A stretch of 64,000 bases of DNA from Rhizophagus irregularis. Lineage: Eukaryota. Position numbers and translations under genes: made by a program. Location of the stretch: NCBI RefSeq assembly GCF_026210795.1, contig NC_089429.1:6758001-6822000 (forward strand). The letters are read 5' to 3'. The notes below the pieces were generated by a model, which worked only from the letters and a program-made list of their open reading frames with translations, had not been told where the DNA came from and did not search any database. This document shows, one piece after another, positions 1 to 64,000 of this stretch (position 1 is the first letter of the stretch; each line of letters opens with the position of its first letter).

Positions 1-2315
1 CCGACTTTTAGTATTGTTTATGATTGTACCTATTGAATAAATTATTTGTTTCATAATATAAATGAGGATATTACGGAAATAATATTAGAAGTTGATATTT
101 ATTGAATTTTTCTGAATATTTAGTACAATTCAACGGTATGTATCATACCAAATTTGAAACTGTAAATCAAAAAAGAAATTCTTTTAATTTTTTTTTTAAT
201 GTTACATTTTCGTGACAATTGTTATTCCTTTTTTTATCTCCATAGAACATAATCAACCCTTTATAGGAAATAAAAATTATTTTATGAATCACGTTATTTG
301 ATCGTAGGATTACTTATAAAAAGGTACCTTCTCGCCTTCAATCATTTTCAAAAAGGTTTCTACTCAAAAAAATTTTTTTTTTTAATAATTATCATTAACA
401 CTTAAATAAATTTATCGTTAAAATTTCTTACTTCCCTATTCCCTTACAAATGTTTGATAGCGATTTAATTTCTTCAATTAATTTCCAATTCATAGATCGT
501 TATCAAAATCTTGAAGAAAATTATTTAAATCATATAATTAAATTACAAAAAAATCTCAAAAATATTTCTTTTAATTTTGATAGCCTTCCTTTATATAATT
601 CACTAAATAATCCTAATAATCCTAATCAATCCATCAATCTTTCGATTGTCCGCCTCTTCAACATTAAGGAGTCACTCCTGATATAATCGTTTAGATGAGT
701 GATTGTCTAATGGTTAAGGAGATGATAAATAGAAATTTTCAAGGACTTGCTGGAATAGAAATGATGAAGGTGCTTCTCAGATTAACGAGAATCTCTTTTT
801 ATGTTTAAAAGAGACCAATTGACGGTCTTAAAAATAATATAGGCTACACTTGTGTCATGGTCTCTAATATGACACAAATATAAAAAGTTTATTTCTTCGT
901 GGATTATTCCACGAGGATTCAGCAATGAATGGCTCCTTGAAGTTTTTGATGAGTCAAATTCATTGCTAATACTCTTACTTGTAATATAGTCCTTGAACAA
1001 TGAATTATGACTAGATAAAATATAATTATTAGAATTATTGAACTTAGTAATTTTCACATAAGATGTATTATACAAGTTTTTTGTTATAAAAATAATCTGA
1101 TAAACGATCATTTTTCTAGTTTTTATTTAATAAATTGTTTTTTTTTTTAACTACAAAACTCACATGTGATCTTTTTTAATAACATGAATAATTACTGTAA
1201 GACACGTGATTCCACGTGACAACATGATGTCTAGGCCCTTGGTTTGACGCGACTAAAAATAAAATTAATTCTGCGCCTACCTGTTTTTGTTACCGAAATA
1301 AGTAATTATTTCCCATGTCAGATTTTTGATAAAGTTGTGCACATGACAACTAAATATAACTAACTATATTGATAACCCAATAACTTGCAAAGAAACCTGA
1401 TTCTTCTTTTTTTCAGCTTAATTTAAAATACTTTTTCATCCGAATGAGTAAAAATCATCTGAAAAAATTTAAAATTTTACAAAAATTGGGTACAACAAAA
1501 AATTACGCCAAGGACAGGGGTCAATAACTTTTGATTATGCACATTATGATCATGAGAACCATTTGAAAATAATATGCATAGTATTAACTTGTTTTAATTG
1601 CGGAATCTCCAATTCAGGTTAAAACAATTTTTTTTTTATCAATCATTGCCTTATCATCGGATAAGATATATTTTTTTTAAACGAATTTTACCGTATGTAC
1701 AAAGAATATTCACAGAATCATGGATGATAATTTTTCTGGATTATCCGGAGTATAAACTCCTCACATGCTAATTGCTAATTAGTATTCATTATACTGTATA
1801 TCATACATACTTTTTATTTCTTTAAATTTTACATTTTGGGCTTGGCAATGAATATATTTTAAGAATCATTTCTTTTAGACGTGTATTTTTTTTTTTAATT
1901 TTTTTAATGCCGTGGTTTGATTTTTAAGCGTTAATTATCTATTAATATTATTCGTTATCAGTATAATAAAAAAAAACAAGTCTAAAACCAGTTTAGAATA
2001 TATTTAGTCTTCAATTCCTTCATAATAATAAATTCAATGATATGTGAGATATGCATGATAATATGCTATAACTTAAAAAAGTTGTTGATTTTTAGAAATT
2101 GTTAAAAGATTTTCGCTGCGCCAACACATATATATATATTGTGAAACATTTTCTCAATATTTATGGACAAGTCGTAAAAAATATTTTCACACGGAATTTG
2201 AAATATGTAACATAATTTACATAAATAGTAAATTAAATAAATGTTACATTTTGAGAAATTGGTTACGTACTTACGTACGCAACTTTGATATGTGATAAAC
2301 TTTGAATAAACTATA

Positions 2316-2420
2316 CAGTCGATCCCCTTTATAGTCACGCCCCTCAAAAAAAGATGTTATTGTTATATAAAAAAGTCATATGTGTGACTATAGAGGGGGA
2401 TGACTATATAGGGTTGACTG
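2316..2420. mobile_element. Tiny Tc1/mariner-pogo-type MITE
   Basis: Termini CAGTCGATCCC...GGGTTGACTG are imperfect inverted repeats; internal TATAGTCAC/GTGACTATA pair; TA on both sides (2314-2315, 2421-2422). Confidence 0.7.
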
Positions 2421-5400
2421 TATATATTATATATATATGTAAAAATTTAAAAATTAAAAAATTAAAAATTTTCATCTTTACTTTTTGATATCGTATTTTA
2501 TACGTATAGAAACTTTTAAGTGGTGATGCCGACTTAACTTTTAATATGCTGTAATGTTTAAAATGTAAAATTAAAATAATGTGAATTTTTATCTTTTACA
2601 TGAATCTTAGTAATAAACTATTATTAAACTTTATTAAAACCTATTGAAAAACTAAAACACTAAATGACAAAATCGTTTATTATTTAACTCCAGTTAAGTC
2701 GGCACACTATTCCTTTTTCCCCCTTCTTTTCTCCTTCAAAATCCTTTTTTGTAAAAAAAAAGTCCGGAGGATAGTCGATAAACTTCCTTTGTACACACTC
2801 GTGCAAAATGTAATGAATTTCCTAAATATTGTGATAAAATAATATTAAGGGAGACCCGATATCCAGTTGCAAAAGATACAAATAATTCAAATTTAAATTT
2901 TCTTTGAATGATTAAATTTTTATTTATGATATGAAAAAGGTTTCTTTTAGTAGATTTATCAATATGATTACTTAAAATTTAATTGAAATACCAAAAGGTT
3001 TATAATGTAATAATTAATAAGCCATATAACACACTTATTATACACTACATCATTAATATTATAAAAGTGAGGTCACAAAACTCCTGAAAGTTAGGAGAAA
3101 CACCGCAATAAACAGAAAGGAATTTAATCATCCTACAAAACATATTCATATCAGACATTTTATATGAAAGTTTTCATAAGGATCCAGCGTAGAGAAAGGT
3201 ATTGCAAAGAAATAACTTTTAATTTTCTTTGCTGAACTTATTTCTTTCTTTTTACATTCGTTTAATTCTTTTTTTTTAGACATCCACTTCATCACCAACA
3301 GCTAGTCTTACCGCTTCTTACAATTGATCACATGATTAATTTTGAACGAAATGAAGACACCAAGTGAAGTGAAGTAATTTCAATGATCGATTGTGATGAA
3401 GCGGGTAAATATTTTATGTTAATCAGGTTAATCATATTTTATATTTATACAAATATTTACTTTTATTTTTAGCAACTAAGATATTGGGATGTTCGATCTC
3501 TATGCTTTATGGCATGTCCTGTATCTACCAAATCGCTGAATAATTCTCAGGATCATGTCCATACAAAATCAGTGGATCAGTATCAGTATAGTAGGTAATA
3601 AATATCACCTTTAATTTTATCTAAAATTAATCAAACCCATTTGCAATTTTATTAAATTAAATTTCTACCCACTTCCTCAGGATTTGATGGTAAAAGTGTC
3701 ATAGGCAATGACAAAAATTTTATATCATATTAATAAAGTTCATTTGCAATGAAGCAGGTAAATATTATAATTCAAGGATTATTTGTTAACCATACTTTAT
3801 ACTTAAGTGTATTTAATATATTGATCTATCTGTCTCTATCACTCTATCATATCTCCAATCAACTGTAGATCTTCACGTTCGGCCGAATGATTTAATTTAT
3901 AAATACGGCAGAGCACATGTTCTCTTTCATGCCATCAGACTAGGGAATAATTTTATGACAGTAGAAGTTGAAAACAACCATATAATAAAAAAACAACAAA
4001 GAAAAAAAGCAAGCAAATAAAAAAAAATCAAAAAGAATAACCAAGTAAAAAAGGTTAGAAATTGATTCAATTTTCATCAAAAAGTTATATAACAAAGTTT
4101 ATATAAATCATGATGTGAGCTTTTTTAGGAAGAAACAAATATTTGTCATTCTTCTATTTATTTGTATTTTTATATTATTAATTTTTAATGAAATGTTATG
4201 TTAATTAAGATATTTAAGATCATAAATTCCAATTAAGAATATTAAACTATGAAAACTATGAATAATAAATATTTAATGTATTTTAAAAATTAAAAAGTGT
4301 TTTTTTAATTGGTATAATTTAGTGATACGTACTAGTATGGGTACAGTATGGTTCTCAATATCAAATTTTTCTAGAATTCTCCAATAAATCAAAGGAGCAT
4401 CCCTACGTGAACGAAAATAATCTGAAAGATGCAGTAAGAATGCGCAGCTAGCAGATAGTTTTCGTTGTAAATCGCGTGAGTACGTGACTCTGGTTGAGCC
4501 CGTAATAATAATAAAAAATATGATAGTCCACAAAATCATATAATTATTAATAAAGGCTAAAAAATTTATTATATAGAACCTTTTTATATATGAAATATTC
4601 TGTGCAAACTTAATCTTTATTAGAATAACTAATTAGCATATATAGCGTTCGTTTAATCATAAAAACGCAATCCAGATCATTGTTTGACTATCGAAAAAAA
4701 AATGTACGTTACAGACGGGACGTACCGATAATTGTATGTACTGATAAATTTCCCATGCCCCATTTCACTTGATCTCATTTATATATAATTTCGCGATGTA
4801 ACATGCACCGATACTTTTCTTTTGTCTCTTTATAATAGTGTACCGACCGATATTTTAAGGTTTATTAATATTATTTGGTCGACACTTTAACGAATAGCTC
4901 TCGCATGTTATGACATAATGTGGATTTCGGATCTCATATCAAATCATTTGGAAATAGAATATTCTGTTTTCACATAAATTAGTTATTTTTTAAAATAGTT
5001 ATTTAATTAGAGAATATAAAATTTTACATTTTATTAAAAAATTATCTTTGATATTTGTGGACTTGCTGTGTAAAGTAGTATCCTTTATCCAATTTTGATC
5101 TTTAGTAATTCCTATTTTTGTATCATTAGGGTCGCGAAGTATTGAGATAATAAGATCAATATGAGAAATAAATGTTTTATGACATCTATTAGAAGATTTC
5201 TTTTAAGATATTTATTAACCAAATTATCATAAATTGCAAATAAAATTCCATCTATCAACGCTAGAGACGCGAAACTACTACCGTTCGTAATGAGCTTTGC
5301 CACATCTTTCTATGATCACTGCATGATGACTGATGGGTTAATGCGGTTTAATATTCTTTTGAATTAGAGTTCCAATACATTTTTGGTATCTACTAATTTA

Positions 5401-6696
5401 TATTTATCAGTTCAGTCAAAGAACAAAAAGTTTGTTAATCCGTAAAGAATTGAGAAATATCCAGTAGGTTATGCAACTGTGGAAATTACAAATATAAACT
5501 AGTTTGTGTTTTTATATTTCTTTTGTTTTGTCTATTTAATAATAACTATATAAAAATCTTTTCGTCTGCGGTATAAAGGCGAAAATCAGTTGATTGTCAG
5601 GTGACACGACTGACACGTGATTGCAACATTAATACCATAATTCCAGCCGGACTCGTAATTTTTAATAGTTAAAGAAATTTTTAAATTTCAAGATATAAAT
5701 ATTAAAAAAAAAATTTATTTGAGAAAAGTACCAGCCCCATTTTTTGTGAGAAATTATTCAGTAATTGACCATTATCTTTGATAAGATACTTTATTTTGGT
5801 TAGGTTGATTTTTTTATTTTTTTATTTTTTTTTAAAAAAAATATATCTAAATATAAGATGACAGATGACCAATTCAAACGCCAATATGCATTTGATTGTT
5901 CCAAAAATATAACATGATTTTTTATATTTTAAAGGATTATTAATAATAAATTATTAATCGGAATCTTTTAGAATCATAGAATCACATTAACAATAAAGTT
6001 CTTATGACATATTTTGTGCATGATTATTAATTCATTATATAACTATTACAAATCATTTAAATATTTCTTATCATGTTTCACATATTATTTATATATTTAA
6101 ATTAATTGTTACATAATTTGATTTAAAAATTTAAAAATAAATATTATAATAAAGATATAAAAAGGGTTTTATTGATCTTATTCATTATTCCTTTTACAGA
6201 ATTTCATTACCTTATTAAGTTTAATTCAATATGCTTTATTGTTTTTTTGAATTCTTTGTTTAATTCTATATAGAAGTTTTTAAGATACACGTTCAAAAGA
6301 GAATAAGGAAATACGACATTACGTGTTTTGGCCAAAATTACGAACCAAAAATTATGAAATTATGTCCCGGGTTAAGATCACCCACGGGCATGTGATCGGA
6401 TTCCTGAAAATTTTTTATTATACTAAATTTGATATACCGCGCCGGTAACACATATCAGATAATATAAATCATAATGATGGAATAAAACACAGATTAATTA
6501 ATAATGTGTGGCAAAAGCCGCCAATAAAATTTTTTATTTTTTTTATTTATTTTTTGGCGAACCGTCTTAAAGAAAATTTTATTTAGCTTTCTTATTTGTC
6601 CTCATATATTTAAAATAAAATATATATCGAGATTTAAAATAGAAAGTATTTCTTCATGATTAACCACAGATTGGATTGAAGCACTCTAAAAATAGA

Positions 6697-7450
6697 CTAG
6701 ATTTATTTATCGAAAATAGACGGTAATTCTTTCATGATCCACCATTGTTCTTTTTTTCTCCAGATTCGACAATGGGGTTGGATTGGTCCTAAAATAAATT
6801 AGATTTATTTATCGAATTTAAAGTAGACAGCAGTGTTTTTAATTTTTCAGATTCGACAATGAAATGGATTGGATTTAAAGCATCCTAAAAATGGAATAGG
6901 TTAGATAATATTATTTGATGGATTGATGAATAGAATCATCAGGGATTTTAATTTTAAATATTATCGATCATTGATATCATAATGATTTGATAATATAAGG
7001 GGCAATGCAATATGTACGATAATACGATCATATACAATGATTGAAGTAGTACTATGCGGATAATAATATAAAAAAGATACACATTGACTACTGTAGATTT
7101 ATTTATCGAAATATAAAATAGACGGTATGATCCACCATTGTACATTTTTCTCCAGATTCGACAATGGGATTGGATTGGTCCTAAAATAGATTAGATTTAT
7201 TTATCGAATTTTAAAGTAGACAGTAAAGTATACATTGTTTTTATTTTTCAGATTCGACAATGAAATGGATTGGATTCAAACATCCTAAAAATGGACTAGA
7301 TCAGATAATATTATTTGATGAATTCATCAGGGATTTTCATTTTAAATATTATCGATCATTGATATAATGATTTTAATAATATAAGGGGCAATTTAATATG
7401 TGCGATTATACGATGATTGAAGTACTATGCAGATAATAATGTAAAAAAGG
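6697..7450. repeat. Imperfect tandem duplication, ~400-bp unit, 2 copies
   Basis: Blocks such as AGATTTATTTATCGAAA..TAGACGGT, CCAGATTCGACAATGGG and CAGATTCGACAATGAAATGGATTGGATT recur ~400 bp apart. Boundaries approximate. Confidence 0.8.
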
Positions 7451-7686
7451 CAATGACACAAAGAGATATTAAAGCTAAATCGATAACAAACATTGTCGTG
7501 TAATATTGATCTCAATTATTATTTTTTTATATTATCTTGTATTTGAATTGATCCTTATTATTGTTTTTTTATTTTGAATCCTTTCTTATATAAACCACAT
7601 TATTTTGACAGGGAAATTTCAAATTTCTTTAAATTTTTTTTATCATTTTTGAAAATAATTTATTAATAATCAACAAGAAATAAAAA

Positions 7687-8240
7687 ATGTGCAAATTCGG
7701 TCTTGAAGTAAATAGATTTATTATTGTTTTTTTTTTCAAAAAAAAAATATCAAATATTTTTAACGAGGCGTGTTTCTCTTGTAGGAAAATAATCGTATCA
7801 GACATTCCGTGAGAATGTATGGACATTTAGATGATTGTTTTATAAGGATTAGCAAGATATTGCCGCAATACACACCAGAACAAATTGAAAACCAGTAAGT
7901 AACAAAATATTTGTGCATATTCTTTTTCTTTTAAGGCAAAAACTTTAATATTTTTTTGACAATTTTAAACCTTAGTTATAATAAATACCTTGACGAGGAA
8001 GGTAAGTAAAACAGACCTCTTTAAATATTTTCTTTTAAAAAAATTAATTTTAACCCATCTTTTATTTTATGTTTTTGATTAGCCCTGCCGATAAATTATG
8101 AACGTATTTTGGAAACATATGAAAAGCTTCAAGCGATAAATATTAAGAATGAACGATTGCGGAAATTAGTATTTATATGTCAAGAATTTTATTCTTCATT
8201 GAAAAAGTCTGTGGAACAGAAAATTCATATTTATATTTAA
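7687..8240 (+). CDS. Small spliced Myb/SANT-like protein (~104 aa, 4 exons: 7687-7707, 7785-7894, 7976-8001, 8083-8240)
   Basis: Three GT-AG introns join into one open frame: MCKFGLEENNRIRHSVRMYGHLDDCFIRISKILPQYTPEQIENHYNKYLDEEALPINYERIL...IHIYI*. The pattern F..EE...I...V..YG.....I...LP..T..Q...Y..YL resembles one degenerate Myb repeat. Absent from the ORF track because of splicing. Confidence 0.7.
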
Positions 8241-10839
8241 TTATTTTCTTGATGAGATTAATTGATAATTCATTGTTTGTTATCTTGACTTATATATTTA
8301 TCTTTAAAATTTCAAAAAATTTTATTAAAAGTTACTTAAAACTAAAATGTAGATACATATAATAAAACTTAATTTAAAAAAAAAAAATTCATAAATATTT
8401 TAAAATGTTATAAAATTTTTTCAATTCACGAATACTAGTCTTATGTATATTTGCAAAAAAAAAATCCCTTAATTTCGAAATCCGGCTCATTTTTTCTTGC
8501 ATCATTGAAGAATTACTTAAACAAAATTTTGAAAAAAAAAAGTTTTATGTTCTGTTTTTTTTATTCCTTTGCAGAAGCAATCTTATTACTAGAATACGAA
8601 AAAGAATGAATTTTTTTAAAAAAAAATTATAATGAATTCGTTCTTGTATCTTTTAAGATCAAATTTAAAATTAATATACATTGAGCCGATTGAGCCGTCG
8701 AGAATGAGAGTACGAATAAAAAAATAATCGAATTTCAATAATAAGAAAAAACTACAGAAACAAGAACCGAACAATGACACTATGATAGCAGTAGTACAGT
8801 AGTGTAGTCTCCGGCAGATAGTTTATTGATTTTGTATCTTTATCTTTTATAAACTCGTCGACGTTTTAGAAAGTAAATACGATGTTGTCGGCAATGATCG
8901 TTTTGCTTGACATTGTGAAGATGAAATATAAGGCGTTTTAAATAAGAAATGAGAGAAATATAAGGCCGAGTAAATAAAAAATTTATTTGTCCGGTCTAAT
9001 TATTTTTTTTAAATAGAACATGGTGAAGGCCTGAATACGCCAAAAAATGTGGTATTAAATAACAAATTTTGTGAACTAATACAATTCGAATTTTTTTTTT
9101 GGGTTTGTTTATTAATTCCTAATCATTTCTCTGAATTAACCCTAAATGGATTTATTTTTCTTAAAATATTTTTTTTGTTACAATAGCAATCATAAATATA
9201 ATATTGAGAAAAAGTTTGAATAATAACATAATAAATATATATTCATTATTTTCTTTTTTAAGGAAAAAAGCTAAGAAAAAATAATGATAATAACAAACGA
9301 TAATAAAATAATTGGTGCATCGAAGGTGCATCAAAGGAATTTTATTCGTCAAAAAAATCATATATATGAGTACAAAATTTTTTGTGATCACTGGAAAAAT
9401 TAACCAAATTAGGCTTATCGAAAAATATACGTAGTACATTATTATATATACTACATGCACATCTATCAGCTATAATACGACAGTAAAAAAAAAGAAAATT
9501 TTCATAGCATATACTATACAAAAAATTTTATAAAAAAATATTTTCAAGAAAAATTTATTATTTTTTTTTTGATATTTTCTTTATTTTTTTCTAATTTTTT
9601 TTTTTTTTTAAAAAGAAATAAAATACTTTTTTCTTTGATAATTATTTTATTTAAACTAAAAAAAAAAAAAGATTATTTTTATTTATTTATTTTTTTTTTA
9701 AACAAAAGATGCCAGATGACCATTTCTGAAACGCCAACGTGCATTAGATTCTTCTTAAATGTAATCATTTATAGTTGTTCATTAAAACCTGATGGAATCA
9801 AATAAATCCGATTTTTTAAAGTTCTCATGACAATTTTCTATTCGTTAGAAATCATGCGAAATATTCTCATGCATGTAAATAATCAAATCGCTATTCATTT
9901 TTTTTCATTTTTGTTCCTTTTGACGGAAGAATTGCATAAAATACTCCTTTATAAGTTGCATTTGCTACGGATTGATCCTTATCAATGATCTACGATTCTG
10001 CGATTGCTATTATGTCCCTCTTTTGGAAGTCATATTTTCTTTTTTTGGTTTTATTGATTTTTTATTTCAAATGATTTCATTTATTTAGCCCCTTATGTTT
10101 AGGAGAAAAAAAAAAAATTAATGAGTCAAATAATATTATTAAGACAAATCATATTATCAAGACGCGACGGTGATGTGACTAACATTTATTTTATTGAAAT
10201 ATATTCAAATATATATTATTTTTTAAATATTTTATTGAGTGGAAATAATTTATGTTTCTCATAACAATATTTTCAATAAAAAATCTAATCCGCTTGTACC
10301 TGAAATTGGATCGTATTCGTATAATATATGTACTGTATATAATATAAATTAATTTACAATAATAATATAATTTATGCTATTTATTTGTGAGTAGTAAACC
10401 ATATCACATTACACTTGATTGTATGTAGATCCGTGTGATGTAATTGCTTTCAAATAATGAAAATCTATTTTAAATTTTTACGTGTGATTCGATCAATTTT
10501 TTTGGGCAAAAATTTACAATAATATTTATATTGACTGTGATGGCGTGATGCTAATATATAATCCATATTATATACGAGAAATGAAATTTAAATAAAGAAC
10601 TCGGCTTCAATTGCATGACTTTGAAATGATTAGCCATTTTCTTAAATGTATTTTCGAGATGCAATCACGGGACAAAATTATCATTTATTTAGAACGAAAA
10701 AAATATATTAAAAAGAAAAAATTTATTTTTTTGTTTTGTTTTTAATTGTTATAGATTTAAGCCATGAATGAATACATAAACTATACATGACAATTAAAGT
10801 GGATTATGAGAAAATAGATCTTAATAAATGAAATCAATT

Positions 10840-11228
10840 TAAAAGGGAAAAACAAAAGAGAGGGGAAAAGGGAAGACGAAAAAAGAAAGGGGAAGAACGA
10901 AAAAAAGAAAGGAAAAGAATGAAAAAAAAGAAAGGGGAAGAACGAAAAAAAGAAAGACACCATTGTTTGATTTAACATAAATTATCATTATATGATTATC
11001 AGTTAAGGGTAAAATATTCATATTAAAGGGACAAATCGCTTCTGCAGGAAGAGTATAATTAAAATCCATATATTTTATTTTAAAGAATGAAAAAAAAGAA
11101 GGGGAAAAACGAAAAAAAGAAAAGGGAAAAACGAAAAAAAGAAAGGGAAGAACGAAAAAAAGGAAAAAGGAAAAATGAAGAGGTGAAGGATGAAAAAGGG
11201 AAAGTGGAAGAGGGATAAAAAAGCTCAA
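10840..11228. repeat. Purine-rich low-complexity repeats (GAAAAAAAGAAAGGGGAAGAAC-like)
   Basis: Two A/G-rich blocks (about 10840-10960 and 11085-11228); they generate the spurious Phe-rich minus-strand ORFs. Confidence 0.8.
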
Positions 11229-12800
11229 AAAAGTTACTATAGAAAGTCATAATGTTTAATTCCATAGAAGTGAATTATATTATCATGATAAATTCATAAA
11301 TTATTTAATTTTTCAGTAGTTTGGTAAACCAGATAAGGTAATCTGCACATTCTCTTAGGAATGATACATAAACTCTCCAGTATTGAAGATTTGGAAATTA
11401 ATTCTATGAAAATTAAAAAGTTAATAATATTATCGTGATTTATAGGCGAAATAGGGGATTTGATATTGTTGGCCCATTTATATATTAATAAAATTAAAAG
11501 AAAAGAGTGTATGGGAAAAATAAAACCAAATGGATATTTGGTATTATTATATCACATAATTTATATTATGTCGTGTGATTTTATCAATTTTCATGCGAGA
11601 AAACACTTTAGGTAATTCACAACATAGACTTGTTGGTCCATTTTTTTTTAAAATAAATTTATTTGTTTCAATAATATTTTATATTAATGAAGAAGGCGAG
11701 AAAAGGGAAAGGGGAAAAGGAAAAGGTGAAGAATGAAAAAGGGAAGAAAGGAGCGTGTAAGAAAAACAAAACCAAATGGATATTTGGTATTGTTGGTCCA
11801 TTTTTTTTTTTAATAAGAGAAGGCCCATTTTGACCAGAGGACAAAAGGTCTCGATCAGCTCCAGGTTCTTGAAGAACAGGGAAAAGTGTGAATACTGAGG
11901 ACGCGGAACCGGAGCGTGAAAATGTAGTTGAATATAACTATCTATTGAATAATTTTGAGAATTTTTGGAGCGAGAATAATTATTGGGAGTATAAATGATC
12001 ATGTTTGGTTTTTGATTTGGATTGTTGGTTTTATTTTTTCGTTTGTTTTTTTTTTGAATTTTTTTACTATTCTAGGAATTTTTGGAGTCTTTTTATAAGA
12101 AATGTTTATTAACAGATTTATTATTTTTTTCGGAATTCCTAAAAATAAATTTGCTTAAAAAGAACAATTACATAAAATGCAACGTTTTATCATAAACGCG
12201 TAATTATTAAGATCTTCATTTTATTGACATTAAGAAAGAAAATTATATTATCATTTTACTTGCCATTGCTTTGTTACTGTATTAAGCTGGCTAGTTTTGC
12301 CTAATCTGTTTATCCATTTTGAAAAGCTATAATTAATTTTAATTAGTCAGACATTTATGTAACATTAAAATTTATTTTTATAACAGATCGGTTTTTTTTC
12401 CTTTAATGCTTTTGCTGCTTTTGTTGCTTTTGTCAAAATTACGAGTCACATTGGCTGATTTATTATTAATTAATTTTCTAAAAATAATTAATTAACAAAG
12501 AAAAATGTCTTTGTTAAAAAGCATGCGTGTTGCACTATGACTCATTTTTTTTTTTTAAAAAAAAAATTTGAATTATTTTATTATGGTAAAGGATATATTA
12601 GATTAGATAAATATTAAATTTGTGCGACTTTAAATTAAAGTAAGGGCGATTTTAAATTAAGGGCGACAAAAAAAAAGTTCGTCGTATCGCCAATGTTTTT
12701 AAGGAGGTGGTAAACATAGTTTATTTTAAATCTTACAGTTCTTACACGCAGGCAAATTTGCCTGCAATTTTACCAAAAATTTGGCTCATCATTTTTTAGA

Positions 12801-15800
12801 TTTATTTTATTTATTTTATTTTTACTTTAGAAGAGATGAATACATCGCCAGATACAGACTCATTATGACAAAAAGGCATAATATAAATACAAATCTAGAC
12901 TAGATATACAAAATCCAACAGGCGGACTCACCCTTCGTAAGGAAGAACTGACCATAGTCGCCATAGCAGGGCACGAACAAAGGGAATTAGAAACTAAAGT
13001 AAAAGTAAGGGGAAACGTAACCAGAAGTAAATAAAGTATTCGAACTATCTATAAAAGCAGATAAGTCTAGCGAATGAAACCACGGTATTATCAAGGGTTC
13101 GTCTTTCATTGCTATAAGGGCATCTATAGAGCCACTCAGTATGAGCGTTACGATTTCGTATGCGATCCGTCGGAGGGGGAGATGAAGAATCACGTTACGA
13201 CGATGATTCTTGAACGTCTTTTTCGTAATATTATTAGCTGTTTTCCATTCTTTGAATATTGTATTATGTAATTTCCATAGATTTCCACACGGAGATCGTG
13301 AGCGAATTTTAATAATAAGTTTTTAGATTTGATGGTTTCACGGAAGGGTTCTAATAGTTCATTTGGTATATAATTGAGTAAAAAAGATAAATAAATAAAT
13401 GCTCATTTTGAGCAATATTATCTGAGGCTGATCTTGTCCACGAAAAGATCTTGCAAAATCTGATAGAGTCTTGCCAAATGCAGGTTGGTATTTCGGCGTG
13501 TTCAGTTAAGATTGCTTATAATTTAATGACGAAATTATTAAAAATAGGTGCTAATAAAGTTAAAGTTTCTTGACATTGCCAAAGATGTAAATTAGTTTCA
13601 TTTTCTGTCTTACAAAGGAAACATGTTTTGAGTCCTTTCAAAATGTCGGGATAATTTTTGTTTAAAATATCAAGCGTTGGTAATTGTAACGTCGACGCTT
13701 TCATTTTCCAACTTGTGATTTTACTAAGTTGGCGTGCAGTAGGGCGGTTGAATAGATAAAAAGTCATCCAAAATTTGGTGAATTCCCAATTCACTAGTTC
13801 AATCAAAAGTTAATTTTCGTATGAGATGTAACGATTCATGAGATAAATGTTGTTCCAGTTTACGATATTCTAAAGGTTTCTTTAAAGTGGAACGAATGTT
13901 CCTGTCAATTACATGTTCTTTGTTAAAAATGAGCGAATCATGTTGACAGGAAAGACCATTACGATTAATATCACATATAAGGTTGTTACGTGTGCCTTAT
14001 TTAGCTAATGCATCATCTTGGTCGTTAAAAAAATTATCTGAATGTGCTTTCACTTTGTTGAGTGTAACATGAAATTGTAATCTATCGATAATTTGTTTGA
14101 TAGCTTGCCAAATATGACAATTGTTGACTTTCTGTAGGCGTCTATCAGTTAGTTGAAGTGTATAGAGTGCATTGAAATTTGAATGGTGGCTTGTGAATCT
14201 GTGTGAATAATAATGCTACCATGATGTTGTGGACAAATTATAGAATATTGAAGATCGCAAAGCATTCTGCTCTACTCGAGCTAGCCCAGTTGTTCAATCG
14301 AGCGTGAAAACTCAGTTAGCGATGAAAGTAGCAGCCAAAACCCATTAGGGGAGTCAAATTGTCTAGTGGTCGAAATAACGATCCATCTGAATAAAATTCA
14401 AGATTTTGGAGGTCCGATAGTTGTGTGGATTTGTCAATGAAATCTTCATGTATCGAAGCTGAAAGTAATAAAGTCTTGATTAAAAGGGCATTCAATTTGA
14501 CTGACGCCGGCGCTGGTTGAATAGAAATAAGATTATTAATTGAAGGATGTATTGGAGAATTATCATGATTGATTAAATTAGATCTTATACGGAAATCAGT
14601 AAAGACGGTAGATATGTGGTTCGTTTAGATACCATGTCTTCGAATTTGTAGTACCGGTTGTACGTTTGAGTATTGTTGAAATTTTAAAGGTATGAGACAA
14701 AGGAACATTAATGATACATTTAGGGCGTAAATCACCGCTCATATAATAAGACGTATGTAGGTTGCATCCTTGACATTGTATGATATAGGTGTCACGTGAT
14801 TTTGGCGTGCCATTTTGTTCCTTCGACATTGAGGGTAATTAGTTGCTGTGAGTAATTTTCCATAAACAATATCTTTGGATGTATTCGACCAACATGCTAT
14901 CCACAATTTTTTGTTGTGATAGTCGTATGGAGTATGGGATATGTTAGGAAAATGTTTTTGACACGCGGATTTTAGTGTCTTTTATGGTGTCTTTTATGGT
15001 GAAGTTGAGTCCTTGGTCGTTAGGATTTAGTACTGTACAATGTGTTCTAACAGGAATTTAAACCATCCTTGGACCAGATTTGTTGTTAAAAGATGCTTTA
15101 AGGAAGTGGCCATCTGAGGAGAGTAATTGATCTAAAAATATAATCTTTTTTTCTTTAAGCTAATAAGAAATTTAAAAAATTTGGTAGGATGAGTAATAAA
15201 ATCAGCGATCGGTCTCGCGTATTAAGAGAGAAATTGAAATCAAAAGATAAAGCGTAATATTGAAAAATACACAATAATGATTCTAATCTATTGAAATTTT
15301 TTAAAGGGGAAGAAAAAAAGGATAATGTTTTTTGAAGATTAAGAGTCCAAAATTTTTCCTGCGAGAAAAGTAATGAAAATTTGATTAATTCGCTCGTTAA
15401 GCAAGAATTAAGTTGAGCATTAACGAGCGATGCTTGTACCCGGATCTTGTGATCGAAAATGTTAAGAATATTGTGGTAAATAGGGTTATGGAGTACCGTG
15501 TTATGAATATTTTTTGGAGGTGATAAGGAGGATTTAAATACCGAGCGTATAATTTGATTGAATTGCCTACAAATACGTGCTGGTATAAATAATGTTTGTG
15601 AGGTATTCTATTCTGGGGATTAATACTTTATTTATCACGTAAATAACGTGATCGTGGGTGAATCCTTTTTTTTAATCTATAGCAAACACGTCGAATAATC
15701 TGCTTGATTTTGTTGTAAGTGAAGGTTGGGGAATTATCCATGTTAATATAGACTCCCAGAATTCTTTCGGATTGAATTTTTTTTGATGATTTTGACTTTG

Positions 15801-18800
15801 ACGTCATCGGAGCAAAAAGGTAATGATAAGTGGTCTAGCGTTAATAGGTCTTTGTCGTTTGTGAGGAGTTTGGTTTTCTCTGTTGATTTTAATATTTGCG
15901 AAATTGTAAAATTCATCCGCAATTTTCAGATGATCCTGGAGAACCATGTTGATCATCCAGGTATCCTAGGAGTTTGGTATTGATGTTAATCATGTGATGA
16001 GATTCAAAAGAGAGTCTTGTGGCATAATTGCGCACATAGTGTATCCTCCATCATTAGTCGAATTAATACGCTCGAACATTGGATCGTAGTAAATGATCCA
16101 AAGTAGGGGGGATATGATTTCTCCTTGGATAATGCCTATATCTAGATCATAGGGTTCTGATAACAATTCATTTAGTATAATTTTGTTTGAGTGATTGGAG
16201 AAAAGATTAATAATGAAGGTTATAAATAGTTTTGGAATATTAATTCGTCCCAGAGCCTTTTCCAAAAGAGCACGATCGTATGCCTTGCTAAGGTCTTGGA
16301 GTAGAATGTGGAGTGTTTGTTTGTAGATTTCTGGTGATCTAGGATTGTTTTAATCTTTAGAATAATTTCATTTGTCGAAGATCAATGGACTCCGGCGAAG
16401 TTGTTTGGTTGTAGAATATTGGTAATGGCTAAATACGAATTTAGTCTTTGATTGAAGATTTTGACCATGAGTTTTCTAAAACAATCCAGTAAAATGATGG
16501 GACGCGTATGTTGAATATCATAGTTCTATCATGTTGGTTTCGGAATTGGATATAGATGTGCGGTATTTCATTGCGACGGAATGTATCCGTGTTGTAAAAT
16601 TGCGTTAAAAAGATCTACTATAATAATTAAAAAATTTGAAGGTAGATGTTTAATAATTTCATAGCTGATGTTGGAGGGTCCTGCAGCTTTGTTGATAGGT
16701 AAGTCTTTTATGATTGGTAGTAATTCATCTAACGTGATAGGTATTATAAATTTGTCAATTGTATTTTTGACAGATATGTTGGCGCGGACGGTAAAATTCA
16801 ACCCAGCTTCTGGCATCGGAAGCAATGGGTTGTATCGATCTGGTGAACTGCCAGTTTTGCCGATATTTTTGTAATGATCGATGTGCGGCGTTCGATTCCT
16901 GTTGATATTGCGTAAAGAAAAGTGTGCCTTCTTCATCTTCGAAGACAAGGCGGTCGATTATAATTTTCTTTGGGCTTCGGTTAAGGAGATTATTTTTATA
17001 TCATATTTTTCTTTTTCTTTTTTAAGGTTAGTTTCAATCGATGTTTGTAAAAAATTCAAATTTGTAAAATGTGTGAGAAATGTGATAAATTAATGTTTTG
17101 TGGCCAATTGAAATTCTGATGTAGATCTTGTGTGATGTGTTTTCTTCCAGACTAATATAGGTTGTGTCGGAATGTTAGGGGATTTTGGTAGAAAAATTTT
17201 ATTAATCAATCTAATTTGTTTATTTATAAATCTGGAATTGTTTTCTAGGACTCTGCTGATAAGGATATTGATAGCGATCGCTATGTTGATTTTTGATGAT
17301 CGGAAAATTTGCTTTTTTAATAGCATGTGTAATGGCTTGTTGAATTCGTTCAAATTCCTTATTGATATAAGTCTAAGGAATTCGGGTAGTGTTGGGATTG
17401 GAATAATATTCGTCCCATAATGTATTATGGAAATCATTCCAAATTTCAGGAGTGATTTTTTTGAAGTTAATCTTGTCGTTAAATCTGAGATTGTCTGTGT
17501 TGGTTTCAAATTTTTCATCTTTCAGTGATTTTTGCCTATGATCGCGCTTGATATAAAAATATTGGTAATATCGTGATCAGAGGTAAAGTTTTGTTGATAT
17601 TAGCAAAAAAGTGTTGAAAAAATAAAGTTTGTGAAATGAAAATGGGGTCTATGTAAGAATTATGTCCGCGAGAATTAGCCCACGTGCTGATAATTGATGG
17701 ATTGAATTTCTTGAGTGCGTCTAAATAATTGTGTCTTTAATAAATGAAAAATATCTTTGTGAGATTTGTTTGTTGACGTAGAATCGTTTGTGGTATTAGT
17801 TTTCGTCGGTTCTATGTTGAAGTCCCCTATAATGATCGTTTTGATATTAGCGTGATTTTTTGCTTGTTTGATATGTTAGTCTAATTGGTTGTAAATGCAG
17901 TTAGTATTTGGAGGTATTTTCCGATGATTTAGAATTTTTTGGAGGGATGTATTATGTATATCGCAATGATATGAATTTGAATCGATCTTTTGAAAAAAAA
18001 AATTGATATGTATGTATCGACCAGGTATAAAAATAATTTTGTGGTAGTGTCTAAAAAGTTGATCTGAAAGTACAAGACAATTACGACTAGCGCTGTTTGA
18101 AGGGCTAGGGTTATTAAGGATATGAAATTTAATCAGAATTAGGGTCAAAGGGTGCAAAAAAATGACAATTATTTTCGATCATATAATCACATATGTGAAT
18201 GACGTTTGTCAAGCAAAGCGCCTTGAATATTATGAGATCAGATGCTAAAGAAAGGTTGGGAATTTAAATGAGAGATAAAACTATTTATATTAAAAATAGG
18301 AAAATGTGAACTTTGGTTATTTGAAAGAATCGCACTCGTACCGTTGTTATCAGAGTTGGGTTAAAATCAAAAAGGATTTACAGTAAGAAGTCCAAAATGT
18401 GAGTCGAGGTGAGAATTTATCTGCCGAAGAGGCATGAGACCCAGGTGCTATTGTTTGAAGATGTGTCGATTTGAGCTGTATTTTGTTGTGGTTCTACAAT
18501 GCCATTTACAGTAGCTGTTGTCTTCATTGTTGATATCATACATTTCGTTGTCGTTGTTGAAAGTGTTGTAGATTTTCCGTATAGAGTTAACGTTGACATC
18601 TGATGACTCTGATCGTTATAATATAAATGACTTTCATCAATGAAAGTCGCTGTCCCATTAGTGGAGATAGTATTATTAGTGTTTGTGTATGTGATTGGAT
18701 TTGGATTGTTACGTTGCATGGTCTGTGATTAAGTAGATGTACCCGGTGGTATAAAGTTTGTGTGGAATTGTTGGACGATAAAATCTAATTTTGTCCATGG

Positions 18801-18900
18801 TTAATTGCATTACCGAGAAATTGGATACGCCTTTGTTCGAGCGTGGCCGTTTGTGATTGAAGTACGTTGTGATTTTTGATAATGTTTTCTAATCATTTAT
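12801..18900 (-). mobile_element. Decayed non-LTR (LINE) retrotransposon: endonuclease-RT-RNase H-Zn finger, many stops and frameshifts
   Basis: Minus-strand fragments in order: APE endonuclease (IIGDFN ~17830, SDHDI ~17575); RT (KAAGPSNISYE, RPIILLDCFRK, QDLSKAYD, GIIQGEIISPLLW..YYDP, YLDD ~15955); RNase H-like (YSDGS ~14390, KVKAH ~14050); C-terminal CFLC..ETNLHLWQC. (AAAAT)n-like tail at ~12801-12823. The 5' boundary is approximate. Confidence 0.85.
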
Positions 18901-21189
18901 TGTGATCGTGAAAATTTCTTGATGCTTTCTCCTAATTTTTTTTTGAATTTTTTTTTTTTTGGTAATTGAGAAACTAATATACTTAATTTCCCATTTATTA
19001 AATTTGATATTTGTTAAATTGTTCTTATATAATCAGCATCACGGAGGAAGATTTTTGCTATATGTTATGATTTGATCCTTAATTCTTACGTTTGAGCGCT
19101 TTTTCCAGAAAATTTTGCATATAATTTCATTAATTGATATATTTGAAGATGATAAAATAATGAAAACTGTTTAAATGTGAGTTGCTAAACGGAATATCAG
19201 AATGTGAAAGAAGTTGTGCAATCGGAAATATGCACGTAACATTTGTCTAGATTTTTATTAATAAAAATAAATTTTCAAATTAGCTAAATGAATATGAATT
19301 TAATAAAATATTAACTTAGAACCTAATTAATACTACCTATCAATTTGTAATTTGAAAATACCAGCATATACTATATCAATGTTTCCAGCAAAATTTTAAA
19401 TTCTTGTTAAAATCTTTCCATATTATTTCTCTATATTGGTATTGCTAACAATTATTTAATTTGTTCTAAAGAAAAAAAATGACCAAAAATCGAATCGAAT
19501 AGGGCGTTGATAAATTAAGTTGATAATGAATTTATTGTAAATTCATTTAAGTGCTTAGGATGTTGTAGATATTAAAAGAAAGTAAAGAAAGTGGAGATGA
19601 AGATTGTATAATTTGTTCATTTTCGTTGCCATGTGAGAAAAACCATATTTGCCAATTTATTATGACCGTCGTCATAACATTCAAACAGTCGACCTCTAGT
19701 TCTACTACTCAACTCTTGGCCTAGCATGGAACGCATTATTCTTAATGACGCGGCAAAAGCTCGCTGAACAGGATATGTATATTATATGGTGGTTATAAGT
19801 AAGGGCTCATGGTATATTCATAGTAAGCAGACGATATTCTCGGGCAAATAATTTCGTCATGGGAGAAGGCAGTTTATCACATGTATTCCTACCAATACAA
19901 TTATGGCCCATCCATCTACCTATACCTCTCTCTACCTTTGCCTCTTTCTCTAATATTCTCCTTAATTTCTTCAATATAATCAACATTATCATTCTGTTCA
20001 TCGTTAATATCTAGCTGCAAAGCGTTCCATATTCTTCGTTAGTTTCCACGTATTTGAGCTTTTAAATTTTTTAAAGCTTTGTAGTGGCTATCAATTGTAT
20101 TTGATATACTTGTAAACTTGTTGCTCTACTCAAAACCATTTATCATTATTGGAGTTATTGCTGGTTGCTAAGGTGTTTAATCATTTCGTAAATTATCGCT
20201 TCCTCATTATTAGGTAAATTATTTAAATAAAATTAAAAAAAAAATCTTTGTTTGAAAACTACATTTGTACAATTTGCTTCTGGTGCATGATTAAGTTCAT
20301 TAAATTTATTAAATTTGAAGTAAAAAGTTGAAAGTGATAGGAAAATAAAAAATGGGAGATTCGGAGTTTTTATATTGTTTTGCATGCTAATTTCCGGTTT
20401 AATTGACCATAAAGTAAAGTAAATCATGTTGATCAATGCACCTGCGGATTTTTTTTTTTTTTTAGATCGGTATTTAGCATTATTAAAAGATGTATCAATT
20501 TGTATAAAGATAAAATAAAACATTAAGAAAAAGAAGAAGAAAATCCAGCTCTCCAATCTACGCACGTCAAAGATTATGGTAAGTGGCGAACTCAAGCACC
20601 TGCGGAATTTTGAAGATTCCGGAAAAACTTCACTATTGATAATCTTAGGCAAATTTGATCACATTTTTTGTGTAACAAAAATAAGTTTCGCATTTCGTTA
20701 CTATTTTGACAGTAATTAGTAGTCAAATTATATTGTTCTACGAGTATAATATTTTGTATCGTATAAATAAATTTAACACTTTCTATTCTTTGATTTTTTG
20801 AACAATAATAACTGATAACGTTATATGTCATTATATGTAAAAATTCTAAAAATAGTTAATATATGAATACATTGTCAAATTGCAAATTCGCCCAAGTAAA
20901 AAATATAGAACATTCGTTTTTAGTCCTTTTTTTTAAGTTGATCATGAGAAATCAAGACTTTTATCCCATGCCACTTGTATATTAATTATTAGGTTAATAA
21001 TACTTCTTTTTCTTGAAAAAAGAAATAATATATATATATATATCGTGCAATTGACAATTATAATATGCGTAAATAAATACATTTCATTTAATTTTTTTTT
21101 CGTTTTACACGTCCGTCAGTGGAAAATTCCCTCTTTCTTATATTTAACGTTATGAGCATGAATTCCATTACCCTTAAATTAAAAATTCA

Positions 21190-22477
21190 CTCAAGATATA
21201 ACGTAAAAATAATACTGATTATGATGTTATTTTTATTGTGGGCCGGAAACCTCTTAGAAGAATGATTGGTCGTTCTTTTGTTTTGAAAGTTATATAGTAA
21301 ATTACAAACTTTTAAATTTTCCGAATATACAGTACTTTTGAAATATTTGACAGAATCTTAAGGTAACTATTAATTGTCTCTCAATATTTATTTAACATTT
21401 AGACTAAGTTATTATAATAATTATTGTTTTTTTTATCCTAGTTTATCTATGGTAACGAAATTAATGTTTTGACCATGGATTCATTGATGATTTTCTTAAC
21501 CCTGATGAAAGCCGCAACGAACTTGGATCCATTGTCTTTGTTGAACTTAATTAAAGCCAAGCAACGTGAAAAGGGTAATCAGCATTATTGTCAAACGTTT
21601 CCAACTAACTGACATGATCGAATATCTTCAATCGTACCTTTATCGAAGCTCGATCAAGTTGGATCTACGAAAACATTTTTACTGAACATTTGATAACGAA
21701 GATTCTCAACAACTTAAAGATGGTCATCGGTCCTAAAAGACCACGGTCTCGCGGTCCTACACCTTAAAAAGACGGACCGGTCCGTCTTGATGTAGGACCG
21801 CGGTCTTTCGGTCCTGTAACACGTACAATAAGACCGACGGTCCTTTTAAGGACTGCAGTCTTTTTAAGACCGATCATTCTTTTTTCTTTTTTCTTTTATT
21901 ACTTTACTGGAACAGTCTTCCTTTATAAATGAACACTAATTATATAAATTTATAGGAACCATTCCAGACGTATATTATAAGCAAACAACATGTATTAAGA
22001 CGGATTTACTATACTTTATTAACGTTAATTTTCTTTTTTTCCTTGGAGACAGGGAGACAGTCTTTTCTAGAAGTTTCAATATGCATGTAATAACTTTTAT
22101 ATAAAGACCGATACAAAGACCAGGTCAGTCTCAGGACCGGTCCTACTGCGCCAAGAAAAAATGAAAGACCGCGGTCCGGTCCTACAAGTCCTGGGACCGA
22201 CCGGTCCAGGACCGAGTAGGACCTGTAGGACCGATGACCATCTTTACAACAACTACAACCGTTAGTTATCTATTTGATCTGTAAAGACACAAAATGCTTT
22301 CTCAACTTAGATCATTTCAATAAATTTTCTGAAGAGCAATTGATCAAGTTTTTACAAATAGATGGTTTATCAATTGAAGAATATGATTATGTTGGAATGC
22401 TGTGCACGTTTAATAAAATCATAACGTCTTCATCATCATCGGCGGCAGGATTCGTACGAGATCAAACTAAGAAATAA
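21190..22477 (+). pseudogene. Decayed BTB/POZ-BACK domain gene interrupted by a hAT MITE
   Basis: Fragment NNTDYDVIFIVG (BTB-start-like) at ~21210 and LICKDTKCFLNLDHFNKFSEEQLIKFLQIDGLSIEE (BACK-like) after the MITE; frames are broken. Confidence 0.5.
21715..22246. mobile_element. hAT-superfamily MITE (532 bp)
   Basis: 21-bp perfect TIR TAAAGATGGTCATCGGTCCTA / TAGGACCGATGACCATCTTTA; 8-bp TSD CAACAACT (21707-21714, 22247-22254); many subterminal GGACC/GGTCC motifs. Confidence 0.92.
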
Positions 22478-23596
22478 ACCAGGTGCCTTTCAATTTAAAG
22501 ATTATGAGGTATTTTAGTTGGTTTATGTCTAAATAATAAAGGCTCAGTAGAGCAAATTCATTTTCTTTGAGGGAATTCGATTTTGCTAATTCGGCTTCTT
22601 TTATTCTGCACGATTTTTTATTTGTAATATGAATTTTTAGTTTTGCAAATTAATTAAAATAATACAATTATAAGTTTCACGATTTAAAGCTATGTTTAAT
22701 ATATAGAACTCCAAAAAAATTATTATAAAAATAAATATATCACTTTCCGTTGAATCAGTTGTTGCAGCTGCTGTTTATGAACGAAATACAATTACTGTAT
22801 TAGGCATTGCGAAACAATTCCCAAGTAAGGGAGCATCTTCGTTAGCATTATTCACTTGTCTGTACAGGTTCTCTTTTTTCAAATATTACTAAGTCGTAAT
22901 CTTCCAAAATTTCCCTCCATTTTAACCTGCATCAATAGGGTGTGAATTTGCAAAACTATACACATATAAAAAAACACGTTGAATCACACCACCTACAGGC
23001 TACAGGTATATACGAAGCTGCAAATTTGCGAATATTACTTAATAATGAAAATTCTCGCATTTTTTTAATAACAAAAAATTCCGTATTTTTTAACAAAATT
23101 AATTAGAACTGAACATTTAATACCTCAGTTATAATATAGTATACCCACTATATACTATTTAACTTTTTTTTTTTAATTTTACATATTATATTTATTCTAA
23201 TTTTTATAATAAAAATTAGGTTTTAATTACATAAAATCGTGTATTTACACAATTTTTTAAGGTGTAAATTGCCGAAATTTTCTATTTATATAAAATACAT
23301 GTAATTTTTTAAAATACAAAATACTAAGAATATTTTGACCAATATAATTATATGTAAATTACTCAAAATTGTGTATTTACACAATTTTTTATTAATGTGT
23401 AAATTACTTAGGTGCTGTCAGATATTACCCAATATTTTAGGGGGAGGGGGGGGGGGTAACTAAAGATCTTAGGCATACAATATTATATAAGGAATTATAT
23501 AACATATCTTATGGGGTATCAGGGGTAAGCTTTTATATTAATGTGTAAACTACATGAAATTGTGTATTCACATTTAAGGTACTTTGTGATGTTTAC

Positions 23597-23731
23597 AAAT
23601 TTGGACTCAACGCACGCAAATCAATCGTAATAAATTTGGACTCAACGCACGCAATCAATCATAATAAATTTGGACTCAACGCACGCAATCAATAATAATA
23701 AATTTGGACTCAACGCAAATCAATCGTAATT
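23597..23731. repeat. Minisatellite, ~34-bp unit x4 (AAATTTGGACTCAACGCACGCAATCAATCRTAAT)
   Basis: Directly visible head-to-tail copies with no unique spacers. Confidence 0.9.
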
Positions 23732-24646
23732 TTGGCGCAGTGCATGATAGTTTTACAAATCTGGATTCAACATAATTTTCTATTTTTGGCAAAATTTACA
23801 TCATCATATAAAATCTCTCCAATAATATATTTTATATCAAAAAGAAAGAAGGCTTTTATTTTTAGATCAGGGACTACTTAATTAGGAATTGTACAAGTTA
23901 TTTAATAAATAAGATTTATAGATTATGCACGGTATAACGTAATAAATTAAATAAATTTGTATGTTATTTCTACAGCGAAATGCAATTACATCAAAATATA
24001 TCCCTTTGAAAATACAGGGTTTCAAAAAAATTAAAATTTTGTAAGACCTTCAGAAAACACCAAAATATGTGAGAAATGACTGGCTATTTACGTTTTTGTT
24101 AAATTTTTTTTTCCTCCGGAATCCCGAAAATGCCAAAGTTCATATTTTTCTTATTAAGGATCAATATAGGTTAAGCACATTATTATTTATCATGCTTCGA
24201 ATCGCAAAATACGTTAGAAAAAACTTTTTGTAGAACCTTCTAAAGTTTTTTAAATGAAATGATTGGTTCTTTAAACAAAGAAATATTGATTCGTACAAAT
24301 TTACTGGATAGCGCATTTATTTTGACTTAACCCTAGTCCTCCTTTTTTGTATATATTGTATATATTGTATATTTATATTATCGATAAAGATTCTGTTGTT
24401 TAAAAATTTATTTATATAATTTAATTTAATTTAATACACCGGAGTTTCGGATTTCAACCTATTAAAATTTAATCCAAAAAAAGTATTTATAATGTTACAT
24501 CTGCAAATTTCATACCCCTAAAATATGAGGCTTCTTTTCTAGATCTGAAAAAAAAAATTACATATAAATACGATATCAAAACAATTATTCATTTTTAAGA
24601 ATTTCTTTACCTAAATAAATATCTTCATAAAATTCTTAAAAAAATA

Positions 24647-25351
24647 ATGAAAGAAACCAAAAATACTTTAAATCACAAAGAATTTTTAAAAGTAAAGAAT
24701 AATCCGCCATGTAAATTAAATATGAAGATTGATGATTTATTACGAGATAGATACAATAATAATTCGTATAATTTGTATCTACGAAATGTATTGGCGCAGC
24801 CTAATAAAAAGGGTCGCGGTAGTATATCTAAAAATTTATTAAATAAAATGTGGAAAGAGGAGTCCGATGAAATAAAAAAGTTCTTTAGAATTTTAGCAAT
24901 AGAAGGGAATCACAGATTCAAATTAAGAAACCCAAAATCGCCATCGACGCAACCGTCACCACAACCATCAAAAAAGAAATTACCGTTACTATTACCACGT
25001 CCACCATTGACCCAACCACATGTTTCTTACCAACCCAAATTATTATACGAATATTATCAACCACAACCATTATCTTCACATGACAAATACTGGAACATGT
25101 ACAAACTATCAGATGAGTTATGTCAACCACAACTGCAACCACAGCTTCAAGTTCAACTGCAACCGCAACTGCAACCGCAATTGTCAACAATACTACCGCA
25201 ACCATTGCCTCAACATATAAATTATCAACCGTTATCACATGAAGATAATCAGCTCCCAGAATTTTATTTACCGCCACTGCCAGAGCTATTTCCAAATAAT
25301 GAACACGAACAGCCACAGTCACCATTATATGACGTTTATTTTAATTGGTAA
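24647..25351 (+). CDS. Divergent HMG-box (MATA-HMG-like) protein with P/Q-rich C-terminus, 234 aa
   Basis: NSYNLYLR...SISKNLLNKMWKEESDEIKKFFRILA matches the HMG-box helix pattern; long intact ORF in AT-rich DNA. Confidence 0.7.
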   Translation: MKETKNTLNHKEFLKVKNNPPCKLNMKIDDLLRDRYNNNSYNLYLRNVLAQPNKKGRGSISKNLLNKMWKEESDEIKKFFRILAIEGNHRFKLRNPKSPSTQPSPQPSKKKLPLLLPRPPLTQPHVSYQPKLLYEYYQPQPLSSHDKYWNMYKLSDELCQPQLQPQLQVQLQPQLQPQLSTILPQPLPQHINYQPLSHEDNQLPEFYLPPLPELFPNNEHEQPQSPLYDVYFNW

Positions 25352-28300
25352 AAATTATAAAAAAAAAAATTATATATAGACCATTTGATATGATGGGTAA
25401 TCTTAAGCAATATAAGTTATCATATAAGTAATATAAGTTATAAGACATATAAGTAATATAAGCTTTTATTTATTTGTAATTTCATGAAATATTTCTTTTT
25501 ATATTTGTGATATTTTATATTTAAATTATTATTTATAATTAATACCTGATATCGACTTTCATATTTTACTTTTATAGTTTTTAGCATAGTATGTGTGTGA
25601 TAGCTTGATGAACGGTAAGGCTATTTCTATTGGAACATTAGTAGAGTTAATAAAATATCTCTCTAATTTTAATAGGAAATTTTTAGTTCTATTGTCTATT
25701 CCTACATATTATGTAATATAAGCTGTATAACGAATGATTTTTTTAACTTACAGCAGATTACGATTAAAAAAATTATGATTTGCTAATTTAAGTTCAATTT
25801 CATATTCTTATTGATGTGAATTCTAAGTAAAGAAAAAAAACTTTGTAATTAAACAATATTTAATAACAATTGAAATTTTCCTTGCATGTCGGTATGTTGA
25901 ACATATTACTGTATTTAATTTTTACATAGTACAAATGAACACGTATTTCCTTTGCAGGATCCGATCGTTTCTAGGGATAAAGAATGTTCCATGGTGGAAT
26001 TTTTACATTATAATAAATCGAAATTATTATCAAACTTTTTTTTATTCGAGTTATTTGAAAAAACATTTTTTTTTTACCGATATACAGTATTTATTGATTA
26101 ATTTATGTTATAGTTCGATATTTTGGAAATGAAATCTTGTTCCATATTACTAAAGTCATGATGCTTCCATATCCTGTATATATATTCTTAGGAATTATCA
26201 TCAAGTCCTTTTTTTCTTTTTTTTCTTCAATTTCAATATCAATGTTTATTATCATCTTACATTTATACTGTATAATTCTTGAGTTAAATGAGAATAATTG
26301 CACGTTAAAAGTATTATTCTAAAATATTAACTAAGAAAGAATTTTAATTCTAACTCTAGATTATTATTAATTAAAAATTTTTGAATATTTTCTAAACTAA
26401 TGATGATAGTATTTTGTCAATTTAATATATTCTTATTTGATAATAAACTGAATTTACCGTAATCATCTAGTAATAATAGTAATCTATATAATATGAGTCC
26501 ATAGAAGTGTCAAAAATGACAATATATGCTATACTAAATACAATTTCATTTTAAAATGCAGGATAATTTTTAAATTAGAATATTTACAAAAAAAAATACA
26601 GTGCTTTTCCATATAAAGTAAAGCATTATTTAAAGTATTCTTATTATATAAAAAGTAATCTATTACAATTACATTTACATGTGCCGCCATATACGCATGT
26701 AACATTTGGTAACATGCATTGGAAAAGAGCTTATTTATTGCGCTTTTCAAAATTGTGCTACCCCTTATAGGTCATCTGATAAAAAAATCATTAGATTACA
26801 GGACGATTACCGCCTGTAATCGTCCTGTAATTATAATCACTCAGAAATCACAACGTACACAGAATTCTGAAAACTGCGATAAATAATTTTGCAATTTTAT
26901 TATATTTATAAATTTATATATATACTGTATATATTTTTTATGTAAAGACAAAAATTTTATGTTAAAAATGAAGGGTTGTGGGTACTAGGTACTGTTGGTA
27001 CGAATTGAATTGTACCTGTGACGATCTTGCAACTGTACCCATATCTGCATCGTACTTGTACCAATTATAATCTTTTTCCTGGTGATGCTACCGACTACCG
27101 AGACATACGTGATTGATTTTGCCAGATTAAAATTGAACAACTGAACTGAGAATAAAACAAGACGAAAAAATTATACATTTTTTTTATTTTTTATTTATTT
27201 ATTTATTTTTTTTTTACAATATATATTACTTAATAACAAATAAACAAAAAATAATTATAAATCAACCAGAGATCGGAGCGCCACCTTTAAGACCTTCAAG
27301 ATTTACCGTCAAATCAGAAAATTTTATTATTGTTTGCAAAAATGATCTTAATCCAATATGGTTTAATAGAGAATAAAGAATAATTACCAGCCACAATAAA
27401 TATTTTCTTTAAGACCATGGCACAGTAGTACACTATACATATTGGCTAATACATTTACTATATTTACAGAGCTGTCAGATTAAATTACAAAAATTTATTC
27501 TCTTGAAAATACAGTAAGTTTAAATGATCAAAAAAAACCTTTCCCTAATTTATTTCTATTTGTTGTATTTCATGCGAGTTGGCGAAAAGCACTTGGTAAT
27601 TTTCCGTCTTTTGATACTTTAAAAGGGCACTTTTATCACATGATTATGTTTAGTAAATCAAATATTACTATATTACTTTACCCGTTTTGATATAGTTCTA
27701 AGGTAAGATACTAATTTTATTATTTGATTAAGTTGTTTTCAGTTAATTTTATAGCTCAAAAAAAAAAAATTAATTTCGCCTAGATGTTTTTTAAGTTAAG
27801 TTCACCTGTGTAAATATATCTAAAAAAGGTGAATAATTTTGAAGTTAACTAATCGAACCACACAATTTCATTCGATATTCGGAGGTAAATAGTCTTTTTT
27901 TATTTGTATCTTTTTTAATAAATAGGCGTTAGTAACTAACGTTTCATCTTTTCCAGGTTTTGGCCGATCTTTGGACAGTAAGCTTATGAAAGATTTTGAA
28001 GGTATTACTAATTCGAAATTTTTTTATATGAAACGTTATTAATTGCCACTTCATTCTTTTTATAGGTTTCAGACGTTGGATTTAATGAGGATAAAACTTT
28101 ACAAAAGAAGCCGAAAACAGGTACTTGATTCCTATTTCGAAGATAAACTTTCGAAATTCTATTTGGAACGCGGGATGCTATTTCAACGTTTCGAAGGTAT
28201 TGAAACTTCGAAGTTAATAATTTTTGTTATTTTACTGAATCAAACGTTAGCTAACAACTTCGTTTTGTTTTTTTGTTCTGAACTCTGGTAGAATCTTCGA

Positions 28301-31300
28301 ATTGATTTTTCTTTAATTTTTTTATCGAAATGTTTATTAACGCTTCGTTTATTCTTTATTTAGGTTTTAAGATTTCGAAATCTTGAACGAACATAATTGG
28401 TAAGTTCGTCGAATTCGACATATTTTTTACAGATATTTGCTTTTTTTATTTTTTAAGAAAATGTCTTATTTCATTTTCCTCTTTAGGACTTACAATTAAA
28501 TCAAAATTGGATGGAATGTATAGAATTTCGAAGGTATTTACTTTCAAAAAAAGTTTTTTATAACGAAATGTAATGCATTTCGATTTTCTCTTTTGTAGGT
28601 TCGTATACGGCTTTTTAGACGCTTTTTGAGCACTTCAATTTTTTTTAATTTTTAGTTCTTTTGTTAAAACGAAACACTAGTTGGCATTTCGCATTTTCTC
28701 TGCTTTTCTTACAGTCAGTCAGCTTCCTGGACTTGGACGCCATTTTTGAAGGTATATTATTTTCTTTGAAATTAGGTATGACTTCGAAAATTTATATTGT
28801 ATCTTCCTTCTTATTATTTAGGTTTTTTAACGAAATGATACTAACATTTCAGTTTCTTTTTGCAGGATTTTCAGGATTCCAACTTCTTTGAAGGACTGAA
28901 AGTGAGATCGTGTTAACGCAGTTTGTTATTTTTCTGTAGGTTTCTATTTCAAAATCTTAAGTGAATGAAATGGCGAGTTCATCCTATTATTTTTTACTAT
29001 TGCTCACAAATTGTGAAATACTAATTAAAATACATGATTGCACTTACTATATAATGAGATAGTAAATAAACAATTACAATAATTAAATAAAATTGTTAAA
29101 GAATTTCGCAGAATCATTTTTGAGAACTTTTTGCTTACAGATCTGCGCAGAAATTCTTTTAATTTTTTGTGACGCGTAACGGCATGTCCTCAGATTTGCG
29201 CAGAAACAGACTCTGCAGAAATGCGCAATCTGATTTTTCCCAGTACGGATGAATCATTGTTCCTTACATATCGTTAATACCTTTTTAAAAAACGGGAACA
29301 ACAGCTTTAAGTGCAGCACGCATGGAACAGGTCTTTTAAATTCCTCGAAGAAGTAAACAAGACATGGATAAAACAAGGAAACTATCCTTTATAATATAAG
29401 TAATATAAATAATTAGTCTAAGAAGATTCTATTTTAAAAATATCTGATCTTCACATGAAATTTATCATATCAATCAAAAGATTTACATTATTCATTGATT
29501 TATGTGAAATTGTGGCGTATTACGGGTATAAATGATCAACCGTTAGGGCTGATCATTTTTGATTCTAGTGTATAACTTGTTTATCTATACAAATATAATC
29601 GTTCAACCGATTCGTAACCAGATTACATCTATGTAAATTTCTGGCTTGTTAGTCCTTAGCTGTTTCTTGGTTGTCGTCTATGCTAGCACTGCCCAAGGAT
29701 CTTCCCGGTTATGTTGATTGAATAGTAGAATAATTCGCTCATAGTCACAAGTGCAGTAAAATTTACGACAAGCCAGCATGGTCGCAGTTATAGATTGGCT
29801 TTTGAAGGCTTTTTGGGGCTAATTATGGGATGTCTCAATATCTCGCTTCCCGTCTGCAAAGTTTCATTTAAAATCTTTTTATGAATCCACTTACTATGAT
29901 CTCTTCTTAATGATGCAGCATGTCTGTAAGCCTCTTTTTTCAAAAAACAAGTTTTTTATCATTAATTTATTTACTGCCAAGGTCTATATAATGGGCCCCA
30001 ATTCATTGAATTCTCTTTAAGCTCTTCATTCGCGAGTTTCCTCTGGTAAGAAGTTGTTTGGCGATAACAATTAATTATTCCAATCATTTTGATACATATT
30101 TTTTTTTTATTTTTACAGCGAGTCAGAGTATTATAGAATGAATAATAAGTTACCGAAAGGAAGGTAGTAACCTGATTGATAACTTATCGAATACTAGAAT
30201 CAACCAAACACCATTAGAATCAATCAAAACAACCATTCGACAGCCAATTGCTTAGAATCAACCAAACTCAAATTTAACCTATTCAACAATCGAATTCTTA
30301 ACGTTAATTAAATCTATTCAAACAATCTAGTGCTTAGAAATTAGAATCAACTATATCTGTAAGTGACTATTTTCTCATTTATCACTTTACAATGTAATTA
30401 TAAACTTTAACAAACTTCCTTTCCCTTTTAATTTACAAAAAAGATTTCAACATTCATTAATAGAGGGCGAAGATACTTAATTGACCTTAATCCAAAGCTG
30501 AATCCGATTTAAAGAACCAATTTTTTTTTTAACAACTAATGATAAACTAATATTAATAGATGCCAGGAAATAATTGTGAAACCAAACTTAGTATTAATGG
30601 ATAATGCCAGAGAATGAAAACCGCGTTTTTTTTTAAATTAAAAATTATGTGAATGAACAAACCAAATATTTAACATCTAGCGGGTGTCATAAATAATCAC
30701 CTGCGAAACCCTTGTTTTTAGAACTTATGGTTTATTTCATTCAAAGAAATTAAGTTTTTTCCTTTAAATTTACCCACGATTTGTACTTTTTATTTATTTA
30801 ATTAAGTTTTTATTTTTATTTATTTATTTTTATAATATAAAGACGAGAATAGAAAATAATAGAGAATAGAACTAATTTTTATTTATCTTTTTAATCAAAT
30901 AAATTTTGTTAATTGTAATCAACGTGATAATATTGTAATTCTCATTAATTTAACAAGCGTTATATATATATAAATTAAATTTATTTTAATGATAAAATTA
31001 CGTCTCAAATGTCAGAAGAAAGCGACACCAATATTACAACTTTGAGTAATTTATATTAATTCCTACTTATTATTTTTTCATTATTAATTGTCGTCGACAA
31101 TTATTTCGTTTTGTTTTTGCGCACGCATCCTACTTGCGATGTATTTTTTTTTTGGTCTGACCTACTACTTATAATTTTTTTCTGATTTGTTTGTTGCCTT
31201 CTCTCCAATTATATTGATTTCTTTCGCATTAATTGCATTTATTTTGCCCTATAAAAATAGAATATCCGGAAATTGTCGTCGAGAGTGTCCGGAAAATGAA

Positions 31301-31746
31301 AGATGTCCGGAAAATTGCAATATTCCGGACACTTTTCGGACACCAGACCGAGCCTCCTAGACATTTTCTGATGGCAATTTCCGTACATTTTTTTTTTATA
31401 AGGATTGAATAACTGACTTTTTTTATTGGTTTATTGTACACGTTTGGTCATAGGGATACTAAAATTAAAATTAGAAGATGAGCAAGACGTGAATTGAAGA
31501 TAAAGCGCGTGAAGTAAGAATGTTACTATTATCCATTTTTTTTTAATTAAAAAAATACATAATTATAATAAATGTAGATATTAGCTTTACAAAGAAGATT
31601 CAATATGGAACGCATTTGAGAAATAAGGAAATAGAGACATTGTATTAAAATCAATAATGTGTCCGCCGACGTAAAGTTAAAACATAAGGGGGATCATTGA
31701 AAATCGTATATCTTTAACATTAAGAATTTATCAAGATAGGTAGTAC

Positions 31747-31800
31747 AGTCTAACCTCGATATACCGATAGTTTATATACCGATAATTGACATATACCGAT
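31747..31800 (+). mobile_element. Solo pogo-like TIR remnant
   Basis: TA-CAGTCTAACCTCGATATACCGAT with three ATACCGAT repeats; I found no matching second TIR. Confidence 0.4.
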
Positions 31801-32752
31801 GATTTTTTTTTTTTAAATTAGTAACGCGTTTATTAATTATAATCAATTATAATAAAAGCTTACATAATTATTTAACCACAGAGAAAATAAAATAAAATAA
31901 AATTAAAAATCTATTACTTAACTATGTAATCTAAAATTCTAATTATTATACCGATGAATTTCCTTTATCCCGTTTCGCAACTAAACCTCATATTATATAT
32001 AATTTCACGATATAACATATATCGATACAATTCCCTTGTCCCTTTATAGTAATGTATAACAAAATATACTGATATTTTGGTTACCTTGATACTTAATTTT
32101 GCCCAGCACCGTAAGTTTGGCTGAGTTAACGATCATATGAGTTTTGAAATTATTATTGGTTGGCTAAAAAGTTAACCATAATGCTGGCAAGAACTAGATT
32201 TGGCCCGCATTATCAATATTTTGATATATCAATGTTTTTTTCCAAAAAAAACTGTATCGTCGCACGATAATAATATTATAGCACGCGAGCAATATCACAT
32301 GATTAATGGGTGATCGGCTAAAATTTTGTTACGTCCAGTCGTCCCATTAAACCATGTAAAAATAAGTGGTATTGCTCGCATACTATAATATATTATTAAA
32401 TACTTTTAATAATCGTAAACTTTTTAAATTCTGTAATTTATAATTATAAAATTTATCTTGTTTTTATTTTTTTATAATTTACCCTCATAGGGATCGATGT
32501 TTTATTATGGAATTTAGATTTTACGTAAACATAAAACATTCCCAGTAAAGCACTCCACTCGGCCAGCAAATGTTCCCAATGAGATAAAAAATATAAAAAT
32601 TTATTCAGTACATTTTATAGAAAGAATTAATAATTATTGTGAACAACTTATTTAGTGAGTAAAAAATAAAATTGGTAAATGAATAAAATTGATAAATGAA
32701 TAAAATTGATAAATGAATAAAATTTTCAAACTAAAGGAAAACTATTATAAAA

Positions 32753-33316
32753 CTATTCCAGATGATTGAATCCATCGTATGGAAGAATGTGAAATTCCCC
32801 ATCAGGATCCTTATAATTAAATATGATAATTTTATTATCATTATTAAAAAGCGTGCCTGTAGTATTTGACTGATCAGAATTTGGAAGTGTTTCGAGCATA
32901 GAGGATAGCATGGAGGATGGAAAGGGTAAAGGTAGTGGACGAGAAATAGATGGTGCTTTCGGAGGTTGGCCTGTTAATTCAATTTTAAACGAAGTTGTAT
33001 TTCTTAACTCATGAATTTCATGAACGCGTTTGGCTAGCGTTTTATATTCTTTTTTTTCTTCAGGGGTTGCATCATTCCATAATACACCGGCTGCTTTGCT
33101 TATTACACGCATATTACGGGTTCCTTTTCTGTTCGCCTCTTTGCAAACATTTCGTCTGAATATTAAGAATGAATTAAAAGGCCTTTTTGCTCTTGATCCA
33201 GTCGGAGCAACGAATGATTCAGGATCATTAAGTAATGGGGGGAAAATATTTTCCCTATTTAATCTCTTAATTAGAGATGTTGCCAAGGACTGCACTTGAA
33301 ATTTGATTTCTACCAT
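32753..33316 (-). CDS. HMG-box (MATA-HMG-type) transcription factor, 187 aa
   Basis: KRPFNSFLIFRR...NMRVISKAAGVLWNDATPEEKKEYKTLAKRV is a canonical HMG box. Confidence 0.9.
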   Translation of the reverse strand: MVEIKFQVQSLATSLIKRLNRENIFPPLLNDPESFVAPTGSRAKRPFNSFLIFRRNVCKEANRKGTRNMRVISKAAGVLWNDATPEEKKEYKTLAKRVHEIHELRNTTSFKIELTGQPPKAPSISRPLPLPFPSSMLSSMLETLPNSDQSNTTGTLFNNDNKIIIFNYKDPDGEFHILPYDGFNHLE

Positions 33317-34779
33317 TTTAACAATTTTAAAAAGTTTTTTCTAAATAATGGGGGATATTTTTATTTTATTATATTTTATTTAATTTTTTTTTTTGAAAAA
33401 AAACATGAAATAAATTTAGGCGCTTATATATCTATTTTTACGATAAAACGGTTAATGAAATTTCATCATAACATCAGGGAAATTACCCGTCTACAGTGTT
33501 CTGAGTTTTATGACTAATACAAATAATTTTGCAAACTATGAAAAATAACCAAAAATGGTTATACGTAAATTAATTAAATTACTTTGTTCTATTGTTCATT
33601 AATAATAGATTAAGTGATCATCGATAGCTTTACCGATTAATTTATTTATGTATAAATATTTGCCAAATTATCCAAACAAAATTTTATATATCTTATTTGT
33701 GGACGTATAAAATTATTCCGGGAATGTTTCCTTGTATGATTGGTTCAAACCTATTGTTATTAAATTGTAATACACTTTATCCTAAATTTTAATTGGTATA
33801 TTTTTGTTTGTTAAATTTCGTGTAGCAATAAAATTTAATAGAATTTAACAAGGAAGTTTTTTTTTTAAAAATAACAAATTCGTATATCACGTGAAGCAAT
33901 TTAAAGTAGTACAACATAACAATGTGATGATCATCGAGGGCGTACTTCGGAAGTTTTTTTTAATTTTTTTAATTATGAAATTCTAAATAAGGAATAACCA
34001 ACAATGATTTAAAAATTTTTCATTATTATTGAAATATGCGCTTATTAAACCTAATTGGTACAACCATATATGAAACATATCAAATAAACGAATAATGAAT
34101 TTTGCATACAAAAAAAAGATTTTCAAAATCCTTAATAGGTTGATCAATTTATTATGTTTTTAATTAATAACTATTATAAAAGAATAAAAGATTATATTTT
34201 TTAAGAACTCCGATGTATGCTTGGCATTTTAGAATTGGTCATCTGGTCATGTCATTTTTTGTTTATATTTTTTTTTAAAAAAAAATAAGGGAGGTATCTT
34301 GTCAAAGGAAAATAGTTACCGTAATATGAACAAATTTAATAAAATATTCTTCTCAATTCATTTTCTTTTTTTTTTTAAAAAAAATAAAGAATTTGAAATT
34401 GTATTACGTATTTTATCTTCATACATCATACAGTATAATAAAACGTTTTAGTAGATATGATTATGAAATCGGTCGGAGTTAAGGCATTATAAGATGAGCA
34501 CCGCCCTCCATCAAAATTACGTTGACGGCTATAAGATTTAATACTACATGCACAGGTTACAATTGGTTGTTTTTATATTATACAGACGTAGTGAAATTGT
34601 ATTTATATTGTATTTTATAACCTGCCAATAATTATAATATATCTTTTTTTAATATAATAATAATATTATAATACATAAATTCGTGATATAATTGCCTTAT
34701 TATAAAAATTGTCATAATTGAAACAAAACTCTAAGTTTGATATCGTAATGTTTTAATAATTTAGGGTTACAGTACATTT

Positions 34780-35300
34780 AATCGCCTCACCGAAGGGATA
34801 TTTCACCAAAGGGACGTTTCACCGAAGGACGTTTCACCGAAGGGACATTTCGCCGAAAGGATGTTTTGCCGAAAGTGCCATTATGCTGAAAACGGTAGCG
34901 ATTAACATTTTAATAAAAAAATATTCATCGCGCAATGAAAATAAAATTAAAACTTTTTTTTTTTCCAGGGTATTATCACTTTAACATTCAAGTAGCTGAT
35001 ATTAATTGATAACTTTATTTCCTGAAAACATTTATTCACGAAAAAGTAAGTAAAAAAAGTCTATTAATATGTTATAAAAACAAACGAGATAAATTTAATA
35101 AAAATTAACTAATTCAACTTTTATGTATTTAGTATAAAAACAATAAAATAACCAAATGGAATAAATAATTTTTCGGCGAAATGGGGTTTTGGTGAAATGG
35201 TATTTCGGCGAGACGTCCTTTCAGCGAAAATCTTTTTGGCGAAATATCCCTTCAGTGAAATATTCCTTTGGCGAAATAGGTTTCGGTGAAATAGACTTCG
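34780..35300. mobile_element. MITE-like element with inverted arrays of ~15-bp subterminal repeats
   Basis: Left array TTTCRCCGAAGGGAC-like (34785-34875) and right array TTCGGYGAAA-like in the opposite orientation (35170-35295), around an AT-rich core. Exact termini and TSD not resolved. Confidence 0.65.
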
Positions 35301-38300
35301 TCAAAATCCGGATACCAAATGAAGAACCGGATATAATGAATCTGGATGCAACGAGGGAACCGGATATATAAATAAATCCGAAGATCCGATTCAGTTCCTT
35401 CGCGTTTCATGATTCGAGGAATCTGGATATTTTACAGGTTAAAATAACTCTGGTTTGAAACTCTAATTCGGAAATCTAAATAGTAAAAGAAAGTCAAATA
35501 TCAACACTTTGCTGACAATGTTTAAAATCACGTTCATTTTCTTCGTTGGAAATTCTAATTGAAGCGCAATTTCTGAAAATCAAATAATAAATAATAAATA
35601 AACAAAAATTTTTAATGAAATTAATAAAACAATAAATTCAGATACATATTTTTTTTTTTATTTTTTGAACCAAAAAATAAATAACAATCAGATAATTAAG
35701 CTTAAAATGATTAACAAGCAAAATAAACCGAAAATGATCATCCTTTAGACCTTTACTAAATAAAAAAAATTATGTTAATAGCTAGTTAAGAGTAATTTCT
35801 CATTTTTTTTATAGACATGTTATATAATGAAAAATTTTGAAATAAAATGAAAGTTATGACTTGGCTAGAAAAACCCCGGCGAGCAAAGCGAGCCAAATGA
35901 AATTGCATCGTCATAATAAATCACATGAATATTTAATACACCATGATCTACCAGTAATTTTTCCACTGGTTAAAATTTAGAAATTCTCTTTAAATCTTAA
36001 AAACTATGTATCATAATTATAATACTGTATGGTAGTATAAACCAACTTAATTAAAAAAAGTCAGAATTATTACAGTTCTAATAATATTATGATTATAGTT
36101 CCTTGCCATGTTTAACGTTAACTTGTTTATTTTTAATACTTAGTTTTTTTAACTGATAAGTATGAGTAATATCGTTTAAATCTATAGATGGGAACGTAGG
36201 GTGTCAAAGTTAAATTTGTTCAGGTCAATAAGGATTTTTTTTTTAAAAAAATAGTTACTAACATTTGAGCGGCACGAGAGCTGCTCTGATTAGATTTTTT
36301 AAAACAGTAAATAATTCCGGGCTCAAAATTCTACTGAGAATTAGTTCAAAAACCACCTAAATTTTAAATCAATCAGAGACACAAATAAAAAATATTCTAA
36401 TCGTGTTACACAGAGATATCATGATTTGCATGTGATCAAAACTATGATGTGATTCAGATTTACTTCGCCTTCACGGGTAGAATACCGTTATACCGACCAC
36501 AGCCATATTAATTTTTTTTCTCTTACAGCGCAATTAAATAATCAAAGACTTTTTCATGTTTTATGTTTAATAAAAGTTTTATCGGTAAATAAAAAAAAGT
36601 GCATAATATTAATAATAACATGGACAGACATAAAGGATTATTATTCTAATTCAATATATATAGTTTTAAATATATTTAAAATTAAATAACTTGCTACGTG
36701 GCTTGATGCGGAAATTATTGTTATAATAAGCTAGTTAGGTACTAGGTAGTTTATGAACTTATTCAAATATCGTATATATATATATATATAATTAAAATAA
36801 CACAATAGAATGGATGGATGCGCAATCGTTATTTCAATAATATCTCATTTACTTATATATTGAAATCACATTTCTTCCACAATTCAGTCTATTAAATAAT
36901 CAACTGATGATATTAGGTTATAATCTGATGATTTTTTATAGAAATTTGTTTTGTAATTAGAAAATACTATATTAAAATTATTATAACAAATTTATTAGAC
37001 AATATTAAACGAATCTCTTATGTTATCTAATGTGTCCCAGTGTCTAATGCACATTATATATTACAAATTCATGGGAATATTTCTGGAATATTCCCGACAT
37101 TTCTAATTAATTTTAAGGTACATTTTATGATTGGATGCTTCTTTTTATAGAGTAATAAAAGTAAAGTAATCGAGATTTGAGATGATGAAATAATTTATTT
37201 TAATTAGGAATACGTTCTGAATTTTTAATTTTAAAACAAAATAGTGTCAATATTTAGTTATTATAATTCTAATGAAGATTTAATAAAGTACTTAAATTAA
37301 AAACTTTAGGTTAATTTATCATATTTTACTTAGAATCGTTAATATTACATCATATGTTTGCGGCTGTGTGTTGGCTTTGAACTTTACGTTATGTGGCAGA
37401 TTCCGTCTTGATGTCACTTATCATGGTAAAGTGTTTTATTGGCTATTAATTTTAAAATATAAATAGTTCAAAATTCATGATTCAACTAATTATCCCCCCT
37501 TTTCCTTTTCCCCTTTTCTTCTTTTTTTCTTTTCATTTTATTCTCAAATAATCAAAGTATCAAACCATCTAATAATTTTATTGCATAATTATATTAGTTA
37601 TTACATATTTAAATATCAAAGTATGGTATACAATATGTTAATACCAATTAAAATATTTATAAGACTTGCATAAATTAAAACAAATTGTTTATCTATATAT
37701 AATTAAACACATTCAAACAAAGTATTTCTTTTTTATAAGTTATTATTACACCATCTTTCTCATCCCTCACCAACAAAATGTATCAAAAATAATGATATAT
37801 ATGATTCAGATTCAAATGAGATAATTTTATAATTTTACCAAATTAGTATATTTTTTTATGCCATCACTGTTAAATATAAAACAAATAATTACAGTATACA
37901 TATAATACATACAAGCAAGCATTCTGATTTACAAATTCTCTCAAATACTTATTTACATTAATCAAAGGCAACCCATCAATTACCTTAAACGGTAATTTCA
38001 TAAAATTTACGAATCCTATACAGATAAAAATTATTTGATGCCGAATTAATAGACGTATTGAAGTCTGATAAAAAGTCATGTTAGAATTGCTAAACTCTAT
38101 ATTTTCTTTTATTACTACTATAAATGAACAATATTTACTTATTCCAATATGAAATAATTTACCAAAATCTCAACTGTGAGCATTATATTGCATTTTACAT
38201 ATTTAGAGTAAACTGTAATTGGTTTAATAAACAAAAAAAAGGACTGTAACTAATTTAATTAATCTAATAATGACCAAAAAATATTTATATACTATCTACT

Positions 38301-40740
38301 GTTATAACATTATGATGCTATTGAAGACCATTTATTTCTCTATGCTCTGGTGACTTATATCAATGGACACTCAGTAAAGCTTATTATCTCAATGAAACTC
38401 ATTGTATTGATAGATTTATTAATATTTATACAGAATAATACCAGTTACAATAAAAAATAAAGATACTTAAGATTATATGCATATATTTAGTATAATATAG
38501 TTATTAAGTGTTATAAATTAATTAAACTTCTTTTTCCCTATATACTTCAACCAATAAAAAAAAGTTGGAACAAAAAAAAGTATATCCCAAAAAAGCCAAA
38601 ATTACTTTCTTCTTATTTCATTATATATGAGTTACATTAAGTACAAATGTCAAATTCCAGTTTTCAATTAAATTAAATATATTAGTTATTCGGAATGAAA
38701 GTATAAGTTTAACAAAAACTTTATATCTTTTTATTCACTTATAATAATAAGTAAATGAATTATATATATCTCAAGAATATTTAGGATATTTTTACTGATT
38801 TTAATGATATTATATGTAGTAATTATAAGTTAATGAATGAAAAACTTTATGTTCACAATTCATTTACTTAACAACCACACCTTTGCCAAATCAAAATTAT
38901 ATATTTTTTTTAAAATGAAACAAACATCTATGATTTGGCAACAGTAGTGTTGGAAATTCAGATTATCCTTATACACAAAAGTGCACATTATTCAAAAAAG
39001 TTTATGCACAACATATGAAGCCATATTAGCTTTAGAGGTTATAATTGCCTGGTTTAATAGCAGTAAATTTGTGATATTTAATATAATACAAACCCCATAA
39101 AGATCATGATACAGAATTAAAATATTTTGAAAATAATGAAAACCCCCCTATTTATAATTCATTCATATTACCTGTAACAGTAGTAAATTCGTGAAATTTA
39201 CATAGCAAAAAACCATTCCAAAAAATATTCTCAAATAAAACTATGAAAAACCTTTTAAAGAATCTTCATTATATAGAAACTTACTAAATATTTAATTTAT
39301 TTATGAAGAAAGATAAAGAAAACGAGATCCAATATATAGAAATTGGTTTTATCAAAGATAATAATATAATTTATGATAATTGAAAAGAATACCTTTATCT
39401 ATATAATTTATTTATCTTTATTTTTATCCGGACTGCTTTTCAATAATTTGAACCTAAATGAAAATCGTGATCAAAAATTCCTTTCTTAAATACTTCCTCA
39501 CAAATTACTATTATAATAATCTCTTATGAAACTAAAAAATTTAATGATAAACATCTGCTGAGATATACTTACAATGCAGTTGTTCGCTTGAGTTGATACT
39601 GCTATTTCTATACCAAGAATTCACATGTTGGTCCATCCCAATGTAATCTGACTCTTTTAGAACACTATGATCCACAAGTCGCAAATGTTTTACTAATCCT
39701 TATATAAGAATTAACAACAAGAATCAGCTTGCAATCAAATCAAAATAATTAGTTGTCCAAAAGAAATTGACGAATAAATAATGATTAAAGTTTTTTCACC
39801 AAAATTATCATACCAAAAAATTACTATACAAATTATAAATCTAATCATTATTATTTAGATTGTTTAATATAATTATAAAATAATTTCTTTCTTTATTAAA
39901 TACATGTAATTTATTTTTAAAAAGTATCAAATATACTTACAAAAAAGAAAATATAACTAGAATTTAAAACTTGAAGAATGAAACAAGTTACAATATAAAC
40001 ATTTTATAGAAAATGGGTATATGAGAATAACAACCTTATGCATGCAAGCATCTTGGTATAATCCCTTAACTTTGGTATACAAAGAAATGATATTTCAATA
40101 GTGGAAAAAAATTCCATGTATTTGTTTACTATGAAATTCCTACCTGCAATTTTTTGATTCTTCTTTGTTCTCCAATTTTTTTTTCAAATCATCTCTATGA
40201 TAAAATTATTTATTGAGTAGTATCATTTTAGAGATGTATCACTACATGAAATCCTACAATATTAGAATAATTGGAAACTATTTACTATTTTAAATTAAAG
40301 ATTTTATTAATTAATTATTATCACTTTATGTTTATACTATTAATATTGATAAACAAACTTACAATAGTAATTATGTACTAGTTAAAATCGATATGGATTG
40401 ACAGAGTATTGACAGCATATTTATTTACATATGATGTCATAGTAAAGAAAAAGAAGTGATTAAATTAATAAACTGGCAGAAGAATGGTCTTTTTTTACTT
40501 TTAGTTCAGAAATGGAACAAGAACTAATTATTAAATTCCATGTTGAATCAATGCTAATGTCAAATCTATGAATCAAGTAGGGCTGGTTAACAGCTCAATG
40601 GAAATGTAGAAAACAATTATATGGTAATCATAAACAAGATCACACTAAAAGAAGTATTTTTCTTTTATACAAACTGAAATGCTAATTTACATATATGGAT
40701 AGCTGCCAGATGGAATGTCTTTCTCCTTATTTTAACCAGT

Positions 40741-42327
40741 ATGAATTCAAAAACTCATTTTCTTCCCTCTTTACATTCTAACGAAAAAATTTCAATAATG
40801 ACATCAACATTATCAGTAATTGCTCTTGTCATCTGGTTGAGATCAACAGCCTATACTGTAAACGGAAATACCCTGTATAGGGAAAAAATATCAAACCAGA
40901 CTCATACTTTCACCTTCAAACAGTTAGTTAACGCTCATCATGAATATAATGAAAGTTCAAAGAAGGAGATTTAGTTCTCTTTGGTGGGAAGTTTACACTA
41001 GATGAAAAAAAATTAATGGTCAGTAACATTGCATTTTTTGTAGCTAAAACAACCATAAAAATTAAAAAATATACTTATTTTTTTTCATGTGAGTAGCTTA
41101 TCATCAAGATGGCTTGTCTAATGGATCTGAAAGTGGGCCAAACAGTGAACATCTGAAGTGGGATCTAATGCAAATTCCTTCAATAAGGCTGTTTGTAAAT
41201 ATCTCAACATCTGCAGAAGAGCCCTTAACTTCTTACGAAGATATAAATTTTGTTAAGACTCGTTCGTTAATATATTCTCCATTTCACCAAACTGCTCACT
41301 ATATTAATTTTGAGGTAGGTTACTCAAAAGACACAAAATGGTTTGATTCTCTCAATGACAAGTAAGGTGATTACGCAAATTTTTTCATTGGCAGCTTTCT
41401 TGAAGCTATCTACTTAATAAACGATAAGACATATATCCAAATTGACACCAAGCTAATTGATTATGATGTGAGGTTTCACCACCAGAATCACTAAACTTTT
41501 ATAACAACATCTCCAAGGAAATCAGTTAACACTTTTGCATTGAAAAGAAATGAATCAGCTTCAAGGTCTGTTTCTAGCACAAGAACAAGTTCGATAATTA
41601 TAGACGATAATCTTTTACTTTCTCAACCTAATCAAAATTTACTCAAGAATTTGATGACTCTAACAAGAAAAATTCGATCGTTATTGATGATGATGAGCCA
41701 GCCTTCCAATCTACTACCGATAACAATGAACTATCCAAATTAGAGATGCAAACAAAACCTAATCTTGAAAAAGTGAGGGCTAAACTATCTATTTCGCCTT
41801 TTTCAAATAAATAAAATTTTTATTATAAGCAATACAAAACTATAGCATTTTTTAAAATAAGTATACCTATTATAATTATGTTATAATATGTTGAAATATT
41901 ATCAAATACAAAAAATGGAGAAATTTTTTGCTGATATTTAGTTTCGCCCAGTTTCATCTGGCTATATTATACTATAGGGCTAAATTGGGCTAAATAGTTT
42001 TGTTTGCATCTCTAATCCAAATTCGTATCTTATTACAAAAAATTCAAAGAATCTGAGAAGCAAGATCAATCATCAAGAATGACTCCTTCTACAGCTCATT
42101 TATCTCCTACTCCTACCTATAGATCACAAAAATGCAAATTATCAGATTTATGTAATTTAGAAGAATCCAATAATGATCCTGATAATGATCCTAACAATTT
42201 TGGTAACAATCCTGGTAATGGTAACGATCCTGTTAATGATCCTTTCAGATTGGAATGTACGTATTATAGACAAGAAAGTGGGAAAGGTGGGAGAGGCGGA
42301 AGAGGTGGGAAAGGCAAAAGAGGCTAA
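40741..42327 (+). pseudogene. Decayed intron-containing gene fragments of unknown function
   Basis: Collinear short ORFs with coding-like composition (..KEI*/LVLFGGKFTLD.., ..GYSKDTKWFDSL.., NDP repeats, GRGG tail) broken by stops. Identity not established. Confidence 0.3.
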
Positions 42328-42796
42328 AAGGTAAAAAAATAAAGCTTCCATTAATTACAATATCACCATTTCATGTAAAAAATTTTGTTATCTCTAAATA
42401 AACCTATATGATATTACTAGTGTTCTAAAAGAATAATAAATAAAATTTTTTTTGAAAATATTTCCTTCTTTTTTTCTCTATAAAAAAATATCAAAGATAA
42501 ATAAATCATCTTAATAAAATGGGAATTTTTTGATTTTTTTTTTGATTTTTTTTTATTAAGATAAATGATAATCATATTGAATAAGTACAGAATTGACGTA
42601 ATGAAATAATATATCTAATTATTCTGTTCTAATGGTGCAGCCAAATTATGTCATCATTATCTAATTTCATTTAGCTGCGCTATTATTACTTCATTTTTTT
42701 TCAGCTGTACTATCATTACCTAATTATTATCTAATTACTTTCAGCTGTGCCATCATTGCCTCATTATTATTTAATTTCTTTCAGCTGTGCCATCAT

Positions 42797-44230
42797 AGGA
42801 CCCCGAAAAATACATATAAAAGTCAGAGATGATCGGCAAAATTTTGCCTTAAAATAAGCAAATGTTTTTACTAAGATCAATACGCAAAGTTGACTTTTGA
42901 CTTTATAATTTATATTAGAATAAGCAAATTTTTTTTATGACATTTGTATATTAAAAAAATGAAATCATGGCTTTTTTTTTAATTTAATTAGTTGTATTTA
43001 GAATATACTTCCAGTATAATTGATTTTCAATTGCTAGCATAATGCCAAATTGCATAAATTAATTTGTACTGACGTATTTATTTATACTACTATATTTAAT
43101 TATTTGATAATTCAAGTATTAACACTAAAACAAAAAGATTGTTCATTATTTTTTTATAAATTATAACAAAAACTTAGAATATTGATAACATTTTAAAGTT
43201 AAAGAAAAGTCAATATAATTTATAAAATCATTTCTAAAAGAAAATCCTATTTCTAAAGAAAAAAAATATTAATACTACTTTCACATATAAAACAAAAAAA
43301 ATTCCACCCTATTTTCAACTTACTAAAAATTTCAGTTTAGTTTTAATCTAAAAACCATTTCTAATAGAAAAAACAATAGAAATGTTAATAATACTTCTAA
43401 AATAAACAAAATAAAGCTAAAAAATTCTTTACTTACAGTGAGCATTGAAGTTCCAATCTGAATTCCAAGTTCCTAAGAAAAAAGTAAAAGGAATATTAGT
43501 ATGGTAATATTCCCAAAAAAATTGACTATACTTTTCTCTTAACTCATATTTTTCCAAGATATTGGTATCTAAAATAATAAATTTTAGATTTAAGAAGTTG
43601 CTTTTAAAGAAAAATAATAAAAAGGAATATTAATAACATTCTAAACCAAATATTTTTTTTTTAATAAAATGGCCTGTTGTTAAAAAAATATAACAGTAAA
43701 GGCCAAAAAAAAATTTTTATTGAATAAAACGGTTTGTTACAGACCAAAAAAAAATTATTTTATGTTTTTCTTTTAATAAAACGGTCTGTTAAAAGTCAAA
43801 AAATTAAAAAAAATTATCTATTATCAATCAGATTAGCCATCAATTACGTATTTTCAAAAATTTATGTATTATACTATGCTTATTAGGGAATTCCAAGGCA
43901 TTATGCTGCTAATTAGTAGAAAATCGCTGGAATTCCAAGGCGTTATGCTGCTAATTAGTAGAAAATCGCTGGAATTCCAAGGCGTTATGCTGCTAATTAG
44001 TAGAAGACTGCTGGAATTATATATATATATATTTTATTAAAAAATACCGTTGACTACGCAAATTAAAATATATGACATATATAAAAATGATTGTTATTAC
44101 GCAAACTATATATATAACCTTTTAAAAAATCTCAAAATCTATGCAAATAAAATTTTATGACTTTTGGAAATTTTACTAATATGGTTAAGCAAACTTGCAT
44201 GTGACCTTTATATGTATTTTTCGGGGTCCT
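42797..44230. mobile_element. Non-autonomous TIR DNA transposon (~1.43 kb)
   Basis: TIR AGGACCCCGAAAAATACATATAAA / TTTATATGTATTTTTCGGGGTCCT; flanking direct repeat GCCATCAT (42789-42796, 44231-44238; 8 or 9 bp depending on the end chosen); no coding capacity. Confidence 0.85.
43887..44017. repeat. 42-bp tandem repeat x3 inside the non-autonomous transposon
   Basis: GGAATTCCAAGGCRTTATGCTGCTAATTAGTAGAAAATCGCT at 43887, 43929 and 43971. Confidence 0.95.
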
Positions 44231-45339
44231 GCCATCATTACCTCATTATCTAAGCTGCATCATTATTCTCCTAATTTCATTTGCTGCGCCGTTCAATTTT
44301 AAAGTTTTTACACCATTTAACTAATTTCATTTGCTGCACCGTTCGATTTTAAAAGTTTTTACACCAAACACGTTCTTTTTATCAAACACTTTTACCTTTT
44401 TTTTTCTTCTTCTCTTATTAAAACAAATAAAATTGACATTTATACTCAAATTGCACAGCAAAATTATGTCAGTACATAATTCAGCTTCTAATTTCATTCT
44501 ACTGCGCCATTTGTATAATTAGTTTTTTAAAATATGTTCTAATAGCGCAGCCAAATTATATCAATACATAATATTTAGTTACACTATTATCTAATTCGAT
44601 TTTGAAAGTAATATTTTTAGCTTTTAAATAAGTAATCATTTTTTTTGAAATAAAATTGTTTTAATTAATTGAAAAAAAAAGAAACAATTTCAATTCTAAT
44701 TAAAAATCATTCTTCTAAATAAAAAAAACTAATAAAAAATGTATACAAAAAAGAACCAGTTTCTTAATAAAATGAGAAATAATAAAAAATAGAATTGACA
44801 TCTATACAGGAGTTTACTTCTCCAAATCAAGTGGTAGATATTATTAAAGATTTATAAGATGAAAAAGTGGAATGGGATAAGACAAAAACAGGAAATAAGT
44901 ATTTCATAACGTTGATTCAGTTTGTTCTTAGTTCATTAAATAAAATTTAAACTGCTTCTAACAGGTATGGAATTGATTAAAGTTATCATTCCACATATTA
45001 TGGTATAAAAAAAAATTTTTGTTAAATTTTACTTAAAATGTCTTTGACTGTTGATTGGGTTGAATCAGGTGTTTGGCTGGGTATACCTGACCCATTCGGT
45101 CAATTTTTTATTTGCTGCGCCATTCAATTTTTTTTTCATTTTGCTTGAGTGATATAATAAAATATTTTAAATTAATATAAATAGAACAAAAATAATTTTA
45201 CATTCAGCTCAGTTTTGAAATGAAAAAAATTCTTAAAAACTTGAAACAAATAAAATTCACAAAAACTTGAAACAAATAAAATTCTCAAAAACTTAAAATA
45301 AAAAAATTCTCAAAAACTATAGATTTAAACATTAATCGT

Positions 45340-45655
45340 TAGAGAGTTGAATTATCAGATGATGAATCTGATTCTTATTCTGATTATAAAGACTTTGATA
45401 ATTCTCTATTTTCAAGTTTTGCAGTACATCAAACTGCCAATGCAGACTATTCTCGTATTCTAATCCAATCCTCTTTTTCATCTTCAAATATAACTTTTAG
45501 AGCTTATTTTCCACCCTGGCAATTCTCTACAAAACTATTCAATTTGAAATCTTAATTTGATAAAGATATTCTTACCCAGTATCCATGTGTTCTATGTAGT
45601 TATTGTTCTCATTTACAATACCCAACAAAAGCAAGATGGGAGTTATATAATGACA
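45340..45655 (+). pseudogene. Decayed Helitron-like Rep/helicase ORF, 5' part (target of the 15-kb insertion)
   Basis: Frame ...YPCVLCSYCSHLQYPTKARWELYND continues in frame at 60696 once the element and one TSD are removed; one internal stop. Confidence 0.55.
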
Positions 45656-45658
45656 GTC

Positions 45659-46137
45659 GTCGGGCTGGTAGTGTGTCTCGCTAGCGCTCACCCCACCTCG
45701 GCCTCGTGGCCTCGCAGTACCTACATCTCCCCTTCATGGGGCAGGGTTACCCAAGATCCGTTACTATCTGTTACTACATCTGTTACTAAAAATATACTAA
45801 AAAACAGATAAAATAAGGAAAAAGAGAGGAAAATACGATAGAATCAGAAGGGAGTAACAGATGTAACAGATGTAACAGATATTTCAGAATAATAGGAGAG
45901 GACACCCCCTCAGAAAAAAGTTTTGATTTTACCCCCCAGATCTGTTACATTCGTTACGATCCGTTACTCTTTCAGGATTCCGTTCGTTATCTTATTGGAG
46001 GCAGTGAGATAACAAACCGAGTGAACAGGTAGGTTAATAACCCCTAGAAGGCCTGTAGATCTGTAGGAGGATAACCGGGTAGGAGCGCGGATCTTTGGAA
46101 AAAACATATTCGGCAATTGAAGATTAGGTAACTATAA
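45659..46137 (+). repeat. Left terminal inverted repeat (479 bp)
   Basis: Reverse complement of 60213-60690; by eye it differs by 3 transitions and a 1-bp indel in a C run. Confidence 0.97.
46115..46124 (+). promoter_or_regulatory. Candidate promoter motif AATTGAAGAT in the left TIR (mirror copy at 60226-60235 on the minus strand)
   Basis: The same or a similar motif lies ~28-52 bp upstream of seven element ORFs (see findings). Confidence 0.6.
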
Positions 46138-46166
46138 ATTAGATCCTGATTCGACAGAACGAAAAA

Positions 46167-48668
46167 ATGACCACTCAAGCTCAAGTTATCCCTAAATTCG
46201 GTGAACAAAAGAAAGCCTTCAGTATCGATGAGCTTAAACGGCTTATTGTCGCTGCAAAGAGTATAAGTGACCTCGATCAAGCCAAGAGGTATCTTTGCAG
46301 TTATTTCATTCCCTGTGCAGATCCTCATGGGGTTTTCTGGTGGGACCCGGATAGTAAAAGTTTGAAACACGTTATTGACAAAAATATTGGTAAACTTATC
46401 CGTCCAATCACGAAGGCATTCTACACACAACCTGAACAAGGACCCTCTCAAAAGACCGAGTTCAACATCTACAAGTGGTTTATGGTCGAGAATACCGATG
46501 TATGTAATGCAACCTGTGATCCCCATAAACAGCGAATCTTCAGATCCTTAACCGGCCAACTCTATCTAAATATCTTTCCGGGATTTCTCCACGTCTTGCG
46601 TCCAATATCCACCTTTGAGTCTACAATTCACCTCGCAGTTAAATTTATCTTCTCTCACATTCAGGAAATCTGGTGTTCGGGTGATTGGAATCTCACTGAG
46701 TATATCATCAAGTGGTTAGCCGGTGTGGCAGCTGGAAGGAAGATGTACTCGATTCTCTATCTAAAATCCGGACAGGGTTGGGGCAAAGGTATTATAACAG
46801 ATTTCATTCAGCGCAGCGTCCTAGGCACTCAACTTGTTTATAAGACCAGCGATCCTCAGACGATTCTTGGAAGTTTCAATGGGCAATTACAGGGTAAGGT
46901 TCTTCTTCTTCTCGAGGAAATGCCCACAGAAAAAAGCCAGTGGAATTCTCTGTATCGCTCTTTGAAAGATAAAGTAACGAGTGATATAATGGAAATCCAC
47001 GAAAAATACAAGACGCCAACACATTACAAAAACTTTATGTCAACTATCGTCCTTACTAACGAAAATGCTCTCAGAGTGGAGAATGATGATAGGTGCACAG
47101 TGTTCTTGGATGTGTCACCATCCCGCAAGGGAGACCTCAACTATTTCAAAAAACTCGGTGACGCTATGAAATACCCAGGCGCCAGTGAGGCGTTCTATGC
47201 TTATTTGAGAGCCATCGTGGATGCTTACCCAGACTTCAATGGAAATCCGCCACCTATGACAACATCCAAACAGGAACATATCATCTCAACTCTCCCACCG
47301 CTATTCCAATTTATAAAGGACACATACCTCGTAATGAAAAATTATATGACCGACCTGCCTGTTCAAGAATTTTATAGGGTATATACTTCATATTGCGAAA
47401 CACATTGTATTTCACCCTTATCAAAGATAAACGCTTCTAGAATCCTATCAAATGAGTTGGCTATAAATAGCAAATTAGTTCGTAAAGATAAGAAACTGAC
47501 CCGTGTCTATAGTATATCCAGGGAGGACCTTTACAAGAAATTCCTCGGAAAAAACTGGATTCATGAAATAGACGAGATAGACATAGAAGGAATAGATGTA
47601 GAGACTTCTAAGAAACCCGCATCTGATCCCAAAGCCTTAGAGAAGTTCTTGGCAAATATATATAGCATTCCTGCTAATAATCCACAAGACGTACAAAAGA
47701 AACTCGCTGAGAAAAAACCCGAACCCGCTGAGGAAAAACCCGCACCTGTAATTCGCAAGACTCCTCCACCGCTTCCACCCAAGCCTGACCACTTAAAAGA
47801 ACGTCAACAAGAGTTAAGGGAAGAACAACCGGATCCCGATGAAGATACTAATGAGTCAGACACCGATGAACCTATAGATAACTTCTCAGACTGTTATCTA
47901 TCTGACGAGGAACCTGACCAAGAAGAACCCACCCCTGAACCAGATGATGACTACGACGTCTTAGACAACTTGTTATCAGACTCGGATACTACAACTGTGG
48001 ACCCAACTCCTGAACAACAACCCGAATCTCCCGCAGAATCTTCTGCATCTGTCACTAAGCCTGACCCAGAACCGGCTCCTGAAGAGCAATTTATCCCAGA
48101 ACCCGACACAGAACCAGAAGTTGACCGGGATCCTGAACCAAAGGAAGGCACTCGAGCACATTGGGCTTGGCATGAAAGACACCGATGGGATCGCAAACCG
48201 TGGGTTAAAAATTCAAAAGACCAGGCCTTCGATGATCTCTACAATACAAGTAAGGAATTATGGGCCAAGTACCAAGACGCGTCAGACGAATATGACTGGG
48301 AAATACTCGCGTTTGAAATAGAGGAATGTCCCACAACGCGTATTGAGGACGAGTACCAGTACTACCTTATGGAGGTAGTAGACTGCTTCAAGGACTGGAT
48401 CGAATATAATGGATACTTACCTAAAATACCTAGCCGTAAAGAACTCGCAGATTTAATAAGAATATACAAGGATAATCGTGATGCCGAGATTATTCCCACC
48501 CCCTCTGGTTATGAAACTATGAGGGCAGATAAGGGTAAAGCGCGAGAGATCCCCGAGGAACGTCCAAAAACTGATATGGAACGTGAATGGGAAGCCGCCA
48601 ATGGACTCATCGATGACTGGGATGAAGAGGATCTTGATCGTGTATGCAGCAAGATTGACTCCTTTTAA
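46167..48668 (+). CDS. D5-like superfamily-3 helicase (primase-helicase family) with winged-helix-like region and long acidic/Pro-rich C-terminus, 833 aa
   Basis: Walker A SGQGWGKG, Walker B LLLLEE, motif C IVLTN, then ENDDRC (usually DRR). No AEP primase motifs recognised. Confidence 0.88.
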   Translation: MTTQAQVIPKFGEQKKAFSIDELKRLIVAAKSISDLDQAKRYLCSYFIPCADPHGVFWWDPDSKSLKHVIDKNIGKLIRPITKAFYTQPEQGPSQKTEFNIYKWFMVENTDVCNATCDPHKQRIFRSLTGQLYLNIFPGFLHVLRPISTFESTIHLAVKFIFSHIQEIWCSGDWNLTEYIIKWLAGVAAGRKMYSILYLKSGQGWGKGIITDFIQRSVLGTQLVYKTSDPQTILGSFNGQLQGKVLLLLEEMPTEKSQWNSLYRSLKDKVTSDIMEIHEKYKTPTHYKNFMSTIVLTNENALRVENDDRCTVFLDVSPSRKGDLNYFKKLGDAMKYPGASEAFYAYLRAIVDAYPDFNGNPPPMTTSKQEHIISTLPPLFQFIKDTYLVMKNYMTDLPVQEFYRVYTSYCETHCISPLSKINASRILSNELAINSKLVRKDKKLTRVYSISREDLYKKFLGKNWIHEIDEIDIEGIDVETSKKPASDPKALEKFLANIYSIPANNPQDVQKKLAEKKPEPAEEKPAPVIRKTPPPLPPKPDHLKERQQELREEQPDPDEDTNESDTDEPIDNFSDCYLSDEEPDQEEPTPEPDDDYDVLDNLLSDSDTTTVDPTPEQQPESPAESSASVTKPDPEPAPEEQFIPEPDTEPEVDRDPEPKEGTRAHWAWHERHRWDRKPWVKNSKDQAFDDLYNTSKELWAKYQDASDEYDWEILAFEIEECPTTRIEDEYQYYLMEVVDCFKDWIEYNGYLPKIPSRKELADLIRIYKDNRDAEIIPTPSGYETMRADKGKAREIPEERPKTDMEREWEAANGLIDDWDEEDLDRVCSKIDSF

Positions 48669-48751
48669 TAAGATAAGCACTTCTTAGTTATCTTATATTT
48701 TTTGTATAAAAAACCTATATTACAACTGAACACAATTCATAAATACATCAA

Positions 48752-50605
48752 ATGGTTTATTCAGAGATTGTCCGTGCTTTACCTACAAGACCGGATATCA
48801 AAGAATTACAGTATTCAGGCGCAAGATTTTCCAGAGGAGCAATAGCAAAACTTGGACAGCGACTCCAATCCCGGTATCCGACACATAAATTTCAGATCCT
48901 GCTCCCCTATGAAAACTGGAAACCCGGTGGATGGACATCAGGAAACCAACCAGCTAGCCTTTTCTCACTCTTGGATCACTACGACGAAGCACAACTACCG
49001 GATGACGCAGACCCTGATTATTTTGAACGATTCATAATTTATGTGAGAGATGCCCCACCGGTTGCAGGAGGTTGCAACGGGGAGCTAAATGATTGCCTGT
49101 ATGAATGCCTGAAATATATCTACGGCACATTCTCTAAAATGCCAAAGTCAATCGAAAAGCCCGAGTATATCAAAAAGGCATTAGGTCTCAATCGTGATGC
49201 TTCCATCCCAGTTTCATGCATGGACAAGGTTGAACAACTCGCAGGAAGTCTCGCAATTAATATTGTGGGGGACATTACCCGAATCTCTAAGAGTAAGTCC
49301 GATAGACGTGCGACTCTCATCCTGTCAGAAGGCCATTACTCCCTCGCGTTAAATCCCGGAAGACTCCACTCCAGTAAATTAGATAAAAAGCGTAATTTAC
49401 CCATTGTATACCATGAAGATGGGACCAATAATGTAGTCACAATATACAACGGCAAAACGGTTAAGTCTTGCACAATTGGGCAGTTTCAAAAAACTAAGAA
49501 TTCCAAGAGTTCTTTCATTCCCGTCGAGAAAAACCGTAAGACTGGGGTATATGAAACTCTCGAAGAAGCATATCAGAGAATCCACGAGGAGCAGAATTCC
49601 TTTCTACAGGAGACAAAGAAGTTCGGTTTAGGAATCGACTTATCATACCATAACTGGTCTTACAAAAGAACGGCTCTCTGGTTATTCGAACGATTAAGTG
49701 TAGGGATTCCAGCCAATGATCCTCTTGACCCGATAGAAGCAGAGTGGTTAAGTGATGCAATGATGGGAGGATTAATCTGGGCAGATAACGAGTGGAAGGG
49801 CTATGGAAGACAGTACGATGCAACAAGTTTATACCCGAGTATTCAACAATCGAATGCAAACTTTCCAATCAGACGGGGTAAATTCCAGACACTTAATGAC
49901 TTTGTTGACCACAGGGGTTATGCCTTGTATGGATTATTCCGTGCCAAGGTAAGTGGGAATAATATTCTCTTCTGACAGAATAAAAGGGGAATCTATACAT
50001 TCATCGACTTACAACGAGCAAAAAAACTTGGTCTCAATATACAGTTAATACAGGATGGGAAGCCAAATGCATTGATATATAATAGAGAAGCGAGAATCCC
50101 TGGAACTGTAATATTCGGTGAGTATGTACACTTCCTCTTCAAAATTAAAAACCAGGGTGGCGTAGCTGGCCGCGTGGCAAAGCGAGTCCTCAACACATTA
50201 TGGGGAGCATTATGCCAGAGGAAGCGTAATTACAAGACACTCACCGCAGATCAAACAGACCCGTTTACATTTCCAGAGGGCCATACACTCGACTCTATCA
50301 TACCAGTAGGATCTGACCAGTGGCGATTCCAGTTCACAAACCCGGGTAATCCCTTCAAAGGTGAGTATCCCAGGATCGCCCCATTCTTATTAGCACGTGG
50401 TCGCAAAATCACATCTGAGGCAATTCAACCATACAAGGATAAAGTACGACGTATCCATACGGATGGATTTATTTTAGAAGAGCAGCCAGATAGCCCCGCG
50501 CTTTTCACTTGTTCAGAGAATGCAGATATGACTCTAAAGACTTTCAAGTTTGAAACCGCGGGATACTGCCATGTGAAAAATGCGAACAAGGTTATCTGGA
50601 CATGA
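48752..50605 (+). pseudogene. polB: Family B DNA polymerase, protein-primed type (617 codons, one in-frame TGA at 49973-49975)
   Basis: ORFs 48752-49975 and 50072-50605 are in one frame separated only by TTC-TGA-CAG. Motifs: MMGG, YDATSLYPS (DxxSLYP), KRVLNTLWG (KxxxNxxYG-like), RIHTDGF (DTD-like). Confidence 0.88.
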
Positions 50606-50698
50606 TTGCTAAGAACTGGTAGGTTTATTTTTTACTGACATATCGTGATGGCATAATTGAATAAACCTATGGGATATGTAATCTTACGAGATACCCAA

Positions 50699-51193
50699 AT
50701 GCAAAACACCGACGGATTAGGTAGACAAGATGACGAAAGTTTCCACGCGTGGGCTAAGCGCATTCAGAATGCTGTGCAATATTATGAGACTTGTAGTAGA
50801 ATAGGTTTTCATAGGCGGCTACCTTATCCAAGGTCTCGTCAAGCTGTATATGCTTATATTGTGCACATTAGGAGAATAGTATCACGACTACCAAATAGGT
50901 GGTACTGTACCTACTGTAAATCTTTTATTGATCGCGGATGGGGAGCCGATGCTTCCATGGATCAAGCGGTACGACTACATTTATATAGTTGCCCAAAGCA
51001 TTTTAATTTCGACTATTATACTCATCATGCTGAAATGATCCAGAAAGCCTTTAGGAGATATATAGAAAGAAGGAACAATAAAGCGGCTAGGATTATCCAG
51101 AAAGTCGCTATCCCCTGGTTATATAGACCAGGCTCTCCATTGATACAAAAGGCCGAGCGACACTTCTACTGCCTCGCAGTATCCCAAGTGTAA
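50699..51193 (+). CDS. Hypothetical protein with Zn-finger-like CxxC..H..C and two IQ-like motifs
   Basis: YCTYCK...LHLYSCPKH; AEMIQKAFRRY and AARIIQK...WLYRPG. ATG 50699 chosen by spacing from the upstream motif (alternative ATG 50669). Confidence 0.7.
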   Translation: MQNTDGLGRQDDESFHAWAKRIQNAVQYYETCSRIGFHRRLPYPRSRQAVYAYIVHIRRIVSRLPNRWYCTYCKSFIDRGWGADASMDQAVRLHLYSCPKHFNFDYYTHHAEMIQKAFRRYIERRNNKAARIIQKVAIPWLYRPGSPLIQKAERHFYCLAVSQV

Positions 51194-51275
51194 ACCCCGA
51201 GGTTCATATTTATTTTTTCTCATTCGAATGAACAGGTAACTGAAGATTTATATTTTTTACAAAGTACAAAGAATC

Positions 51276-51746
51276 ATGTCAACATATACCGAATTCACAA
51301 GCATTGTTAACAGCACTGACAGCACTAGTGAGAAGGTTATTTACGAGGCATCGCGCATTCAGCCTAGTGTTATCTCTGACGAAACTGTCCCCAAGATTAT
51401 CCGCGCATTAAAAGATACTATAGTAGTCGCATTAGTATCTGGGTTTAGCAAAACCAGTTACCTCGTCCAGGACCACGTGAAGTATATCAAGCGAATCCAG
51501 ACGGCAAATTCTCCTGTATCATATGTGAAGTTCGTGGCCAGAAAACTCTTCCCAGATAATGCGGCATATACTGCTAAGATAGCAAAAATCCGCGAATCAT
51601 ACAAGAATAAACAAGCTCTCCTAGATAAGCTTGAGGCCCTCTTCGAATTGTATTATAATGCGACTAAGGACTCATCAACCGGTCCCCCAAAGCGAGCTAT
51701 TACTAAAAACGAGGCTGAGAAAACCTTAACAGAACTTCTTGCATAA
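51276..51746 (+). CDS. Hypothetical protein, 156 aa
   Basis: Intact ORF flanked by the element's upstream motif (51238) and TATTTTTT (51788); no family recognised. Confidence 0.75.
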   Translation: MSTYTEFTSIVNSTDSTSEKVIYEASRIQPSVISDETVPKIIRALKDTIVVALVSGFSKTSYLVQDHVKYIKRIQTANSPVSYVKFVARKLFPDNAAYTAKIAKIRESYKNKQALLDKLEALFELYYNATKDSSTGPPKRAITKNEAEKTLTELLA

Positions 51747-51855
51747 GCGGCTCCTGTGGTCCTACGATTCTGTATGAATTTAATCTATATTTTTTATCCA
51801 TGTGTAATAGGCATACAGTAATTGAAGATAGCTATAGTATAAGTAACATAACATC

Positions 51856-52248
51856 ATGTTGGACCAATTACCAGTAGAAATAGTCGAACGCATTGTCGCA
51901 AAGATCCCGGATACTGACCTTATTGCAGTGAGTAAGGTAGATAGAGTGTGGTGGCAGGAAGTTCGTCAAGAGGCATATAAGAGGTGGAAAAATTATGCCA
52001 CTACGATCGGGTATGTCCGAGCTCTTGGAAAGCCATTCGAAAAAGGGAATGTTGACTGGATAACATTTGAAGATGTAAACGACTTCTATAAAAGATGGAT
52101 AGACCGCCTCACCGAGGATCAGCTTTATATTATGGAGAAAATGCTTAGGAATGGGATGGTCGTGGACCCCCAAGAGAGGGAAACCATAGAGCATGCATTA
52201 AGTGAACATAGATGGGGAGGCGATCCTTGGGGACTGGGAGTGGTATGA
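51856..52248 (+). CDS. F-box protein, 130 aa
   Basis: N-terminal LDQLPVEIVERIVAKIPDTDLIAVSKVDRVW fits the F-box consensus LP.EI...I...L...DL.....V.R.W. Confidence 0.85.
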   Translation: MLDQLPVEIVERIVAKIPDTDLIAVSKVDRVWWQEVRQEAYKRWKNYATTIGYVRALGKPFEKGNVDWITFEDVNDFYKRWIDRLTEDQLYIMEKMLRNGMVVDPQERETIEHALSEHRWGGDPWGLGVV

Positions 52249-52741
52249 ATGGACTCAACAAAAGTAAGCATTTTGTACTTGACTTTCGTAGGAATTACCC
52301 TGCAGAGTCATATTTTTTAGATCCGGCCGGCATTACCGCGTAATCCCGAATTACCGAAAAAGGAAATTTATGTTACACAAGGTTCCAAACGCATTCTTAC
52401 CAAATCGATTTTTGTGGAACGGGTATCGCCCAAAAAGGAAATGATCTACGTACCGCATGAAATCACGTGACACTCTACACATTTGTTCAGGGTATCACGT
52501 GACATGAACTCCGTTCACATTTTCTGTAATATAATCCATAGTTTTCCATGAATGCTTTTTAGGCCAATAATCCAATAACTTATTCATCAGGTATCCTCGT
52601 GTTTTGCGACAAGGACTGATGACCATGTAACCTCATCATCAGGCATCCTCGCATTTTTTGACAAGGACTGATGACGATGTCACTTGGTTATTGTAAATTG
52701 AAGATAACAATTAGGTATGTAGACACGTACAGAAAAAAGAC

Positions 52742-53326
52742 ATGTCATACCCTTATATAACTAATCCTATAACCGGACGTCCAATCCGTGTTGGTGGAGA
52801 TACCTTTAATCGAATAGTTATGGAATCCCATGATTATATCGATGGAAGGCTTGTCCGTAGACAAACCGTACCGCCTCCACCCCAGGAACAACCTGTATAT
52901 TTAAATACAGATACAGGACGCTATATTCAACACGGTACTAGAACGTATCATAGACTGGTTGAGAGTGACTACGAGGTAGTTGAGGACTACTACCTTGTTC
53001 ATTCTGAAGAGGAGGAGCTTATAGAGGAAATCATCAATGAAACACGCTATAATGAGGAAAATCTTGATGGCCAGCGGTTAACTTTCAATGATATACAACA
53101 AATCAGGGCCGCTATTCAGGCTGACCAAGATGAATATGATGATTTTATCTTACAGCAAGATACGACTAATGGGACACCTTCCTCTGGTCCTTCCGGTCGT
53201 CCACGAACTTTGGAGGACCATACCCCGAGACTTGCAGAGCTTAATATTGAGTTGTGTAGGGAATGTCTCATGCCTGTAAGCCCAAGTGACTTAACGGACA
53301 AGTTGTGCAAGGACTGCGCTTCCTAA
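52742..53326 (+). CDS. Protein with two NPxTGRxI-type repeats (2-cysteine-adaptor-like) and a C-terminal CxxC..CxxC, 194 aa
   Basis: ITNPITGRPIRVGGDTFNRI and YLNTDTGRYIQHGTRTYHRL; LCRECL...LCKDCA. Confidence 0.7.
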   Translation: MSYPYITNPITGRPIRVGGDTFNRIVMESHDYIDGRLVRRQTVPPPPQEQPVYLNTDTGRYIQHGTRTYHRLVESDYEVVEDYYLVHSEEEELIEEIINETRYNEENLDGQRLTFNDIQQIRAAIQADQDEYDDFILQQDTTNGTPSSGPSGRPRTLEDHTPRLAELNIELCRECLMPVSPSDLTDKLCKDCAS

Positions 53327-53486
53327 TGGTCAGTCCTCCGGTCCTCCGGTCTTCCGGTCTTTCCAACGGTTGATCCCTTAATGCCAGTTATTTTTTTTTA
53401 TACAAATGACAGGTATTTAAAGATAACAATATATAAAAAAGATTGTGAAGGATACTAAGTGAGCGAATAATCAAAGAAAGATAGCC

Positions 53487-54038
53487 ATGTCAACATCAAT
53501 CATAATAAACCAGTGTCAGAACTGTGGAGTATTCTCTGCAAAAGCGGCATATAGAGGATTATCCAGCGTGTTGTATAGACAGATTATAAAGAAGATTGGT
53601 GACGAGAGTGAACCTTTACAAGCCTTGGGACTTGCCAGGGATAAGTTGGTCCAGATTATCCGTCGGGCAAGTAATGCGGATTTTACGCAATTATTCACAC
53701 AAAGACTAGATATGAAAATTATGGACGGAGATTCATACGAGGATACTAGGAAGTGGCTTCTTGAACAGCTTATAGCCATTGGATGTGACAGTGGGGAAAT
53801 TGCCTTATATCAGTTCTTACAGAATACATACCCGGATGGTATTGACGAACCCTTTACTACATTCTATGAGAACTATGTAAATCATGTAAGAAATCCGATG
53901 ACTAAGAACTTTGCTTCTCGAGCCTTAGGAACTATTGGATTAAAAGCTAGGATGCTACGGATTGACTTCGAAGGACGTAAAAAAAGTGCCATGATTCTTA
54001 GGGCTTCTGCGGAAGAACTTCGCGAGATGGGTTGCTAA
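53487..54038 (+). CDS. Hypothetical protein; C-terminal half resembles the post-ATPase (winged-helix-like) region of the element's own helicase, 183 aa
   Basis: LYQFLQNTY..FYENY..PMTKNFASRAL versus helicase LFQFIKDTY..FYRVY..PLSKINASRIL. Confidence 0.7.
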   Translation: MSTSIIINQCQNCGVFSAKAAYRGLSSVLYRQIIKKIGDESEPLQALGLARDKLVQIIRRASNADFTQLFTQRLDMKIMDGDSYEDTRKWLLEQLIAIGCDSGEIALYQFLQNTYPDGIDEPFTTFYENYVNHVRNPMTKNFASRALGTIGLKARMLRIDFEGRKKSAMILRASAEELREMGC

Positions 54039-55274
54039 AGCAGCCAGATTCTTACAAAATACTATGATCCCTACTCGTAATGCTCGACGGTCCATATGAC
54101 CCTTAGAAAAGATCTGTAAAAGGACCCCGATGCCTTCTATTAATTTTTTATTATCCAAAGGGTGACTAGACTTCAGGACTTCATATCGGGAGAATAACTC
54201 CTTTACGGTCTCAGGTTTTGGAATTTCAGTCTTCGTGGTCCTATCCCGTACTTTCGCTAAGAAGTTTTGGAAGTCTGATCCCAAGGTCTTACCAGATAGT
54301 CCGTAGGCTTCCCAAAAGACGTACTTAATCCAGGTATCTGCGTTCTTAGCTATAACACCAGATACGAGAAGGTGTTTTCTCTCTTTAGGCGATGGATATT
54401 CCCGAGCAAACTCGATTAGCTGGGAGGACTTTTTTGCTTCAGCTACGGCTTTCTGGCCATAGGAACTAAACTTTGATCGAACTGGGTTCAAACTCGGATT
54501 GAACTTTGATCGAACTGGGTTCAAACTCGGATCGAACGGGGATTGAACTGAGATCGAACTAGGATCGAACTGAGATTGATCGGTGATCGAACTGAGACTA
54601 GTATCCCATCTAACCCGAATAGATAACGGATCGCTCTTGGATCTTCTAAGATCAAATACTATAAATTCGCGTTGTAGAGTAAGGTCATCGATTACTGGAG
54701 CTAGTGACTCCGATTCTTCTGTATACTGGCGGATGATCCTCTTAGTATCGGTCAAACTTCCGTGACCTCCATGTAGGGAAATATAATTCACATTTTCACG
54801 AATAGCCTTGGGAATGGTAAAGAATCTTTGGGCCACATAGATACACGAGATATTTTTGTGACGCCCGTGTGTAAAAAATCCAGTGATGAGATCCTGGATT
54901 TTTTTAGGCGCATCCATCAAATCCTCGAAGATTACCACAGTAGCTTGGGTGGAGTTGAAGTCCTTAACATTTGGAATCTCACTATGGGATACTGCGGTAA
55001 ACGGAATTTCTTCTTCTTTGAAAAAATCACGTACGACTGCCCACTTTGGTTCATCGAGGTATCTGCCAACTAGAATTACCGCATCACATAATATGTACCT
55101 TTCGCCATCCTCCTTTGCCTTCTTGTCTCCCATTAACAAATTAATAATCATAGTTGTCTTACCCGAGTCAGAACTTCCTGCTACGGCAAGACGGAAAGGC
55201 CATGATGGGGCAAACTCATTACCCTGTCTCGAGTTGGTCGTGTACTCGTCCAAATTGTATACATAAAGATCCAT
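53955..55274 (-). CDS. A32/FtsK-HerA-type DNA packaging ATPase with C-terminal extension, 439 aa
   Basis: Walker A RLAVAGSSDSGKTT, Walker B VVIFEDL, and the GRHKNISCIYVAQ signature of poxvirus-A32/Polinton ATPases. Confidence 0.9.
   Translation of the reverse strand: MDLYVYNLDEYTTNSRQGNEFAPSWPFRLAVAGSSDSGKTTMIINLLMGDKKAKEDGERYILCDAVILVGRYLDEPKWAVVRDFFKEEEIPFTAVSHSEIPNVKDFNSTQATVVIFEDLMDAPKKIQDLITGFFTHGRHKNISCIYVAQRFFTIPKAIRENVNYISLHGGHGSLTDTKRIIRQYTEESESLAPVIDDLTLQREFIVFDLRRSKSDPLSIRVRWDTSLSSITDQSQFDPSSISVQSPFDPSLNPVRSKFNPSLNPVRSKFSSYGQKAVAEAKKSSQLIEFAREYPSPKERKHLLVSGVIAKNADTWIKYVFWEAYGLSGKTLGSDFQNFLAKVRDRTTKTEIPKPETVKELFSRYEVLKSSHPLDNKKLIEGIGVLLQIFSKGHMDRRALRVGIIVFCKNLAALATHLAKFFRRSPKNHGTFFTSFEVNP
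54469..54596. repeat. Intragenic tandem repeats in the ATPase linker (33-bp unit x2 plus GATCGAAC variants)
   Basis: AACTTTGATCGAACTGGGTTCAAACTCGGAT at 54469 and 54502; encodes the FDPS/FNPSLNPVRSK repeats. Confidence 0.85.
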
Positions 55275-55302
55275 TTGAATTTTATTCTAATTTAGTTTAA
55301 AT

Positions 55303-56010
55303 ATGATGTCGACACCAATTGCAATTTATACTCCTTCAGAGCCTACTGGACCGCCTCCTAGGGATTTGCGTGATATGAATAATATACCATTAGTTGCGGT
55401 AATTAAGGATCTAACAGATTTTTTAACTGTCAGTGATCGCATGGTTGTTAATCGAGATGTACAAAATGCAAACCATCGTCTTAAACATGCTCTTAATTTA
55501 TTAATTCATCGCTGTAGAGAAACATACGAAGAACGCGATATATTAAAAGCAGAACGTGATCGATCTCGAAAAGAACGTGATGAATTACAAGATGAACTCG
55601 AGGTTCAAACGGGTTTGTTAGGTCTTACACAAGATGAGCTAAATAACGTACAAGATACTATTACTAGTTTAGAAGCTAATTTGGCTGAATTGGAACGTGA
55701 GTTTGGTGGTATGCGGACGACTAATCGTCGTCTTCAGCAGCAATATAATCTTATGAGAGGAGAACGTAATAGAGCTATAGGTGAACGTAATAGAGCTATA
55801 GGCGAGCATGATGTGGCACGAAATCAGCTTGTATATGCCAATAATCGGGTTCTTTTTGGAATTCGGACATTGGGACGTCTTAGGAATCGACTTTTCCAAC
55901 AAATAGCCGCTCTGCGTATCCAAGTACAATGGTTTTGGATTAGACAATTGAACCTTCCTCCACCTCCTCTCAACCATCCACAAAATACGATATGGCTGCC
56001 GTTGGTATAG
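55303..56010 (+). CDS. Coiled-coil protein overlapping the start of gag, 235 aa
   Basis: Heptad-rich E/R/L segment, ERNRAIG 21-bp repeats, PPPP near the C-terminus; overlaps the gag ORF by 19 nt. Confidence 0.75.
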   Translation: MMSTPIAIYTPSEPTGPPPRDLRDMNNIPLVAVIKDLTDFLTVSDRMVVNRDVQNANHRLKHALNLLIHRCRETYEERDILKAERDRSRKERDELQDELEVQTGLLGLTQDELNNVQDTITSLEANLAELEREFGGMRTTNRRLQQQYNLMRGERNRAIGERNRAIGEHDVARNQLVYANNRVLFGIRTLGRLRNRLFQQIAALRIQVQWFWIRQLNLPPPPLNHPQNTIWLPLV

Positions 56011-57488
56011 CTGCCCCCATATTTCATGGTCGGGAAGATGAAGATCTTAATCTTTTTATTGATAACTTTTTAGGGTATATTAATACCGTTGGTATTGATC
56101 CATTGGACGATGCCGGTGCGCCTCCTGGTCGGGTGCGAGCGATGGGGGTTCTTCGTAGCTGTATGAGAGATGAAGCGGCGAGGTGGTTTGATGCAGAACT
56201 TACTGGAAAAAATTGGGAACTCTCGAATATTCGGTTAGTGGCTACTGCAAATGGTGGAGCCGGTGCTACTCGCCGAGCGTTCAGAGCTTTAGCTGTTCCT
56301 GAGGTTGCTAATGGATTACATGTTGGTACTTACTTACCCGGGTCTGATGCTGATGTATATTCAAGGGTTGCAGGTAATGCGGCGAGAACCGTTGGAGAGG
56401 CATTTTTCCCATCACGCGCTGATATCATTAGATCGAATTTTAAAGTTGAAGAGCAGTGGAGGCGTGCGGGCGGACGTCCTACTCATCAACCCGTTAATGG
56501 GTTGGGAAATCATGGAGGTCCATTTAATGCTGCTGTCCAGAATCAACCAATAGTCTTACAGGGGATTCTCCTGGATCAAGCATTTATGCATATGCGTACA
56601 AATTTTCCAACCATCGTGGAAGAAAGACTTCAGATACGATTTAGTAATCTTTACCAGGAACAAGGTGAACCTGTTCGATCTTACTATAAGCGAGTTGAGA
56701 GGGCTGGGGATATTGTAGGATATAATCGAATTATGGTTACTGACCAGTTCTATAGAGGACTTTTGCCGGAAAACGTTATTGAAGCTTCCAGAATCGGGGC
56801 GGCGCCTCTTAATATATTAATCGATAGATTGAGTGATCTTGAGCGATGAAAGGGTGAAATGTTCTATGGATTACAAAGGCGCCAGGGTATTGAAAAGGCT
56901 AAAAAAGAGGAATTGGCTGGCTATACTCATCCCGTGACTCCACACGAAGGTGCTGTAATACAAAGGTCGACAGACGTTATTACTCAAGAACGATTACAAG
57001 AATTGCTCAAGGCACAAGCCGAGGAACTTACCAAGAATTTCCAGGCACAATTTAAACAATTACAAGCATCTAAGCCAGTTCGTAAACCACCGGTCTATAG
57101 ACAACAGATTAAACCTGTTCGGCCAAAGCCACGGCCACGCGTTGTTCAGGATCCTCAGGATCCTGATTGGGATGATGGTTATGTAGATCATGATTTTGGT
57201 GATGACCCTGGTGACCCTGATGCTCCTGAGTGGACTAGTGAGGATGATCAACATGTTATTGATCTTATTATGGGATATGAGACGTCTAAAAGATTTCCAA
57301 AGAGACTTCAGAAGGCTAAAGATAGACGCGATGATCTGGAATTAGCCCGAGCAATGAGAAACCTCGATCTTAATGATGATGCTATGGATATTGATACTAA
57401 TACCGCGAGTTTTGATGACTTGAAAATTGTTCCCGATGAGGAAGGTGGTTTTCGGATTTGTGCGGTTCGAAGTACAAAAAAAAAGTAA
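55992..57488 (+). CDS. gag: Ty3/Gypsy-like Gag (capsid) protein, 498 codons with one in-frame TGA at 56847-56849
   Basis: CA-NTD-like APIFHGREDEDLNLFIDNF...LRSCMRDEAARWF; MHR/CTD-like LYQEQGEPVRSYYKRV...DQFYRGL. ORF 56859-57488 is in the same frame after CGA-TGA-AAG-GGT-GAA-ATG. No CCHC knuckle seen. Confidence 0.7.
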
Positions 57489-58207
57489 ACTCGGATAAGG
57501 GTGTAAGTATCTCGAAACTTCTTAAATCTGTTCCAAAAAAATCAGTTAAAATGACTCCTATTAAGATTCCTGTGAAGGTTACTAGTAGTAAGCCCACACT
57601 TATAAAAGCCGTCACCAAAAATGATTCATTAAGTTTATTAAGGTCTGCAGATTTTAGGAAATTACTCCGCGAGATTCTTCGGGAAGAATTAAAGTCTGCT
57701 CGTAAAAGTACGGAGATTCCGAAAGACCTAGTTGAGGAAAAACAAGAAGAGGATATCAGGGAAGATGACCCGATGGATATTGACATAGCTCGTTTAGAGA
57801 ATACTAAAGATCTTTTAGCGCTGGATGGGAAGGTTAATGGGATAGCAATTCAGTGTTTAGCAGACACTTGTGCTAACGCGTCTTTTATTCAGAGGGAAGC
57901 CGCTGAAGAATTAGGGTTGGATATCGACAAGAGTATTACACATAACATATCCGGCGCTCCGGGTTCTGGTAGGACATTCGGCATGGTAAAAGGTGTGTCA
58001 ATCAAACTAACCCCTGATTGTGTAATCACTGAGAATCTCGCGGTTTTAAGCGATTACAAGCATAGGGAGATTGGATTGAGCCGGACGTGTCTGAAACGTT
58101 ACAATTATGATGTCCATGAATCGCGTGAACATATCGCCCTTACTTGTAATGAGAAGAATGTTTTTATCCCGATAGTTTCTGATGTGAATCGAGGAGACAA
58201 AAAATAG
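57458..58207 (+). CDS. Retropepsin-like aspartic protease in the -1 frame relative to gag
   Basis: GKVNGIAIQCLADTCANASFI (hhD[TS]GA-like), flap-like ISGAPG and IGLSRTCL (hLG.D.L-like). No ATG at the ORF start; A9 run at 57476-57484 immediately before the gag stop. Confidence 0.8.
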   Translation: MCGSKYKKKVNSDKGVSISKLLKSVPKKSVKMTPIKIPVKVTSSKPTLIKAVTKNDSLSLLRSADFRKLLREILREELKSARKSTEIPKDLVEEKQEEDIREDDPMDIDIARLENTKDLLALDGKVNGIAIQCLADTCANASFIQREAAEELGLDIDKSITHNISGAPGSGRTFGMVKGVSIKLTPDCVITENLAVLSDYKHREIGLSRTCLKRYNYDVHESREHIALTCNEKNVFIPIVSDVNRGDKK

Positions 58208-58221
58208 GGAATATTTATTTT

Positions 58222-59312
58222 TTATTCCCAAAACTTGCGGATTAAGGCAGGGACATCCTCCTCCAACCGGTCAGCGGGTTCCCAAGTGGCTTCGGTATCT
58301 GGGTATCGTTCCCACTTGACTAGATACTGGTCTTGACCCTTCCTGATGCGATGCCGGAGTATCCGCTCAGGTACAAATCTTTCGGGTTGCCCTCTTATCA
58401 CGGAGTCAGGTGGGGGATGTTCATTTTCTGGAACAATCTGCAACTCTTTTCGGGTGTACGCACATCTGGATACACCTAGACGCCCGTGTGGTCCATCAAG
58501 AAGATACGTAGGAGGCTGTTCGGGTGAGAGGATCATTTTTTTGATGACACGGATATTGGGATTCCATCTTATGTCACCTGTACGAAATTTTCCATGGAGT
58601 TTATTCCTGAGTACTGAAATAGGTTCGTCTAACTTGACTCGGACATGTGTTCCTTCAGAGAGAAGTTCTGTCTTTTTTGACACTTTGGGTGACCCTGTCG
58701 GAATGTCTGGGGGATTTCTCTGCCAGATTTCATCTATTTTATTAACTACATCACGGAAATCTTCTGACCATTCCACGGATGTCACCCCAGTCTTCAACTC
58801 CTGTGCCACCATTCGTTTTAGGAGAGGTTCCTGGATTGCTTGGATGGCTCGTTCAGCGTATGATTGCTGTTTGTGTCTTCCTGGTTCGCCGAACCTCATC
58901 ATTACCCTAGGCTGTTCAGGAAAAAATCACGTACCTGGTCGTTAGTGAATTCTGATCCGGAGTCTGTCTCCAGTCTGTGTGTTGGTGGCTTAATACGATT
59001 TCTTCTGTAGATTTTGACAAACCCGTTTAGAACCCTATTTGCAGTCTTATCCTTTAGGGGTTCTGCATCGACTTGTTTACCCGCGACTTCCACCACTACG
59101 AGGAAATAGTGGAATCCTTTGGGGTCGACTGGCATCTCTGCAAGATCTGCCTGATGTGTTGCATTTGGTTTCCATACAACTACTCGTGGACGCTCTGATG
59201 ACTTCTCCTTTAAGGGCTTTTTATATAGGTTGTAGTGCTCCTCACCTTTTAGAATTCGTGCCGGTACTCTGGAGAGATTGTAGTATTTGTAGTAATTCTC
59301 TAAATGCGACAT
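58222..59312 (-). pseudogene. int: RVE (DDE) integrase with C-terminal chromodomain; 1-bp frameshift near 58905
   Basis: HQADL, YFLVVVE, AEPLKDKT, ETDSGSEF, QSYAERAI (D-D-E); chromodomain PERILRHR..QYLVKWERYPDTEATWEP. One extra G in CTA-GGG-TAATG would join the two ORFs (SLG-VMMRFG). Confidence 0.9.
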
Positions 59313-59356
59313 ATTACGACAAATTAAAGGAAAGATTTCGGACTTCAAATCTTAAG

Positions 59357-59677
59357 ATGACACGATTTTACTGCCTAAAGTGTAAGAAGGAAACCGAGAC
59401 TGCTAGTGAAATACAAGATATGACCACAAATGGCCGCTATCGTTTACATGGTGACTGTGTAGTTTGTGGGATGCATAAGAATACTTTTACTGGGATAGAC
59501 TGGGTTATCAAAAAGAAAACCAAGGAGAAGAAAAAAGAAACTGCGGCTAAAAGACATCAGACGGCGTACAATCGGCAATGCAAAAAACTCGGGCAGAAAA
59601 TCTTAGATTCTGATGACACGTGTAAGCAGTGTATTGATAAATGCCTTAAGGAGGCAAAAAAGAGGAAGACAGATTAG
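59357..59677 (+). CDS. Small basic Zn-ribbon protein (DUF5679-like), 106 aa
   Basis: MTRFYCLKCKKET...TTNGRYRLHGDCVVCG.HK; ATG at 59357 lies within the longer track ORF 59039-59677. Confidence 0.75.
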   Translation: MTRFYCLKCKKETETASEIQDMTTNGRYRLHGDCVVCGMHKNTFTGIDWVIKKKTKEKKKETAAKRHQTAYNRQCKKLGQKILDSDDTCKQCIDKCLKEAKKRKTD

Positions 59678-59686
59678 TACCGCCTT

Positions 59687-60202
59687 CTAAAAGTATTCCT
59701 CATCATCTGAGTCATCGAGAGATACCTCTCCATCATCTGATTCATCATCCGAGTCGTCAGGAGTGCGACCTTCCTTAAGCAATTGGATGTTGTATGTTAT
59801 TTGAGTCCATTTCTCCCAGTCAGACTCTTGCGTTATAAAGCCGCATCTGAGGAGTGCTCTTTCTATTACTACCATCCCTGCAAACCTGGTGTATTTTTTC
59901 TGATCGGCTTCATTGAAATTGTCAATGGCTTCTTTGTAGTAGTCTACTGCCTGTTTGTATACCTCTTCGGCTTCTTTATGCCGCTTCCACAACTCGGCTT
60001 TACAACAGTTATACCAGAGTCTGTTAATCTTGAGATGTTTTCCGAATTCTTTAACCGGAAGGTTTCTGACCATCTCTGCTACTATGTCCGGGTCATTGAG
60101 GGGTGATGCCTGAATTTGGATCCATTTACGGATTCCATAGATGTCTACAAGATCAAGCCCGAGGTCTTCGGCAAGAGAAGTGGCGGCGTGTAAGTTTATC
60201 AT
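59687..60202 (-). CDS. Second, divergent F-box-like protein with acidic tail, 171 aa
   Basis: LNDPDIVAEMVRNLPVKEFGKHLKINRLW resembles an F-box; starts 11 bp inside the right TIR boundary. Confidence 0.65.
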   Translation of the reverse strand: MINLHAATSLAEDLGLDLVDIYGIRKWIQIQASPLNDPDIVAEMVRNLPVKEFGKHLKINRLWYNCCKAELWKRHKEAEEVYKQAVDYYKEAIDNFNEADQKKYTRFAGMVVIERALLRCGFITQESDWEKWTQITYNIQLLKEGRTPDDSDDESDDGEVSLDDSDDEEYF

Positions 60203-60212
60203 TGTATGTTAC

Positions 60213-60690
60213 TTATAGTTACCTAATCTTCAATTGCCGAATATGTTTTTTCCAAAGATCCGCGCTCCTACCCGGTTATCCTCCTACAGATCTACAGGCC
60301 TTCTAGGGGTTATTAACCTACCTGTTCACTCGGTTTGTTATCTCACTGCCTCCAATAAGATAACGAACGGAATCCTGAAAGAGTAACGGATCGTAACGAA
60401 TGTAACAGATCTGGGGGTAAAATCAAAACTTTTTTCTGAGGGGGTGTCCTCTCCTATTATTCTGAAATATCTGTTACATCTGTTACATCTGTTACTCCCT
60501 TCTGATTCTATCGTATTTTCCTCTCTTTTTCCTTATTTTATCTGTTTTTTAGTATATTTTTAGTAACAGATGTAGTAACGGATAGTAACGGATCTTGGAT
60601 AACCCTGCCCCACGAAGGGGAGATGTAGGTACTGCGAGGCCACGAGGCCGAGGTGGGGTGAGCGCTAGCGAGACACACTACCAGCCCGAC
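60213..60690 (-). repeat. Right terminal inverted repeat (478 bp)
   Basis: Reverse complement of 45659-46137. Confidence 0.97.
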
Positions 60691-61793
60691 TGACACTATT
60701 CAATACCCTTTAGAGAAAGTTTACCAAAACAATCCACAAATTAAATTAGTTTTTCATACTGATGATTCTAAACCTAAGCAGATAGCAACATGTTCCTCTT
60801 GCTATAATCCTGTTCCAGCTGAAATTCAAAATGTACCTCCATATCACTGTATCTATCTTTCTTCTATTCATCTTAGCTGTTCATTAGGTCAAACTTCAAA
60901 TAGTAATGCTTATTCAAATTATCATCACTTAACTGGTACTTTTATTGATTTAAAAAATATCAATGCTTTTGCATTATATTCTGGTACTGTTGGTGCTATA
61001 TTAGCCAATAATAATTCAAATTCATGGTATCATTCTTCACTTAATAATGCAGCAACATGGTTATGTGATAATAACCCTTACTTCAGACCATATAAAACTT
61101 TAATTAACTGTGGTACTTGGGATGGACCTCCAGTCATTTTTCCAATTACTTTATCTAGCAATCTTTCTCAAACCCAAGAACAGCCTATATTTAATATTAA
61201 TTCTTGACCTTCTGCAGTAGTATTACCTCCTTATGATTTTGATGCAGAAATACATAATAAAGATTATTATTATTCTCAATTAATAGCAGGATTTTTAACT
61301 GATCCTAATAATAAGGAATTACCAATACCATTTTATAATAAAATATTAAACCACTTCTGTTTCCTGATCTTTTTCCATATAGAAAAGGTTTTTATTTAAA
61401 TGATAAAAATACAAATAGATGAAATTAGGGATGGCAATGGTCATGGTCATTAACCGGTTATGACCAGTCATGACCGTGACTGATATCGGACAGTCAAAGA
61501 CCTCTGACTGACCATTTGACCGACTGGTCTGTCGGTCAAAGGTTCTTGACCGGTTATGACTGACCGATGACCAACCATAACCGACCGTTGCCATCCCTAG
61601 ATGAAATATAGACACTTTAGGCAATTATGCAAAATTTTTACTACTTTGTCCTGATCCTAGATGGCGTTTATCTTGGTATTGGCCTCATTATATTTATCTA
61701 ACACTTGAAAAGTTAAGAAATCATCAAAATAGAACTTGAATATTAAATCAACATAATATTTCTCAATCAAATCAATTAACAACTGCAGATTTG
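60691..61793 (+). pseudogene. Decayed Helitron-like Rep/helicase ORF, continuation
   Basis: [12 protein letters not shown] (cf. ALxWLxxNNPxY), PLLFPDLFPYRKG (cf. FPxLFPxGxG) and CPDPRWR (cf. DxRF) occur in the order seen upstream of Helitron Rep domains; stops and frameshifts present. Confidence 0.65.
61426..61599. mobile_element. hAT-superfamily MITE (174 bp)
   Basis: TIR TAGGGATGGCAA(T)GGTC / GACC(G)TTGCCATCCCTA; 8-bp TSD GATGAAAT (61418-61425, 61600-61607); TGACC subterminal motifs. Confidence 0.93.
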
Positions 61794-62225
61794 CATATGG
61801 GCTGATTTGTCTACTCTGCATTAAAAAGAGTTATTGATTGATTTTCACAATTTTATTACTCAAAATTGTTTTGTAATACCAAAAAATCATCTGATTGATG
61901 ATCACTTGACTAAATAATAAGTTGAACAAAAATTTACATTTGCGAAACTTAAATTATTAAATGTAAAAGAGCTGTGAAAAAACCCATTTCACTAATAAAA
62001 AACCCATTTCTCATATATATGGAATTTTTAACATATATTATTAAAAAGTAAGTATATTTTAATAAAATATAAAGTAAAATAAAAATTTATATAGCCTTAG
62101 TAGCTATAAATGTTTATAAAAGTATAATAAAAATATCATATAAAAGATGGTATCATAATAAATATTTTCAAACAATAAAAATAATTATTTTATGTCGGAG
62201 TTTGTATTACCATCTTTAAACGCAA

Positions 62226-62540
62226 ATATATCAAGATTCACTGATCCGTTTTCTATAATTTTAGGCTCGCTGGAAATCCCTTGTTCTGGACTTTATAGGC
62301 GAAAAAAGAGCTCGCCGATTGAATCATTAGATCCAGAGATATTTACGTTTAAAGTTGAGGTACGAACTTTTTGACATGCTTAAATGCAAATATCTTGGAA
62401 TCCACTGATCCATTTTTTATAAATTTAGGCTCTTTGGAAAGCCTTTGATCTGGTCTATATGAACAAAAAAAGTGCTTGCCAATTGGATCACTGGATCTGG
62501 AGATATTTATGTTTTAAGTTGAGATACAAATTTTTAACAT
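62226..62540. repeat. Diverged tandem duplication, ~164-bp period, 2 copies
   Basis: CACTGATCC...TTTAGGCTC...GGAAA...GAGATATTTA..AAGTTGAG occurs twice in the same order. Confidence 0.75.
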
Positions 62541-62541
62541 A

Positions 62542-63525
62542 CACTACCCTTCCAAAAGTATCCGGTCAAATAATAAAGATTATATTTTATTAATAATAAT
62601 TAGTATTTAGTTGGCCATCCATTGTTTTTAATGCATGCTTCAATTCGATGTGGCATGCTCTCAATTAAATTAATGTAAGTTTCGGGTGGGATTCTTTCCC
62701 ACTCATCTTGCAATACTTCTTCAAGTTCACGAAAATTCTTTGGATGTGTAGATCATTTTTGAAGTCTTCGTTCAAGTTCATGCCACAAATGTTCAATAGG
62801 ATTAAGATCCGGGGATTGTGAAGGCCAATCTGGAAGAATCTTAATCTTTTTCTGTACAATCCAATTCACAGGTCGAAAAGTGAAAAATCAGGCATCAATC
62901 AGTCACCAATCGGTCACCAATCAGGTACCTGATTGGTGACCGATTGGTGACTGATTGGCATTTTCGCCTAATACGTCGCCAATCAGGCAGTTTGCTAACT
63001 TTTGATTCAGTGATCAGAAAAAGATGAAATATAGCTCATTGGAATCGTCTCAATGAGACGAATCTAATGGTAGTAAAATCACATTTCTAGGATTAATACT
63101 TGATGAGAAATTAAGTAAAATATAAAATAAAAATGTATCATTTATATTTTATTTAATTTTTTATTAACTATTAATCCTAGAGATGCGATTTTACTACCAT
63201 TAGATTCGTCTTGTTGAGATGATTCCGATTAGCTATATTTCATCCTTTTCTGATCACTGGATCAAAAGTTAGCAAACTGCCTGATTGGTGACTGATTGAT
63301 GCCTGATTTTTCACTTTTCGACCTGTGATTTTTAACATCTCTTGCGGTATGAACTGGAGCATTGTCATCCTGAAATGCGTAATGTTGCCTGTGATGTTTT
63401 GATCGAATGAATGGCAGTAAATTTTTTTCTAAAATATTAATATAATCTAACCTATTCATTTTACCATCTACTTTTACCAATGGTCCCAGTCCTTTTCCTG
63501 AAAAGCATCCCCACATCGTCATAAC
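62542..63525 (-). mobile_element. Tc1-family transposon 3' part (DD34E transposase remnant) with nested insertions
   Basis: MWGCFS...QDDNAPVH; after removing 62867-63327 the frame reads [32 protein letters not shown]...SMPHRIEACIKNNGWPTKY*. Likely terminus TA|CACTACCCTTCCAAAAG at 62542. Confidence 0.9.
62867..63327. mobile_element. Foldback MITE with CAC termini and 3-bp TSD (CACTA/CMC-like), 461 bp
   Basis: CACAGGTCGAAAAGTGAAAAATCAGGCATCAATCAGTCACCAATC and its reverse complement at the ends; the arms pair over most of the length; TSD ATT (62864-62866, 63328-63330). Confidence 0.9.
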
Positions 63526-64000
63526 TAGGGATGGTTAGGTCGGTCCTGGTCCGGTCCTGGTCCTGGGACCTATAAGTCCTATTGAATGGACCTGCGGACC
63601 AGGTCCTGTTAGGACCAGTCCTGGACTAAGTTATTTATAGATTTTATGAATTTTAGTAATAATTAAATATAAAAAAAGTGAGTTGCGATATCGGGATTCA
63701 CTTTTTTATATTGATTTTATATAAAAAAAGTGAGTTGCAGTATCGGGATTCACTTTTTTATATTGATTTTATATAGAAAAAGTGAGTTGCGGTTAGTGTT
63801 TGGATCTGGATAAAAACTGTTATCCGGATAAAATAATTACTCAATCCGGATAAAAACTTTAATTTTGTAAAAGGTGGAATTAAATCCAATTATCAACAAA
63901 TTTGAGTACTATGATCGTATTTGTAACACTAAGAGCTTTCAAACAAGCCATAAATCATAAAGTTCTGATCATTAGTTCATGAAATACAACAGTTTATCCG
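63526..64000. mobile_element. Left end of another hAT-like non-autonomous element, probably extending beyond the window
   Basis: Begins TAGGGATGG with GGTCC/GGACC subterminal motifs exactly where the Tc1 frame is interrupted; contains a 52-bp tandem repeat (~63670-63790). Second TIR not seen. Confidence 0.65.

What the first reader, a model, noticed from the sequence alone, without database searches (positions are those of the whole stretch)
45656..60690. Polinton-like DNA element whose apparent capsid module is a retrotransposon Gag + aspartic protease
Seen: one TIR- and TSD-bounded 15-kb unit encodes PolB, a D5-like helicase, an A32-type ATPase and an RVE integrase, plus a Ty3/Gypsy-like Gag and a retropepsin. 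It has no RT, RNase H or LTRs, and no ORF that I can recognise as a double-jelly-roll major capsid, penton or adenain cysteine protease. Known: Polintons/Mavericks, adintoviruses and virophages pair the A32-like ATPase with jelly-roll capsids, usually plus a cysteine protease; Gag + retropepsin is the particle module of LTR retroelements. Inference: this may be a chimeric class of self-synthesizing element or virus in which a Gag shell with its own maturation protease replaced the jelly-roll module, i.e. a DNA-replicating element in a retro-type particle. The gag-pro pair is on the strand opposite the integrase, sits head-to-head with the ATPase and ends with the element's own TATTTTTT motif, which argues against a passive nested LTR insertion. 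I cannot confirm novelty without a search.
Basis: partly seen in the sequence, partly recalled or inferred. Interest (0 to 1): 0.96.

Follow-up and report, generated by a model that had tools for sequence, protein, structure and literature searches.

The report
Fungal Polinton with retro-type capsid
A virus-like DNA transposon of root-symbiotic (mycorrhizal) fungi, described in print as having no detectable capsid gene, carries as a fixed part of itself a gene predicted to fold like a retroviral capsid protein plus a retro-type protease gene, and likely uses them as its particle shell in place of the usual jelly-roll capsid.

Summary
Observation largely confirmed. 45656-60690 is one 15-kb Polinton/Maverick of Rhizophagus irregularis type: 479-nt inverted ends, and an empty site seen in two runs. 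It encodes a short vOTU-pPolB, an SF3 helicase, an A32 ATPase and an rve-chromo integrase. No RT or LTR is present, and no unassigned ORF is large enough for a double-jelly-roll capsid. ORF 55992-57488 is predicted to adopt the retroviral CA fold (the top 36 structural matches are all retro-type capsids). The coiled-coil/Gag/protease block is integral. It sits beside the ATPase and integrase in independent runs and diverged copies, shares short contigs with PolB, and has dN/dS of about 0.25. Its Gag clade also occurs in Entrophospora and Acaulospora. That clade lacks the zinc knuckle (0 of 34, against 9 of 18 in the sister clade), and most members end in a lysine run that suggests a -1 recoding site into the protease. 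Particles are not shown, and the protease motif is atypical. Prior art: the element is known and listed as capsid-less, and a 2021 figure legend labels retroviral Matrix/Capsid/NC/Pro genes on a MELD-related element, probably this family, without discussing it. Verdict: a real, under-described capsid swap.

The parts
45651..45655 (.). left target-site duplication TGACA (5-bp register; a 3-bp register also fits)
   Evidence: empty site in X1 and X2
45656..46140 (.). left terminal inverted repeat, about 480 nt, starting with a short GTC repeat
46167..48668 (+). SF3 (D5-like) helicase, 833 aa, with Walker A/B and a long acidic low-complexity tail; no primase domain hit
48752..50605 (+). short protein-primed PolB (617 codons): N-terminal domain, vOTU protease (about 107-204), reduced exonuclease region, palm motifs A/B/C; internal stop at 49973-49975 in this copy
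50669..51193 (+). small ORF, IQ-like motif (weak)
51276..51746 (+). small ORF, no family hit
51856..52248 (+). small ORF, F-box-like N-terminus (weak, E 0.018)
52742..53326 (+). small ORF with 2C_adapt motif (E 0.001) and C-terminal CxxC pairs
53487..54038 (+). small ORF, no family hit
53955..55274 (-). A32/FtsK-type packaging ATPase, Walker A/B and GRH motif intact, with C-terminal extension
55303..56010 (+). coiled-coil protein, head-to-head with the ATPase, overlapping the Gag start by 19 nt
55992..57488 (+). Gag-like protein (498 codons): predicted two-lobed CA (about 1-285) with a large insertion in the N-lobe, no CCHC knuckle, ends in KKK; internal stop at 56847-56849 in this copy
57476..57484 (+). 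A9 run at the Gag end, candidate -1 recoding site into the protease frame
   Evidence: no stimulatory hairpin found
57440..58207 (+). retropepsin-type aspartic protease frame (stop to stop), -1 relative to Gag, catalytic motif DTC instead of DTG
58222..59312 (-). rve integrase with D, D, E residues and a C-terminal chromodomain; frameshift near 58904 in this copy
59357..59677 (+). DUF5679 zinc-ribbon ORF
59687..60202 (-). small helical/acidic ORF, no firm family hit
60206..60690 (.). right terminal inverted repeat
60691..60695 (.). right target-site duplication TGACA

Best explanation
This is a multi-copy Polinton/Maverick of arbuscular mycorrhizal fungi with no gene large enough for a jelly-roll major capsid; it carries a conserved coiled-coil + Gag-like + aspartic-protease block that likely serves as its particle module. 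Shown: the anatomy, the linkage of the block to the ATPase and integrase, purifying selection on Gag, and absence of the zinc knuckle in this Gag clade. Predicted: the CA fold. Inferred: (1) the element is copied as linear DNA by a vOTU-pPolB with a reduced exonuclease, working with the separate SF3 helicase (the mavirus-type arrangement), and is inserted by the rve-chromo integrase; (2) Gag is made in excess and Gag-Pro at a low rate by -1 recoding at the A-run; (3) the CA lobes assemble a retro-type shell that holds element DNA rather than RNA, filled or organised by the retained A32 ATPase, and used to shield and move the DNA-integrase complex between the nuclei of the shared fungal cytoplasm or between fused hyphae.
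For: Fold: AlphaFold2 model pLDDT 80. VIA-align against 48161 chains: rows 1-36 are all retroviral, retrotransposon or Arc/PNMA CA (best Z 9.8, 143 residues, rmsd 4.4; Ty3 N-lobe Z 6.5; first unrelated row Z 4.4). Foldseek PDB rows shown are lentiviral CA (best E 0.012); BFVD ranks 1-13 are Gag; best PDB sequence hit is the PEG10 CA C-lobe (E 0.006). Integral: contigs bridge protease-integrase in X2, X6, X9 (records 15, 24, 32) and in a diverged X3 copy (44 differences in 318 nt). L002 joins ATPase, coiled coil and a Gag 85% identical. 7 of 12 NCBI contig lengths of 10-100 kb listed for PolB clusters equal one of 24 listed for Gag clusters, including the Gag subfamily at 45% identity (indirect). 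Selection: Gag dN/dS 0.28 and 0.23 against L001 and L002. Breadth: 378 clusters at 50% identity; clade A includes Entrophospora candida and Acaulospora morrowiae proteins. CCHC in 0 of 34 clade-A rows with tails of 150 aa or more, against 9 of 18 in clade B. Junction: 16 of 22 and 11 of 16 stand-alone homologues end in a KK/KKK/KKR run, and four runs bridge the A9 site without gaps. No jelly-roll room: largest unassigned ORF 194 aa, largest gap 493 nt. PolB is 617-648 aa in 34 of 34 aligned relatives, with vOTU and palm motifs conserved; Krupovic 2024 describes the same TP-vOTU-palm plus S3H plan for mavirus.
Against: No particle, expression or binding evidence. Foldseek gave no match at E<=0.001, and Z 8-10 is middling for helical domains. 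The protease has DTC in place of DTG, and the second Gly motif is also replaced, in 107 of 109 sequences matching the pattern, so it may be inactive or unusual. No stimulatory structure follows the A9 run (z 0.07 and 0.83), and public gene models bridge the junction with a predicted intron instead. Linkage of Gag to PolB is shown only for R. irregularis-like copies; for the diverged metagenomic and other-genus Gags no DNA context could be fetched. No relative was found among IMG/VR viral contigs. I know of no A32-type ATPase shown to fill a Gag shell (recalled). The PolB palm was modelled poorly (pTM 0.38).
Confidence: 0.58

Rival explanations
1. The Gag-Pro block is integral but does not package the genome. 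It works as a scaffold, an integration-targeting factor, or a dominant-negative restriction factor against the host's LTR retroelements, as other domesticated CA domains do.
For: No zinc knuckle; atypical protease motif; domesticated CA proteins, including a Ty1-derived restriction factor, appear among the structural matches.
Against: Both CA lobes are retained with a large conserved insertion; the Gag-to-protease frame junction is conserved; the block sits head-to-head with a motif-intact packaging ATPase; nothing else in the element could be a capsid.
Confidence: 0.25
2. Gag-Pro is the remnant of an LTR retrotransposon that inserted once into an ancestral copy and is carried passively.
For: A sister clade of Glomeromycota Gags keeps the zinc knuckle and a DTG protease, as a retrotransposon donor would. 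Nested retrotransposons are known in endogenous virophages (PMC8547959).
Against: No LTR, RT motif or second duplication; dN/dS about 0.25; two Gag subfamilies 45% identical share contigs with PolB; the block ends with the element's own motif.
Confidence: 0.05
3. The element depends on a helper: its DNA is packaged by, or replicated alongside, a giant virus or another capsid-bearing element, and Gag has an accessory role.
For: The replication module resembles that of mavirus, a virophage. A giant endogenous viral region in R. irregularis is recalled, not from a call.
Against: No relative in IMG/VR; Mavericks are among the recently expanded families in R. irregularis (PMC8647823); no helper is in evidence here.
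Confidence: 0.07
4. Gag packages element RNA, and a host LTR reverse transcriptase copies it in trans, giving the element a second, retro-type route.
For: A Gag-Pro layout with a frame junction is typical of RNA-packaging elements; Gypsy elements are present and expressed in the host.
Against: No zinc knuckle, no LTRs, bidirectional genes and 480-nt inverted ends that a transcript would not regenerate.
Confidence: 0.05

Closest known systems
Glomus intraradices (Rhizophagus irregularis) Polinton/Maverick, Kapitonov and Jurka 2006 and Pritham et al. 2007 (originals not held; seen only as cited in PMC7805220, PMC11296320, PMC11952901)
   Same: Same host species by protein hits, with pPolB and rve integrase; reported as having no detectable MCP and as expanded in Glomerales. 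Very likely the same family; sequence identity to the Repbase entry was not tested.
   Different: The passages read do not mention a Gag or a retropepsin; here the missing capsid position appears to be filled by a retro-type CA.
'MELD virus-related element' in Fig. 5 of Starrett et al. 2021 (PMC8502044; legend and section 3.4 read, figure not visible)
   Same: The legend lists Matrix/Capsid/NC/Pro similar to retroviral Gag and retropepsin, and a D5-like S3H, among elements with adintovirus-like PolB; Rhizophagus PolB is named in the Fig. 3 legend.
   Different: 'gag' occurs once in the main text, with no analysis of fold, linkage, selection, frame junction or range. That the labelled element is the Rhizophagus one is my inference. 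No zinc-knuckle NC was found here.
Animal Polintons/adintoviruses (Polintoviricetes)
   Same: TIRs, vOTU-pPolB, rve-chromo integrase, A32/FtsK ATPase.
   Different: No room for a double-jelly-roll MCP; no penton or adenain hit; PolB about 620 aa with a reduced exonuclease region; separate SF3 helicase.
Mavirus-like virophages
   Same: TP-vOTU-palm PolB with exonuclease remnant, separate S3H, rve integrase (PMC11161782 passages).
   Different: No virophage jelly-roll capsid; no helper virus in evidence; fungal host.
LTR retrotransposons (Metaviridae, Ty3/Gypsy) and domesticated Gags (PEG10, Arc, PNMA)
   Same: Predicted two-lobed CA, retropepsin downstream in another frame, chromodomain integrase.
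   Different: No RT, RNase H, LTR or zinc knuckle; integrase on the opposite strand as a separate gene; large insertion in the CA N-lobe; DTC protease motif.
Bidnaviridae (capsid replacement in a pPolB lineage)
   Same: Precedent for a Polinton-type polymerase paired with an unrelated capsid.
   Different: There the partner is a parvovirus-type capsid with ssDNA; here it is a retro-type CA, and ATPase and integrase are kept.

Membership tests
Polinton/Maverick | protein-primed PolB | tested here: met
   DNA_pol_B_2 in 21 of 34 relatives; motifs A/B/C in 33, 34 and 34 of 34; phi29 polymerase is the top, non-significant Foldseek row; vOTU Z 6.8
Polinton/Maverick | rve integrase | tested here: met
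   PF00665 E 1.8e-7, chromodomain E 5e-18; D, D, E motifs located
Polinton/Maverick | long terminal inverted repeats | tested here: met
   479 nt, 99.2%
Polinton/Maverick | 5-6 bp target-site duplication and AG..CT ends (recalled) | tested here: inconclusive
   5-bp TGACA with GT..AC ends, or 3-bp with AG..CT ends; the empty site fits both
Polinton/Maverick | A32/FtsK packaging ATPase | tested here: met
   Pox_A32 E 2.9e-10; motifs intact
Polintoviruses/adintoviruses | double-jelly-roll major capsid protein | tested here: not met
   by size: largest unassigned ORF 194 aa, largest gap 493 nt with stops in all frames; no Pfam or PHROG capsid hit
Polintoviruses/adintoviruses | penton and adenain maturation protease | tested here: inconclusive
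   no profile hit among the small ORFs, but they were not folded
LTR retrotransposon (Metaviridae) | Gag with CA fold | tested here: met
   (predicted model)
LTR retrotransposon (Metaviridae) | retropepsin with D[TS]G | tested here: inconclusive
   Asp_protease_2 E 3.2e-8; Ddi1-like PDB hit E 0.015; motif is DTC
LTR retrotransposon (Metaviridae) | reverse transcriptase and RNase H | tested here: not met
   no Pfam hit in 18 ORFs; no YxDD-type motif in six frames; no unassigned room
LTR retrotransposon (Metaviridae) | long terminal direct repeats | tested here: not met
   self-comparison of 53900-59400 shows only the tandem array in the ATPase gene; none
Mavirus-like virophage | exonuclease-reduced pPolB with separate S3H and rve integrase | tested here: met
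   about 125 aa between vOTU and palm with no invariant DxE; S3H; compared; no phylogeny run
Mavirus-like virophage | virophage jelly-roll capsid | tested here: not met
   no ORF of that size
Mavirus-like virophage | dependence on a giant virus | not testable with these tools
   needs infection experiments

The most novel reading that the evidence does not exclude
These elements are a chimeric virus class of mycorrhizal fungi: a linear, protein-primed dsDNA genome with no reverse transcription step, pumped by an A32 ATPase into a shell of retroviral-type capsid protein matured by its own retropepsin. That would join the Polinton replication and packaging machinery to the virion of retroelements and resolve the long-noted missing capsid of the fungal Polinton.
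Probability: 0.33. Interest if true: 0.95.

Novelty: new variant of a known kind. Interest (0 to 1): 0.8.

Why it matters
The Glomus/Rhizophagus Polinton is a standing example of a 'capsid-less' Polinton, one whose MCP was still not found in 2021. If its structural module is a Gag shell, that question has a testable answer, and a retro-type capsid would be shown serving a genome that replicates DNA to DNA. The known retro-type capsids that hold DNA belong to reverse-transcribing viruses (recalled). It also predicts a DNA-carrying particle in globally important plant symbionts, where Mavericks are recently expanded and often lowly methylated. A Gag shell filled with 15 kb of DNA would be a new kind of natural delivery container.

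Tried and rejected
No whole genome is held for the window, so copies could not be counted. The single metagenome scan, run with one sequence, gave only two short loci. Six scans of IMG/VR gave no true relative; L004 and L005 matched only 43 residues at 35% and L004's ORFs look like those of a tailed phage. The prokaryote-genome hit L003 is spurious, lying in an unrelated bacterial ORF. The ESM Atlas did not complete. The complex prediction of Gag copies was not run, so there is no verdict on self-assembly. The second VIA look at Gag was not run. RNA: X20 gave 4 contigs, none over the junction; X17 is only guessed to be RNA and listed no joint; so splicing against recoding is untested. No RNA structure beyond shuffles follows the A9 run. 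Depth is similar over gag-pro and the other genes in four runs, but the tool warns that this is no copy number, so it was not counted as evidence. X18, X19 and X20 hold small shares and were not used for host or habitat. A resemblance by eye of the tail of clade-B protein P0495 to a Maverick-type integrase end was not supported by BLASTP. PDB sequence searches with PolB found nothing useful. Groups A and B were read off the first tree, so the shuffle statistic is circular; only the zinc-knuckle counts are used. The tree kept 78 rows with at least 200 profile positions, out of 141 later hits and 25 earlier proteins, and is midpoint-rooted, so it gives no direction. Earlier scan notes: nothing bearing on this. 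Papers not held: Kapitonov and Jurka 2006, Krupovic and Koonin 2015. The supplement of PMC8502044 was cut before its accession table, so the element behind the Fig. 5 labels is not identified.

Full report
1. The unit. GC rises from about 0.27 in the left flank to 0.40-0.46 in the element's genes. The ends are inverted repeats of 479 nt at 99.2% identity, flanked by TGACA. Contigs of two public runs join 45650 to 60691, skipping 15040 nt: the empty site. The joint fits a 5-bp duplication with GT..AC ends or a 3-bp one with AG..CT ends. All 120 listed hits of 191 for the Gag-like protein are named Rhizophagus irregularis, and 20 of 24 listed runs hold the stretch or part of it. So this is a young insertion of a multi-copy element of a mycorrhizal fungus.

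2. Replication and integration genes. The first ORF is an SF3 helicase. PolB is short in the whole family: 617-648 aa in 34 of 34 aligned relatives, which I chose as full-length rows out of 120 listed of 162 hits. Residues 107-204 match OTU proteases (Z 6.8, rmsd 2.9, 85 residues), with invariant Cys and His. Palm motifs A, B and C are present in 33, 34 and 34 of 34. Only about 125 residues separate the two domains, with no invariant DxE. The palm model is poor (pTM 0.38). Krupovic et al. 2024 (PMC11161782, passages) describe this TP-vOTU-palm plan with a separate S3H for mavirus. The integrase is rve with a chromodomain, and the ATPase is A32-type with intact motifs. This copy has a stop in PolB, a stop in Gag and a frameshift in the integrase; other copies are open at the Gag and integrase positions, and full-length PolB relatives exist.

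3. No jelly-roll. After assignment the largest free ORF is 194 aa and the largest gap 493 nt, too small for a double-jelly-roll capsid (size recalled). Pfam and PHROG give no capsid, penton or adenain hit. The small ORFs were not folded, so a penton or adenain is not excluded.

4. The Gag. A 24-row alignment gave a model of residues 1-285 with pLDDT 80. Against 48161 solved chains, rows 1-36 are all CA domains of retroviruses, Ty3, Copia, Arc, PNMA, PEG10 or MOAP1. The best has Z 9.8; both lobes are matched (Ty3 N-lobe Z 6.5, C-lobes Z 9-9.7 at rmsd about 2); the first unrelated row has Z 4.4. Foldseek agrees in rank but gives no E<=0.001. By sequence, the family profile's best PDB hit is the PEG10 C-lobe (E 0.006), and Retrotrans_gag matches 17 of 23 members. 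About 120 residues inside the N-lobe are not aligned to known N-lobes and contain invariant residues; I infer an inserted domain.

5. Integral, not nested. There is no direct repeat and no RT motif. Protease and integrase are joined tail-to-tail in X2, X6, X9 and in a copy with 44 differences in 318 nt. ATPase, coiled coil and Gag are joined in metagenome locus L002 (Gag 85% identical). Of 12 NCBI contig lengths of 10-100 kb listed for PolB clusters, 7 equal one of 24 listed for Gag clusters, among them the subfamily at 45% identity. This is indirect, and only the longest contig of each cluster is shown. Gag dN/dS is 0.28 and 0.23 against L001 and L002; the coiled coil gives 0.48. TATTTTT follows 7 of 11 plus-strand ORFs, the protease included.

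6. The wider family. A profile search found 378 clusters at 50% identity, 150 listed. A tree of 78 CA rows splits 52 against 26 with support 97/97. Clade A holds this element and proteins from Entrophospora candida and Acaulospora morrowiae; it has no CCHC in 34 rows with long tails, and its proteases read DTC or DSC. Clade B (Rhizophagus, Entrophospora, Diversispora) has CCHC in 9 of 18, often a fused coiled coil, and DTG or DSA proteases. None of 22 and 13 long proteins scanned carries an RT domain, but their DNA context is unknown: clade B may be LTR donors or other Mavericks. Linkage to PolB is shown only for R. irregularis-like members of clade A.

7. The Gag-protease junction. The protease lies in the -1 frame behind an A9 run just before the Gag stop. 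Four runs bridge it without gaps, so it is no error of this copy. 16 of 22 homologues end in KKK or KKR, and 11 of 16 further representatives, picked for reaching the end of the profile, end in a KK run. That points to a conserved slippery site. Against: no downstream structure, and public gene models use a predicted intron here; the RNA data at hand did not decide. Both glycine motifs of the protease are replaced in 107 of 109 matching sequences, so activity is open.

8. Mechanism. Most likely (0.58) the block replaced the jelly-roll module and builds a retro-type shell for the element's DNA. The absence of the RNA-binding knuckle, the retained ATPase next to it and the lack of any other capsid candidate point that way; each step beyond gene content and predicted fold is inferred. 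The main rival (0.25) is a non-packaging role. Passive nesting (0.05), helper dependence (0.07) and an RNA route (0.05) are unlikely.

9. Prior art. Bellas and Sommaruga 2021 (PMC7805220, passages) list the Glomus intraradices Polinton as having no detectable MCP. A 2026 preprint (10.64898/2026.06.19.733378, passages) places Glomus and Rhizophagus ATPases near Polintons and has no occurrence of 'gag'. PMC11952901 and PMC8647823 (passages; one supplement search) report Maverick expansion in Glomerales without Gag. Starrett et al. 2021 (PMC8502044, passages and section 3.4; preprint passages) has a figure legend with Matrix/Capsid/NC/Pro and S3H labels; the figure was not visible and the supplement was cut. 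PMC4409740, PMC11296320, PMC10120064, PMC4028283, PMC5751038 and PMC8547959 were searched by term only. Nine answered library searches listed no paper whose title or abstract start treats this gene combination; subscription papers and Repbase are outside the library.

10. Verdict. The feature is real and is a Polinton by its replication, integration and end structure, but it fails the jelly-roll test for polintoviruses and the RT and LTR tests for LTR elements. It was probably drawn once in print and, in what I could read, never analysed. New variant of a known kind; interest 0.8. If DNA-filled Gag particles exist (0.33), interest 0.95.

Noticed in passing
window 45548-45655 and 60696-61207: The element appears to have inserted into a longer reading frame that continues on both sides; it looks by recall like a Helitron-associated protein, but has no Pfam hit.
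   Followed up: partly
window about 13000-17500, minus strand: Fragments that look like a degraded non-LTR retrotransposon (RT-like and RNase H-like pieces, strong GC skew); no match to any stored element protein.
   Followed up: partly
window 32756-33340 (-) and 24599-25348 (+): An HMG-box gene (PF00505, E 8e-8) and a similar-looking ORF without a Pfam hit.
   Followed up: no
window 62863-63331: Nested palindromes (157-nt arms at 89%, a perfect 31-nt hairpin) next to a short ORF that looks like a Tc1-type transposase fragment (recalled; no Pfam hit).
   Followed up: no
window 54468-54599: An 11-nt tandem array (8 copies) lies inside the ATPase gene, between the ATPase domain and its C-terminal extension.
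   Followed up: no
L001:1-620: The coiled-coil gene is of the second subfamily while the Gag is of this element's subfamily, suggesting recombination between element families at the coiled-coil/Gag overlap.
   Followed up: partly
P0495 (Entrophospora sp. SA101 gene model, clade B): A zinc-knuckle Gag fused in the gene model to a C-terminal endonuclease domain (PHROG HNH/homing endonuclease, E 2e-11); clade B may itself belong to Maverick-like elements rather than LTR elements.
   Followed up: partly
window 45656-45662 and 60684-60690: The left end has one more GTC unit than the right end, as expected of the short terminal repeats used in protein-primed initiation (recalled).
   Followed up: no

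Follow-up and report, generated by a model that had tools for sequence, protein, structure and literature searches.

A Polinton of Glomus intraradices (Rhizophagus irregularis) was reportedly described by Kapitonov and Jurka in 2006. The available parts of the published accounts give it no detectable major capsid protein (PMC7805220, PMC11296320, 10.64898/2026.06.19.733378). Here we analyse a 15.0-kb Maverick/Polinton-like element integrated in the genome of this Rhizophagus-type fungus, R. irregularis, within a window of 64,000 nucleotides (the whole stretch of DNA under analysis). As far as those parts describe it, the known Polinton shares with our element the host, a protein-primed polymerase (pPolB), an rve integrase, an A32 ATPase and terminal inverted repeats (TIRs), and the two probably belong to the same family; the same parts make no mention of a promoter and terminator grammar, a giant-virus link or a Gag-protease block.

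Other systems resemble the element in part. In the available text on PgVV-14T/Gezel-14T, a Polinton-like virophage of Phaeocystis globosa virus, monocistronic units and the lack of an RNA polymerase of its own recur, and the helper's early AAAATTGA-type promoter stands upstream of the polymerase and other genes (10.1101/2022.07.28.501842); unlike our element, it has jelly-roll capsids, TVpol, a tyrosine recombinase, an algal host, a mesomimivirus helper and a dependence proven by experiment. Mavirus, in the accessible sections, likewise combines pPolB with an rve integrase (PMC4409740), integrates in the host nucleus and becomes active again when a giant virus infects (PMC4409740, PMC8547959), but it has a virophage capsid, a cysteine protease and a protist host, and uses chiefly its helper's late promoter (10.1101/2022.07.28.501842). 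The pacmanvirus lostcity transpoviron pltv is described, in the portion available, as linear, TIR-ended and parasitic on an Asfarviridae-like virus, with an early AAAATTGA upstream of its helicase and a helper that has a TTTATTTTTTA 3' motif (PMC11788076), whereas it is a 7-kb amoeba episome without polymerase, integrase, ATPase or capsid. A transpoviron of that kind (an episome of about 7 kb without polymerase, integrase or capsid) is ruled out here by the 15-kb length, the integration, pPolB, the integrase and the ATPase. The yeast VLEs pGKL1/2 are, in the excerpts available, also fungal and linear, with pPolB and a pox-like promoter 20-40 nt before the ATG (PMC6211774); they differ in being cytoplasmic, in their own helper-borne polymerase and hairpin terminators, and in lacking integrase and ATPase.

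Anatomy and gene content

The element ends in 486-nt TIRs that mismatch at <2% of positions, and it is present as many nuclear-genome copies, including in strains without the large endogenous virus. Contig depth rises by at least two orders of magnitude where the left TIR begins, and other flanks are found there; contigs of other copies leave a one-base ambiguity at the left boundary (45655/45656). Maverick/Polinton elements have a 6-bp target-site duplication and 5'-AG termini. The best fit here is 5-bp TGACA with GTC termini, at a boundary accurate to one base either way. In common with that class the element has an rve integrase, long TIRs, a length within 15-20 kb, an A32-type packaging ATPase and pPolB (PF03175), the last with one stop in the window copy, which carries stops in three core genes. 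The features are as follows (coordinates, strand, description).

45651..45655, no strand: apparent 5-bp target-site duplication TGACA, left copy; identical 5 bases after the right end
45656..46144, +: left TIR; begins GTCGTC, holds GTTAC/GTAAC repeats and the first promoter-like core
46115..46121, +: promoter-like core AATTGAA within the TIR, 52 nt upstream of the helicase ATG
46167..48668, +: superfamily-3-type helicase (DUF5906, Pfam E 1.6e-16), acidic C-terminal tail
48698..48703, +: TA-T6 tract, predicted helicase-gene terminator
48724..48730, +: promoter-like core AACTGAA, 28 nt upstream of the pPolB ATG
48752..50605, +: pPolB gene (PF03175)
50628..50633, +: TTTA-T6-A tract, predicted terminator; fits the pacmanvirus 3' motif core
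50655..50661, +: promoter-like core AATTGAA, 44 nt upstream of ATG 50699 (o3)
50699..51193, +: accessory gene o3; IQ-like motif in a homologue
51213..51218, +: T6 tract, 3' of o3
51238..51244, +: promoter-like core AACTGAA, 38 nt upstream of o4
51276..51746, +: conserved gene o4, without Pfam family
51790..51795, +: T6 tract, 3' of o4
51820..51826, +: promoter-like core AATTGAA, 36 nt upstream of the F-box gene
51856..52248, +: F-box-like gene; weak match here, above cut-off in homologues
52313..52318, +: T6 tract, 3' of the F-box gene
52696..52702, +: promoter-like core AATTGAA, 46 nt upstream of the 2C_adapt-like gene
52742..53326, +: gene with 2C_adapt-like N-terminus (E 9e-4, below Pfam cut-off)
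53391..53399, +: T9 tract, 3' of the 2C_adapt-like gene
53487..54038, +: conserved gene o7; degenerate promoter-like core at 53415
53955..55274, -: A32-type packaging ATPase (Pox_A32, E 2.8e-10)
55303..56010, +: coiled-coil gene; overlaps the Gag start
55992..57488, +: Gag-like gene, interrupted by a stop at 56847
57476..57484, +: A9 run directly before the Gag stop
57489..58207, +: retroviral-type aspartic protease, -1 frame relative to Gag
58199..58223, no strand: convergent protease/integrase junction; one T6 tract per strand, no promoter close by; likewise in relative L011
58222..59312, -: rve integrase with C-terminal chromodomain; in-frame stop near 58902
59357..59677, +: DUF5679 zinc-ribbon gene
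59687..60202, -: accessory gene o16, promoter-like core in the right TIR; T6 tract 59656-59661
60206..60690, -: right TIR; one GTC fewer than the left end
60229..60235, -: promoter-like core AATTGAA in the right TIR; sequence identical to 46115
60691..60695, no strand: apparent target-site duplication TGACA, right copy

No RNA polymerase gene was found between the TIRs among ORFs and Pfam profiles, and alignments of 34 pPolB proteins, selected for full length, showed no introns. The pPolB-helicase-integrase module also occurs in L071, a virophage with Sputnik-type capsid genes, and one relative carries a TBP-like gene. The protein of o7 possibly has a D5-C-terminal-like DNA-binding domain (score 0.89, a lead only).

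Sequence signals upstream and downstream of the genes

The first-pass annotation had listed seven AAYTGAA(G)AT sites ahead of start codons. All lie where it placed them, with the letters it gave and at its distances of 28-52 nt from the ATG (33 nt for the minus-strand site); however, the sites at 46115 and 60226-60235 share one sequence, repeated in the two TIRs, and therefore only six sites are independent. The core itself is real, but its GAT extension is specific to close copies. Enrichment over shuffled controls held for the longer word and for position, not for the 7-mer total: AAYTGAA was seen 7 times in the whole element against 7.3 expected from dinucleotide shuffles, whereas the 10-mer AAYTGAAGAT was seen 4 times against 0.16 (0/300 shuffles), and six of the seven unique 7-mer matches lie on the sense strand 15-70 nt upstream of a start, in windows covering 2.7% of the element (p about 3e-9). 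The seventh, AATTGAAC at 55946, breaks the earlier statement that the core is absent before the ATPase, coiled-coil/gag, integrase and zinc-ribbon genes, since it stands 46 nt upstream of the Gag ATG; it lies within the coiled-coil ORF and is missing in both relatives checked (L011, L033). Upstream of o7 there is just a degenerate core, ATTTAAAGAT, at 72 nt, and most o7 homologues have AATTGAA or AATTAAA.

Across the element family the core reads A(A/T)YTRAA. AAYTGAA was found 15-70 nt upstream of 36/60 replication and accessory genes, against 1.8 in shuffles (maximum 6 of 500), and upstream of one of 13 packaging/integration genes. Such family counts look more significant than they are, since homologous genes do not count as independent; when similar upstream regions were merged, the core was present in 23/32 and on the reverse strand in 0/32. 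Anchored sites stood at least 26 nt from the ATG in 56/57 cases, and all 13 pPolB genes scored had the core at 26-36 nt. Downstream of it, TA occurs at +20 in 60% and at +24 in 62%, other positions giving 2-35%. The core is also found upstream of lineage-specific accessory genes, and the signals persist throughout a pPolB clade whose most distant members share about 35-45% identity.

The other half of the grammar, missed in the first-pass annotation, is a T-run signal at the 3' end. TATTTTTT was present no more than 100 nt past the stop in 44/62 replication and accessory genes (reverse strand 3; shuffles 3.0). Where the protease and integrase genes converge, each strand has a T run of its own, both in the window and in L011, so the tract does not belong to an upstream promoter. 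Coding sequences avoid it: 53 early CDS held 19 coding-strand T5 runs against 78.8 +/- 6.6 in synonymous shuffles, compared with 289 A5 runs against 314. The window's early genes had none (4.2 expected), the late block 9 (12.4 expected) and eight host-side ORFs 11 (10.1 expected). The early and late classes proposed earlier are thus supported by the core counts and the T-run signals, with timing read from gene function and signals. ATTTGAA, a variant found in relatives, lies 30 nt upstream of the coiled-coil gene and 38 nt upstream of the integrase, two late-block genes, a point against the giant-virus reading favoured below.

Giant-virus signals and the candidate polymerase

In the available part of its description, pacmanvirus has AAAATTGA upstream of 209 ORFs and WWTTTATTTTTTAWW downstream of 221 (PMC11788076). 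The exact Mimivirus/pacmanvirus octamer occurs nowhere in the window's element and in 1/60 upstream regions of the family, the upstream A run being relaxed; the exact pacmanvirus 3' 15-mer follows 1/62 genes. ASFV terminates at poly(T), mainly in early genes, and its early initiator is TA(+1)NA (PMC7163114). For vaccinia and yeast VLE transcripts the excerpt available describes a 15-nt element, its positions 6-8 being TGA, and a start 11-12 nt beyond it (PMC6211774), a distance that maps to about +24 of our core. In R. irregularis 4401 there is an Asfarviridae-related region that includes genes for RNA polymerase and capping, 15-33 copies of giant-virus-type PolB are kept in all five R. irregularis strains, and the full endogenous giant virus is found, degraded, in one of the five (PMC10640383). 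Of 21 rows that could be scored in that virus, 11 have an ATG 26-36 nt past AAAATTGAA, against 1/12 for a control word with G changed to C (rows counted by hand and eye; Fisher p 0.013); the second batch alone gave 4/10 (p 0.096, not significant), and two control rows fell outside the spacing window by one base. For TAATTGAA the same spacing was seen in 5/7 rows, two of the five looking like repeats. Bulk counts in the virus gave no word enrichment (AATTGAA 142+164 against TGAAATT 328+317; AAAATTGAA 58 against control 44). The upstream comparison that had been suggested thus finds, in hand-scored rows, the element's core with matching spacing.

The earlier promoter-like reading and giant-virus link both draw support from the family-wide conserved core, the fixed-distance TA, the poly(T) 3' signal with its avoidance, and the endogenous-virus core and spacing. 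Like giant-virus-dependent elements, this one has a helper-type early promoter-like core and spacing, a helper-type 3' signal and no RNA polymerase of its own. Start and stop signals like those of ASFV-related giant viruses suggest that it probably relies on the RNA polymerase of such a virus, and signals read by that enzyme would make it a virophage-like parasite. We therefore favour, at roughly two chances in three, the reading that the AATTGAA-type word and the TA-T6 tract are early promoter and terminator for an Asfarviridae-related giant-virus RNA polymerase, the element being virophage-like and silent until infection. We know of no live helper giant virus. A viral early factor would bind the core; the first transcribed base would be an A some 21 or 25 nt from the core start, and the T run would end transcription, so that each gene yields its own short mRNA free of introns. 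The helicase and the protein-primed polymerase would replicate the linear, TIR-ended DNA, and the ATPase, coiled-coil, Gag, Gag-protease, integrase and zinc-ribbon products would follow later from compact AT-rich divergent promoters, with Gag-protease made by -1 frameshift and the chromodomain integrase placing new copies in the host genome. The viral polymerase is cytoplasmic and the element copy nuclear, which counts against such an enzyme.

Several alternatives compete with a giant-virus polymerase. Many nuclear copies, some of them in strains that lack the large endogenous virus, the integrase's chromodomain, the TBP-like gene of one relative and small conserved genes (o4, o7, DUF5679) that could be regulators would all suit a nuclear transposon that is autonomous and uses host Pol II for its transcription, with AATTGAA as a host or element factor site and the T tract as a U-rich polyadenylation element. 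We consider this unlikely given the strand-specific coding T-run avoidance, unseen in the few host-side ORFs tested, cores down to 26 nt from the ATG, the intron-free pPolB alignments and the same core and spacing in the giant-virus region. The 28-nt spacer between the divergent ATPase and coiled-coil genes and the 44-nt spacer between integrase and zinc-ribbon gene would also be cramped for two Pol II promoters.

In our judgement it is very unlikely that the polymerase using the signals is the related one of a cytoplasmic yeast-type helper plasmid, with the element as the plasmid's non-autonomous passenger. Helper-type VLEs are found in Mucoromycota (PMC13348850, where the string 'Glomero' is absent), and the accessible VLE text gives a poxvirus-early-like promoter, ATNTGA, 20-40 nt upstream of the ATG and transcripts ending at stem-loops (PMC6211774). 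Here ATNTGA matches just 10/60 upstream regions against 32/60 for AATTGA, and genes appear to end in bare T runs, on which grounds membership among yeast VLEs is rejected as well; moreover, VLE mRNA starts in a TAAA-type slippage initiator, whereas our peak is TA-nn-TA, and it is an Asfarviridae-related virus that is documented in R. irregularis. We give equally little credence to signals that are giant-virus-type but ancestral, in a lineage once giant-virus-dependent and now persisting or decaying without one: three genes of the window copy are interrupted and the only known large viral region is itself a decayed relic, but the signals conserved across the pPolB clade, their presence before lineage-specific accessory genes and the TIR differences of <2% together indicate recent activity under the same grammar.

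If the giant-virus reading is true, the long-known capsid-less fungal Polinton gains a helper, arbuscular mycorrhizal fungi hold an integrated parasite of giant viruses, and Asfarviridae-related giant viruses infect, or recently infected, these fungi. It predicts to the base where transcripts begin (+21/+25) and where they stop (the T run), and offers a marker for helper discovery.

The Gag-protease block and the missing capsid gene

Among 16 ORFs there was no Pfam match to the double jelly-roll major capsid, penton or adenoviral-type cysteine protease of Maverick/Polinton elements; all ORFs >300 aa were assigned to other products, with the small ORFs o3, o4, o7 and o16 covered by Pfam profiles. 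Virophage-type (Lavidaviridae/Maveriviricetes) major and minor capsid proteins are absent from the element and found in its distant relative L071. The slot adjoining the ATPase holds coiled-coil, Gag and aspartic protease genes in the window and L011, and in L033 as far as the Gag end. The Gag-like protein, one ORF of about 440-480 aa in relatives, is predicted to have a retroviral capsid fold: its model (pLDDT 89.7) had HIV CA and the PEG10 CA-like domain as top Foldseek matches (E 0.01-0.07, probability about 1.0; none with E <0.001), its profile matched PEG10 (E 0.0025), and distant homologues match Retrotrans_gag. The A9 run would direct a putative conserved -1 ribosomal frameshift from Gag into the protease frame, and the A9/Gag-stop/protease arrangement is identical in all three elements spanning the junction.

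As in LTR retrotransposons (Metaviridae), a predicted Gag capsid domain is thus accompanied by an aspartic protease, and Ty3/gypsy-type Gag-protease shares the capsid-like fold, the protease and a slippery run before the Gag stop. In contrast to Ty3/gypsy, the element has no reverse transcriptase, RNase H or LTRs by Pfam profiles and repeat comparison, its integrase lies on the opposite strand, and no zinc knuckle was seen in its Gag. The block may answer the question of the missing Polinton capsid gene, as posed in the available part of PMC7805220, and if Gag-protease forms DNA-filled particles, two capsid lineages that are usually kept separate would be joined. Tentatively, and with considerable doubt, we envisage a virophage-like DNA virus of novel design in arbuscular mycorrhizal fungi: a Polinton that has lost its jelly-roll capsid and is transcribed by a fungal asfuvirus, whose dsDNA the A32 ATPase would pack into a shell of retrotransposon-derived Gag, with maturation by the frameshift-encoded aspartic protease, the many integrated copies of this Polinton acting as an inducible giant-virus defence. 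The element's integrase is 39-41% identical to those of the Polinton-like contigs L045/L049, and in L011 rve and chromo domains lie within one 364-aa ORF.

Element anatomy and the upstream core

The element has 42% GC within 25% GC DNA and is bounded by 486-nt terminal inverted repeats (TIRs) and an apparent 5-bp duplication; Polintons have a 6-bp target-site duplication and AG termini. Its genes were divided into two blocks, the 'early' and 'late' labels being our presumed assignment.

45656-60690, Maverick/Polinton-like element
Early block: DUF5906 helicase, protein-primed polymerase (pPolB), six small accessory genes
Late block: A32 ATPase, coiled-coil protein, Gag-like protein, aspartic protease, rve-chromodomain integrase, DUF5679 protein

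Among the best 120 homologues listed for the polymerase, the majority were annotated Rhizophagus irregularis proteins, at most 94% identical over nearly the full query, and contigs from four DNA runs showed high depth from the TIR inward with differing flanks at the element end. The element is therefore a multicopy family. GTTAC/GTAAC repeats spaced 9-14 nt lie in the TIR (45746-45963) and are possible origin iterons, and the ATPase gene contains an 11-nt tandem array (54469-54589). In two family loci (L031 at ~935, L033 at ~180) related copies diverge right before TGGTCGG, suggesting that the subfamily terminus is TG, not GTC.

The first-pass annotation had listed seven AAYTGAA(G)AT sites before element genes and likened them to early promoters of giant viruses. 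All seven are present at the locus, although two are one TIR sequence and so do not count as independent. The 7-mer count is at chance (7 versus 7.3 expected), but six of the seven unique hits are in sense orientation and precede a start by 15-70 nt. The motif had not been seen before Gag; one match, overlooked and not conserved, lies 46 nt upstream of that gene. Two other candidates were dropped: GT..AG-like words past the motif as short introns (at most 15 nt, unconserved), and TATAA as a Pol II TATA box (in two genes its distance to the ATG is 15-18 nt).

The family was sampled by scanning metagenomes with a polymerase alignment, which gave 68 loci, and viral contigs, which gave three; a viral-contig scan using a single pPolB as query returned no matches, and an ATPase scan yielded nine distant loci. 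From the window and 29 close loci, 60 early-block and 13 late-block gene starts were picked by hand. Early-block starts were chosen by a homologous N-terminus or as unnested orphan ORFs, excluding loci that nearly duplicated another and, for the window, the second copy of the TIR site. AAYTGAA was found upstream of 36 of the 60 early-block genes, compared with 1.8 in shuffles, and of one of the 13 late-block genes; for WWYTGAA the counts were 45/60, 6.7 and 3/13. When similar upstream regions were merged, AAYTGAA was kept in 23 of 32 (reverse strand 0/32) and the wider A(A/T)YTRAA in 29 of 32 (reverse strand 2/32). The core was depleted inside coding regions (6 versus 20 expected), and the exact octamer of Mimivirus and pacmanvirus was rare upstream of element genes (1/60). 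The 13 late-block regions yielded no promoter consensus. In a quick pPolB tree with long branches, relied on solely for this grouping, the 20 full-length polymerases of the core-bearing group form one clade (SH-aLRT 99).

Anchored cores lay 26-68 nt from the ATG in 56 of 57 cases (median 38), and TA peaked at +20 (60%) and +24 (62%), counted from the core's first base. PMC6211774 gives the start-site geometry of vaccinia and of yeast-type virus-like elements (VLEs) relative to their promoter element; applied to the core, it predicts an element start site near +24. ASFV early transcripts are described as starting at TA(+1)NA (PMC7163114).

Downstream T runs and the candidate helper

TATTTTTT occurred within 100 nt past the stop of 44 of 62 early-block genes, against 3 on the reverse strand and 3.0 in shuffles, while any T6 run followed 54 of 62 early-block and 6 of 10 late-block genes. 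At the convergent protease/integrase junction, the window and L011 each have one T run per strand and no promoter after it. The 53 early coding regions analysed contained 19 T5 runs versus 78.8 expected from synonymous shuffles and 3 T6 runs versus 18.3, compared with 289 versus 314 for A5; the significance of these T-run counts is overstated, because the homologues are related. T5 runs numbered 9 versus 12.4 in late genes and 11 versus 10.1 in a host-side control of only eight ORFs. The size and strand bias of the depletion fit a polymerase that halts at T runs. ASFV transcription stops at T runs, mainly in early genes. In pacmanvirus lostcity, AAAATTGA is reported to precede 209 ORFs and WWTTTATTTTTTAWW to follow 221; the transpoviron of this virus is described as using the early word (PMC11788076).

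The fungus carries sequence of a candidate helper. According to PMC10640383, an Asfarviridae-related region of 1.5 Mb in R. irregularis 4401 includes genes for polymerase and capping, and each of five R. irregularis strains holds 15-33 copies of giant-virus-type PolB, with no major capsid gene found in these strains. The sequence of this endogenous virus (supplement to the same paper) was scored by hand count in 60-nt rows. Bulk word counts showed no enrichment across it, and a first impression that GTAATTGAA was enriched was not upheld (29/306). AAAATTGAA had 58 matches on both strands, 21 of them scorable (at least 39 downstream bases visible in the row), and an ATG lay 26-36 nt from the core in 11 of these 21 (7/11 and 4/10 in two batches). 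For a control word (G to C), 30 of 44 matches were inspected and one of the 12 scorable had an ATG in this interval, two more being off by one base (Fisher p = 0.013 on these hand counts; second batch alone p = 0.096). For TAATTGAA, 30 of 79 matches were inspected and five of seven scorable sites passed, two of these within repeats. By eye, one such ATG opens ~230 codons with a T8 run ~20 nt past the stop. A long helicase-like ORF in the same virus has TATATA before and T6 after it by eye, flanks that fit asfuvirus late-gene signals.

Transcription model and its alternatives

The giant-virus-type promoter interpretation of the element signals is supported but not proven, and we give it a probability of roughly 0.68. 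The core, the TA initiator and the T run would be recognised by an early factor and a polymerase of asfuvirus type, yielding a single mRNA for each early gene. The linear DNA would be replicated from its TIRs by helicase and polymerase, expression of the packaging and integration genes would come next via short divergent AT-rich promoters, and the integrase would insert copies in the nucleus, where mavirus is described as likewise placing its copies. PgVV-14T is a Polinton-like virus reported to be able to use its helper's early promoter.

The signals could instead be read via a VLE helper plasmid, whose promoter is related to the element core but whose hairpin ends and poorer word match argue against it. 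Two further alternatives are that host Pol II transcribes the element and that its signals are in a relic state. Among the runs listed as carrying the element, none was recorded as RNA. Four RNA runs contained 152-265 element reads of ~11 million each, mostly 90-95% alike; 82-97% of these scattered partial reads run on into unlike sequence, they do not cluster at starts or ends, and a single joint has AC..TG ends. We do not take these reads as a sign that the element is silent. The polymerase, Gag and integrase genes of the window copy each contain an in-frame stop.

Gag-protease block, distant relatives and surroundings

Coiled-coil and Gag genes, not jelly-roll capsid genes, adjoin the ATPase in the window, L011 and L033.

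Window 55303-58207, coiled-coil/Gag/aspartic protease block
L011 5995-9423, coiled-coil/Gag/aspartic protease block
L033 7976-10736, coiled-coil/Gag/aspartic protease block

In all three, the IWL(P)L C-terminus of the coiled-coil gene overlaps the Gag ATG, and a run of nine A's directly precedes the Gag stop, past which the -1 frame is open; this frame is the protease in the window and L011. No strong hairpin followed the putative slippery run (-7.6 to -14.6 kcal/mol). The closest Atlas clusters of Gag are Retrotrans_gag, a Retrotrans_gag match was found in 6 of 25 longer homologues scanned, and a profile search returned PEG10 (E 0.0025). The structure model was confident (pLDDT 89.7), and every Foldseek match listed was a retroviral capsid or PEG10, though none was as strong as E 0.001. 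Earlier work found no capsid in the Glomus/Rhizophagus Polinton (PMC7805220). Within the literature covered, which was partial and limits any claim to novelty, we found neither a Gag-bearing Polinton nor a promoter analysis of a Rhizophagus Polinton. That the block specifies a new type of virion seems unlikely.

The distant relatives L070 and L071 have RCTTAA, not the core, ahead of helicase and polymerase, and on our reading of the sequences distant relatives may pair this replication module with another two-class code. RCTTAA(AG) was seen before helicase, polymerase or adjoining genes in L070, L071, L051, L059 and L046, with TCTA close to several other starts in the same five loci. L071 (14119-16262) is a virophage, a mavirus-like hybrid that combines major and minor capsid genes of Sputnik type with pPolB, a helicase and an rve-chromo integrase. 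In the family member L036, a TBP-like gene (1644-2402, minus strand; Pfam TBP E 1.7e-6, PDB E 0.003) lies behind an AAAATTGAA promoter and was possibly taken from the helper virus. The early block of L008 has an extra short Retrotrans_gag-like ORF (2286-2891) between polymerase and o4.

Elsewhere in the window, 62863-63522 is probably a decayed DNA transposon, with inverted repeats (157 and 54 nt), a palindrome that is perfect over 62 nt and a short piece of a transposase-like ORF. By eye, fragmented minus-strand ORFs at 13000-19000 resemble a decayed non-LTR retroelement, and two host ORFs (24599-25351 and 32753-33340) are HMG-box-like.
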